Positions 1 through 63,967 are shown, numbered from the whole stretch's first letter. The stretch is DNA of 63,967 bases, filler included, from 10 parts of 10 records of this genome joined end to end with filler, not necessarily neighbours in it, one strand, 5' to 3'. Numbers and translations are program-made. The notes: a model not told the origin generated them from the sequence alone.

Positions 1-728
1 TTCGCGGCGTCGGGTTTGATGCGGGTGAAGTAGGCGTGGTTAACAAAACGCTTGGCTTACTAGCGACCATTGTTGGCGCATTGTACGGTGGGATTTTGAT
101 GCAGCGCCTGTCACTGTTCCGGGCACTGCTGATTTTCGGCATTTTACAAGGTGCGTCTAACGCCGGTTACTGGCTGCTGTCGATTACTGATAAGCATCTC
201 TACAGCATGGGCGCAGCCGTCTTTTTCGAAAACCTCTGTGGCGGGATGGGCACATCAGCCTTTGTCGCGCTGTTAATGACGCTATGTAATAAGTCATTTT
301 CCGCTACTCAATTTGCCCTGCTCTCAGCGCTTTCTGCTGTAGGGCGAGTTTATGTCGGCCCCGTGGCGGGTTGGTTTGTTGAAGCACACGGCTGGTCGAC
401 ATTCTATCTATTCTCCGTCGCCGCTGCCGTACCAGGGCTTATTTTGCTGCTGGTTTGCCGCCAGACGCTTGAATATACACGAGTAAATGACAACTTTATC
501 TCCCGTACCGCATATCCGGCAGGTTATGCCTTTGCCATGTGGACACTGGCGGCGGGCGTCAGCCTGTTGGCCGTGTGGTTACTGCTATTGACGATGGACG
601 CGCTGGATTTGACGCACTTCTCTTTCCTGCCTGCTCTGCTGGAAGTCGGGGTTTTAGTCGCCCTTTCTGGCGTCGTGCTTGGTGGTTTGCTGGATTATCT
701 GGCGCTACGAAAAACGCATCTGACGTAA
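1..728 (+). CDS. ampG: Muropeptide permease AmpG, 5'-truncated
   Basis: MFS-type protein ending LALRKTHLT; lies upstream of cyoA as in E. coli. Confidence 0.95.
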   Translation, partial: RGVGFDAGEVGVVNKTLGLLATIVGALYGGILMQRLSLFRALLIFGILQGASNAGYWLLSITDKHLYSMGAAVFFENLCGGMGTSAFVALLMTLCNKSFSATQFALLSALSAVGRVYVGPVAGWFVEAHGWSTFYLFSVAAAVPGLILLLVCRQTLEYTRVNDNFISRTAYPAGYAFAMWTLAAGVSLLAVWLLLLTMDALDLTHFSFLPALLEVGVLVALSGVVLGGLLDYLALRKTHLT

Positions 729-2135
<1,407 letters not shown>

Positions 2136-2144
2136 AGGGGTTGA

Positions 2145-5081
<2,937 letters not shown>

Positions 5082-5092
5082 GAGCGGCGGTT

Positions 5093-5983
5093 ATGATGTT
5101 TAAGCAATACCTGCAAGTAACGAAACCAGGCATCATCTTTGGCAACCTGATCTCGGTGATTGGGGGATTCCTGCTGGCCTCAAAGGGCAGCATTGATTAT
5201 CCCCTGTTTATCTACACGCTGGTTGGGGTGTCACTGGTTGTGGCGTCGGGTTGTGTGTTTAACAACTACATCGACAGGGATATCGACAGAAAGATGGAAA
5301 GGACGAAGAATCGGGTGCTGGTGAAAGGCCTGATCTCTCCTGCTGTCTCGCTGGTGTACGCCACGTTGCTGGGTATTGCTGGCTTTATGCTGCTGTGGTT
5401 TGGCGCGAATCCGCTGGCCTGCTGGCTGGGGGTGATGGGCTTTGTGGTTTATGTCGGCGTTTATAGCCTGTACATGAAACGCCACTCTGTCTACGGCACG
5501 TTGATTGGTTCGCTCTCCGGCGCTGCGCCGCCGGTGATCGGCTACTGTGCGGTAACCGGTGAGTTCGATAGCGGCGCAGCGATCCTGCTGGCTATCTTCA
5601 GCCTGTGGCAGATGCCTCACTCCTATGCCATCGCCATTTTCCGCTTTAAGGATTACCAGGCGGCAAACATTCCGGTATTGCCAGTGGTAAAAGGCATTTC
5701 GGTGGCGAAGAATCACATCACGCTGTATATCATCGCCTTTGCCGTTGCCACGCTGATGCTCTCTCTTGGCGGTTACGCTGGGTATAAATATCTGGTGGTC
5801 GCCGCGGCGGTTAGCGTCTGGTGGTTAGGTATGGCTCTGCGCGGTTATAAAGTTGCTGATGACAGAATCTGGGCGCGCAAGCTGTTCGGCTTCTCTATCA
5901 TCGCCATCACTGCCCTCTCGGTGATGATGTCCGTTGATTTTATGGTACCGGACTCGCATACGCTGCTGGCTGCTGTGTGGTAA
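5093..5983 (+). CDS. cyoE: Heme O synthase (protoheme IX farnesyltransferase)
   Basis: UbiA-family motif [15 protein letters not shown]. Confidence 0.98.
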
Positions 5984-5998
5984 CAAAACCTCTCTATT

Positions 5999-6023
5999 AA
6001 AAAGGTGCTACGGCACCTTTTTT
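5999..6023 (+). terminator. Rho-independent terminator of the cyo operon
   Basis: AAAAAGGTGC-TACG-GCACCTTTTT hairpin followed by T-tract. Confidence 0.85.
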
Positions 6024-6131
6024 CTTAGCATTAGAAACATATCCCTCTCGAAATATTTACTAAAAAATCCGCATGTTTACCCCATTCGTTTGCCGCTTTA
6101 CACTAGTCGCGAATTTAAAACAGAGGTGGTA

Positions 6132-7496
6132 ATGAACGATTATAAAATGACGCCAGGTGAGAGGCGCGCGACCTGGGGTTTAGGGACCGTATTCTCGTTG
6201 CGCATGCTGGGCATGTTTATGGTTCTGCCGGTTCTGACCACGTACGGCATGGCTCTGCAAGGTGCCAGCGAAGCATTAATCGGTATTGCCATTGGTATTT
6301 ATGGTCTGACTCAGGCCGTTTTTCAGATTCCGTTTGGCCTGCTTTCCGACCGCATTGGTCGCAAACCATTAATTGTCGGTGGGCTGGCGGTGTTTGCCGC
6401 CGGTAGCGTTATCGCTGCGCTTTCCGACTCCATCTGGGGAATTATTCTGGGCCGGGCGCTACAAGGCTCTGGAGCAATTGCCGCCGCCGTTATGGCGCTG
6501 CTTTCCGATCTCACGCGCGAACAAAACCGCACCAAAGCGATGGCGTTTATCGGCGTGAGCTTTGGCATTACCTTTGCCATTGCGATGGTGCTTGGCCCGA
6601 TCATCACTCACAAACTTGGGCTGCACGCGCTGTTCTGGATGATCGCTATTCTGGCAACGACCGGCATTGCGTTGACCATTTGGGTTGTGCCCAACAGTAG
6701 CACTCACGTACTTAATCGTGAGTCCGGAATGGTGAAAGGCAGTTTCAGTAAAGTGCTGGCGGAACCGCGGCTGCTGAAACTCAACTTTGGCATTATGTGT
6801 CTGCATATTTTGCTGATGTCGACGTTTGTTGCCCTGCCCGGACAACTGGCTGATGCAGGGTTCCCGGCGGCTGAACACTGGAAGGTCTATCTGGCGACAA
6901 TGCTAATCGCCTTTGGCTCGGTCGTGCCTTTCATTATCTACGCTGAAGTTAAGCGCAAAATGAAGCAAGTCTTTGTCTTCTGCGTCGGGTTGATCGTGGT
7001 TGCGGAAATTGTGTTGTGGAACGCGCAAACGCAGTTCTGGCAACTGGTGGTCGGCGTGCAGCTTTTCTTTGTGGCGTTTAATTTGATGGAAGCCCTCCTG
7101 CCCTCACTTATCAGTAAAGAGTCGCCAGCAGGTTACAAAGGTACGGCGATGGGTGTTTACTCCACCAGCCAGTTTCTTGGCGTGGCGATTGGCGGTTCGC
7201 TGGGCGGCTGGATTAACGGCATGTTTGACGGTCAGGGGGTATTTCTCGCTGGCGCAATGCTGGCCGCAGTGTGGCTGACAGTCGCCAGTACCATGAAAGA
7301 ACCGCCGTATGTCAGCAGTTTGCGCATTGAAATCCCGGCGAACATTGCCGCAAACGAGGCGTTAAAAGTGCGTTTGCTAGAAACTGAAGGCATCAAAGAA
7401 GTGTTGATTGCAGAAGAAGAACATTCAGCTTATGTGAAAATCGACAGCAAAGTGACGAATCGCTTTGAGATAGAACAGGCAATTCGTCAGGCATAA
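6132..7496 (+). CDS. yajR: MFS transporter YajR
   Basis: MNDYKMTP start, GLLSDRIGRK motif A, C-terminal YAM domain. Confidence 0.96.
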   Translation: MNDYKMTPGERRATWGLGTVFSLRMLGMFMVLPVLTTYGMALQGASEALIGIAIGIYGLTQAVFQIPFGLLSDRIGRKPLIVGGLAVFAAGSVIAALSDSIWGIILGRALQGSGAIAAAVMALLSDLTREQNRTKAMAFIGVSFGITFAIAMVLGPIITHKLGLHALFWMIAILATTGIALTIWVVPNSSTHVLNRESGMVKGSFSKVLAEPRLLKLNFGIMCLHILLMSTFVALPGQLADAGFPAAEHWKVYLATMLIAFGSVVPFIIYAEVKRKMKQVFVFCVGLIVVAEIVLWNAQTQFWQLVVGVQLFFVAFNLMEALLPSLISKESPAGYKGTAMGVYSTSQFLGVAIGGSLGGWINGMFDGQGVFLAGAMLAAVWLTVASTMKEPPYVSSLRIEIPANIAANEALKVRLLETEGIKEVLIAEEEHSAYVKIDSKVTNRFEIEQAIRQA

Positions 7497-7510
7497 AAAA
7501 CGCGGCGAAT

Positions 7511-7599
7511 TGCCTGCTGCGCTACGCTTATCAGGCCTACAAAGTTTCTGAATTACAAACCTTTGTAGGCCGAATCAGGCGTTCATGCCGCATCTGACA
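7511..7599. repeat. REP/BIME pair between convergent yajR and yajQ
   Basis: GCCTGCTGCGCTACGCTTATCAGGCCTAC plus inverted GTAGGCCGAATCAGGCGTTCATGCCGCATCTGAC. Confidence 0.9.
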
Positions 7600-7623
7600 T
7601 GAACAAAACGCACATAGTCGCGA

Positions 7624-8115
7624 TTAATCGCGGAAGTTTTTGAACTGGAACGGCTGACCGAGATCGCCACCACGTACCATCGCCATGACAGCCTGCAAAT
7701 CATCACGAGATTTGCCCGTTACGCGGATTTCATCGCCCTGAATTTGCGCCTGCACTTTCAGTTTGCTGTCTTTGATCATCTTGACGATTTTCTTCTGGGT
7801 CGCGCTCTCAATGCCCTGTTTCAGTTTCGCTTCCACAAACCAGGTTTTACCGCTATGAACGATATTCTCCGGTACATCCAGCGAACTGCCTTCAATGCCG
7901 CGCTTCAGCAGCTTGGCACGCAGAATATCCAGCAACTGATTGACCTGGAAATCGGACTCGCTCAACACTTTGATGGTTTTGCTGGCGTCGTTCAGCTCAA
8001 ATGAGGCTTCAACGTTACGGAAGTCAAAACGGGACTCCACTTCGCGGCTCGCGTTATCGACCGCGTTACGTGCTTCCTGAAGATCAACTTCAGAGACAAT
8101 ATCGAAAGATGGCAT
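7624..8115 (-). CDS. yajQ: Nucleotide-binding protein YajQ
   Basis: [11 protein letters not shown]...FKNFRD, 163 aa. Confidence 0.97.
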
Positions 8116-8282
8116 CTTTTCCTCTCCCTTCATTTTTGATGCGAAGCATAATACCCGCAAAGTTAAATAACCGACAGTCCTGCACCAGGACGTATCCCTT
8201 AATTGTGCATAGTCGCAACAGCATGCACAATTAAGGGATAGCCTTATTGAACACCCGGAGTGGTTGCGGGTGAGGAGGAACA

Positions 8283-9747
<1,465 letters not shown>

Positions 9748-9778
9748 TGTCGGATGCGGCAAACGTCGCATCTGACCA
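9748..9778. repeat. Degenerate REP
   Basis: GTCGGATGCGGCAAACGTCGCATCTGAC palindrome between convergent yajL and thiI. Confidence 0.6.
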
Positions 9779-9800
9779 GATGCGACGTAAAAACCACAAA

Positions 9801-11174
9801 TTACGGGCGATATACCTTCACATTGTTAAAGCCCTGCTCGCGCAGATAGAGCGCCTGCAGACGGCTCATCACCCCGCGCTCACACCACAGCAGCCAGGTT
9901 TTGTTCTGGTCGAGATCGCCAAATTTGGTGCTCAGTTTATAGAACGGCAGAGAAACCACATCAATCCCTTCGACTTTCAGTGGCTTATCTTCCTGTTCAT
10001 CGATAGAACGGATATCGAGGATCACGTCGTTCGGGCCGAAGCCATTGACGGTTTCCACTTCCACCACTTCCTGCTCGGTCTGCTGGGCGATTTCGCGGAT
10101 ATCAACGTTATTCGCTTCCTCAACCACTTTATCGAGAATGCTGAAGTCGAACTTCTCTTCTTCCGCTTCAATCTTCGATTTAACTGCTTTCACCGTCGGG
10201 CTTTTGGAGATCACACCACAATATTCCGGCATCGTGCGAGCAAAGTCTTCGGTGCCAATCTGGCGGGCCAGGTTGATGATGTGCTCTTTGTCGTAAGAGA
10301 TCAGCGGACGCAGGATCAGCGTGTCGGAGACGTTATCAATCAGGCGCAGGTTGGTCAGCGTCTGGCTGGACACCTGGCCGAGCGCTTCGCCGGTGACCAG
10401 CGCCTGTACGCCGTAACGTTCAGCCACTTTAGATGCGGCACGCACCATCATACGTTTGAGGATAACGCCCATCTGACCGTCGTCGATTTTCTCGAGAATT
10501 TCCCCGACGACCGGTTCGAAATTAATAGCGACAAAACGCACGCGGTGGGAGCTGCCAAAGCGGTTCCACAGATAATGCGCCACCTGACGCACGCCAATTT
10601 CATGCGCCGCGCCGCCGAGGTTAAAGAAGCAGTAATGCACGCGGCAGCCGCGACGCATCAACATATAACTGGAAACACCGGAGTCGAAACCACCGGAAAT
10701 GAGCGACAGCACATCTTCCTGGGTGCCGATCGGGAAACCGCCAATACCTTCGTAGCGGCCTTTAATCAGCAGGAGACGATCGTCTTCCACTTCCAGATGG
10801 ACAGTCACATCCGGATTGGTCAGCTTCACGCGCGCGGATTCAATATGCTGATTTAAACCGCCGCCGACGTAACGTTCCACATCAATCGAGCTAAAATCAT
10901 GTTTGCCACGGCGCTTCACGCGTACGCAGAAGGTTTTGCCTTCCAGCTGATCGCGATACTGAACCAACGCTTTCTCGAAAATATCGTGCATGTCGGTAAA
11001 CGGCACGTCTTCGACTTCGAGAATATGGTGGATACCCGGAATACGGGTCAGAGCGTCGCGAATAGCCAGACGCTGGTTTTCATCTTTTGCGCGAACTTCG
11101 ATGTTATCCCAGTGGCGGACGACAGCGAGCGTCTCATCATAGTGCTTTAAAACGTTACGAATGTTCCCGGTAAG
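9801..11174 (-). CDS. thiI: tRNA 4-thiouridine synthase ThiI, 5'-truncated by contig end
   Basis: SGGFDS PP-loop and C-terminal rhodanese WCERGVMS. Confidence 0.97.
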
Positions 11175-11274
11175 NNNNNNNNNNNNNNNNNNNNNNNNNN
11201 NNNNNNNNNNNNNNNNNNTTAATTAATTAANNNNNNNNNNNNNNNNNNNNNNNNNNNNNNNNNNNNNNNNNNNN
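11175..11274. other. Artificial contig linker
   Basis: 44 N + TTAATTAATTAA (stop codons in all six frames) + 44 N. Confidence 0.98.
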
Positions 11275-11364
11275 TTCCTGCAACTCGAATTATTTAGAGT
11301 ATGAAAAATTGCGTGCTCTAAAAGCGCGCTGAAACAAGGGCAGGTTTCCCTGCCCTGTGATTTT

Positions 11365-12528
11365 TTACTTCTTAGCGCGCTCTTCGAGCATCGCTACTGC
11401 AGGCAGTACTTTACCTTCCACGAATTCGAGGAATGCGCCGCCGCCAGTGGAGATGTAGGAGATTTTGTCAGCAATGCCGAACAGGTCGATTGCTGCCAGA
11501 GTGTCGCCGCCGCCAGCGATGGAGAACGCTTCGCTGTCTGCGATAGCGTTAGCCACGATTTCAGTACCTTTGCGGAAGTTCGGGAATTCGAACACGCCAA
11601 CCGGACCGTTCCACAGAATGGTTTTCGCATTCTTCAGGATTTCAGCCAGTTCCTGAGCGGAAGCATCACCGATATCCAGGATCTGCTCGTCAGCTTTCAC
11701 ATCGTTAACAGATTTCAGGGTAGCCGGTGCAGTTTCAGAGAACTCGGTTGCTACGCGAACATCAGACGGAACCGGGATGTTGCAGGTGGTCAGCAGACGT
11801 TTAGCTTCGTCAACCAGGTCAGCTTCGTACAGGGATTTACCCACATCGTGGCCTTGTGCCGCGATAAAGGTGTTAGCGATACCACCACCAACAATCAGCT
11901 GGTCAGCGATTTTAGACAGGGAGTCCAGAACGGTCAGTTTGGTAGATACTTTAGAACCACCAACGATAGCCACCATCGGGCGAGCAGGTTCTTTCAGTGC
12001 TTTACCCAGCGCGTCCAGTTCAGCTGCCAGCAGCGGGCCTGCGCACGCAACGTCAGCGAATTTACCGATACCGTGAGTAGAAGCCTGCGCGCGGTGAGCA
12101 GTACCGAATGCGTCCATTACGAACACGTCACACAGTGCAGCGTATTTTTTGGACAGGGTTTCGTCGTCTTTCTTCTCGCCTTTGTTGAAGCGAACGTTTT
12201 CCAGAACAACCAGTTCACCTTCAGCAACGTCAACGCCGTCGAGGTAATCTTTAACCAGACGAACCGGGTTAGACAGTTTGTCTTTCAGGTAGTTAACAAC
12301 CGGCAGCAGAGAGAATTCTTCGTTGTACTCGCCTTCGGTAGGACGACCCAGGTGGGAAGTTACCATCACTTTTGCGCCTTGTTTCAGGGCCAGTTCGATG
12401 GTCGGCAGAGAAGCACGGATACGCGCGTCGCTGGTTACTTTCCCGTCTTTTACTGGTACGTTCAGATCCGCACGGATAAATACACGTTTCCCAGCAAGAT
12501 CCAGATCGGTCATCTTAATTACAGACAT
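11365..12528 (-). CDS. pgk: Phosphoglycerate kinase
   Basis: [24 protein letters not shown]. Confidence 0.99.
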
Positions 12529-12577
12529 GGTGAATCCTCTCGTTGATTCTAAAAGTTTTGCAGACGCTGCTTGCGTC

Positions 12578-13597
12578 TTACCTGAAAGCAACAGTAGCCA
12601 TAGCTAACGTCGTGTCGAGCATTCGGTTAGCAAAGCCCCATTCGTTATCGCACCAGACCAACGTTTTGATCAGGTGTGCGCCACTGACCCGGGTTTGGGT
12701 GCCATCGACAATGGCACTGTGCGGATCGTGGTTAAAATCTACAGAGACCAACGGCAATTCCGTATAGTCAACTATACCATGAAATGCACCTTGTGCTGCT
12801 TTTTGCAGCAACAGGTTGACTTCATTGGCTTTTACAGGTTTCTTCACCGTCACGCTTAAATCGATTGCCGTCACATTTATGGTTGGCACACGTACCGCAA
12901 TCGCTTCAAAGCGATCGTTAAATTGCGGAAAAAATCGTGTGATACCGGCGGCCAGTTTAGTATCGACCGGAATGATCGACTGGCTGGCTGCCCGGGTGCG
13001 ACGCAGGTCAGGATGGTATGCATCAATAACCTGTTGATCGTGCATGGCGGAGTGAATTGTGGTCACAGTGCCGGACTCAATACCGTACGCATCATCTAAC
13101 AATTTGATGACGGGAATTATGCAATTCGTGGTACAGGAAGCGTTAGAAACGATGCGGTGTTCCGCACGAAGTTGATCCTGATTGACGCCGTAAACAACGG
13201 TCGCGTCGAGATCGTTACTGCCAGGATGTGAAAAGAGCACTTTTTTGGCCCCGGCGGCAATATGCGCTTCGCCATGCTCGCGGGAGCCATATACGCCGGT
13301 GCAGTCGAGGACTACATCAACGCCAAGTTCACGCCAGGGGAGCGATTGCAGTGAACGTTCATGCAATACGCGGATGGCGTCATCACCAACAAAAAGTTGA
13401 TCGCGTTCCTGTCGTACTTCCCATGCAAAACGGCCATGGCTGGTGTCATATTTCAACAAATGCGCCATGCCCGCAGCATCCGCCAGTTCGTTGATTGCCA
13501 CCACGGTAATTTCCGCCCGGCGTCCGGATTCATACAAAGCACGAACCACATTACGCCCGATGCGACCGAAGCCATTTATCGCTACGCGTACGGTCAT
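12578..13597 (-). CDS. epd: D-erythrose-4-phosphate dehydrogenase
   Basis: GAPDH-like INGFGRIGR and ASCTTNC; directly upstream of pgk. Confidence 0.98.
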
Positions 13598-13718
13598 AGA
13601 TCTCCTGCAAGGTTTTCCCTGAGCAAATTTGCCAGACAGAGTAATCCAGCAAATCGTCCGGGGAAACCTTACCTGTCGCAAACTGCGACTGATTGGTTAA
13701 TTGTCGAACATTTAATCG

Positions 13719-13734
13719 ACTGAAACGCTTCAGC
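13719..13734 (-). promoter_or_regulatory. Cra (FruR) site upstream of epd
   Basis: GCTGAAGCGTTTCAGT on the minus strand. Confidence 0.75.
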
Positions 13735-13788
13735 TAGGATAAGCGAAACGTGGAATAAAAGGAATGTTTGTCCAGCCGAAGAAGACAT

Positions 13789-13810
13789 TTATCTGACTCA
13801 CATCACACTT
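13789..13810 (-). promoter_or_regulatory. CRP site upstream of epd
   Basis: TGTGA-N6-TCAGA on the minus strand. Confidence 0.7.
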
Positions 13811-13881
13811 TTATCCCCTTTTGTGGGAAGCTTTATTCCAGGCTGGCGTAATAATAACCCTACAATAACTGGAATAAATTG

Positions 13882-14595
13882 TCAGCTTGTGAAGTGATAC
13901 CGGCCTTCTTCAGTCATCTCTACTATCAGATTGGCCTGACGGCTATTCATCAGCACACGCTCGACATTGGGGCCATCGGTGCGGGCATAAAATGCTTCGG
14001 CTACTTGCCGCGTTAATCCTCCCGCAATTTTACGACTAATCAAGCGCTCCCGCAGAATTTGAGCAGGTGCATGAATAAAAATAGAAAAATCGCAGAAAGA
14101 TGCCAACTCCAGCCACTTTTCATCATCCAGTAACAACCAGTTTCCTTCGACGATGACGAGTGGTGCGGTAACGTGCAACGCATCTTCAACAGGATCATGC
14201 TTTTGTCGATCGTACTGCGGCCACGTACAATCCCCTTCCACGACCTGGCGCAGATTTTCCGTCAGTTTCGCAACGTCAAATGTCTCTGGTGCGCCTTTGA
14301 AGGGGCGCAATTGATGCGCATCCAGCCAGCTATTGTAATGGTGAAAACCATCCATCGGGAGCGTCTGAATAGCGGGCAGTTCCGGGTCTTGTTGCGCGAG
14401 ATATTCCCAGAAGGTGGTTAGGGTTGATTTACCCGTCCCCGGCGGAGCGCAAAGAAAAACCACCGTACGCCGCTGCGGATTTACCGTCTGTAAGGCCGCC
14501 AACATGTGCAGCAACGGTTTATGTACATTTTCAATCTCTTCGTTCTGGTACTGTGCCTGTATCTTCAGCCCATTCACCGTTAATTCAATTTTCAC
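13882..14595 (-). CDS. yggC: P-loop kinase YggC
   Basis: APPGTGKST Walker A, pantothenate/uridine kinase-like. Confidence 0.93.
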   Translation of the reverse strand: MKIELTVNGLKIQAQYQNEEIENVHKPLLHMLAALQTVNPQRRTVVFLCAPPGTGKSTLTTFWEYLAQQDPELPAIQTLPMDGFHHYNSWLDAHQLRPFKGAPETFDVAKLTENLRQVVEGDCTWPQYDRQKHDPVEDALHVTAPLVIVEGNWLLLDDEKWLELASFCDFSIFIHAPAQILRERLISRKIAGGLTRQVAEAFYARTDGPNVERVLMNSRQANLIVEMTEEGRYHFTS

Positions 14596-15101
14596 GGCGT
14601 TAATTCCTTTAAGGTGGTCGTTACTGCCAGCGTCAGCGCCGTTTTGACCATTCCGCTAAAACGCGCCTCTGACCAGACGGAGAAATCAGCGAACTTCATC
14701 GCTTTTAACGCGTCATAGAGCATCGCATTGCGGGTTATGCTATTGACGTTGCTGATAAAATCCCAGGTCATGTCATCGGCAAATCCGGGCGTTTCATCCT
14801 GTTCGTTCAGGTAATGCCAGAACTGGGAAAAATGCGTGATATCGGCGTACAACCATTTATCCATTTTCCCCAACGCATAAATCAAACGCAGTGCAACATC
14901 AATATCGTCAAGCGGGCCGCTTTGGGCGAGTAACGGCTTCACTGCATATTCCACGATCTCTTCATCGTTATCGACAAACAGCGACGGCAGAAACTGGCGT
15001 ATCCCCTGGAGCAAAATGGTATGCGCAGTTTTCATAAATGAAAATAAATTGTCCTGTGCATCCAGTTGCTCAAGCACATCATCTTCTGTCAGCGTCGCCA
15101 T
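14592..15101 (-). CDS. yggD: MtlR-family protein YggD (FumE)
   Basis: 169 aa MtlR-like; E. coli gene order. Confidence 0.9.
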   Translation of the reverse strand: MATLTEDDVLEQLDAQDNLFSFMKTAHTILLQGIRQFLPSLFVDNDEEIVEYAVKPLLAQSGPLDDIDVALRLIYALGKMDKWLYADITHFSQFWHYLNEQDETPGFADDMTWDFISNVNSITRNAMLYDALKAMKFADFSVWSEARFSGMVKTALTLAVTTTLKELTP

Positions 15102-15122
15102 TGGTCTTCCGATAGATCACCA

Positions 15123-16088
15123 TCAATGCAGGGAGTCTATTATATTACACGTTTGGTCCGCGCCGCCGATCAGTAATGTCTGCGTCCGCACCCCATTCGC
15201 CGTCTGTTGGATACCGTTCACCAGCTCACCGCCCGTCACGCCCGTAGCGCTAAAGAGGATATCGTTCCCCCTCACCAGTTCATCGAGCGAGTACACACGG
15301 TTAACGTCAACGCCCATTGCCTTGCAACGCTTGCGCTCCTGCTCTGCAATCTGCCGATTTTCCGTGTAATCCCCTTTAGCCTGGCAAAAGTCAATCAGCT
15401 CGGCCTGCATATCCCCGCCTAATGCTTTAACGGCACAGGCAGAAATCACGCCTTCTGGCGCACCGCCGATGGTGTACATCACATCGTAAGGATTATCCTG
15501 CCAGCAGGTCAGCACGCTGGCGGCGACATCGCCATCCGGCAGGGCAAAAACCTTCACGCCCAGCTGTGTTGCTTCCTCAATCGCGGCACTCAGGCGCGGT
15601 TTATCCAGCGTAACCATGCGCAGCTTATCCAGCGGTTTGCCTAACGCTTTCGCCACGTTGCGCAGGTTGTCCGTCAGAGGCAAAGACAGATCAATCGCGC
15701 CCGCCGCCAGCCGATTAACAACCAGCTTTTTCATATACATATCGGGCGCATGTAACAGGCTATCTCGAGGGGCGAAAGCCATGACCGCCAGCGCATTGCT
15801 CTGCCCCATCGCCACCATCCGCGTGCCTTCAATGGGATCAACCGCGATATCGACTTCTGGCCCATCGCCTTTGCCCACCTCTTCGCCAATCCACAGCATC
15901 GGCGCATGGTCAATTTCTCCTTCGCCGATAACCACTCGTCCACGAAAAGCGACGTCGTTTAATGCCTGGCGCATCGCGGTGACCGCCAGGCCATCAATTT
16001 TATTTTTGTCGCCACATCCGGTTTGCGGCCAGGCAGCCAACGCTGCCTGTTCCGTAACGCGAAATAATGGCCACGCCAGGGACATCAT
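15123..16088 (-). CDS. yggF: Class II fructose-1,6-bisphosphatase
   Basis: GlpX-like VIGEGE and VDPIEGT. Confidence 0.95.
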   Translation of the reverse strand: MMSLAWPLFRVTEQAALAAWPQTGCGDKNKIDGLAVTAMRQALNDVAFRGRVVIGEGEIDHAPMLWIGEEVGKGDGPEVDIAVDPIEGTRMVAMGQSNALAVMAFAPRDSLLHAPDMYMKKLVVNRLAAGAIDLSLPLTDNLRNVAKALGKPLDKLRMVTLDKPRLSAAIEEATQLGVKVFALPDGDVAASVLTCWQDNPYDVMYTIGGAPEGVISACAVKALGGDMQAELIDFCQAKGDYTENRQIAEQERKRCKAMGVDVNRVYSLDELVRGNDILFSATGVTGGELVNGIQQTANGVRTQTLLIGGADQTCNIIDSLH

Positions 16089-17362
16089 TGCGCGGCCTCC
16101 CCGATATCAACGCCAAATTGTGCCAGCAGATATTTCTCGGCCTGTTCATTCCAGATGCCGTGCGTTTCCTCAACCAGCCGCGCCAACTCTTTAAACAGCG
16201 GATCGGTTTTGCCTTTTTCGGCAAAATCGGCAATGGCAGTGAGCGGCATGGTCACGCCGTTATAAATGAGTTTTTTACCGCCAGGGATATCCGGCAGATT
16301 GAGCACGGTTTCTGGCACCGCATCCAGGCCACCGATATGGGTCACCATAAACGACGGCTGTAACTGCCCAGTGGCGCTAAGGGCAATCGCCTCTTTCATG
16401 TCGTCCGTTGAACCGCCAGATGTACCGACGACGTGCGTGCTGTTGTAATGGACGTTGTAGAAATTAAACGGCACTTTGAAGTTTTTATCCGTCGGCCCGG
16501 CAAAGAAGTTCAGACAGCCATCTTCCGCCAGTAATTCATCAGCCATCTCAACGACAGCAGGCACCGCCGCATAAACAAAAATGTCATCGAACCCGGCATC
16601 TCCTGTCAGCGCCCGCAGCATCTGGACAGGATCGCTCATCCCTTTGGTATTCACATACACCAGCTCAATGCCTTTACTGGCCGCCAGTTCCACCGGCAGC
16701 AGCTTCTGTACCTGCGCCAGACGTTTGTCGTCGATATCGACCACCACCACCCGCGACGGTTGTATGCCGCCGTTAATGGCGTAATCGATAGCGCCAATGC
16801 CCATCGGACCTGCACACGCCAGCAGTGCAATATTGCCGCCAGGTTTGACGCCCATGCGATGCTCATAAACATATTGCGTGGTGTGATAATTGGCATGATA
16901 AGCACCAATAATGCAGCACATAGGCTCTGCCAGCGACGCCGCAGCAAAATAAGAGCCGTGATACGGTAATACGCAGCCCAAATTAATGGCGATTTCGGGA
17001 ATAATCATATAAGTGGCATTGCCGCCAAAATATTCGTAGCTGTAGCCCGCTGAATATCCGCTTGGTAACCCCATCGCCGGTTGCAATACAAAACGCTGGC
17101 CTTTTTTATATTTGCCAGTGAGATTTTTACCCACTTCGACAATAACCCCGGCACATTCATGCCCGGTAATGACCGGATGATTTTCTAAATCGTCGGGTAC
17201 GCGTTTATGTTCACTACCGAGTAACGCCGCTTTCCAGGTCGATAAACAGACGCTGTCAGAAATTACACTCACCAGTAATTCATTATCGGTAATTTCTGGC
17301 AGTTCAAATACGCGCAGACGGACATCCCGCTTGCCATAAATAGCAGCAACTTTGGTTTTCAT
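16085..17362 (-). CDS. yggP: Zinc-binding dehydrogenase YggP
   Basis: GHE motif, MDR family, 425 aa. Confidence 0.93.
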   Translation of the reverse strand: MKTKVAAIYGKRDVRLRVFELPEITDNELLVSVISDSVCLSTWKAALLGSEHKRVPDDLENHPVITGHECAGVIVEVGKNLTGKYKKGQRFVLQPAMGLPSGYSAGYSYEYFGGNATYMIIPEIAINLGCVLPYHGSYFAAASLAEPMCCIIGAYHANYHTTQYVYEHRMGVKPGGNIALLACAGPMGIGAIDYAINGGIQPSRVVVVDIDDKRLAQVQKLLPVELAASKGIELVYVNTKGMSDPVQMLRALTGDAGFDDIFVYAAVPAVVEMADELLAEDGCLNFFAGPTDKNFKVPFNFYNVHYNSTHVVGTSGGSTDDMKEAIALSATGQLQPSFMVTHIGGLDAVPETVLNLPDIPGGKKLIYNGVTMPLTAIADFAEKGKTDPLFKELARLVEETHGIWNEQAEKYLLAQFGVDIGEAAQ

Positions 17363-17376
17363 TTTTACCTCTGTAA

Positions 17377-18159
17377 TCAGTGTTTATGTTCGGCGGTTAA
17401 TTGATTAAATAAAGTGTCGAGTTTTGGATCGCCAATATAGTTATTAATCAATATCAGTGGTTTATCCGTCACACGTTTCACGCGCCCTTCCAGACTGGCA
17501 TGAGTAACGACGATATCCGCATCCGCAGGCACGTTTTCTATGGCGTAATGTTTTACTTCAATTGCCAGCCCCGCTTTTTCCAGGCGTTTACGGAAGGTGG
17601 TCGCGCCCATCGCACTGGAGCCCATCCCCGCATCGCAAACAAAGGCGATACGCTTAACCCTGCTTAACGAGAATGCACCCTCTTGTTTCATCGCCTTAAC
17701 CGCATTGGCTGACTGAGCAAACTCATCTTCGCTCTCCGTTTCCACCGTTTTTTCCATCTTCAGTATCAGCGAAGTAATAGCAAAGGACACCAGGGTACCT
17801 ACCGTAACACCGGCAATTGTCGCCAGGAACGAGCCTTTCGGCGTCAGTGCCAGGTAAGCAAAGATAGACCCCGGACTTGGGCCAGCCACCAGACCACCGT
17901 CCAGTAAGTTAAACATCCAGGTGCCAGACATACCGCCCGCAATCATGGCAATAATGGTCAGCGGCTTCATCAGCACATACGGGAAATACAGTTCGTGGAT
18001 CCCACCGAGGAAGTGAATAATCATCGCCCCGGGCGCAGAACGTTTACTCATCCCTTTACCAAACAAGGTAAACGCCAGCAGCAGCCCCAGGCCCGGACCT
18101 GGGTTAGAGGCCACCATAAAGAAGATGGATTTACCGTTAACCGAAGCCTGTTGCATTCC
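17377..18159 (-). CDS. cmtA: Cryptic mannitol PTS IICB, 5'-truncated
   Basis: GGIHELYFP and IIB CDAGMGSS motifs. Confidence 0.95.
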   Translation of the reverse strand, partial: GMQQASVNGKSIFFMVASNPGPGLGLLLAFTLFGKGMSKRSAPGAMIIHFLGGIHELYFPYVLMKPLTIIAMIAGGMSGTWMFNLLDGGLVAGPSPGSIFAYLALTPKGSFLATIAGVTVGTLVSFAITSLILKMEKTVETESEDEFAQSANAVKAMKQEGAFSLSRVKRIAFVCDAGMGSSAMGATTFRKRLEKAGLAIEVKHYAIENVPADADIVVTHASLEGRVKRVTDKPLILINNYIGDPKLDTLFNQLTAEHKH

Positions 18160-18259
18160 NNNNNNNNNNNNNNNNNNNNNNNNNNNNNNNNNNNNNNNNN
18201 NNNTTAATTAATTAANNNNNNNNNNNNNNNNNNNNNNNNNNNNNNNNNNNNNNNNNNNN
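18160..18259. other. Artificial contig linker
   Basis: 44 N + TTAATTAATTAA + 44 N. Confidence 0.98.
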
Positions 18260-19039
18260 AATCGCGGAGATTGCTGCGAGCTGTGCCTGCAGGACAATTT
18301 GATAGACGTTAAACAGCAGGTGAGATTCGGCGCTCACCCCTTCGCCATTCACCAGCAAGGTGCGCGTCATATCAGAGCAGTAGCCCTGATACAGCGCACC
18401 GAAATCGAGAGTGACAAACTCGCCCGCTGCAACAATCTTGTCGCTGGCTTTGCCGTGCGGCAGCGCCCCACGCCAGCCACTGGCGACAATGGTGTCAAAA
18501 GAGGCTTTTTCTGCGCCCTGCTGGCGCATAAACCACTCCAGTTCAGCGGCTATCTCGCGCTCGCTCATCCCCGCCTGAATAAAGCGGCGAATATGCTCTG
18601 CACCGCGATCAGCAATCCCACAGGCGAGGCGGATTTTCTCCACCTCCTCTGGCGTTTTGATTTGCCGCAGCACATCCGGCGTGGCGCTAACCAGTTTCGC
18701 ATTGAGTTCAGACTGCCAGCGGTGCGCGGTTTCCCAACTCACCTGCTGGCCCTCAAAACCGAGCGTTTGCAACTGTTCATCGGCAATGATTTGATTGACG
18801 ATAGTGGTAAGCGTGTTCGTCGCGTCAAGCAAATGCAGCTGGTAGCCTTGCGCACGGGCTTCCACCTCAACGTAATAGCGCGAATCCACCAGAATGTGCG
18901 CACTTTCACGGCTAATCACCACATAACCTGATCCGGTGGAGATCCCCAGATGCGGCTGTTTGTTCTGCCGTGAGGAGAGAAGCACTGCATCCAGTTGTTG
19001 CGCCTTAAGCCAGTCGCGCAGCGAAGCGAGTAATGTCAT
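18260..19039 (-). CDS. ypdF: Aminopeptidase YpdF (M24), 3'-truncated
   Basis: [22 protein letters not shown]. Confidence 0.95.
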
Positions 19040-19053
19040 CTGGATTTTCCTTC

Positions 19054-20301
19054 TTACAGGCTATCGATTAACAATTTGCCTTTACGGAACATCATCAGAC
19101 GCAGGAACACCACCATCAGCGCAGTTATGACTGCCCCCAGCGCGATCCCCGCCATATAGACGCCCAGGTTAGTGACCAGCGGCCATGCCCAGATAGCGGA
19201 CTCCGGGAACCATTGCACTGCGCCCAGCCAGACAGCGGCGGTTGAGCCGACAATAGCGCCGACCATATACGACGGAATGGCGGTGATGGGGCTTTCCAGC
19301 GCAAACGGAATCGCACCCTCACTGATCCCCATAAACGCCAGGAACATGGCGGTCTTACCCTGCGGATAAAGTTGAGCGTTGAACAGGCGTTTGCCGGTTA
19401 AACGACGGTCGATAATGGTCGCCAGCCCCAGACCAATCGGCGGAATAACGATAGCGATAGAACGAGCGGTGACCGGTAATACGTGGTCAGTGGTAAAGCT
19501 GAAGGCAACAAAACCTGCGGCTTTGTTGATCGGGCCACCAAGGTCGATTGCTGTCGCCGCGGCGATCCCCATTGCGTACATCAGCGCGCCCTTCTCACCT
19601 GCGGCAGTCAGCACAGTACGGATACCGCCGTTGATCCAGCCACCAAAGGGGGTGATGACGTAGTACATCGCCAGCATGACAAAAATGGCGGAAAGAATCG
19701 GGAGCAAAAATGTGGTTTTGAACGCTAACAGGAAATCCGGTAACTGGATTTTCTGGTTCATCCACTTCACAAGGTAACCGGCAACGATAGAAATAATCAG
19801 CGCACCAATGAAGGTGGACGGCACCGGCGAAGAGGTCGCCCATTGCATAGTGCTGGGATCGAAGTTCAGCAGTTGCGTCGGCTGGGTAGACATCAACCCG
19901 CCGATAAAACCAGCCGGGAACGCCAGTTTGCCACCGATAGAGTTCGCCACAAAAGCAGCAAACATCGGAATGGCAAAACCAAACAACACGCCGCCGAAGG
20001 ACTGCGACAGCCAGGCAAATTTAAGTAAGGAGAGGTCGAAACCGGAGAATTTCCCGCTATTAAGAGCATCCATGATGCCGATCTCAGCAGGAATTTTAAG
20101 CCAGCTATAAGCAATCAGCTGGCTGAAAGCGAGGATCACACCGCCCATAATTAAGGTCGGCACCATGCGTGAAATCCCTGACATCACATGCTGCGGGAGT
20201 TCACCCCAGAAGCTGGTTTTAGAGGCCTGCGGATTCTTAACTGCCGCTGCCGCACCGGATGCGCCAGGCACAACGGTTGCACTGCGTTTTTTAATGGCCA
20301 T
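19054..20301 (-). CDS. fryC: Fructose-like PTS IIC
   Basis: DLGGPINK and GISEGAIPF motifs. Confidence 0.95.
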
Positions 20302-20322
20302 AACAATTATCCCTGTCGAATA

Positions 20323-20649
20323 TTACTGTTGTTCAGAGGCAATCATCTCTTCGATTTCTTTGATGATGCCCGCAGCGTTTTTAATTGCGTCCTGCAAAGT
20401 GATTTCATAAACGTCGCGTGATTCGAAACGTTCGTTATCTTCCGGGGTAACTGCCACGGAGTGGATGATGATGGTCGCTTCGGCGATATCCTGCGCCGTC
20501 AGGCGATTCTGGATACCGTCCGCGCCCTGGGTTTCAATTTTCACTTCATAACCGGCTTCTACCGCCGCTTCTTCCAGCGCCTGAGCGGCCATAAAGGTGT
20601 GAGCCAGGCCCATCGGGCAGGCACATAAGGCAATCAGTTTCTTACTCAT
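20323..20649 (-). CDS. fryB: Fructose-like PTS IIB
   Basis: ACPMGLAHTFMAA motif. Confidence 0.95.
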   Translation of the reverse strand: MSKKLIALCACPMGLAHTFMAAQALEEAAVEAGYEVKIETQGADGIQNRLTAQDIAEATIIIHSVAVTPEDNERFESRDVYEITLQDAIKNAAGIIKEIEEMIASEQQ

Positions 20650-20830
20650 CGTTAATTCCTCGTTCAGTGATAGTTGACGAGTGAAATTATGAACGTGCAA
20701 AACAAATCGCCGTTACCAGACAAATAATGCATTTACTGGAGAATTAATCCCGCTGTACGGAAGTGTGACGCAGGTCGACCTTGTGAGGGGACACAAAGAA
20801 AAATTGAATAAACTGTATGATTTAAAAGAT

Positions 20831-20854
20831 TATCGGGAGAGTTACCTCCCGATA
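20831..20854 (-). terminator. Probable terminator hairpin downstream of glk
   Basis: TATCGGGAG...CTCCCGATA inverted repeat. Confidence 0.55.
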
Positions 20855-20867
20855 TAAAAGGAAGGAT

Positions 20868-21833
20868 TTACAGAATGTGACCTAAGGTCTGGCGTAAATG
20901 TGCACCGGAACCGAGAAGGCCCGGATTGTCATGGACGATGAGATACACCGGAATATCATGGACATATTCTTTAAAGCGCCCTTTATCTTCAAATGCGGCA
21001 CGGAAACCGGAGGCTTTGAAGAACTCAAGGAAGCGCGGCACGATACCGCCCGCAATAAACACGCCGCCAAATGTCCCGAGATTGAGCGCCAGATTGCCGC
21101 CAAAACGGCCCATAATGACGCAAAACAGCGACAATGCGCGGCGGCAATCGGTGCAGCTGTCAGCCAGCGCGCGTTCGGTAATATCTTTTGGCTTGAGATT
21201 TTCTGGCAGGCGGTTGTCAGCTTTCACAATTGCGCGATACAAATTCACCAGCCCAGGGCCAGAAAGCACGCGCTCCGCCGAAACATGACCAATTTCCGCA
21301 CGCAATATTTCGAGGATAATGGCCTCTTCTTCACTATTCGGCGCAAAATCAACGTGACCGCCTTCGCCTGGCAAGCTTACCCAACGCTTATCGACATGGA
21401 CCAGATGCGCAACCCCAAGCCCCGTTCCGGCACCGTAAACCGCAATAGGCTTACCTTCGACCGGTTCTGCGCCACCAAACTGAATCAGATGCTCTTTTTT
21501 CAGCATCGGGATCGCCATCGATACAGCGGTAAAATCGTTAATAATTTCCAGATGGCTAAAACCGAGATTCTTTTTCATTTCGGCAATTGAGAACGCCCAG
21601 GTATGGTTGGTCATCGCCACCCAGTCACCGGTAATTGGGCAAGCGATGGCAATACAGCCGTCTTTCACCTCGACCTTATGTTCTTCAAGATAAACGCGAA
21701 TGACCGCTTCGAGGCTGGGGTAATCAAGCCCTGAATAGGTCTTAGCCTGCGAGATTTCACCACTGGCAATATCACACAGAGCAAGACGTGCGTTGGTGCC
21801 GCCCACATCACCGACTAATGCATACTTTGTCAT
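20868..21833 (-). CDS. glk: Glucokinase
   Basis: [10 protein letters not shown], 321 aa. Confidence 0.99.
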
Positions 21834-21952
21834 TCTTCAACTGCTCCGCTAAAGTCAAAATAATTCTTTCTCACACTGTAAATACCTGGGGGCATAACAA
21901 CAACGCCGGAAAGGCAGGCTCCCTGTAAATATCGATCTGGGTCACACAATTA

Positions 21953-21967
21953 CTTTATCGTTTCAGC
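21953..21967 (-). promoter_or_regulatory. Probable Cra site upstream of glk
   Basis: GCTGAAACGATAAAG on the minus strand. Confidence 0.55.
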
Positions 21968-22036
21968 ACCAATTGCAGCGATGCCTTTTTGCAAGCTGGG
22001 CAAACTAAGTATCTGACCCCGCATAAGGAATAGAAC

Positions 22037-23293
22037 ATGCTCCATCCGCGAGCCAGAACCATGTTGTTATTATCGCTCCCCGCCGTGGCAATTGGGATTG
22101 CGTCCAGTCTTATTCTGATTGTGGTGATGAAAATCGCCTCGGTATTACAGAATTTGCTCTGGCAACGACTGCCGGGAACTCTGGGGATAGCCCAGGATTC
22201 ACCCCTCTGGATCATCGGTGTATTAACGCTAACGGGTATTGCGGTGGGGTTGGTTATCCGTTTCAGCCAGGGTCATGCCGGACCAGACCCCGCCTGTGAA
22301 CCGCTGATCGGCGCACCGGTTCCGCCCTCTGCGCTACCTGGACTTATCGTAGCATTAATTCTCGGTCTTGCTGGCGGCGTCAGCCTGGGGCCGGAACATC
22401 CGATCATGACCGTCAATATCGCCCTTGCGGTTGCCATTGGCGCTCGTCTGTTACCGCGCGTCAACCGAATGGAGTGGACTATTTTAGCCTCTGCCGGAAC
22501 CATCGGCGCACTGTTTGGCACTCCTGTTGCGGCGGCGTTGATATTTTCGCAAACCTTAAATGGCAGTAGTGAAGTTCCGCTATGGGATCGTCTCTTTGCG
22601 CCGTTAATGGCGGCAGCAGCTGGTGCACTTACTACCGGATTATTTTTCCATCCTCATTTTTCACTGCCCATTGCTCATTACGGACAGATGGAAATGACCG
22701 ATATTCTCAGCGGTGCAATTGTCGCGGCGATTGCCATCGCAGCAGGGATGGTCGCCGTATGGTGCTTACCACGGTTGCACGCGATGATGCATCAAATGAA
22801 AAATCCGGTGCTCGTGCTGGGTATTGGCGGATTTATTCTCGGTATTCTGGGGGTTATTGGTGGACCAGTTTCGCTGTTTAAAGGGCTGGATGAGATGCAG
22901 CAGATGGTGGCAAATCAGGCTTTCAGCACCAGCGATTACTTTTTGCTGGCGGTAATTAAACTTGCCGCCCTGGTCGTTGCTGCCGCCAGTGGCTTTCGCG
23001 GTGGGCGAATCTTCCTGGCAGTGTTTGTCGGCGTGGCATTAGGGTTGATGCTGCATGAGCACGTTCCCGCCGTACCAGCGGCAATAACCGTTTCTTGCGC
23101 TATTCTCGGCATCGTGCTGGTGGTAACACGCGATGGCTGGTTAAGTCTTTTTATGGCGGCAGTCGTTGTACCCAATACCACATTGCTACCGCTGCTCTGT
23201 ATCGTCATGCTTCCGGCATGGCTGTTATTAGCAGGTAAGCCGATGATGATGGTCAATCGTCCGAAGCAACAGCCACCCCACGATAACGTTTAG
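22037..23293 (+). CDS. yfeO: CLC-like ion transport protein YfeO
   Basis: GVSLGPEHP motif, 418 aa, divergent from glk. Confidence 0.95.
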
Positions 23294-23407
23294 CAAAAAA
23301 TGCTCTCCTTTATGATTTAAGAGTTATGGCGATGATACGGGGCTTTACCTCCCCGTAATATTGCGTTAACAGGCCGCTGACGGCTTCGAGCGTGAAGGAG
23401 AATAACA

Positions 23408-23734
23408 ATGTTCAGGTCACTGTTTCTGGCGGCCGCCCTGATGGCATTTACCCCGCTTGCAGCAAACGCAGGTGAAATCACCCTACTGCCATCAATCAAA
23501 TTACAAATTGGCGATCGCGATCATTACGGTAATTACTGGGACGGTGGTCACTGGCGCGACCGTGACTACTGGCATCGCAATTATGAGTGGCGCAAAAACC
23601 GTTGGTGGCGTCATGATAATGGCTACCACCGTGGCTGGGATAAGCGTAAAGCGTATGAGCGTGGCTATCGTGAAGGCTGGCGCGATCGTGACGATCATCG
23701 CGGAAAAGGCCGGGGTCATGGGCACCGCCATTAA
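23408..23734 (+). CDS. ypeC: Periplasmic DUF2502 protein YpeC
   Basis: Signal peptide, IGDRD.YGNYWDG motif. Confidence 0.92.
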
Positions 23735-23756
23735 ACGCGTCCGCCAATGGAGCACA

Positions 23757-23842
23757 ATGCCTGATGCGACGCTAGTGCGTCTTATCAGGCCTACAAACCG
23801 GCTCTTTAACGCGTAGGGCGGATAAGGCGTTTACGCCGCATC
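23757..23842. repeat. REP/BIME at contig end
   Basis: GCCTGATGCGACGCT...CTTATCAGGCCTAC and CGGATAAGGCGTTTACGCCGCATC. Confidence 0.9.
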
Positions 23843-23942
23843 NNNNNNNNNNNNNNNNNNNNNNNNNNNNNNNNNNNNNNNNNNNNTTAATTAATTAANN
23901 NNNNNNNNNNNNNNNNNNNNNNNNNNNNNNNNNNNNNNNNNN
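23843..23942. other. Artificial contig linker
   Basis: 44 N + TTAATTAATTAA + 44 N. Confidence 0.98.
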
Positions 23943-25674
23943 AAATTGGCCAGATATTGTCGATGATAATTTGCAGGCTGCGGTTGCCGCGAAACTCGTT
24001 GATATCGAGCTTATAAGCCAGTTGCACTTCGCGCACGCCGTTATCCGGCCAGAGGGCGGTATCGACATTAAAAGCAATACCATCCAGCAGTGGACCGCCG
24101 CCGACCGGTTCGACCATCACCTTCAAATGACGTTCGCCCACCAGCCGCTGTTGCAGCAGACGGAAATGACCGTCAAACAGCGGCTCCGGGAACATCTGCC
24201 CCCACGGGCCAGCATCGCGCAGCAGCTGCGCCACTTCCATGGTCATTTCGGCCGGGCTTAACGGACCGTCTGATACCACTTCGCCTTGCAATAGCGAAGG
24301 GTCCAGCCACTCAGTAACCAGTTCGCCAAACCGTTGTTGAAAGAGTTTGAATTTATCCTCTTCCAGCGACAAACCCGCCGCCATCGCATGACCGCCAAAC
24401 TTCAGCATCATGCCAGGGTAGAGTGTGTCTAATCGCTCCAGCGCATCACGCATATGCAGCCCCTGAATGGAGCGACCGGAACCTTTCAGCGTACCGTCAC
24501 CTGCTGGCGCAAACGCGATAACCGGACGGTGAAAACGCTCTTTGATGCGCGAAGCCAGAATACCGACAACGCCCTGATGCCATTCGGGGTGATACATTGC
24601 CAGCCCGCCGGGTAGCGTGTCACGGCTGCGCTCCAGTTTCTCGCACAGGGTCAGGGCTTCAATTTGCATTCCTTGTTCGATCTCTTTTCGCGTCTGGTTT
24701 AGCGCATCGAGTTCATTTGCCAGCACGCGCGCTTCGCCGATGTTGTCGCACAACAACAGCGCCACACCGACGGACATATCGTCCAGTCGTCCGGCAGCAT
24801 TGAGACGTGGCCCCAGCGCAAAACCTAAATCGCTGGCGGCGAGTTTTTGTGCATCACGGTTTGCCACTTCAAGCAGCGCTTTAATCCCCGGACGGCACTT
24901 TCCGGCTCGGATGCGACTCATCCCCTGCCAGGTCAGAATGCGATTATTAGCGTCCAGCGGCACGACGTCCGCCACTGTCCCCAGCGCGACCAGATCCAGC
25001 AGTTCTGCCAGGTTAGGAATTGCGATGTTACGCTCATCAAACCAGCCCTGATCGCGCAAAAAGGTGCGCAGCGCCAGCATCAGATAAAACGCCACACCCA
25101 CGCCTGCCAGTGATTTCGACGGGAAATTACAGTCGCGCAAGTTAGGGTTAATGATCGCTTCCGCTGCGGGTAATGTGTCGCCTGGCAAATGGTGATCGGT
25201 AACAATAACCGGGATGCCCAACGAGCGAGCGTGCTCAACCCCCGCATGGGAGGAAATACCGTTATCCACCGTGACAATTAACTGCGCGCCACGGGCATGG
25301 GCCTGATCGACCACTTCCGGGCTTAAGCCGTAACCGTCTTCGAAACGGTTTGGTACCAGGTAGTCGATATTGCTGCAACCAAGCGAGCGCATCGCCAGCA
25401 CGCTTAGAGCCGTGCTGGTCGCGCCGTCGGCGTCGAAATCACCGACCACAATAATCCGCGTTCCTTCGCGAAAAGCGTTGTAAAGGATCTCAACGGCCTT
25501 TTCGACGCCGCTCAGTTGCTGCCAGGGCAGCATACCTTTAACACTGCGTTCCAGTTCTTGCGCACTGCGTACTCCCCGGCTGGCGTATAAACGGCGCAGC
25601 AAGGGAGGCAATTCAGCGGGCAAGTCTGCCGTTTCATCGACTTCACGGCGACGAAGTTGTATCTGTTGTTTCAC
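23943..25674 (-). CDS. recJ: ssDNA exonuclease RecJ (stop codon cut off by contig end)
   Basis: GDFDADG, DHH, GGHAMAAG; ends NIWPI. Confidence 0.98.
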
Positions 25675-25679
25675 GCGAA

Positions 25680-26390
25680 TTATTTACCGCTGGTCATTTT
25701 TTGGTGTTCGTCGAGGAATTCTTTCATCTCTTTCGGCGGCTGGTAACCCGGAACAAGTGTGCCATTGCTCAGCACAACTGCCGGAGTACCGCTAACGCCA
25801 AGCTGGACGCCAAGTGCGTAATGGTCGGCAATATCCACGTCGCAACTGGCTGGTGCGACGCTTTTACCTGCCATCACATCATCAAACGCTTTGTTTTTAT
25901 CTTTCGCACACCAGATAGCTTTCATTTCTTTCTCTGCATCGCTGTCCAGCCCCTGGCGCGGGAAAGCAAGATAACGCACGGTGATCCCCAGCGCGTTGTA
26001 GTCTGCCATTTGCTCATGCAGTTTGTGGCAGTAACCACAGGTAATATCAGTAAACACGGTGATGACGTGTTTTTCCTGCGGCGCTTTATAAACGATCATC
26101 TCTTTTTCAAGCGCATTCAACTGCTTTAACAGCATCTTATTGGTGACATTGACCGGAGCCGTGCCACTAACGTCATACATTGGCCCCTGAATGATATGTT
26201 TACCATCATCGGTGATGTACAACACGCCGCTGTTAGTCAGAACTGTCTTCATGCCAGCTACAGGCGCGGGCTGAATATCGCTGCTTTTGATGCCCATTTT
26301 GGCTAACGTTTGTTGAATTGCCGCGTCATCAGCCTGAGCAAAGCCTGAAAACGCCGCTAACAAAGTAAACAACATAAAACCTTTCTTCAT
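25680..26390 (-). CDS. dsbC: Disulfide isomerase DsbC
   Basis: CGYC active site, signal peptide. Confidence 0.99.
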   Translation of the reverse strand: MKKGFMLFTLLAAFSGFAQADDAAIQQTLAKMGIKSSDIQPAPVAGMKTVLTNSGVLYITDDGKHIIQGPMYDVSGTAPVNVTNKMLLKQLNALEKEMIVYKAPQEKHVITVFTDITCGYCHKLHEQMADYNALGITVRYLAFPRQGLDSDAEKEMKAIWCAKDKNKAFDDVMAGKSVAPASCDVDIADHYALGVQLGVSGTPAVVLSNGTLVPGYQPPKEMKEFLDEHQKMTSGK

Positions 26391-26414
26391 AAATCTTCCC
26401 GTTCTTTTCAGACA

Positions 26415-27311
26415 TCACGCCCGCGGGTGATGCTGTTGATGAAGTTGCCGCAGACGCTCGGTAGCGACATGCGTATAAATTTGCGTGGTGGAGAGATCGC
26501 TGTGGCCCAGTAGCATCTGCACCACGCGTAAATCCGCACCATGATTTAATAAATGAGTGGCAAAAGCGTGACGCAACACATGCGGTGACAGCTTTTCGCT
26601 GTCGATACCCGCCAGCACAGCATAATGTTTAATACGGTGCCAGAAGGTCTGTCGCGTCATCTGCTGCGCACGCTGGCTGGGAAACAACACGTCAATTGAC
26701 ACACCATTCAGCAGCCACGGACGCCCATGTTCCAGATAGGTTTCCAGCCAGTAAACCGCCTCTTCACCTAACGGCACCAGACGCTCTTTGTTGCCTTTAC
26801 CAATGACCCGTACCACGCCCTGACGCAGGCTGATATCACTCATTGTCAGTCCGACCAGTTCAGAGACACGCAGCCCGGTAGCATACAACACTTCAAGCAT
26901 GGCTTTATCGCGTAGCTCCAGTGGCTGATCGATTAATGGTGCCTGTAATAAACGTTCGACCTGCGCTTCGCTTAAATCTTTTGGCAAACGCTGGGGCAAT
27001 TTCGGTGAAGCGAGATGCGCACTGGGATCGTCTTCACGAAACTTTTCGCGATAAAGATACTGGAACAATCGGCGCACTGCACTCAGCAAACGCGCTGAGC
27101 TGGTGGCTTTATACCCGCCCTCCAGCCGTTCTGCCAGTAATGCCTGCAAATCGTCACTTTGCGCCGTCGCCAGCGTCAACCCGCGGTGATGCAACCACTC
27201 CACCATCATTGACAGATCGCGACGGTAAGCGTTCAACGTATTTTCAGCCAGATTTTTTTCCAGCCACAGAGCATCAAGAAACTGCTCGATGCGTGCCAGA
27301 TCCTGTTTCAC
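26415..27311 (-). CDS. xerD: Tyrosine recombinase XerD
   Basis: HVLRHAFATH and TTQIYTHV; xerD-dsbC-recJ operon. Confidence 0.99.
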   Translation of the reverse strand: MKQDLARIEQFLDALWLEKNLAENTLNAYRRDLSMMVEWLHHRGLTLATAQSDDLQALLAERLEGGYKATSSARLLSAVRRLFQYLYREKFREDDPSAHLASPKLPQRLPKDLSEAQVERLLQAPLIDQPLELRDKAMLEVLYATGLRVSELVGLTMSDISLRQGVVRVIGKGNKERLVPLGEEAVYWLETYLEHGRPWLLNGVSIDVLFPSQRAQQMTRQTFWHRIKHYAVLAGIDSEKLSPHVLRHAFATHLLNHGADLRVVQMLLGHSDLSTTQIYTHVATERLRQLHQQHHPRA

Positions 27312-27422
27312 TTGCGCCCCTTATGGTCACTCATTTGATCCATTATGCCTTATTGTGCCGTGACTAAAGCGATTCTGATACACTAGCCGCAAAAGCCACA
27401 GCAGAATCGAGAAGCTTACGTT

Positions 27423-27944
27423 ATGAATATGGGTCTTTTTTACGGTTCCAGCACCTGTTACACCGAAATGGCGGCAGAAAAAATCCGCGATATTATCGGC
27501 CCAGAACTGGTGACCTTACATAACCTCAAGGACGACTCCCCGAAATTAATGGAGCAGTACGATGTGCTCATTCTGGGTATCCCGACCTGGGATTTTGGTG
27601 AAATCCAGGAAGACTGGGAAGCCGTCTGGGATCAGCTCGACGACCTGAACCTTGAAGGTAAAATTGTTGCGCTGTATGGGCTTGGCGATCAACTGGGATA
27701 CGGCGAGTGGTTCCTCGATGCGCTCGGTATGCTGCATGACAAACTCTCGACCAAAGGCGTGAAGTTCGTCGGCTACTGGCCAACGGAAGGATATGAATTT
27801 ACCAGCCCGAAACCGGTGATTGCTGACGGGCAACTGTTCGTGGGTCTGGCGCTGGATGAAACTAACCAGTATGACCTTAGCGACGAGCGTATTCAGAGCT
27901 GGTGCGAGCAAATCCTCAACGAAATGGCAGAGCATTACGCCTGA
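27423..27944 (+). CDS. fldB: Flavodoxin 2
   Basis: [15 protein letters not shown]. Confidence 0.98.
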
Positions 27945-27983
27945 TCTCACTGACGGCTTAGCGCATATGCTTTGCCGTCATCT

Positions 27984-28650
<667 letters not shown>

Positions 28651-28880
28651 TCACGAAAATCCAGTACCCGGCTATTGTAACGTGTTTTTCGCCTTCTTTT
28701 ACGGGAATATCAGTAAACACCATCGCGATCGCGAAATTAATTCACAACAATTCAATGGCTTCATTTTTTTGGAAGTCGCCTCGCAGAAGGCACAGATCGC
28801 GTAGTGAAAGCACTTGCATTGCCTCATAGCTCTTTTACCATTAGTCATTAATACGCCGTTAAGCAACTCAGGACTCTATT

Positions 28881-29861
28881 ATGGCTTTTACACCTTTTCC
28901 TCCCCGTCAGCCTACGGCTTCTGCCCGTTTACCGCTGACGCTGATGACGCTTGATGACTGGGCGCTTGCCACCATTACTGGCGCGGACAGCGAAAAATAT
29001 ATGCAGGGTCAGGTGACAGCAGATGTCAGCCAGATGGCAGAAGATCAGCACCTGCTCGCCGCCCATTGCGACGCCAAAGGTAAAATGTGGAGCAATTTAC
29101 GTCTGTTCCGCGACGGCGATGGCTTTGCATGGATTGAACGGCGCAGCGTGCGTGAACCGCAGCTGACTGAACTGAAAAAATATGCGGTATTCTCTAAAGT
29201 GACCATCGCGCCAGACGACGAGCGTGTGCTGCTTGGTGTTGCCGGTTTTCAGGCGCGCGCCGCGCTGGCAAATCTCTTTAGCGAACTGCCTTCGAAAGAA
29301 AAACAGGTAGTCAAAGAAGGCGCGACCACTTTGCTATGGTTTGAACACCCGGCAGAACGTTTCCTGATCGTAACCGATGAAGCTACTGCTAATATGCTGA
29401 CCGATAAACTGCGCGGTGAAGCGGAACTGAACAATAGCCAACAGTGGCTGGCATTAAACATTGAAGCGGGTTTCCCGGTGATTGATGCCGCCAACAGCGG
29501 GCAGTTTATCCCACAGGCGACCAATCTCCAGGCGCTGGGCGGTATCAGCTTTAAGAAAGGCTGTTATACCGGACAAGAGATGGTGGCGCGAGCAAAATTC
29601 CGTGGTGCCAATAAACGTGCGCTCTGGTTGCTGGCAGGTAGCGCCAGCCGACTGCCGGAAGCTGGTGAAGACTTAGAGCTGAAAATGGGCGAGAACTGGC
29701 GTCGTACCGGTACGGTACTGGCTGCGGTAAAACTGGAAGATGGTCAGGTCGTGGTACAGGTCGTCATGAATAACGATATGGAACCGGATAGCATCTTCCG
29801 CGTACGCGACGATGCGAATACATTGCATATCGAGCCGCTGCCGTATTCGCTCGAAGAGTAA
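28881..29861 (+). CDS. ygfZ: Folate-binding Fe-S protein YgfZ
   Basis: KGCYTGQE motif. Confidence 0.98.
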
Positions 29862-29869
29862 ATCTCTTT

Positions 29870-29917
29870 ATCGCATCAGGCATTTATCGCCTGATGCGAC
29901 GCTGGCGCGTCTTATCA
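29870..29917. repeat. REP at contig end
   Basis: GCCTGATGCGACGCTGGCGCGTCTTATCA. Confidence 0.85.
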
Positions 29918-30017
29918 NNNNNNNNNNNNNNNNNNNNNNNNNNNNNNNNNNNNNNNNNNNNTTAATTAATTAANNNNNNNNNNNNNNNNNNNNNNNNNNN
30001 NNNNNNNNNNNNNNNNN
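29918..30017. other. Artificial contig linker
   Basis: 44 N + TTAATTAATTAA + 44 N. Confidence 0.98.
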
Positions 30018-30158
30018 AAAGAAAAAGTTTCTCGTGTAGATTAGTAGGGCAGTTTCTTCTGCCTTTCGGCAAAGCATGGTGACTGGGATAAGCTGAACAA
30101 CACTCGTGATTCATCGAGCGCCATTGTCCGGTTAAATGAGTGCTGCGAAACACCCAAG

Positions 30159-31735
30159 TTGATTATGCAACGTAATTCAATGAGCGCCGTTGTGCGCGAC
30201 ATGATCCAAAAGACTATCATCCGGCTTCAGGTAGAAGATGCCAAGAAGCAAGCGGAGAAAGAGAAACTGCGTGCGACGCGATTCATACCGCAACCGCAGC
30301 GGAAACCCAGACCGAGTTCGGCCGCTGCTCTGAGACCGCCCTCATCAACTGGATCACCATCTCTGTCTGCCCGGCAATCGCCATCCTTCAAAACTCCTGT
30401 ACTCGGCCGTGATGTTCACGAAATGGACCAGCTCCATCTTGGTTTGAGCCGCGCTGACGAACATTCCACACACATGCAGGTTCCTCATCGATCGCCGTCT
30501 CCCCAACCGCGCACTCGCGCCACCTTCAGTTTGGCTGTCAGCGCGTCTGCTACACTTTTGTTTGCGGCACAGCATGTGGCTGGTTCTGAGTCGGAGCGGC
30601 CCGACCGTGTGAGTGCACAGTCCACCATGCGGGAGTCTGGGAGCGGGAGCGGGGCGGGCGTAATAGGCAGCTCAGGGCAACGAAGCATATCTTTCACAGA
30701 TACCACAGAACGGTCGCAGGTGCGTGAGTTGCCCGGTATGAGTGGCAGTGTGAGTGCGGTACAGAGCAGCCCCCGCAGCGCCGTGAGGACGCAGAGAAGA
30801 GAGGCAGGTACGATGACGGATATCAGCGTTCTGAGGACAGAGCACCAGTCACTCTCCGCGTCTGACGCACAGGAGCCGAGGGAACGAGTGTGTGCATCGT
30901 CCTCGAATGATCTTCGCGGAGCCAGTAGCAGGGGCAGCATACCGCTGAGTCCCATGCAGCGACGGGATATGTATCTGCCTGCGGCGCACGTGATGCAATC
31001 GGACGAGAAGTTGAGTGGGGCGGGTGTGGGTGGGAATGACGATGAGGGTGAGGGTGGGGAGAGAGATGCAGAAACAGACAACGAGGACGATGACGATTAC
31101 GACAGCAGCACGGGCAGTAGTGATCGCGAAACCTCGGGCGGGGGAACAGTTGTTGCTGGGGAGAGACGGGCGAGTGTTAAGGAGCAGACGAACATTCCTG
31201 GTTCCACGATGCAAGCGCTGCCACGGATGCCCAGCATGCGAAAGAACCGAACACAGGAGCAGCTGCTTGTGCGAGAACGTCGGCAGAGGGTACGCGCGTG
31301 AATTCCGCTTGCGTCGTTAATGTTGTGCTTGCATCGATCATCTCTATAAGAGAGCCCCATACGGTTCTAGCAGTCATCACTTACTCATTCCACATGTAGG
31401 AGAGGAGGGCGAGACGATTTCGAGAGCTTCTCCAAGACCGGTTCTATGTGGAGGTGCGTTGCTCTCACGTTCCCTCATTCCTCATACCTGCGTCCTCTCG
31501 TGGCGTTCGCATACAACAGTCAGATGCGCTCTATATTTGTGCCTCACGCTGTCATCAATGCACACAGATGCCGCGAGCCGTGCATGACTGTGTGATTGAG
31601 GCGGCCCTGCCCATTGTGCAACACACTGCTGTGTTGTATCGCAACACTATTGGTGCAACGAGCAAGTTGACTATGGCCGCAGAGAGACATGTAAGACGGC
31701 TGCGTCGTATTATCGGACTGTCTCCCTCGGGATAG
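30159..31735 (+). CDS. Eukaryotic hypothetical Ser-rich, disordered protein; exons 30159-31289, 31400-31453, 31568-31735; 5' end uncertain
   Basis: Long low-complexity ORF followed by two GT-AG introns that keep frame to TAG at 31733-31735. Confidence 0.65.
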
Positions 31736-32293
31736 CCGTAGTGTTGTGCGAGTATGGTAGTGAAACATGTGTGTTTTTTATGACTCGTGACCGCCCGTGC
31801 AGGTATGTGGGCACTTGACTGCTGCTCCACACTATCGTGGTTGCATTCAGCAGCACTTGTCTGTGCCAGATTTCGCTTTTAGTGATTTGTAGTGGATGTG
31901 CGTGTAGGTTACGATATTCCTGTTTGTTACAGGGAATGTGTACATAAAATTTCAACCCAACATGCACCCCGCAGAGCGCCAGTTTGCTTGGTCAAAAATT
32001 GTATTGCATGATTAACTACATTCAATACAGCCACTTTTCGGACGCAGTATAAATTGAAATAACAACATCCACCGTTTACAAACACCTCCAAATCACAAAA
32101 TTGTAGCAACACCGTGCAAGATAAAGAATTAAAAACAAGGAGTCCCATCCTCTTGATGGGTTTCCCCTACCAGTTCACCAGTCATTGACGGGATCAAAAT
32201 AGCTGTCAATTGACACACCAACCCCACCACAAGCGCAACGCGCACAGCTACACACACATCCAACTCCGGTCACCTGAAACACAATTGAGTGTC

Positions 32294-32344
32294 TTAGTTC
32301 TCGAGGGCGTATCGCACCACCACGTCCGCGAACCACGCGTCACC
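32294..32344 (-). CDS. Possible 3' end of a eukaryotic gene (GDAWFADVVVRYALEN*)
   Basis: Open frame from contig edge to TAA with GC3-rich codons; very short. Confidence 0.35.
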   Translation of the reverse strand, partial: GDAWFADVVVRYALEN

Positions 32345-32444
32345 NNNNNNNNNNNNNNNNNNNNNNNNNNNNNNNNNNNNNNNNNNNNTTAATTAATTAA
32401 NNNNNNNNNNNNNNNNNNNNNNNNNNNNNNNNNNNNNNNNNNNN
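32345..32444. other. Artificial contig linker
   Basis: 44 N + TTAATTAATTAA + 44 N. Confidence 0.98.
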
Positions 32445-33108
32445 TTTTTATCGCAAACACGCTTGGACGCTGCTCGCGGGTCTGCTGCGAGTGTACCGGA
32501 CGCGTGGAGAATGTGTGGCTCCGATGCATATATTGCATACCGTGTGCAGGTGCGCAGCGCGTAGTAACTGGCCCACAGTGTGGTTCGTCACGGCCTCAAG
32601 TTGCGGGCTGCAGTGTGATAGACGTCGTTGCTTGTGACGGCTGTGTTTCCGTGCTGTTAATATTCTGCTGCAGAGAGGACTTGGTGTTGTGAAGCAGCTC
32701 ATCCACGCGGCACGGGCGGACGGAGAGTTTCGGGTATGCCCTGCTGTGCAACACAGTCAGCTGGTTAACTTTGTGTTCGATCCCAGACTCGCTTGGACAC
32801 TCGAACCGCCGTGTCAACCGTCGAACGTATTTGTGCGTGCGCCCGCGATTTGGCCAAACACGAACGGATGCTGGGCATGCGTGCAATTCCTGTTTTAGTA
32901 CCACGTACGCCGCTTTTGCTATGATACCACAGTGTTTTTGACCGCACTCGTGTAGCGTTGGTGGATTCGATTTTAGCTCTGGCACGCACCGATTTATACA
33001 GTCCCCTGGTATGTAGCACCCGTTCTCGTGTTCTACCACATGTATGCGGTCCTTGATGTTGCCTACGAACAGATCTGCGTGAAACGGCAGGTTGACCTCA
33101 CATGCTGA
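32445..33108 (+). CDS. 3' part of eukaryotic hypothetical gene; exons 32445-32549, 32674-32733, 32787-32904, 33017-33108
   Basis: Three GT-AG introns give one open frame ending VKRQVDLTC*. Confidence 0.55.
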
Positions 33109-33405
33109 CGCTCGGTATAGTTGCAAAGTCAGATGGCAGAGCTGCGGTACCAAATGATGTGTGTCGAAACGTGTGTTGGGGACGCGGTCCTGGGCAGCTG
33201 CCACGATCTGCAAACTATTTTCAACAACTATTTGGAGGAGTACGGATGATACAAACACGCACGCCTCTGTTTTCCTCAAAGAGTGTGTGAACTAACAACG
33301 GAGACACTCGCGCGGAAGTCATGATGTCCATGCTGACATGTTCATACATTTATCGGGTTTTGTGATTTTCTATAAAGTTACATTTTGTATTCTGCGACGG
33401 TGTGA

Positions 33406-34430
33406 TTACCGTCGCCCTGGTTTTCGCCGCCCAAACATAGCGCCTCGTGGTACGCTCAAAGCAGCAATCTGCACGCACACAACACTATGTAAATATCTTG
33501 GCGCCTCACGACGAACTGTCAGAGTGACAACACGCGGCCGAAGTATCAATGATGACACACGCACGTAAACTCTTCGCAGCACCGCACCCACACTGCTACA
33601 TCGCACAAACGACAGCAAAACAGATCAAGCTGCATACAACCATCCAATCACGCACACCCTCTCATTCTGCCGCAGTCGCGTACCTCCTTCGCTAGTATAT
33701 CCTCCTCCGAGACTCGCGGCTTAGGAACAGACCTTTTCGCAGAGGAGGCAGGTGTGGGCGTGTGGGAGGGTGTGGAGCTGACGGGACCCGCGGTCGGTGT
33801 TTTGGTCTTCCGCTCAGGCTCCGTGGGAGAACTCTCTGACACCGGCTCCCCCTAACAAAGCATACATCGTCAGAGAGCGGTGATCATGACACAGTGAAGG
33901 GGCAACTACAGCAGAGCACCACGACAAACGGTACGCACAAGCAAGACAGACAGAGGCGTGATGATGTAATAAAAGCGTACCGGGTTCATATTACTCGGGC
34001 TGAACATTTCCGAAACCGGTGCAGACAACGCAGCACTGTCGTATCCGAACGACGAGTGTCCGTTGGAGGGGTGTGGAGACCCTCTGACAGGAAGAATGCC
34101 GTTCTCTCGCCGGTCCACCATCGTTTGCATGGCCTGTGTGCACAGAAAACACACAGACACACACAATGAGATTAGCACCGCGTTAAAAACAACACAGGGA
34201 GAACAACAAACACACGTGCACAGAACGTAATTCCCGCTGCGGTCTGATTCAACCGCGCATCACACGGCAACCACACCCCATCCCCTTATTTCTTCGTCAT
34301 CGCATACCCGCAATTGTGACTCGGACCCCGCACTGTGCAGCTTCTCCCTGGACGAAAGCAAGGACTCGCGCGACTCCACGGACTGCAGACGCTGCCCAAG
34401 TTTGTATTGCTGCTGAATGATCTGTTGCCG
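33406..34430 (-). CDS. 3' part of eukaryotic Ser/Pro-rich hypothetical gene; exons 34430-34308, 34133-33981, 33851-33684, 33468-33406
   Basis: Phase-0 GT-AG introns with pyrimidine-rich acceptors; ends MFGRRKPGRR*. Confidence 0.6.
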
Positions 34431-34576
34431 CTGTACACGAAAGGCATGTTAAAGAAGAGCAAGCGAAGGATTAACAGCCACACAAAGAACAACACAAAAC
34501 CAGGAAAATAGAACAGAAACGGAGAGAACGAGAGAGAGGGGGGAAGATGTCCAACACCCGTCCAGGCGAAAGCACC

Positions 34577-34676
34577 NNNNNNNNNNNNNNNNNNNNNNNN
34601 NNNNNNNNNNNNNNNNNNNNTTAATTAATTAANNNNNNNNNNNNNNNNNNNNNNNNNNNNNNNNNNNNNNNNNNNN
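34577..34676. other. Artificial contig linker
   Basis: 44 N + TTAATTAATTAA + 44 N. Confidence 0.98.
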
Positions 34677-37600
34677 CCAACAGGTGCGGGGAAAACCACC
34701 CTGCTGGACGCCATTTGTCTGGCGCTGTATCACGAAACTCCGCGTCTCTCTAACGTTTCACAATCGCAAAATGATCTCATGACCCGCGATACCGCCGAAT
34801 GTCTGGCGGAGGTGGAGTTTGAAGTGAAAGGTGAAGCGTACCGTGCATTCTGGAGCCAGAATCGGGCGCGTAACCAACCCGACGGTAATTTGCAGGTGCC
34901 ACGCGTAGAGCTGGCGCGCTGCGCCGACGGCAAAATTCTCGCCGACAAAGTGAAAGATAAGCTGGAACTGACAGCGACGTTAACCGGGCTGGATTACGGG
35001 CGCTTCACCCGTTCGATGCTGCTTTCGCAGGGGCAATTTGCTGCCTTCCTGAATGCCAAACCCAAAGAACGCGCGGAATTGCTCGAGGAGTTAACCGGCA
35101 CTGAAATCTACGGGCAAATCTCGGCGATGGTTTTTGAGCAGCACAAATCGGCCCGCACAGAGCTGGAGAAGCTGCAAGCGCAGGCCAGCGGCGTCACGTT
35201 GCTCACGCCGGAACAAGTGCAATCGCTGACAGCGAGTTTGCAGGTACTTACTGACGAAGAAAAACAGTTAATTACCGCGCAGCAGCAAGAACAACAATCG
35301 CTAAACTGGTTAACGCGTCAGGACGAATTGCAGCAAGAAGCCAGCCGCCGTCAGCAGGCCTTGCAACAGGCGTTAGCCGAAGAAGAAAAAGCGCAACCTC
35401 AACTGGCGGCGCTTAGTCTGGCACAACCGGCACGAAATCTTCGTCCACACTGGGAACGCATCGCAGAACACAGCGCGGCGCTGGCGCATATTCGCCAGCA
35501 GATTGAAGAAGTAAATACTCGCTTACAGAGCACAATGGCGCTTCGCGCGAGCATTCGCCACCACGCGGCGAAGCAGTCAGCAGAATTACAGCAGCAGCAA
35601 CAAAGCCTGAATACCTGGTTACAGGAACACGACCGCTTCCGTCAGTGGAACAACGAACCGGCGGGTTGGCGTGCGCAGTTCTCCCAACAAACCAGCGATC
35701 GCGAGCATCTGCGGCAATGGCAGCAACAGTTAACCCATGCTGAGCAAAAACTTAATGCGCTTGCGGCGATCACGTTGACGTTAACCGCCGATGAAGTTGC
35801 TACCGCCCTGGCGCAACATGCTGAGCAACGCCCACTGCGTCAGCACCTGGTCGCGCTGCATGGACAGATTGTTCCCCAACAAAAACGTCTGGCGCAGTTA
35901 CAGGTCGCTATCCAGAATGTCACGCAAGAACAGACGCAACGTAACGCCGCACTTAACGAAATGCGCCAGCGTTATAAAGAAAAGACGCAGCAACTTGCCG
36001 ATGTGAAAACCATTTGCGAGCAGGAAGCGCGCATCAAAACGCTGGAAGCTCAACGTGCACAGTTACAGGCGGGTCAGCCTTGCCCACTTTGTGGTTCCAC
36101 CAGCCACCCGGCGGTCGAGGCGTATCAGGCGCTGGAGCCTGGCGTTAATCAGTCTCGATTACTGGCGCTGGAAAACGAAGTTAAAAAGCTCGGTGAAGAA
36201 GGTGCGACGCTACGTGGGCAACTGGACGCCATAACAAAGCAGCTTCAGCGTGATGAAAACGAAGCGCAAAGCCTCCGACAAGATGAGCAAGCACTTACTC
36301 AACAATGGCAAGCCGTCACGGCCAGCCTCAATATCACCTTGCAGCCACTGGACGATATTCAACCGTGGCTGGATGCACAAGATGAGCACGAACGCCAGCT
36401 GCGGTTACTCAGCCAACGGCATGAATTACAAGGGCAGATTGCCGCGCATAATCAGCAAATTATCCAGTATCAACAGCAAATTGAACAACGCCAGCAACTA
36501 CTTTTAACGACATTGACGGGTTATGCACTGACATTGCCACAGGAAGATGAAGAAGAGAGCTGGTTGGCGACACGTCAGCAAGAAGCGCAGAGCTGGCAGC
36601 AACGCCAGAACGAATTAACCGCGCTGCAAAACCGTATTCAGCAGCTGACGCCGATTCTGGAAACGTTGCCGCAAAGTGATGAACTCCCGCACTGCGAAGA
36701 AACTGTGGTATTGGAAAACTGGCGGCAGGTACATGAACAATGTCTCGCATTACACAGCCAGCAGCAGACGTTACAGCAACAGGATGTTCTGGCGGCGCAA
36801 AGTCTGCAAAAAGCCCAGGCGCAGTTTGACACCGCGCTACAGGCCAGCGTCTTTGACGATCAGCAGGCGTTCCTTGCGGCGCTAATGGATGAACAAACAC
36901 TAACGCAGCTGGAACAGCTCAAGCAGAATCTGGAAAACCAGCGCCGTCAGGCGCAAACTCTGGTCACTCAGACAGCAGAAACGCTGGCACAGCATCAACA
37001 ACACCGACCTGACGACGGGTTGGCTCTCACTGTGACGGTGGAGCAGATTCAGCAAGAGTTAGCGCAAACTCACCAAAAGTTGCGTGAAAACACCACGAGT
37101 CAAGGCGAGATTCGCCAGCAGCTGAAGCAGGATGCAGATAACCGTCAGCAACAACAAACCTTAATGCAGCAAATTGCTCAAATGACGCAGCAGGTTGAGG
37201 ACTGGGGATATCTGAATTCGCTAATAGGTTCCAAAGAGGGCGATAAATTCCGCAAGTTTGCCCAGGGGCTGACGCTGGATAATTTAGTCCATCTCGCTAA
37301 TCAGCAACTTACCCGGCTGCACGGGCGCTATCTGTTACAGCGCAAAGCCAGCGAGGCGCTGGAAGTCGAGGTTGTTGATACCTGGCAGGCAGATGCGGTA
37401 CGCGATACCCGTACCCTTTCCGGCGGCGAAAGTTTCCTCGTTAGTCTGGCGCTGGCGCTGGCGCTTTCGGATCTGGTCAGCCATAAAACACGTATTGACT
37501 CGCTGTTCCTTGATGAAGGTTTTGGCACGCTGGATAGCGAAACGCTGGATACCGCCCTTGATGCGCTGGATGCCCTGAACGCCAGTGGCAAAACCATCGG

Positions 37601-37712
37601 TGTGATTAGCCACGTAGAAGCGATGAAAGAGCGTATTCCGGTGCAGATCAAAGTGAAAAAGATCAACGGCCTGGGCTACAGCAAACTGGAAAGTACGTTT
37701 GCAGTGAAATAA
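34677..37712 (+). CDS. sbcC: SMC-like nuclease subunit SbcC, 5'-truncated
   Basis: Contig starts within Walker A (TGAGKTT); CPLC hook, [13 protein letters not shown]. Confidence 0.98.
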
Positions 37713-37837
37713 CTATTCAGCAGGATAATGAATACAGAGGGGCGAATTATCTCTTGGCCTTGCTGGTCGTTATCCTGCAAGCTATCACTTTATTGGCTAC
37801 GGTGATTGGTAGCCGTTCTGGTGGTTGTGATGGTGGT

Positions 37838-39022
37838 ATGAAAAAAGTCATTTTATCTTTGGCTCTGGGCACGTTTGGTTTGGGGATGGCCGAATTTGGC
37901 ATTATGGGCGTGCTCACGGAGCTGGCGCATAACGTAGGAATTTCGATTCCTGCCGCCGGGCATATGATCTCGTATTATGCACTGGGGGTGGTGGTCGGTG
38001 CGCCAATCATCGCACTCTTTTCCAGCCGCTACTCACTCAAACATATCTTGTTGTTTCTGGTGGCGTTGTGCGTCATTGGCAACGCCATGTTCACGCTCTC
38101 TTCGTCTTACCTGATGCTCGCCATTGGTCGGCTGGTATCCGGCTTTCCGCATGGCGCATTTTTTGGCGTCGGAGCGATCGTGTTATCAAAAATTATCAAA
38201 CCCGGAAAAGTCACCGCCGCCGTGGCGGGGATGGTTTCCGGGATGACAGTCGCCAATTTGCTGGGCATTCCGCTGGGAACGTATTTAAGTCAGGAATTTA
38301 GCTGGCGTTACACCTTTTTATTGATCGCTGTTTTTAATATTGCGGTGATGGCATCGGTCTATTTTTGGGTGCCAGATATTCGCGACGAGGCGAAAGGAAA
38401 TCTGCGCGAACAATTTCACTTTTTGCGCAGCCCGGCCCCGTGGTTAATTTTCGCCGCCACGATGTTTGGCAACGCAGGTGTGTTTGCCTGGTTCAGCTAC
38501 GTAAAGCCATACATGATGTTTATTTCCGGTTTTTCGGAAACGGCGATGACCTTTATTATGATGTTAGTTGGGCTAGGGATGGTGCTGGGAAATATGCTAA
38601 GTGGCAGGATTTCAGGACGTTATTCACCACTGCGCATTGCAGCAGTGACTGACTTTATAATTGTACTGGCACTGCTGATGCTCTTTTTCTGCGGCGGCAT
38701 GAAAACAACGTCGCTTATTTTTGCTTTTATTTGTTGCGCGGGATTATTTGCCCTTTCAGCACCGCTACAAATATTGTTACTACAAAACGCCAAAGGCGGA
38801 GAGTTATTAGGTGCCGCAGGTGGGCAAATAGCGTTTAACCTCGGTAGCGCCGTCGGCGCATATTGCGGAGGTATGATGCTGACGCTGGGGCTGGCATATA
38901 ATTACGTGGCGCTGCCTGCCGCCCTGCTTTCGTTTGCTGCGATGTCGTCGTTGCTGCTGTATGGTCGCTATAAGCGCCAGCAAGCGGCGGATACTCCGGT
39001 GCTGGCGAAACCACTGGGGTAG
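37838..39022 (+). CDS. araJ: MFS transporter AraJ
   Basis: MKKVILSLALGTF start, 394 aa, downstream of sbcC. Confidence 0.96.
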   Translation: MKKVILSLALGTFGLGMAEFGIMGVLTELAHNVGISIPAAGHMISYYALGVVVGAPIIALFSSRYSLKHILLFLVALCVIGNAMFTLSSSYLMLAIGRLVSGFPHGAFFGVGAIVLSKIIKPGKVTAAVAGMVSGMTVANLLGIPLGTYLSQEFSWRYTFLLIAVFNIAVMASVYFWVPDIRDEAKGNLREQFHFLRSPAPWLIFAATMFGNAGVFAWFSYVKPYMMFISGFSETAMTFIMMLVGLGMVLGNMLSGRISGRYSPLRIAAVTDFIIVLALLMLFFCGGMKTTSLIFAFICCAGLFALSAPLQILLLQNAKGGELLGAAGGQIAFNLGSAVGAYCGGMMLTLGLAYNYVALPAALLSFAAMSSLLLYGRYKRQQAADTPVLAKPLG

Positions 39023-39048
39023 GTTATAGTCTCGGTGCTCATTACTTA

Positions 39049-39075
39049 TTGCCGGATGCGGCGTGAACGCCTTAT
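39049..39075. repeat. REP at contig end
   Basis: GCCGGATGCGGCGTGAACGCCTTAT. Confidence 0.88.
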
Positions 39076-39175
39076 NNNNNNNNNNNNNNNNNNNNNNNNN
39101 NNNNNNNNNNNNNNNNNNNTTAATTAATTAANNNNNNNNNNNNNNNNNNNNNNNNNNNNNNNNNNNNNNNNNNNN
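39076..39175. other. Artificial contig linker
   Basis: 44 N + TTAATTAATTAA + 44 N. Confidence 0.98.
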
Positions 39176-39194
39176 TGTGTGTGTGTGTGTGTGT
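39176..39194. repeat. (TG)n microsatellite at eukaryotic contig start
   Basis: Pure TG run. Confidence 0.85.
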
Positions 39195-39784
39195 TTGTGT
39201 TGTGCACGCGCCTGTTGGGTGAAGACGCCAACTACTCAATCGTGTACGCGTTCGCAAGCTCAACATCTTCGACGCACACATCCTCTCGCACCTCATCCTC
39301 CGTCCTCGTGTTCTTTCTGCTCTCTACGTCTGCGTACATGTCTCACGAACGTGTGTGCGGTAGGTAATCTCATCGCATCCGTTTCTTGATGCCAACCACA
39401 CACCCACCCTCTGGCGGGCTCTGTACATTCCCTTCGTATCCGCTCACAAGGCCCGGTACCTCGACTACGTGTATTTGCGACGGAAAAATTTGTACGAATA
39501 ACGAGACCGAGCCAGAAACGCACGCCTGTCAAACATATATATAACAGTCATGCGCCAGTGTCGGTCCTTCTCATCGCATGATAATTACATACAACGTGAC
39601 AGCGCCCCAACGTAGCGACACGAAACAAAACCCGGAAACACATATCTATCGTCGCACGCAGCGCAAACCACACAGTCAACCGTAGCTTGTAGGACCAACA
39701 CAAACAGCGCTCGACGCCCTATACACTGACTGAATGGTCCCGCGAGCAGAACGAAGTAGGGACCGCTATTACAAGTCTCCGTGC

Positions 39785-41535
39785 TCAGATTGCCTTGGTG
39801 GACGTGACCTACGAAAGACGCAAATCAGCCTAGCTGGCAAGGTATAGCGAGTGTCTTTGAACCACACAACGCTGTGATGTACAGCGTACAGCACAGACCG
39901 CGTGCACCTGATGTGTGCTTCACCACACTCACTCACACAACATGTCGTTCTGTTACTTCCTTCCCACGCACGAAGACGCACTCAACGACACTACTTACCA
40001 CACTATGACGAGAATGGGCTCGACACAAAATAAAAGTGCGTGAGAGAAGGGACGTACCGTGCCGTCCTTCGCAGTGGACGTGAGCAACGCTTCGATGACA
40101 GCCACGTCACGCACTGCCTCAATGGGGGATAGTCCACGTGGATCGATTACAGACTCACCGGTTCGTAACAGATGCTGAGGAGGGTCTACCCGCAACAGAA
40201 GTGAACAAAACAGGGAGGTACGCAAAACTTAAAAACATTGTCACACGATTGAAAAAGCGCAAAGTCCCGTACGCAGGAAACCACATATGCAGTGGTACTA
40301 TTCTAGTGGTTAGAATCAGTTCTGCGGCGCACTACGGGGACCGAATGTTGCTATACACTGTACAGGGCAGAAGAACAAAACACCAAAAACAGAGAAGAGA
40401 GATGTCTGCATACACAAGAGGCACACACATACATGGATTATACGCTCAACAACAACACGCATCCACACACTCCCGCACCTTCGATGGGCTCTATGGTCAG
40501 CGCAGCGATGCCTGCCGAGGAGGGCATGACGCCGGGTGGCATCGGGTCTAGAGGCCGTCCTGCATATCATGTTCGTGAGATATGTGAGTGCGTGCGAGGA
40601 ACCTACCCACATAAAATTAGACAGATACACATAACCTGAACAAACAGAAACACACCCACACACACACACATACATAAATATATACCCGCAGTCGTTCAGA
40701 GGCATACCTCCACGCACAGCCGCGGCAAACGCTGCGAGCTCACGGGGCACACCAGCGAACGGATAAAACACACGCGCCATATGCTTGCAGGAGCTGGGAC
40801 GCACACCCACCCAATATCCTATTACACGGCGGATCAGCTGTGCAGAACACACGTACATACCCCGTCCTAATAACAACAAGAGGACATCCAAAACAACCAA
40901 GCATCCGCAACAGAAACTGTAGTGTCACGAACAGGGCGACAGGCACGGACAGAGTGAATCAACCACAACACCGCACATCAAGCTCTGTACAACGGCGTAC
41001 ACATGTCAAACACCACACGCCTTAGCAGAAACACAGCACGCGCCTGCACACGGACACAACGTACCATGGACGTGGTTGTCCTCGCCCCGCCACAGCTCCA
41101 CATATCCGTTCAAGCACACAACACTATACGCCGCAGTGAGCAACGCACATAAACATACACGCAAACACACACTCTCTCCGACACCTACACACAGAGAGAC
41201 AAGGAATCTTTCATAACCGAACCACTGTATACCATCTCCCCGCGGAAAACACCGCTCCTCCCGAACCTAAACTTCAACCACACAAACACAAAACAATATC
41301 GCCCACACATCCACGTATCACACCTCATCTTGAACTCACGCTGTGTGCCCACAAACGAGATGGTTACACTTGCTGCACTACCGTCCGACATCCAAACCAC
41401 CGCATTAACGGTATCCGGTGCGGGCAACGTGTGTGTGGTGGAGCGACCGTGTGCGGAGACGCGGGTGACCTCGCAGCCACACACCATACGCAGCGCCGCA
41501 ATGAAATGCACACCTCCGTCCAGAACGTATCCACC
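39785..41535 (-). CDS. Eukaryotic Gfo/Idh/MocA-family oxidoreductase, 5'-truncated; exons 41535-41324, 41123-41065, 40818-40708, 40559-40479, 40185-40058, last exon tentative (about 39808-39785)
   Basis: GGYVLDGGVHFIAALR family motif, ELAAFAAAVRG, and SPIEAVRDVAVIEALL C-terminal helix; intron phases consistent. Confidence 0.85.
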
Positions 41536-41626
41536 CTAGAGAGAAGGGGATGTGAGAATGTGTTACGAGGGAGAGAAAGAGAGTGTATGAGTGAGGGAGT
41601 GAATGCGGCATGATGAACAGCGAGGG

Positions 41627-41726
41627 NNNNNNNNNNNNNNNNNNNNNNNNNNNNNNNNNNNNNNNNNNNNTTAATTAATTAANNNNNNNNNNNNNNNNNN
41701 NNNNNNNNNNNNNNNNNNNNNNNNNN
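41627..41726. other. Artificial contig linker
   Basis: 44 N + TTAATTAATTAA + 44 N. Confidence 0.98.
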
Positions 41727-41882
41727 CCCACCCTGGACATGGACGTGCAGAAAGTGGAGAAGGCGCAGGAGTTTCGGCAGCAGGCGCGCAAGCTGGCTGA
41801 CACGAGCCTGTTTGAGCCGTACAAGCTGAACTACACGTTCAAGCTAAAGATCCGCAGCCTGGTGAAGAAAGAGGAGCAGTGA
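41727..41882 (+). CDS. 3' end of an unidentified eukaryotic gene (...LFEPYKLNYTFKLKIRSLVKKEEQ*)
   Basis: 52 open codons from the contig edge, very high GC3, ending TGA. Confidence 0.6.
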   Translation, partial: PTLDMDVQKVEKAQEFRQQARKLADTSLFEPYKLNYTFKLKIRSLVKKEEQ

Positions 41883-42616
41883 AGGGACGCACTCGGCTGG
41901 ATGTGCTGTGCGTGAGCTGTTTCTCCGTGTGTGTTTGGTTCGAGAGTGTGTGCTTTGTATCTCCTTTGGGCTATGCACTGCTGTGGCGGTTGCTCTGTGC
42001 CTTTTCCTTGATGTAACATAGTAGACCTTTGCTGTCACGTAGCAGTATGGTAAAAGATAGATGACTCTGTGCTCCACTTCTTGAACCAGCACAACGCATG
42101 TAGTACACAATCAACTGAAACAAACTCATGATGTATTCATTTGATACATCGTACCTTCCTTCCTCCCCAAAACACAACATACCTCATTCAACAGAGGTCT
42201 CTCTCTCATCGCACATCACTACATACAAAATATACACACCACTACATACATAATAGACTCACATCCGCTAAAACCCTACGCACGCGCCTTGGGTACATGC
42301 CAATACACGCATACGCACACATTTACCGCCTCCTGCACATCACACCGTCGTAGTAAACATGTAGAAGTGCCCTGCACTCCGCACCGACACCATAGCGTCC
42401 AACGCTATGGTGGGACCGACATTCCCATCACATACAAGACAAACATGACCGAATCGGGTCGTACAATAATAATGTAATGACGCCACCGATAGCGCCCAAC
42501 AAAACTGAAAAAAACGCCGCCCATTTGATGCAGACAACGTGCATCAACATACTGGACGCCACGTTTACTCATATACGCCCACGAGACATACACAGGAACG
42601 CACCAGCACCAACGGC

Positions 42617-45600
42617 TCAGAACCGCGCGAGGAGGACAGCCAGTGCTGTTGCAACATACGCGATGGGTAACAGAAGCTTGCACAAGAACGATGCCGCATG
42701 GAGACGAGCAATCTAAGAAGAAACGATGAAGCACAAGCTCAGTATGAGAACACGCATGATAGAGAAGGAGAGGAGGGGTACCAGTGAATTGTAATAACAG
42801 TGATCACCATGCAAGTGCCTTCAGCACTGTTACGGACAGGAGACAACACCATCAACAACAACCACCACCACCACCACCACCGCAATCGCAACCAACCCAC
42901 GGGGCGCAACCCCACGTACCCAAACTTTGCGCCGTCTGGGGTCAATCATGGGCGTAATCTTCCCGCAGCACACCATCTCCGTGGGCTCGTCGCTGTCACT
43001 CGACTCGCCAGGAACCAGCTCAACCTTGCTGGGCTGCTGCGTCTGTGGCTGGGAGCCGCGTTCGTTCACACGAGGCCCGCTCGCAACACCTTCCGAGTGG
43101 TCGGTCTACAGAACCACATCAGCACAGCGCGGAGGGTGGGGAAGCGAGGTTGGATGAAAGGAAACGAAGGGCCAATGACAACAAACCACGGTGGGTTGTG
43201 CGGCGTATAACACACACACCATCCCCAGCATCAACACAAGGCATCACATACCCTAGCGTCCGCATCCGACTCGCGAGGCTGCAGGTACGCGGGCTGACTG
43301 GGGTCCGCACCGGACCCGGGTGCGTTCTGTCCGTGCAGCTTGTGGCCGTGTGGATGGGGGGTGCCCGTATCCGACACGGCTGAGGGGTACATCCCGCGCG
43401 CTCGCATACGTTCGGGGGGCAGCCCCTCCTCGGCAATGAGGGCGATCTGGATGATAGCACCCTGCACACACACGCCATGACAGCCGGTTCAGTGACAGAG
43501 AGAACAGCAAAAGAACACATGTGCTTGCGTTTGGTGTTCCCGCCGAGACAACACTCGATGCAACAAACGAAATGGATGAAGAGACACACACCCACGCTCG
43601 AACACAACCACACGCACACACACAAACTCACGCAACACAACAGATGCACAAAACCAACGACCCAGCGCACCTGTATGATGAGCATGAGGGTTACGAATGC
43701 ATAGGTGACCAGCAGCGCCACTGCCATGCGTGTGATATACGACACAGGCGGGGACAGGTTCACCAGCACAAACGTGAACGCCAGTGTTGCAGCCAACGAA
43801 GTCAGCGGGACCGTCAAGCGCTTGTCCGATCGCAACGCCACGAAGAAACTGAGGTAGGACGCTGCGAAGATGAGCACGAGCGGGATGAAGAACACGGCTA
43901 CGTTGTAGGTGAAGATGCGGTTGGCGTGCACGCGTGTGGTGAGGATGTGAAACCCGCCCAGCAGGCCCGCTGGCGGGACGACCGAGTGCTGCACAAGAGT
44001 CGGGAGATAAGGATAGCCGCACAACGAAAGCGTGGACACAACCCACCTGCCGTCACCCTCGTCATCAAAGAAGCGCGCCACAGAGCACGGCAACCCAAGT
44101 CGGAGCCGACAGCAGAGAGGTGCGTACCTGTGAGTACGAATCGAAGCTCCAGATGGCATCGTTCAGCGCGGCCACGTTGTTCGTCTGCTCGGTGTCGAAG
44201 GTGTTGAGCGCGAACACCACAAAGGACGAGTTGTAAAAGGCGGATCTCATCTGTGTTGATCAACGTTAGGCAATGAGGACAGACAGGTACAGGATGACAC
44301 AGAGCGAATAGGTTGTCGCACCTTAATGTCAAAATTCTGATCGTCGAACGGGAAGTTGCGGGCGTTGATGGGAGCTGCGAACTTGGTGATGTACCGATCC
44401 AGTCGCTAGGGTAAGTACCACACAGTTAGAGATATTGCAGCAAAGCAGTCACAATGCCCTCACAGTTGCGATCCGCAGAGACGAAACCCACAGTCCAGGC
44501 CACGCCCACACATGCAACACAAATACATGATCTTCCGCACAAACACATAAGCACACGCGTGTTGGCTCGCAGCCGTCAGTTCACAGGCACAAATGCACAC
44601 CTCAACCATGCCAGTCGGGTAGATGACCATACGCGACTCGAAAGGCTTTGGCTGATCCCGGTTGTTCACAAACGTGAGCCCAGGCGTCCACAACATCCGG
44701 CCCACAGATCTACAAAGCGCAGAAAATCCATAAATACACAGAAGTACACACACATCCACACTCAACCACCACGCGTGCACATGAGCACAGATATGAACAA
44801 TGCTGGAATGTACCATGAAGAACAAACAAATGTCAAACGCTAACGGCTTGTTGATACGTTACAGCACACCGGCGCATACCCCACCGCAGTCAGATTAGGC
44901 CCCAGACTCACAGCACCGTCACTGCCCGTGTTGGCGGACTCGAGGCGCGCGTCGTACCACATCTGCCGCAGAATGATGTCCGCATAGAACGTCTGCTGCT
45001 GCTCGTTGACCTCGTACAGACTCAGCACCTACCACGGCAACCACCATCGCAGTCAGCTCACAGCTGTGTATCAAATGTGGCGACGACAGAAGACTTGAGG
45101 AAGCAAGAACGTGCACTAAATCTCATCGTGCTGTGTCCGCATGCCTGTAACGTACCTGTGGTGTGACAGCCACCCGAACCACCGACGGGTTGTTTGTGGC
45201 CGCGTCGTAGGACCAGTTGCCGGGTATCACCGCGGCCGCACGTGTCTGTCCACCCGGTAGCTATGCAGACGCATAATGAGCAACCTGGTCAACGGCGCAC
45301 AGAACCACAGCAACGAAACGCACAGCTGGGGCAACAGGATCACGTCTCTCTTGTTACATAGCGCGCATCGAGGCGACATACCACACGGCCATCGTATCCA
45401 AGCGGGGGCATCTTGACACCCGCAGCGCGCACACTCAGACGGGAGCGACTGGCGAGACTGCTTGGGATGGCACCCACAGGGACTGCGGCGTCCGCTACAG
45501 CATCTGGTGGCAGGTGGCGGGACGCGCGAGGGTGAGAACAGAGAACAATCACCAATCATACGAAAGAAAAGGGCGCGAAGGAACGGACTATATTGACACG

Positions 45601-48007
45601 GCTTCGATAGATATTCGAAAGAGTTGGACAATAACGCTCCGCCGCATACGGCCATAGCACATCATTCAGGATCATGAGCAGTCCACAAAGACGTACAAGT
45701 CGCCTGATCGTAAATGTTTCCTCCGTTCAGTCTCAATGCGTTTCGCGAGGCAGCATCCAGCAGAGGTGCGTTCTCCCCTTGCCCCACCACGTATCGAAAC
45801 AGAATCTGGCGCTGGTCCACAGGGGAAGCATAGCCCAACAGGTACGCTCTGCAGAGGACCGAACAACCGCGATGAGGACATCAAGGTAGAGCTAATATGT
45901 GAGAAACAGTACAAGGTGATATGCGAGGACACGCCTCGGCTGACAGTCACCGCGTCACCGCACGTACTCCGCGCCCGAATTCAGCTCCAGACTGATCCGC
46001 AGGGCTGACATGGGCGCGCGCGGGGGCTCGGGGAACCCACTGCCCCCAATCTCCAGCCCGTCCCCGTTGGAGGCAGTTCCGCCCTGGTCCGAGGTGTGCT
46101 CGTCGCGAATCATGCCGTGTACGCCCGCACGCACCGGAGGAAAGCCTACAGCGGCGTAGTGACCGTGGGAGAGTTCGTTCGCGGCCCCGCCGCTGTCTGA
46201 ACCAGGCGTCCCCACTATACACATAGCAAACGTTAGTGAATAGGGTATTCACACCGCAAGAACCAAACAAAGTCGCAGAGTTTGCCACGTACCAAGAACA
46301 GGGGCGCCGCTGCCATCGGGCAGGATGAACGCCACCGGGCGTGAGAAAGTCACCACAATGTCGATCACGTTACCCGTGGAGTAGTTCCCATTGGGGGAGC
46401 TGGCAAACACGTTGGTGATGCTGGGGCCGCCCGTTCGCACAGAAACAGTCGGGCTGAGTGTGACGGCGCGAAGCGACGCCGGTGTAACAAAGGGCACACA
46501 GGTCATCGCCCGTTCCTTTGGCGTGAGCACGGTACCAAAATCGGCTTGCGGCGCATGCTCACCCACCACCATCGTGTGAACGAAAACCAGTGAGTTGGCC
46601 GGTGCCGGGGGTTCCACCACCCCATCCCGTGTGTACGACGCGAACGCGTTAAACTCCGAGCGGTTGAACAGGCGAGCGGTCGACAGGACACTGCCGGGGC
46701 GGAGGTTGAGATAGAGGACGGGATCGCAGGGCAGCTGGGTGTCGACCACATCCGCATCGAAGAACGCAATGATGTACATGACGGTGCTGACACCAAGCAC
46801 GTCGCCGTCAGAAACGCCCCAGATCTGCATGTCGGTCAGGTTCACCGGTGTTTGCACACCAACTGCCGTCCAGTGCGCATCGAAGCCAGGTGCCTCGTTG
46901 ACCGTGGACAGAATAATGAGCGCATGTGGGCCCGGGACAGAAATAGAGCCAGGAAGAGAGGCAGATGTGAGGGTGTGCAGCGTGTGCAGCTCGTTGCCCA
47001 CCACATGGCTGACGGTGATCTGCAGCAAGGTGCGCCACCAACACAACGTCGACAGGAGTCAGACAGCATTTCAAACGACCCATACACACATAGTCATTTG
47101 TCACACGGCCCGTGACTGCGACGTACCGAATCACCCGGTGCGAGCCCGAGTGTATTGAACGTGATCAGCGTGTCAGACTGAGTGCCCACGTCGATGTCCC
47201 AGCTGCACACCACGTTGGGGGGCACGGGGAACGGCGCAAATCCTGGGTGGAACTGCCCGCTGGTGCCACGAAGGAGGGCCTGCCCACAGCCTGCAGCGGA
47301 GAACAGCAGTCAACGCATAATTCCACATGACGAAGACCGATATAGGGCATGTGATAGTGTGTCGGTGGTGTGTTGGGAGGACTTTGCCAATGGTTGAACA
47401 CTGCAAGATGTGCGGACGAGTCAGAGCACCATACCGTGCATGTATCGGAACGTGACTGCCGAACTGATTTCATGCCCATCCACGGTGCGCAACGTTACAG
47501 CACCCGACGCAGGCTGGGACACAGGGCTGAGAAGGGCTGTGATTTTTACCGGCGTCTGTGCAACGATCCGCGCCGGTGTGCCTGCAACCAGCACATCCGC
47601 TACCCGATCTAGCACAAAAAAACAGAAACCAGATCAGGAAAAAGGCAGCCAACAACAATACGAGGCTTGGAAAACCCGCACACAGATCAAACAACACGGT
47701 CAAGTTGGAAACGTATACGGCCCTGTGGGAGAACGCACCTGCTCCCAGGTTATGACCCGTGACGGTCAAGAGTGTGCCACCTCGCAGCGTCGAAAACAGC
47801 GGCGTGACAGCCTCAATGCAGCCTACAGCAGCCGTCGTGGGTGAGCCGTTCAGACAGACACACATCTCACACGTACACTTGACTTCAGAACGGCCATGTA
47901 ATTGAGACGAACGAACAGACACCTCCGGCGAAATACACAACACAACACGTACTGCATGTGTAGTGGATGTACTGCACCGCCGAGGCTGCATTGCTGCACG
48001 CGTCCAA
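42617..48007 (-). CDS. Cys-less pentameric ligand-gated ion channel subunit with N-terminal IPT/TIG, CUB and Ig-like domains, 5'-truncated; exons 48007-47953, 47822-47739, 47608-47435, 47290-47127, 47019-46293, 46214-45968, 45848-45697, 45503-45382, 45260-45156, 45028-44880, 44709-44601, 44405-44322, 44250-44128, 43988-43671, 43461-43252, 43105-42920, 42712-42617
   Basis: 16 GT-AG introns give one 3105-nt open frame; pLGIC motifs FYADIILRQMWYDARL, LWTPGLTFVN, NFPFDDQ, pre-M1 Arg, M1 Pro, PPVSY, and four TM helices. Confidence 0.88.
42853..42880. repeat. (CAA)/(CAC)n microsatellite inside an intron
   Basis: caacaacaaccaccaccaccaccaccac within intron 42713-42919. Confidence 0.75.
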
Positions 48008-48049
48008 CTACAGCACTTAGTTACAAAGCCATGTATAACCAAGAATGCA

Positions 48050-48149
48050 NNNNNNNNNNNNNNNNNNNNNNNNNNNNNNNNNNNNNNNNNNNNTTAATTA
48101 ATTAANNNNNNNNNNNNNNNNNNNNNNNNNNNNNNNNNNNNNNNNNNNN
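48050..48149. other. Artificial contig linker
   Basis: 44 N + TTAATTAATTAA + 44 N. Confidence 0.98.
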
Positions 48150-48196
48150 ATTAAAAAAATTAATGTGTTTCAGTCAATTGCGAAAGGATGATCACA

Positions 48197-48850
48197 ATGA
48201 AGAAAATTGGCGTAATTCTGAGCGGATGCGGCGTCTATGACGGTTCTGAAATTCATGAAGCGGTGTTGACGTTGTTAGCTATTTCACGCAGCGGTGCGCA
48301 GGCGGTCTGCTTTGCACCGGATAAGCAGCAGGTTGATGTTATCAACCATTTAACTGGCGAAGCGATGACGGAAACGCGCAATGTGCTGATTGAAGCGGCA
48401 CGAATAACGCGCGGTGAAATCCGTCCTCTGGCCCAGGCCGATGCCGCTGAACTGGATGCGTTGATTGTGCCGGGGGGGTTTGGCGCGGCGAAGAATTTAA
48501 GCAATTTTGCCAGTCTTGGTAGCGAATGCACCGTTGACCGTGAATTAAAGGCGCTGGCACAAGCGATGCATCAGGCCGGAAAACCGCTTGGTTTTATGTG
48601 TATTGCCCCGGCGATGCTGCCGAAAATTTTCGATTTCCCGCTGCGTTTGACCATCGGTACTGATATCGATACCGCAGAAGTGCTGGAAGAGATGGGCGCG
48701 GAGCATGTGCCGTGTCCTGTCGATGATATCGTGGTTGATGAAGACAATAAGATTGTCACCACCCCAGCATATATGCTGGCGCAGAACATTGCAGAAGCGG
48801 CGAGCGGCATTGATAAGCTGGTTTCCCGCGTGCTGGTTCTGGCTGAATGA
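48197..48850 (+). CDS. elbB: Glyoxalase ElbB
   Basis: [23 protein letters not shown]. Confidence 0.96.
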
Positions 48851-49575
48851 GTAAAAGCCGCTTAACGGTGTTTAGTTTCGTTCGCCGTTTTCTTTTGCGG
48901 TTAATGGTTGTCCTCGCCGTTTTCTGGGGCGGGGGCATCGCGTTGTTTAGCGTTGCGCCTGTTCCCTTCTCAGCGGTAATGGTCGAGCGACAGGTCAGCG
49001 CCTGGCTGCATGGCAATTTTCGTTACGTGGCACATTCTGACTGGGTCAGTATGGATCAAATCTCGCCGTGGATGGGACTGGCGGTGATTGCCGCAGAAGA
49101 TCAGAAATTTCCTGAGCACTGGGGCTTTGATGTCGCTTCCATTGAGAAAGCCCTGGCGCACAACGAGCGCAATGAAAACCGTATTCGCGGTGCTTCAACG
49201 ATTTCTCAACAGACAGCCAAAAATCTCTTTTTATGGGATGGGCGTAGCTGGGTTCGAAAAGGGCTGGAAGCCGGATTAACGCTGGGGATAGAAACGGTCT
49301 GGAGCAAAAAGCGTATCCTGACGGTTTACCTGAATATCGCCGAATTTGGCGACGGTGTGTTTGGCGTCGAAGCTGCGGCACAACGTTATTTCCACAAACC
49401 CGCGAGCAAACTTACCCGGTCGGAAGCTGCATTACTGGCAGCTGTATTACCTAATCCACTTCGTTTCAAAGTCTCCTCGCCATCGGGCTACGTGCGTAGC
49501 CGTCAGGCGTGGATTTTACGGCAGATGTATCAGTTAGGCGGTGAGCCGTTTATGCAACAACACCAGCTGGATTAA
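48847..49575 (+). CDS. mtgA: Monofunctional peptidoglycan glycosyltransferase
   Basis: AEDQKF and [12 protein letters not shown] motifs. Confidence 0.98.
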
Positions 49576-50204
49576 GCTTCGCGCGAAGTGAGGGCCAGCG
49601 TTTTGCTCTCACGAGGTTGCAGATCTTTCTGCAGGGCAATAGCCAGCGCCGGTTGGGCGATAAATCGTTTCCATAACCGCTCTTGCTTACGCAGACAACA
49701 CCACTTCGACCAGGTCGCCAGTGGAATCAATGTGCTTTCACCAATGTTGTCGCAGACGACCGGGATAACCTCTGACTCACTGATGCGGTGACAGAGGATA
49801 TTCTGCGGCTTCAGCGACATCGTCACGATACGGTTATCCTGCAAATAACGCTTCAGCTGTTTCAGTAGCTGGCGCAGTTGTGCAATGTCTTCTTCGTAAC
49901 GGCATTGTTCAGCAAATTCGGTCAGCGTAATGGAAGGCTTGCCGTCAAAATCTGCAATCACATCGTAGACATAACCGGTTCCGCAATCCGTCTCAACGGT
50001 ACCGTGATAGCGCGGTATTCCACTCCAGTCTTTTAACCGGCGACCAAGATGCGCGTAGTACTTTAACTCACGGCGGATCTCTTTATCGCCACCATCGCCA
50101 CGATGGTAGACAATCTTGATACAGCGTTGGGCATCTTCCGGATGCGCATAACATTTCCGATGTCTTCCGGTGCCCAGGGGACTTTGTTCAGATAAGCGAA
50201 TCAT
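49572..50204 (-). CDS. yrbL: PhoP-regulated kinase-like protein YrbL
   Basis: [16 protein letters not shown], 210 aa. Confidence 0.93.
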
Positions 50205-50254
50205 GCCATCTCCTGGAAATATTTTCTGACGATCTCCAGTATGGTCGATTAACT

Positions 50255-50271
50255 TAAACAAAACCTAAACA
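50255..50271 (-). promoter_or_regulatory. PhoP box upstream of yrbL
   Basis: TGTTTA-N5-TGTTTA direct repeat on the minus strand. Confidence 0.85.
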
Positions 50272-50277
50272 ATGCCT

Positions 50278-50294
50278 CTTAAGGTTTTCTTAAG
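50278..50294. promoter_or_regulatory. BasR/PmrA box upstream of yrbL
   Basis: CTTAAG-N5-CTTAAG direct repeat. Confidence 0.75.
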
Positions 50295-50417
50295 GTTCTT
50301 CTGAAAGTGAAAAGCGCACAAAATGTACAAATGACGTTGATTGAGAACGATTTCAGTACGTGATTTTCTTATTGTCGGGGGGAGTTTGAAGGGAGTTGTA
50401 TGTCAAAGTGATGAAGA

Positions 50418-50690
50418 TTAATCTTCATCAAAACCAGAATTAAAGAGGGCGATAACGGCGGCCAGTGCTTCCTCTTCCTGTGGACCGGTCGCTTCAACTT
50501 CAATCTGCCGTCCTTTGGCAGAATCCAACATCAGCAGCGCAATAACGCTGTTGGCTTCAGCCTCGGTGCCTTCGTCATTACGTAAGAGCACTTCAGCGTC
50601 AAAACCCTGCATTAATTCAAACAGCTTCATTGCAGGCCGGGCATGCATGCCCAGCTTGTTTGTGATTTCAACAGTTTGCTTGACGGTCAT
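50418..50690 (-). CDS. npr: Phosphocarrier protein NPr
   Basis: GMHARPA HPr motif. Confidence 0.97.
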
Positions 50691-51541
50691 GGTTTACGTT
50701 TTTCCAGCGTACGATGGCGTGACTGGACGTTTTTACCGCGCGAGCGGAAGTAGTCTGCCAGTTGCTCTGCAATATACACCGAACGGTGCTTCCCGCCGGT
50801 ACAACCAATGGCGACCGTCAAGTAGCTACGGTTGTTGGTTTCCAGCATAGGTAACCATAGCTCAAGATAGCTTCGCGTCTGGTAGATAAAATTGTGTACT
50901 TCTGTGTGGCGGTCGAGGAACGCGGCGACAGGTTTATCAAGACCTGTCATTGGACGCAGTTTCGGATCCCAGTGCGGGTTCGGCAAGAAGCGCACGTCAA
51001 AGACGTAATCTGCATCGATAGGGATACCGTGTTTGAAGCCGAAAGACTCAAAGACCATGGTCAGTTCGCGTTCACGTTTACCCAGCAGACGGGTACGCAG
51101 CATTTCAGCCAGCTCGTGAACGGACATTTCTGAGGTATCGACAATCAGATCCGCTCGCGAACGCAGAGGCTCCAGCAAATCGCTTTCTTTGTCGATAGCA
51201 CTTTCCAGCGACAGGTTTTTGCTGGAAAGCGGATGCAGTCGGCGCGTGTCACTGTAACGACGAATTAAGGTATTACGGTCGGCATCCAGGAACAGGAGTT
51301 GCGGTGAGAAAGCGTCAGGCAGGTTACTCATCGCCTGTTCGAATATTTCTGGTGACTCCGGCATATTACGAACATCAATGCTGACGGCGGCAGAAATCTC
51401 GCGATCGGCCAGGGTTCGAGCCAGATCGGGTAACAACACTACGGGAAGGTTATCCACGCAGTAAAAACCCATATCTTCCAGCGCACGCAGGGCGACAGAT
51501 TTACCTGAACCTGAACGTCCGCTGACGATCATCAGTACCAT
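50687..51541 (-). CDS. rapZ: RNase adaptor RapZ
   Basis: [18 protein letters not shown]. Confidence 0.98.
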
Positions 51542-51586
51542 GTACTGTTTCTCCTCACAACGTCTAAAAGAGACATTACCGAATAA

Positions 51587-52078
51587 CTACGCTTCATCCG
51601 GAGTACCTTCGGTATCCGTAATGATTTGATACAGCTCTTCATCGCTCTGGGCTGCGCGTAAACGGCGGCAGATGGTTTTGTCCGCCAGACGTTTCGCCAC
51701 CAGCGACAGAGTATGCAGGTGCGTTTTAGTTTGGTCTGCCGGCACCAGCAGGGCAAAAAGTAAGTCCACCGGTTGGTTGTCGATGGCATCGAAAGCTATA
51801 GGCGTTTCGAGCTGAACGAAAACGCCAACGGCGCGCAGAGTATCTTCTTCCAGTTTGCCATGCGGAATGGCAATACCATTGCCGATACCGGTACTGCCCA
51901 TTTTTTCCCGCGTCAGGATAGCTTCAAAAACCACCTGAGGCGGCAGGCTAAGTTGTTTCGCCGCCAGCTCGCTGATGATTTCCAGGGCGCGTTTTTTGCT
52001 CTGACAGTGGACGCGGCTTCGCGTACATTCCCTGTTAAGAACACTGCTAAGCTGTAGAGTTGTATCATTATTTGTCAT
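51587..52078 (-). CDS. ptsN: PTS IIA(Ntr)
   Basis: GSTGIGNGIAIPHG. Confidence 0.98.
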   Translation of the reverse strand: MTNNDTTLQLSSVLNRECTRSRVHCQSKKRALEIISELAAKQLSLPPQVVFEAILTREKMGSTGIGNGIAIPHGKLEEDTLRAVGVFVQLETPIAFDAIDNQPVDLLFALLVPADQTKTHLHTLSLVAKRLADKTICRRLRAAQSDEELYQIITDTEGTPDEA

Positions 52079-52195
52079 AATTTCACCTAAGAACCTGCCC
52101 ACTCAAACAGTGGAACAGGCTCGGAGCATTAACCGTACAAATGGCCCGTTGTGCCGCACAACAGACCGCCATGCACATGCTAATTGCCCGGACAA

Positions 52196-52483
52196 TTAGT
52201 GTTGTTTCAGTTTATCTTTATGTTTGGTCAACTGGCGTGCCAGCTTATCAATTAAGCCATCAATGGCAGCGTACATGTCCTGACCTTCCGCGCTGGCATG
52301 AATTTCACCACCGTTTACATGCAGTGTTGCATCTGAGGTGTGGGTGACTTTCTCCACTTTCAGAACAACATAGACCTGGTTGATTCGGTCAAAATATTGC
52401 TCAAGTTTGGCAAATTTGGCTGTAACAAATTCGCGCAGTGCCTCGGTGATCTCGACGTTATTTCCGGTAATGTTGAGCTGCAT
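52196..52483 (-). CDS. hpf: Ribosome hibernation promoting factor
   Basis: MQLNITGNNVEIT, DMYAAID. Confidence 0.97.
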   Translation of the reverse strand: MQLNITGNNVEITEALREFVTAKFAKLEQYFDRINQVYVVLKVEKVTHTSDATLHVNGGEIHASAEGQDMYAAIDGLIDKLARQLTKHKDKLKQH

Positions 52484-52505
52484 AGTGTCTTCCTTATCGG
52501 TTGGG

Positions 52506-53939
52506 TCAAACGAGTTGTTTACGCTGGTTTGACGGCGGAATGGATAAAGACTCTCGGTACTTCGCAACAGTGCGGCGTGCCACCATGATACCTTGTTCCG
52601 ACAGCAAAGAGGTTAACTTGCTGTCGCTCAACGGTTTCGCTGGGTTTTCCGCCGCGATTAATTTCTTCACCAGCGCACGAATCGCCGTGGAGGAAGCTTC
52701 GCCGCCGCCCTCGGTATTGACGTGACTGGAAAAGAAATACTTCAGTTCAAAAATGCCTCGTGGACTATGCAGGTATTTTTGCGTGGTCACGCGAGATATC
52801 GTCGATTCATGCATTTCGACAGCCTGGGCGATATCGGCCAGTACCATCGGTTTCATATATTCTTCACCTTGCTCAAAGAAGGCTTGCTGCTGTTCAACGA
52901 TACAGCGACTCACGCGCAGTAGCGTATCGTTACGGCTTTCCAGACTCTTGATCAACCATTTGGCATCCTGCAGATTGCTGCGGATAAACTGGCTGTCACC
53001 ATCGTTGCGCGCGTTATTGCACATCGAGGCGTAGTGCTGGTTGATTTGCAGACGCGGAATGCTGTCACTGTTGAGTTCTACCGTCCAGTGACCGTTATGC
53101 TTACGCACCAGCACATCTGGAATGACATACTCAGGTTCGCCAGTCTGGATCGACTGCCCGGGGCGCGGATCGAGCGACTGGATCAGATTGACGGCTTCTT
53201 TCAGCACATCTTCTTTCAGACGCGTGACGCGCATTAAAGTGCGGAAGTCGTGATTGGCTAACAGATCGAGATGATCGCTAATGATCAGTCTGGCCTCTTC
53301 CAGCCACGGCGTGGTCTTATCGAATTGGGAGAGTTGGATCAGCAGACAGTCACGCAGATCTTTTGCCGCCACACCGACCGGATCAAACCGTTGGATCCGC
53401 TTAAGGACGGCTTCAACTTCGTCGATGTCGATCTCTTCATCGCCTATACTTTCGAGAATATCTTCCAGCGGGACAGTCAGATAACCGGTTTCATCAACGG
53501 CATCGACGATAGAGGTAGCAATAGCGCGGTCAGTGTCGGAAAACGGTGTCAGCTCAACCTGCCACATCAGGTAATCCTGCAAGGTCTGCGTCGTTTCGCC
53601 CTGGTAGACCGGCAGCTCGTCGTCAATGTAGTCACCGCTGGTGCCGGATGGTGTACCAGCGGTGTAAATGGTGTCCCAACTGGCATCGAGCGGCAGCTCT
53701 TCCGGCATCTCTTTTTGTTCGAGCGCGTCGGCGGTGTCCAGCGTTTCACTGTCTTGCGTTTCGCGGGTGTCGATTTCTTCATGAGTGTCGATTTGCTCAA
53801 GCAGCGGATTACTCTCCAGCGCCTGCTGTAGCTCCTGCTGAAGTTCCAGCGTCGACAACTGCAACAGACGAATTGCCTGTTGGAGCTGTGGCGTCATCGC
53901 CAGTTGTTGGCTAAGCCTGAGTTGCAAACCTTGCTTCAT
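52506..53939 (-). CDS. rpoN: RNA polymerase sigma-54
   Basis: RpoN box [10 protein letters not shown]. Confidence 0.99.
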
Positions 53940-53986
53940 GTTCAGAATCGTACTCTCCTGCTAAAACGTCGCAAACTTCTACCCTA

Positions 53987-54712
53987 TCAGAGTCTGAAGT
54001 CTTCCCCAAGGTATACACGCTTAACGTGTTCGTCTTGTAAGATTTCTGTAGGCGTGCCGTGGGCGATCAAATGCCCCTGACTGACGATATAAGCGCGTTC
54101 ACAAACCGCCAGTGTTTCACGCACGTTGTGGTCAGTGATCAGCACGCCCAGGCCGCTGTCGCGCAGGTGCTCAATGATGCGTTTAATGTCGATAACCGAG
54201 ATCGGGTCAACCCCGGCAAACGGTTCGTCGAGCAGAATAAATTTCGGATTCGCAGCCAGTGCGCGGGCAATTTCTACACGGCGACGTTCACCCCCGGAGA
54301 GTGACTGCCCCATGCTGTCACGCAGGTGCTCAATGTGAAACTCTTCCATCAGCTCGTTCGCGCGGTCTTCACGTTGTTCAGCAGACAAGTCGTCACGAAT
54401 TTGCAGTACCGCCATCAGGTTATCGTAAACGCTGAGGCGACGGAAAATGGAGGCTTCCTGTGGCAGATAGCCGATACCGCGGCGCGCGCGTGCATGCAGA
54501 GGCAGCAGACTGATATCGTCATCATCAATAATGATGTTGCCCGCATCGCGCGGCACAATGCCTACAACCATGTAGAAAGTGGTGGTCTTACCGGCACCGT
54601 TTGGCCCCAGCAGACCGACAATTTCCCCGGAGTTGACGGTCAGGCTGACGTCTTCTACCACGCGACGGCCTTTATAGGCTTTTGCAAGGTTCTTTGCAGT
54701 TAATGTTGCCAT
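53987..54712 (-). CDS. lptB: LPS export ATPase
   Basis: [17 protein letters not shown]. Confidence 0.98.
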
Positions 54713-54718
54713 AACGAA

Positions 54719-55276
54719 TTAATTACCCTTCTTCTGTGCCGGGGTCTGGCCTTTGTTGTTTTTGTCCTGCAGCTGCGACGGCACCAGAACGGTTGTTACG
54801 CGCTTGCCTTTGTCGCTGAAAGCCTGCATTTTCTGCTCTTTCACCAGGTAAGTGATCTTATCGCCCTTAATGTTGCTATCGACCTGCTGCAGATAAGCAT
54901 TACCCGTCAGAACGACAAAATCTTTTGCCAGTTCGTAGTGCATCTGGGAAGCGTGACCTTCAACGGGTTTACCGTTGTCCTGCATCTGGTAGAACGTTGC
55001 CGGTTTACCGTAGCCGTCAATCACTTCTTTACCTTGTTCGCCGCCCGGACGGGTAACGACCACTTTGTCGGCATTAATTTTGATGGTGCCCTGGGTGACG
55101 ATGACATTACCGGTAAAGGTAACCACGTTGCCTTGCATATCAAGAGATTGCTGGTCCGATTCAATGTGGATCGGCTGATCAGTGTCTCCGGTTACGGCAA
55201 ATGCCGGAATGCTGGCGGCCAGAAGTGAGCTGGCAAGCACAAGATTAAGGCTGAGTTTGTTTGTTTTGAATTTCAT
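54719..55276 (-). CDS. lptA: LPS transport periplasmic protein
   Basis: MKFKTNKL signal peptide, OstA-like. Confidence 0.97.
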   Translation of the reverse strand: MKFKTNKLSLNLVLASSLLAASIPAFAVTGDTDQPIHIESDQQSLDMQGNVVTFTGNVIVTQGTIKINADKVVVTRPGGEQGKEVIDGYGKPATFYQMQDNGKPVEGHASQMHYELAKDFVVLTGNAYLQQVDSNIKGDKITYLVKEQKMQAFSDKGKRVTTVLVPSQLQDKNNKGQTPAQKKGN

Positions 55277-55820
55277 AGGATGTTCTAACCTTTTCAATCA
55301 GCTCGGCGTTCTTGCTGCGTAAGTTGCCGCGCATTTTCAGACCGCTGGAGTTAAATGTTGTTCCGTATAACGTGACGAGGTCTTCAGAGGTAACATCCTG
55401 CGTCACCAGATTGATCTGCGCGTTATCCGTCGTGATTCTGCGAAGTTGAGAGTCTGGCACAAGTGCGTTGACTTCAACGTGTCCATATAAATAGAGCATC
55501 CGGTCATTGGTCAGCTTGGCTTTATCTGCTTTTACGGACCATGTCGGGATTTTATCCTTATCAAACGTGGTAAGTACCGGCTGCGTAAACCACGAAACGG
55601 CCTGATCGGAATAATATTCAACGTGTTGAGCAATCAATCGATAGCTTAGTGCCCCTTCTGGGTTATAGACGAGCGTGTCCGTATGCTCGCTTTTATAGGT
55701 GGGATCATTGTTGTTGACGACCACCTGGGCGGTATCGTCTTTTTCGGCCATATTAATGCCGATCATCACCAGAACCGCCAGTGATAGCACAATGATAACC
55801 CAACGTCTGGCTTTACTCAT
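55245..55820 (-). CDS. lptC: LPS export protein LptC
   Basis: Single N-terminal TM, 191 aa, operon position. Confidence 0.97.
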   Translation of the reverse strand: MSKARRWVIIVLSLAVLVMIGINMAEKDDTAQVVVNNNDPTYKSEHTDTLVYNPEGALSYRLIAQHVEYYSDQAVSWFTQPVLTTFDKDKIPTWSVKADKAKLTNDRMLYLYGHVEVNALVPDSQLRRITTDNAQINLVTQDVTSEDLVTLYGTTFNSSGLKMRGNLRSKNAELIEKVRTSYEIQNKQTQP

Positions 55821-56383
55821 ATCGATTGCCCTTTGGCTTCATCCAGTTTGCCCTGCGCCAGGAGTAATAAGTCGCAAACTTCGCGCACTGCGCCACGACC
55901 GCCAGCAATGCGCGTCACGTAATCGGCGCGCGGGATCAACAGTGGATGCGCATCGGCCACGGCGACGCTTAAACCCACTTTTTCCATTACCGGCCAGTCG
56001 ATGAGATCATCGCCGACATAAGCCACATTTTCCGGGGCAATCGCCAGTTTTTCCAGCAGATCGCTAAAGGCGATCAGTTTGTTTGACTGCCCCTGATACA
56101 AGTGAGTGATCCCCAATGTGGCACAACGATCTTCTACCAGTTTAGCCTTTCGCCCGGTAATGATAGCGACTTCAATATCAGAGGTGAGCGCACAACGAAT
56201 GCCATAACCGTCACGAACATTGAACGCTTTCAGCTCTTCGCCATTATTGCCCATATAAATCAGGCCATCTGACAGTACGCCATCGACATCGAGGATCAGC
56301 AGACGAATGTTCTCTGCTTTTGCTATAACGTCGGCGCTGACAGGGCCGTAACAGGTCGCAAGCGACGCACCTGCTTTGCTCAT
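55817..56383 (-). CDS. kdsC: KDO 8-phosphate phosphatase
   Basis: HAD motif DVDGVLSDG. Confidence 0.98.
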   Translation of the reverse strand: MSKAGASLATCYGPVSADVIAKAENIRLLILDVDGVLSDGLIYMGNNGEELKAFNVRDGYGIRCALTSDIEVAIITGRKAKLVEDRCATLGITHLYQGQSNKLIAFSDLLEKLAIAPENVAYVGDDLIDWPVMEKVGLSVAVADAHPLLIPRADYVTRIAGGRGAVREVCDLLLLAQGKLDEAKGQSI

Positions 56384-56403
56384 TGTTGTTTATCCTTGAA
56401 TCT

Positions 56404-57390
56404 TTACACTACGCCTGCACGCAGTAAATCATGCATATGTAACACACCGAGTAAATGGTCGCCATCGGCAACCATCACGGAGGTGATATGGCGGGACTGC
56501 ATTAAGTTCAGTGCCTCAACGGCCAGAATGCCAGGGCGCACACGTATTCCCCCCGGCGTCATCACATCGGCAATACTTAACTGACGAACATCCACGCCCA
56601 TATCGAAGACACGGCGTAAATCACCGTCGGTAAAGATGCCTTCAATCATCATATTGTCATCGCAAATGACAGTCATACCAAGATTTTTGCGGGTAACTTC
56701 CAGCAACGCGTCACGCAGACTGGCCGTTTTCTTAACATGCGGGATCTCATCGCCCGTATGCATAATATCGTTTACGCGCAGCAGAAGTTTACGACCCAGT
56801 GCGCCGCCTGGGTGTGAGAGCGCAAAATCTTCAGCAGTAAAGCCGCGTGCTTTTAACAGCGCGACAGCGAGGGCATCGCCCATAACCAGCGTGGCGGTGG
56901 TGCTGCTGGTCGGTGCCAGCCCTAACGGACAGGCTTCTTTCGCTACTTTAACACACAGATGCACATCTGCGGCGCGCGCCATGCTGCTCTCCGGGCGACC
57001 GGTGATGCAGATTAACGGTACGTGAAGACGCTTAAGCACTGGAATTAAGGCCGTGATTTCGCTGGATTCACCAGAGTTAGAGATAGCAATCACCACATCC
57101 TGTGGGGTAACCATGCCTAAATCACCATGCGCGGCTTCACCAGGATGGACGAAAAATGAAGGTGTACCGGTGCTGGCAAACGTTGCCGCCATTTTTCGCC
57201 CAATATGCCCCGATTTTCCCATCCCCATGACGACAACTTTCCCTTTACACCAGAACATCTTTTCACAGGCAAGCGTGAAATTCTGATTGATGTATTGATC
57301 AAGCTCCGCCAGGCATTCACGTTCAATCGCCAGGACTTCTTTACCTGCTTGCTGAAAGTCAAAACCCGGTTGTAACTCTACGTGCGACAT
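56404..57390 (-). CDS. kdsD: Arabinose 5-phosphate isomerase
   Basis: SIS domain GMGKSGHI plus CBS pair. Confidence 0.98.
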   Translation of the reverse strand: MSHVELQPGFDFQQAGKEVLAIERECLAELDQYINQNFTLACEKMFWCKGKVVVMGMGKSGHIGRKMAATFASTGTPSFFVHPGEAAHGDLGMVTPQDVVIAISNSGESSEITALIPVLKRLHVPLICITGRPESSMARAADVHLCVKVAKEACPLGLAPTSSTTATLVMGDALAVALLKARGFTAEDFALSHPGGALGRKLLLRVNDIMHTGDEIPHVKKTASLRDALLEVTRKNLGMTVICDDNMMIEGIFTDGDLRRVFDMGVDVRQLSIADVMTPGGIRVRPGILAVEALNLMQSRHITSVMVADGDHLLGVLHMHDLLRAGVV

Positions 57391-57403
57391 AATGCGTTTC
57401 CAG

Positions 57404-58381
57404 TTATTCAACGAGTATTGGCGATAACCAGTACAACATCGCCAGCCATACGATAAATCCGCCAGTTAATAATACCCCTACACCACGGCCCGGTTGCGGG
57501 GAGCGCCGCCAGCACAGCAACGCAAAAATAATGCTCACCAGCAACATCACGCTGTAGTCACGACTGTACGCCAGTGGATCAATCTCTCCTGGCGTTATCA
57601 GCGCGGGTAAACCCAACACGATGACAATATTAAAAATGTTTGCGCCAATGATATTTCCGACAGCAATGTCGTTTTCACCTTTGCGAACCCCCGCTATTGC
57701 GGTTGCCAGTTCCGGCAGGCTGGTTCCGATAGCAATTGCCGTCAGACCCATCGTCAACTCGCTGATGGCAAAGTAATTCGCCAGCACCGTGGCGTTATCA
57801 ACCACCATCCGCGTGGCCACTGGCATGATGATAAGCGCAATGCCGAGCCATAAAAACGCGACGGGCAATCCGCCGTCACGCGGCAGCTCTGCAAGCTGCT
57901 CTCTGGTCAGGCTGTCAGTCCCCTGACGTTCAGCCTGACGTGCAAGTTTAACAATGAACAGCAGCCATAGCACAGCCAGAAAGAGGAGAAAGATACCATC
58001 GCTGCGACTAAGTTGTCCGTCATAGAGTACGGAACCGGCCACCACGCTGACCAACAACATTAAGGGTAATTCACGGCGTAGAACATCAGAATGGACGGTA
58101 AAAGGACGAACCAGCGCAGCCAGACCGAGGATCAGCAATATATTGATAATGTTTGAGCCGAGGGCTGTACCAACGGCTAAATCGCGTTGTTCGTGCAGAG
58201 ACGCGGCAAGCGAGACGATGACTTCTGGTAACGATGTACCAATACTGACCACCGTCATGCCGATGATCAGCGGCGGGATGCCAAAGGTTCGGCAAAGAAT
58301 AGACGCGGCAAAAACCAGGCGGTCGGCACTGTAAACGACCAAAAGTAAACCAACAATTAACAGTGCCGTAGCTAAAAGCAT
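57404..58381 (-). CDS. yrbG: Ca2+/Na+ exchanger-family protein YrbG
   Basis: Two GTSLPE alpha repeats. Confidence 0.96.
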   Translation of the reverse strand: MLLATALLIVGLLLVVYSADRLVFAASILCRTFGIPPLIIGMTVVSIGTSLPEVIVSLAASLHEQRDLAVGTALGSNIINILLILGLAALVRPFTVHSDVLRRELPLMLLVSVVAGSVLYDGQLSRSDGIFLLFLAVLWLLFIVKLARQAERQGTDSLTREQLAELPRDGGLPVAFLWLGIALIIMPVATRMVVDNATVLANYFAISELTMGLTAIAIGTSLPELATAIAGVRKGENDIAVGNIIGANIFNIVIVLGLPALITPGEIDPLAYSRDYSVMLLVSIIFALLCWRRSPQPGRGVGVLLTGGFIVWLAMLYWLSPILVE

Positions 58382-58590
58382 CTAACGTCCTTTCTTCAGG
58401 TATACTCGCCGGTCCGCTGAAGATTTTCAGAAAGCCGTAACGGATGCTTAATTTTGACTTTATGCGGCTAAAAAGTAAAACAAATGCCAGCTTTCGCTAA
58501 CCACGGCGGGTAATATTCTGTAAATATGTTGGGTTCAAGGTTAAATTGAGCGCCATGCTTAGAAAATCAACGCAAGACGAAGGGTGAATT

Positions 58591-60190
<1,600 letters not shown>

Positions 60191-60194
60191 GTTC

Positions 60195-60746
60195 ATGCAA
60201 ACGAAAAAAAATGAAATTTGGGTGGGTATCTTTTTATTAGCAGCACTGCTGGCGGCGCTGTTTGTTTGCCTGAAGGCGGCGAACGTGACGTCCATACGTA
60301 CTGAACCGACCTACACGCTTTATGCGACGTTCGATAACATTGGCGGCCTGAAAGCGCGCTCTCCGGTCAGTATTGGTGGCGTTGTTGTGGGTCGGGTGGC
60401 GGATATTACGCTGGACCCGAAAACCTATCTGCCGCGCGTAACGCTGGAAATTGAACAACGTTATAACCACATTCCAGATACCAGTTCGCTGAGCATTCGT
60501 ACTTCCGGCCTGCTGGGGGAACAATATCTGGCATTAAACGTCGGTTTTGAAGACCCGGAACTGGGGACTGCTATCCTGAAGGATGGCGATACAATTCAGG
60601 ACACTAAGTCTGCGATGGTGCTGGAAGATCTCATTGGTCAGTTCCTTTACGGTAGTAAAGGCGATGACAATAAGAATAGTGGCGATGCGCCAGCTGCTGC
60701 GCCAGGTAATAATGAAACCACTGAACCTGTGGGTACAACGAAATAA
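60195..60746 (+). CDS. mlaD: MCE-domain protein MlaD
   Basis: FDNIGGL, TSGLLGEQY. Confidence 0.98.
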   Translation: MQTKKNEIWVGIFLLAALLAALFVCLKAANVTSIRTEPTYTLYATFDNIGGLKARSPVSIGGVVVGRVADITLDPKTYLPRVTLEIEQRYNHIPDTSSLSIRTSGLLGEQYLALNVGFEDPELGTAILKDGDTIQDTKSAMVLEDLIGQFLYGSKGDDNKNSGDAPAAAPGNNETTEPVGTTK

Positions 60747-61399
<653 letters not shown>

Positions 61400-61400
<1 letters not shown>

Positions 61401-61693
61401 TGAGCGAGTCACTGAGCTGGATGCAGACGGGTGACACGCTGGCGTTATCCGGAGAGCTGGATCAGGACGTTTTGCTACCGCTTTGGGAAATGCGTGAGGA
61501 AGCGGTGAAGGGGATTACCTGCATCGATCTTAGCCGTGTCTCCCGCGTGGATACGGGGGGACTGGCACTGCTGCTCCATCTTATCGATCTGGCGAAAAAG
61601 CAGGGCAACAATGTGACGCTTCAGGGGGTAAACGACAAAGTGTATACCCTGGCGAAATTGTATAATTTGCCTGCTGATGTTCTGCCTCGTTAA
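61400..61693 (+). CDS. mlaB: STAS-domain protein MlaB
   Basis: DLSRVSRVDTGG. Confidence 0.96.
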
Positions 61694-61700
61694 ATTTTTT

Positions 61701-61734
61701 CAGGCCGGATATGGCGTTAACCGCCTGTCCGGCA
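61701..61734. repeat. Degenerate REP
   Basis: GGCCGGATATGGCGTTAACCGCCTGTCCGGC palindrome. Confidence 0.6.
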
Positions 61735-61852
61735 AACCTGCCTGCAAGTCGAGCCTTGTCTGATTTATCAGCGAGGCTTTTTGCTTATTTATGCCAGCGC
61801 AACTTTGCTCTAAGATGTTTCGCTGGTTTATTAACTGATGATTGAAGATCCC

Positions 61853-62107
61853 ATGGAAAATAATGAAATTCAGAGCGTGTTGATGAACGCTCTCTCCCTC
61901 CAGGAAGTCCACGTTTCCGGCGATGGCAGCCACTTTCAGGTTATTGCCGTGGGTGAGTTGTTTGACGGCATGAGTCGGGTTAAAAAACAGCAGACGGTCT
62001 ATGGTCCGCTGATGGAATATATTGCGGATAACCGCATTCATGCTGTGTCGATCAAAGCGTATACCCCTGCGGAGTGGGCGCGCGATCGCAAACTGAACGG
62101 CTTTTGA
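61853..62107 (+). CDS. ibaG: BolA-family acid stress protein IbaG
   Basis: GDGSHF, IHAVSI. Confidence 0.95.
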
Positions 62108-62161
62108 GCTATGGGCGATTCGCCGGTAGCGGATATGAATTGTTAACTGAGAACAAACTAA

Positions 62162-63421
<1,260 letters not shown>

Positions 63422-63434
63422 TCGTCTGAGAGCT

Positions 63435-63458
63435 GGCAGCCCCGTTCGCGGGGCTACC
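63435..63458. terminator. GC hairpin between convergent murA and sfsB
   Basis: GGCAGCCCCG-TTCG-CGGGGCTACC. Confidence 0.55.
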
Positions 63459-63468
63459 GCCAGACCAC

Positions 63469-63747
63469 TCATTTTTTCGGTTTAGTGTAGCTACGCATCA
63501 ACTGCGTTCTGTCGATAAACTCATGGGTCTGCGGATCATGGTAGCGTGATGGCCAGATAACCCAGGGGTCAGTTCCCAGGGCTTTCGCAATAATCATCTC
63601 TCCTTTCGGCCATGGGCGCGATAATGCATTCGCCAGCGTTGAGGAACTCAAACCATTTCTGCGAGATTCCGCCGCCATTGACGTTCCCTTCTTGCGCAAA
63701 CCCGCAATGATGTCAGCGGGATGCCAGTCAATGAAATTACTTTCCAT
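63469..63747 (-). CDS. sfsB: Ner-like DNA-binding protein SfsB
   Basis: DWHPADIIA, IWPSRY. Confidence 0.96.
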   Translation of the reverse strand: MESNFIDWHPADIIAGLRKKGTSMAAESRRNGLSSSTLANALSRPWPKGEMIIAKALGTDPWVIWPSRYHDPQTHEFIDRTQLMRSYTKPKK

Positions 63748-63967
63748 TTTTCCTCACTCCTTAAGTTAGTCGCTTTCATTCAGAACACTTCTTCTGTCGA
63801 GCATCACTATACTCCTGATGGCCTATTGCTCTAAAAAGTTCCTGTAAAGAGTGTGAATATTCAGAATATATAAAGATGCACATCCCTATTTTTCAGGTGT
63901 TATAGAGCTGAATAAGTGTTTTTATGGAACTTACTGGAACCATCCCGCGCGCTGCGCGGGATGAGGG

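Follow-up and report, generated by a model that had tools for sequence, protein, structure and literature searches.

The window analyzed in this work, a stretch of DNA of 63,967 nucleotides, consists of 10 contigs strung together with N44-TTAATTAATTAA-N44 spacers. The gene described here lies on the minus strand of a eukaryotic contig of 6.3 kb (window 41727-48049), and is predicted to encode a subunit of a pentameric ligand-gated ion channel (pLGIC) preceded by a long extracellular extension. The contigs adjoining 41727-48049 are unrelated E. coli sequences, and the rest of the assembly is also largely E. coli.

The rebuilt model comprises 16 exons separated by 15 introns of 71-209 nt, all of the GT-AG type, with a frame that remains free of stops over 1017 codons and terminates at a stop codon in positions 42619-42617. 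An earlier note on this DNA had described 17 exons, 16 introns and a protein of 1034 aa; its core was recovered with the same extremes of intron length, but the 17th exon, the 16th intron and the total of 1034 aa were not exactly confirmed. The candidate 5'-most exon, a Cys-containing stub at 47953..48007, is plausible and uncertain: it is preceded by an AG at 48009-48008, ends before a GTACGT donor at 47952, and has no Pfam match, while its first position, 48007, directly follows the AG and a stop in the same frame. Since several donor/acceptor pairs keep the frame of this exon open, with totals ranging from 1001 to 1054 aa, the 16th intron and the protein length cannot be fixed exactly. No start codon or signal peptide was found at the 5' end of the model, and the distance from the candidate acceptor to the contig end is 41 nt; the gene is therefore likely to extend past position 48049.

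The consensus GT-R-Y-G is present at 15/15 donors and YAG at 15/15 acceptors of the 16-exon model, a regularity that is not fully independent support because the splice sites were partly picked by donor and acceptor appearance. That the gene model goes beyond chance follows from the GC content of exons (0.61) versus introns (0.52), the exon GC3 of 0.56-0.85, and the colinear minus-strand HSPs obtained by tblastn with 4 homologs not used in model building, which fall on exons 4, 6, 7, 9, 10, 11, 12 and 13. With one homolog, P0001, the E-values reach 2e-22 for exon 13 and 2e-14 for exon 4. All exon junctions are predictions, above all those of exons 1-2-3-4, which are without homolog support. 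All four peptide strings quoted in the earlier note (LWTPGLTFVN, IYPTGMV and NFPFDDQ among them) occur in the exon translations. The six N-glycosylation sequons that it listed are also present, together with a seventh in the M2-M3 loop; however, they carry no evidential weight for an extracellular location, since seven sequons match the expectation of 6.0 +/- 2.2 obtained by shuffling.

The channel part

Sequence comparison strongly supports the assignment of the C-terminal part of the model to the pLGIC family. Pfam was run exon by exon, so that the domain matches are fragments. The family Neur_chan_LBD is matched colinearly by three exons of the extracellular domain (ECD): exon 9 (44880..45028; profile 36-64 of 216, E=8.1e-4, 19.3 bits), exon 10 (44601..44709; profile 81-114, E=0.073, 12.9 bits), and exon 11 (44322..44405; profile 119-140, E=0.034, 14.0 bits), each scoring below the 26-bit cut-off because it holds a fragment of the domain. 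The corresponding tblastn E-values are 9e-5, 1.5e-7 (with P0028) and 3.7e-8 (59% identity). The linker and first ECD strand are placed by homolog alignment in exon 8 (45156..45245), which at 30 aa has no Pfam match alone, and the end of the domain is placed in exon 12 (44128..44250) by homolog alignment and by a tblastn HSP linked with that of exon 11. At the 3' end of exon 9, the model is 8 residues longer than the homologs. The spliced model matches P0001 by blastp with E=6e-75, and the LBD of P0001 itself scores 72.8 bits.

Exon 13 (43671..43988) encodes the pre-M1 segment, M1, the pore helix M2, and M3. A HMMER search with this exon against 1.84 billion proteins returned 59 matches at E<=1e-3, and a search against PDB aligned it with ELIC-type chains (E=6e-5) across M1-M3, without gaps in M2; Neur_chan_memb is matched over profile positions 2-75 (E=0.064). 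Hydropathy analysis located hydrophobic segments at model aa 770-802, 806-826, 832-868 and 992-1017; together with the ELIC-type match over M1-M3, this supports four transmembrane helices in the order M1-M3, loop, M4. The low-complexity intracellular M3-M4 loop is assigned to exon 14 (43252..43461) by its open frame and a GC3 of 0.76; in the homologs, too, this place is taken by a long and variable loop. Exon 15 (42920..43105) continues the loop to a conserved pre-M4 segment, as indicated by homolog alignment and GC3, and exon 16 (42617..42712) encodes M4, aligning with the M4 helices of P0001, P0018 and P0014, and the stop codon. The pore 9' position aligns with Ala and not with the usual Leu, which might reflect an unusual gate or a misalignment by one residue. 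A weak leaning toward cation permeation comes from an acidic residue located two positions ahead of the conserved Arg, at the M2 end facing the cytoplasm.

In comparison with PDB pLGICs, the family profile matches 6fl9 with E=5e-63, ELIC 2vl0 with 7e-58, and DeCLIC 6v4a with 4.6e-57. For the AF2 model of P0001, matches at E ~1e-22 were obtained with GABA-A, GlyR and DeCLIC chains; the target-normalised TM-scores were ~0.4 for DeCLIC and 0.70-0.74 for the other two. The channel is Cys-less, as had been claimed: no cysteine occurs between model aa 322 and 969, and thus none in the ECD. In exon 11, the signature loop takes the form of a 'Pro-loop' (F-P-F-D) without the two Cys-loop cysteines, and its P and D hardly vary across the 37 sequences of alignment A2. 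Lacking the disulfide pair of the animal type, the gene groups with the Cys-less forms.

Modules of the extracellular extension

The segment immediately upstream of the channel consists of two related Ig-like beta-sandwiches without a Pfam family, referred to here as modules A and B, an assignment supported by alignments and structure prediction. Module A occupies the middle of exon 4 (46441..46848, model aa ~205-340). It aligns to the N-termini of P0001, P0028, P0005, P0029, P0018, P0014 and P0032, and AF2 predicts for it a beta-sandwich (block pLDDT 79-96), for which Foldseek found only weak Ig-like matches (best E=2.4e-3, none <=1e-3). Module B starts at the end of exon 4 (46293..46440), as placed by homolog alignment. 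Exon 5 (45968..46214; GC3 0.77) encodes a low-complexity loop of ~75 aa within module B, followed by a conserved strand; the exact boundaries are without homolog support, and this insert is one of the differences from the homologs, of which P0005, P0029 and P0032 have a variable insert at the same position. The core of module B is encoded by exon 6 (45697..45848; tblastn with P0001, E=8.6e-8, 46% identity), and its end by exon 7 (45382..45503), which also carries the linker to a P-P-x-x-Y-D motif and forms the bridge between extension and channel. Exon 7 is aligned with the homologs free of gaps at both junctions and gives weak tblastn matches (P0028, E=0.019; P0001, 1.6). The two modules match each other in hhalign with 95.7% probability over 29 columns, which points to an internal repeat. 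No Pfam match was obtained for exons 4, 5 and 6 or for the N-termini of 21 homologs. Atlas language-model leads for modules A/B pointed to Big_5, Big_12, SbsA and SWM_repeat at 0.92-0.94; membership in these families was rejected, as there was no Pfam profile match and the case consisted of these leads and a generic Ig-like fold.

By sequence comparison, modules A and B together with the channel constitute a conserved, unannotated family. Its members include P0001, a Colponema vietnamica transcript ORF of 806 aa; P0030, an MMETSP transcript ORF of 748 aa; the metagenome proteins P0029, P0005 and P0018; and the Cyanophora paradoxa models P0002, P0003, P0006, P0026 and P0032, of 1019-2611 aa. 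The homologs are colinear with the model over ~800 aa at 25-35% identity, with E-values down to 6e-75, and share with it modules A/B, the linker with P-P-x-x-Y-D, a Cys-free ECD, the helices M1-M4, and an extended loop on the intracellular side. In a tree of 32 rows, namely those of the 59 matches plus the model that had >=230 aligned residues, a 100/99 split groups this channel with all proteins whose N-terminal domains carry modules A and B.

Farther upstream, the tentative assignments to IPT/TIG and CUB are supported only by the N-terminal halves of the domains. Exon 1 (47739..47841, with candidate acceptors at 47883 or 47823 and a 5' boundary that is not fixed) matches Pfam TIG (PF01833) with E=4.5e-4 and 20.6 bits (cut-off 20.9), over profile positions 2-26 of 84, and all 9 of its 9 phmmer matches in PDB fall in the IPT regions of plexins or MET (best E=2.6e-5). 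Exon 2 (47435..47608), separated from exon 1 by a GT-AG intron of 130 nt, would hold the rest of this TIG-like beta-sandwich; it has only a weak match to Big_3_5 (E=0.0094) and no meaningful match in PDB. Exon 3 (47127..47290) corresponds to the N-terminal half of a CUB-like domain: it matches Pfam CUB (PF00431) over profile positions 1-48 of 110 with E=0.013 and 16.2 bits, short of the 21.4 required, and phmmer aligned it with the CUB starts of procollagen C-endopeptidase enhancer (E=7.6e-4) and with enteropeptidase heavy chain (E ~0.045). The first CUB cysteine pair is present (model C94 and C121), and the second pair is absent from the model. The putative C-terminal half was assigned by position and by eye to the first ~57 codons of exon 4 (46849..47019), and is continuous in frame with module A within this one exon; it has no Pfam or PDB match, and AF2 predicts strands there with pLDDT below 50. 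Neither TIG nor CUB was detected in the 21 homologs scanned (0/21), the N-terminal parts of which are without Pfam matches; in these scans, the putative TIG and CUB arrangement on a pLGIC was seen in this gene alone. In place of the putative CUB and TIG, the homologs have a signal peptide or, in Cyanophora, additional A/B-like repeats.

The fused architecture proposed in the earlier note is thus supported with unequal strength, strongly for the pLGIC, as two related modules for the Ig-like repeats, and by N-terminal halves only for TIG and CUB. Its view that such an architecture was undescribed needs qualification, since A/B-pLGIC fusions are already present in public protein sets; on the other hand, their N-terminal part is unannotated there, and a literature search on N-terminal domains of eukaryotic pLGICs found no paper.

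One gene or two

The homologs and the exon structure support a single gene, as had been proposed. In P0005 (model 208-836), P0032 (140-866) and P0029 (209-899), one blastp HSP extends all the way from module A to within M3; P0001 and P0030 are complete ORFs, each on a single assembled transcript, and the exon junctions 6/7, 7/8 and 8/9 lie in gap-free alignment columns. The boundary at which two adjacent genes might have been joined by the choice of splice sites is the one upstream of module A, where a secreted or adhesion protein with TIG and CUB would be followed by a channel gene. Four homologs (P0001, P0028, P0030 and P0029) have their N-terminal Met and signal peptide immediately ahead of module A, TIG and CUB are missing from all 21 homologs, and the junctions of exons 1-4 have neither homolog nor RNA support. 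However, the position of the homologs' signal peptide is occupied here by the open frame read as the CUB C-terminal half. This frame stays open for 57 codons in the same exon as module A, contains no Met with a hydrophobic signal sequence, and, starting behind a YAG acceptor, is in phase with the CUB N-terminal half matched by Pfam and PDB one 107-nt intron upstream. The reading of these codons as CUB, made by position and eye without a match, limits this counter-evidence; the model as a whole contains no in-frame stop, and a pair of genes is quite improbable.

It is unlikely, to a somewhat lesser degree, that the gene is real and the labels TIG and CUB are wrong, the N-terminal 200 aa consisting of additional divergent modules, Ig-like or beta-sandwich, of the A and B kind, as stacked in Cyanophora. 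Both Pfam scores fall under the curated cut-offs and cover half domains, the CUB C-terminal half is unmatched, exon 2 resembles a bacterial Ig family and not TIG, and the Cyanophora homologs extend by repeating A/B-like modules; yet TIG is agreed upon by two independent libraries, Pfam and the plexin/MET IPT matches in PDB, and CUB by Pfam and by PDB matches to CUB-domain starts, the first Cys pair included. A non-functional pseudogene or assembly chimera, as the short contig in a mixed assembly and the missing N-terminus might suggest, is highly improbable in view of 1017 stop-free codons across 15 introns, a GC3 bias kept in every exon, and conserved family-invariant residues, and a chimera does not explain why the frame of the putative CUB C-terminal half and module A share one exon.

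The preferred reading, to which we assign a probability of roughly 0.8, is one 5'-truncated nuclear gene of an intron-rich protist encoding a Cys-free ('Pro-loop') pLGIC subunit with an extracellular extension of at least 580 aa. The predicted order is a Cys-containing stub, IPT/TIG, CUB-like domain, bacterial-type Ig-like modules A and B, a flexible linker, the ECD, M1-M3, an intracellular loop of ~125 aa, and M4. Five such subunits would form the pore, with five N-terminal arms above the ECD, perhaps in the manner of the N-terminal lobes of DeCLIC. The arms may bind extracellular macromolecules or Ca2+ and in this way modulate gating, or tether or cluster the channel, while the primary agonist, ion or pH site would remain in the ECD, as in ELIC-type channels and DeCLIC. 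Gating modulation, anchoring and contact sensing are the roles we infer for the extension; gating by contact, glycan or mechanical load, as raised in the earlier note, is speculation.

Comparison with known systems

The arrangement of a long adhesion-like chain on a channel of the neurotransmitter-receptor type has until now been discussed for bacterial channels only, and for few of them. The closest solved cores by profile are the ELIC-type bacterial pLGICs (2vl0, 2yn6, 6hjx) and 6fl9, which we take to be sTeLIC (E=5e-63 to 7e-58); these are likewise Cys-less, but, unlike this gene, are prokaryotic and have neither an N-terminal extension nor a long M3-M4 loop. The CUB-domain auxiliary proteins LEV-10 (nematode acetylcholine receptors), NETO and SOL-1 (glutamate receptors) participate in clustering or gating. 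These are separate polypeptides, whereas here the CUB-like domain would sit in the channel subunit itself; an extracellular CUB acting on a ligand-gated channel would be the common element.

Cys-less pLGICs of unicellular eukaryotes, including Alveolata, were reported as protist 'Pro-loop' receptors by Jaiteh et al. 2016 (PMC4795631), and the extension of this gene is not described in the part of that paper considered here. That prokaryotic proteins can carry additional sensor domains, placed after the signal peptide and before the channel ECD, was noted in a 2004 paper (PMC549065); as far as its relevant section goes, these bind small molecules, whereas the IPT, CUB and Ig-like modules of this eukaryotic gene are of adhesion or protein-interaction types, the principle being alike. 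DeCLIC (PDB 6v4a and others) is presented in PMC12664993 as the one pLGIC whose N-terminal domain has been characterised structurally, and there, as in this gene, the pLGIC core follows a large extra N-terminal domain, with two beta-rich lobes per subunit. DeCLIC differs in being bacterial, in its jelly-roll lobes, and in having no TIG, CUB or long intracellular loop. A DeCLIC-type N-terminal domain was rejected for module A, as Foldseek gave no match at <=1e-3 and no DeCLIC chain was among the 50 matches listed. When P0001 is superposed on DeCLIC over the whole chain, the fit is poor (TM 0.40-0.41, rmsd 33-34). The resemblance is at most one in the way of working and not one of membership, and DeCLIC could serve by analogy as a conceptual model for the modulation of gating by the extension.

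Source contigs and gene model

We show that the contig at 41727-48049 (6,323 bases) carries on its minus strand a gene for a subunit of a pentameric ligand-gated ion channel (pLGIC) with a long extension of beta-sandwich modules, and that this gene is a member of a conserved protist family. The 63,967-base window is not a single locus: ten contigs are chained in it by N44-TTAATTAATTAA-N44 spacers (11175-11274, 18160-18259, 23843-23942, 29918-30017, 32345-32444, 34577-34676, 39076-39175, 41627-41726 and 48050-48149). These contigs are unrelated, and genes on either side of a spacer are not genomic neighbours. E. coli genomes each match positions 1-24900 at four sites, with up to 100% identity (100% for 1-11174). 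The contig to the right of the channel gene (from 48150; 48150-52150 compared) contains rapZ, mtgA, elbB and ptsN and shows 100% identity to E. coli chromosomes. The stretches 24901-29917 (recJ-like ORFs), 34677-39075 (sbcC-like ORFs) and 52151-63967 were called E. coli from ORF content only.

A search of 5,426 E. coli genomes found nothing matching the channel-gene contig, and the gene is assigned to a eukaryote co-assembled with E. coli. The contigs 30018-32344, 32445-34576 and 39176-41626 also look non-bacterial: long ORFs are scarce and low-complexity sequence is GT/CA-rich. They may derive from the organism that carries the channel gene. One of them contains a 417-aa, Ser/Ala/Arg-rich ORF of low complexity (30048-31301, plus strand); another, adjacent to the channel-gene contig, contains an ORF fragment (41185-41535, minus strand) similar to the C-terminal part of Gfo/Idh/MocA-type dehydrogenases, with two matches at 42-49% identity that carry PF01408, PF22725 and PF02894. 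An Rfam search of the whole window returned no matches, and hence no rRNA. The eukaryotic contigs are a second organism within the same assembly, and the practical lesson is that a eukaryotic contig was hidden within E. coli-rich data.

The gene was rebuilt by scripts from the minus-strand sequence as 16 exons and 15 GT-AG introns, yielding 1017 stop-free codons and a stop codon at 42619-42617. The introns are, in order, 130, 144, 107, 78, 119, 193, 136, 127, 170, 195, 71, 139, 209, 146 and 207 nt long, and the rebuilt model reproduces both the size range (71-209 nt) and the boundaries at 45503 and 44880 proposed in the earlier note. The donors follow GT-purine-pyrimidine-G (GT-R-Y-G) in 15 of 15 introns, mostly as GTACGT, GTGCGT or GTATGT, and the acceptors are YAG in all 15; this uniformity is supportive rather than independent, because the splice-site look partly guided the choice among alternatives. 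The tight donor pattern (introns within 42713-47738) could help to recognise other genes of the organism, and perhaps its lineage. GC content is 0.61 in exons versus 0.52 in introns, with exon GC3 values of 0.56-0.85. A naive dynamic-programming model maximising open length produced junk exons and was dropped, and no family could be assigned to the plus-strand ORFs of the locus, whose sole match (GAGE, E=0.042) is regarded as noise.

A further 5' exon from 48007, counted as the seventeenth in the earlier note, is plausible; it directly follows an AG and an in-frame stop. Its extent is not fixed: many donor/acceptor pairs keep the frame, with frame-open totals of 1001-1054 aa. The model has neither a start codon nor a signal peptide, so that the gene very probably runs on beyond the end of the contig, which lies 41 nt upstream, in agreement with the original proposal.

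The channel domain and its connection to the extension

Pfam scans were performed exon by exon and on homologs, in place of a full-length scan. Within the gene, segments of Neur_chan_LBD (profile positions 36-64, 81-114 and 119-140) and Neur_chan_memb (2-75) were found in colinear order; exons 5-8, 12 and 14-16 gave no match, nor did the candidate 5' exon or the C-terminal half of the CUB-like region. Exon 13, which spans pre-M1 through M3, matched ELIC-type chains in PDB at E=6e-5, with M2 aligned gap-free. The LBD profile scored above the curated cut-off in 18 of 21 scanned homologs; P0055 fell just under it, and P0047 and P0053 show the membrane domain only. A profile built from 37 family members matched solved pLGICs, best the PDB entry 6fl9 (5e-63), then ELIC (7e-58), DeCLIC (4.6e-57), and glycine receptors and GLIC (~1e-47). 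The AF2 model of P0001, a homolog from Colponema vietnamica represented by a transcript with a complete ORF, has a mean pLDDT of 78, exceeding 90 across the extracellular domain (ECD) and M1-M3. Its matches to chains of GABA-A and glycine receptors have E ~1e-22 and target-normalised TM-scores of 0.70-0.74; DeCLIC chains gave a similar E but a TM-score of ~0.4.

The earlier description of a Cys-less pLGIC with helices M1-M4 holds: F-P-F-D is kept in the signature loop, the ECD contains zero cysteine, as in a "Pro-loop" channel, and four hydrophobic segments fit the helices, with an M3-M4 loop of ~125 aa. Alignment with ELIC puts Thr at pore positions 2' and 6', Ala at 9' and 13', Phe at 16' and Asn at 20', with D-K-R before M2. 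The 9' leucine of M2 is normally conserved. Here (43671-43988, minus strand), Ala is at the aligned 9' position and Leu at 8', a pattern seen in several homologs; the gate would be unusual, or else the alignment is out of register by one residue. Cation channels were described as having an E-[RK] and anion channels an A-[RK] selectivity signature in the relevant passages of Tasneem et al. (PMC549065), and neither is cleanly fitted by this channel. An Asp stands two residues before the conserved Arg in 7 of 9 aligned rows, which leans weakly towards cation permeation.

Homologs provide support for the exons and for a single gene. An HMMER search of 1.84 billion representative proteins with exon 13 alone (M1-M3) identified 59 hits at E<=1e-3. 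When four of these hits (P0001, P0028, P0005 and P0032) were compared with the contig by tblastn, a procedure blind to the gene model, the HSPs fell on the minus strand, in the correct order, on exons 4, 6, 7, 9, 10, 11, 12 and 13. For P0001, the E-values were 2e-14 (exon 4), 8.6e-8 (exon 6), 1.6 (exon 7), 9e-5 (exon 9), 1.9e-5 (exon 10), 3.7e-8 (exon 11) and 2e-22 (exon 13), with a linked HSP on exon 12. The spliced model matched P0001 at E=6e-75 (model residues 465-1005) and 2.8e-13 (195-389), and each of the homologs P0005, P0029, P0032, P0018 and P0014 shares one HSP with the model, from ~140-220 to ~836-899. The junctions 6/7, 7/8 and 8/9, which bridge extension and channel, lie in gap-free conserved columns of the multiple alignment; at the 9/10 junction the model is eight residues longer than the homologs, and this junction is a little less certain. 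P0030 is likewise a complete ORF, from an MMETSP transcript, and together with P0001 it shows that relatives encode modules A and B on one mRNA with the channel. We put the probability that the locus encodes a pLGIC as a single gene at about 0.8.

Other searches yielded little. A word-index protein search with exon 13, at longer lengths, gave no matches, and the same search with the 37-sequence family alignment gave seven, none with extra domains. An exact 40-mer had no match in genome contigs, and exon 4 as a protein query against metagenome contigs gave 127 pattern matches, none of which was confirmed.

Composition and distribution of the extension

The identification of IPT/TIG and CUB domains in the earlier note is supported by half-domain matches to their N-terminal parts; the putative second halves have no TIG or CUB match. 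Exon 1 matches Pfam TIG over its first 25 positions (E=4.5e-4; 20.6 bits versus a cut-off of 20.9), and all nine of its PDB matches are plexin or MET IPT regions (best 2.6e-5). Exon 2, read as the second half of TIG, has a weak Big_3_5 match only, and upstream of TIG Pfam detected no PSI-type domain. In exon 3, the match to Pfam CUB (positions 1-48) lies below the cut-off (E=0.013); the exon contains the first cysteine pair and resembles in PDB the CUB starts of procollagen C-endopeptidase enhancer (E=7.6e-4). The putative second half of CUB, taken to be the opening 57 codons of exon 4, gave no match and lacks the second cysteine pair. Judged from these half domains, the TIG and CUB labels are probable.

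In the homologs P0001, P0028, P0030 and P0029, a signal peptide begins the protein exactly where the present gene extends upstream. Upstream of module A within exon 4, the frame is open for 57 codons with no Met plus signal sequence, and this stretch starts after a YAG acceptor whose phase fits the N-terminal half of CUB. The open frame in the same exon and the in-phase acceptor are the strongest argument, a structural one, that TIG and CUB are part of the channel gene.

Modules A (model residues ~205-340) and B (~341-545) are both conserved among homologs, and Pfam assigned no family to either in the window exons or the 21 homologs. AF2 modelling of exon 4 from a 12-row alignment folded module A confidently as a beta-sandwich (block pLDDT 79-96), with low confidence over the first 56 residues. 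In a Foldseek search of PDB, module A had weak Ig-like matches only (nanobodies and the C-terminal domain of sulfite oxidase; best E 2.4e-3) and nothing at 1e-3 or better. In the P0001 model, residues 25-141 and 181-290 form the two modules, both beta-sandwiches, and a disordered linker comes next (301-387); hhalign detected a common 29-column motif in A and B with 95.7% probability. Protein-language-model look-alikes of A and B, which serve as leads only, include clusters with Big_5 or Big_12 in 11-24% of members, as well as SbsA and SWM_repeat clusters, all at scores of 0.92-0.94. On the AF2 folds, the weak Foldseek matches and the shared motif, "Ig-like repeats" is a fair generic label. In module A (46700-46790, minus strand), the first long strand is followed by an acidic motif, F-D-x-D/A-x-x-D, that is common to most homologs and could conceivably bind Ca2+ or another metal.

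The family includes Cyanophora paradoxa gene models of 1019-2611 aa (P0002, P0003, P0006, P0026 and P0032), the extra length consisting of further A/B-like repeats. The longest predicted models (P0006, 2611 aa; P0026, 1785 aa; P0003 and P0032, ~1240 aa) have N-terminal extensions of 735-2137 aa, which gave no Pfam match at E<=0.01 and appear to be stacks of A/B-like modules. The remaining homologs are metagenome or run-assembly proteins, one of them labelled "gamma-aminobutyric acid receptor subunit beta". For the channel core, a maximum-likelihood tree (32 rows with at least 230 aligned residues) is split at 100/99 support into a 22-row group, containing the window's protein and all proteins with an N-terminal domain of modules A and B, and 10 other rows, mostly ~330-aa proteins without the extension.

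The architecture had been proposed as undescribed. Its core of A, B and channel is already present, unannotated, in public sequence sets, and TIG plus CUB remains particular to this gene: neither domain was found in any of the 21 scanned homologs. Full-text literature searches listed, among the 12-15 top-ranked matches of each, no paper on a eukaryotic pLGIC extension. Protist Cys-less pLGICs, including those of Alveolata, are reported in parts of Jaiteh et al. 2016 (PMC4795631), according to which sequence outside the two signature domains was discarded; family members might already be in its supplementary sequence lists. A 2025 DeCLIC paper (PMC12664993) presents such N-terminal domains as a prokaryotic feature of which DeCLIC is the sole characterised case, and, in the sections concerned, eukaryotic pLGICs are treated as a fixed ECD plus four helices, with N-terminal accessory domains as a prokaryotic curiosity (PMC12664993, PMC549065). 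Together with its relatives, the gene shows that some protists carry 300 to >2000 residues of beta-sandwich modules before the channel domain, with recognisable IPT and CUB added here alone. The TIG-like and CUB-like modules are this lineage's own variation on an unannotated, N-terminally extended eukaryotic pLGIC family, and the overall reading of the earlier note was largely right.

Possible roles of the extension

With no transmembrane segment before M1, the extension is placed outside the cell. The N-glycosylation sequons cited earlier for this location do exist, six of them plus a seventh, and carry no weight, as seven were observed versus 6.0 +/- 2.2 in shuffles. As judged from the family, the subunit would form a pentamer with M2 lining the pore. 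A hypothesis is that the five arms stand above the ECD, as in DeCLIC. The arms may tune gating, or may anchor and cluster the channel, via extracellular proteins, glycans or Ca2+. A small agonist, ion or pH would still act at the ECD, as it does in the closest relatives of solved structure. That the extension directly affects gating rather than serving purely as an anchor is possible, at somewhat less than even odds in our assessment. Should it control gating or positioning, the family would offer a eukaryotic model for accessory-domain regulation in a drug-target family, a clue to the role of pLGICs in cells without nervous systems, and a defined, still unnamed domain pair for family databases.

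A bolder and unlikely reading is that modules A and B with the channel constitute an old, widespread eukaryotic pLGIC lineage (alveolates, glaucophytes and other protists) that would act as a direct effector of surface recognition, in which adhesion modules (Ig-like, and here IPT and CUB) bind prey, mate, substrate or matrix molecules and signal to the gate. If so, this would be a contact- or macromolecule-gated pLGIC. The principle of CUB auxiliary proteins, known at animal synapses, would then be found in a single polypeptide, and the extension would be the first eukaryotic counterpart of DeCLIC-type N-terminal regulation.
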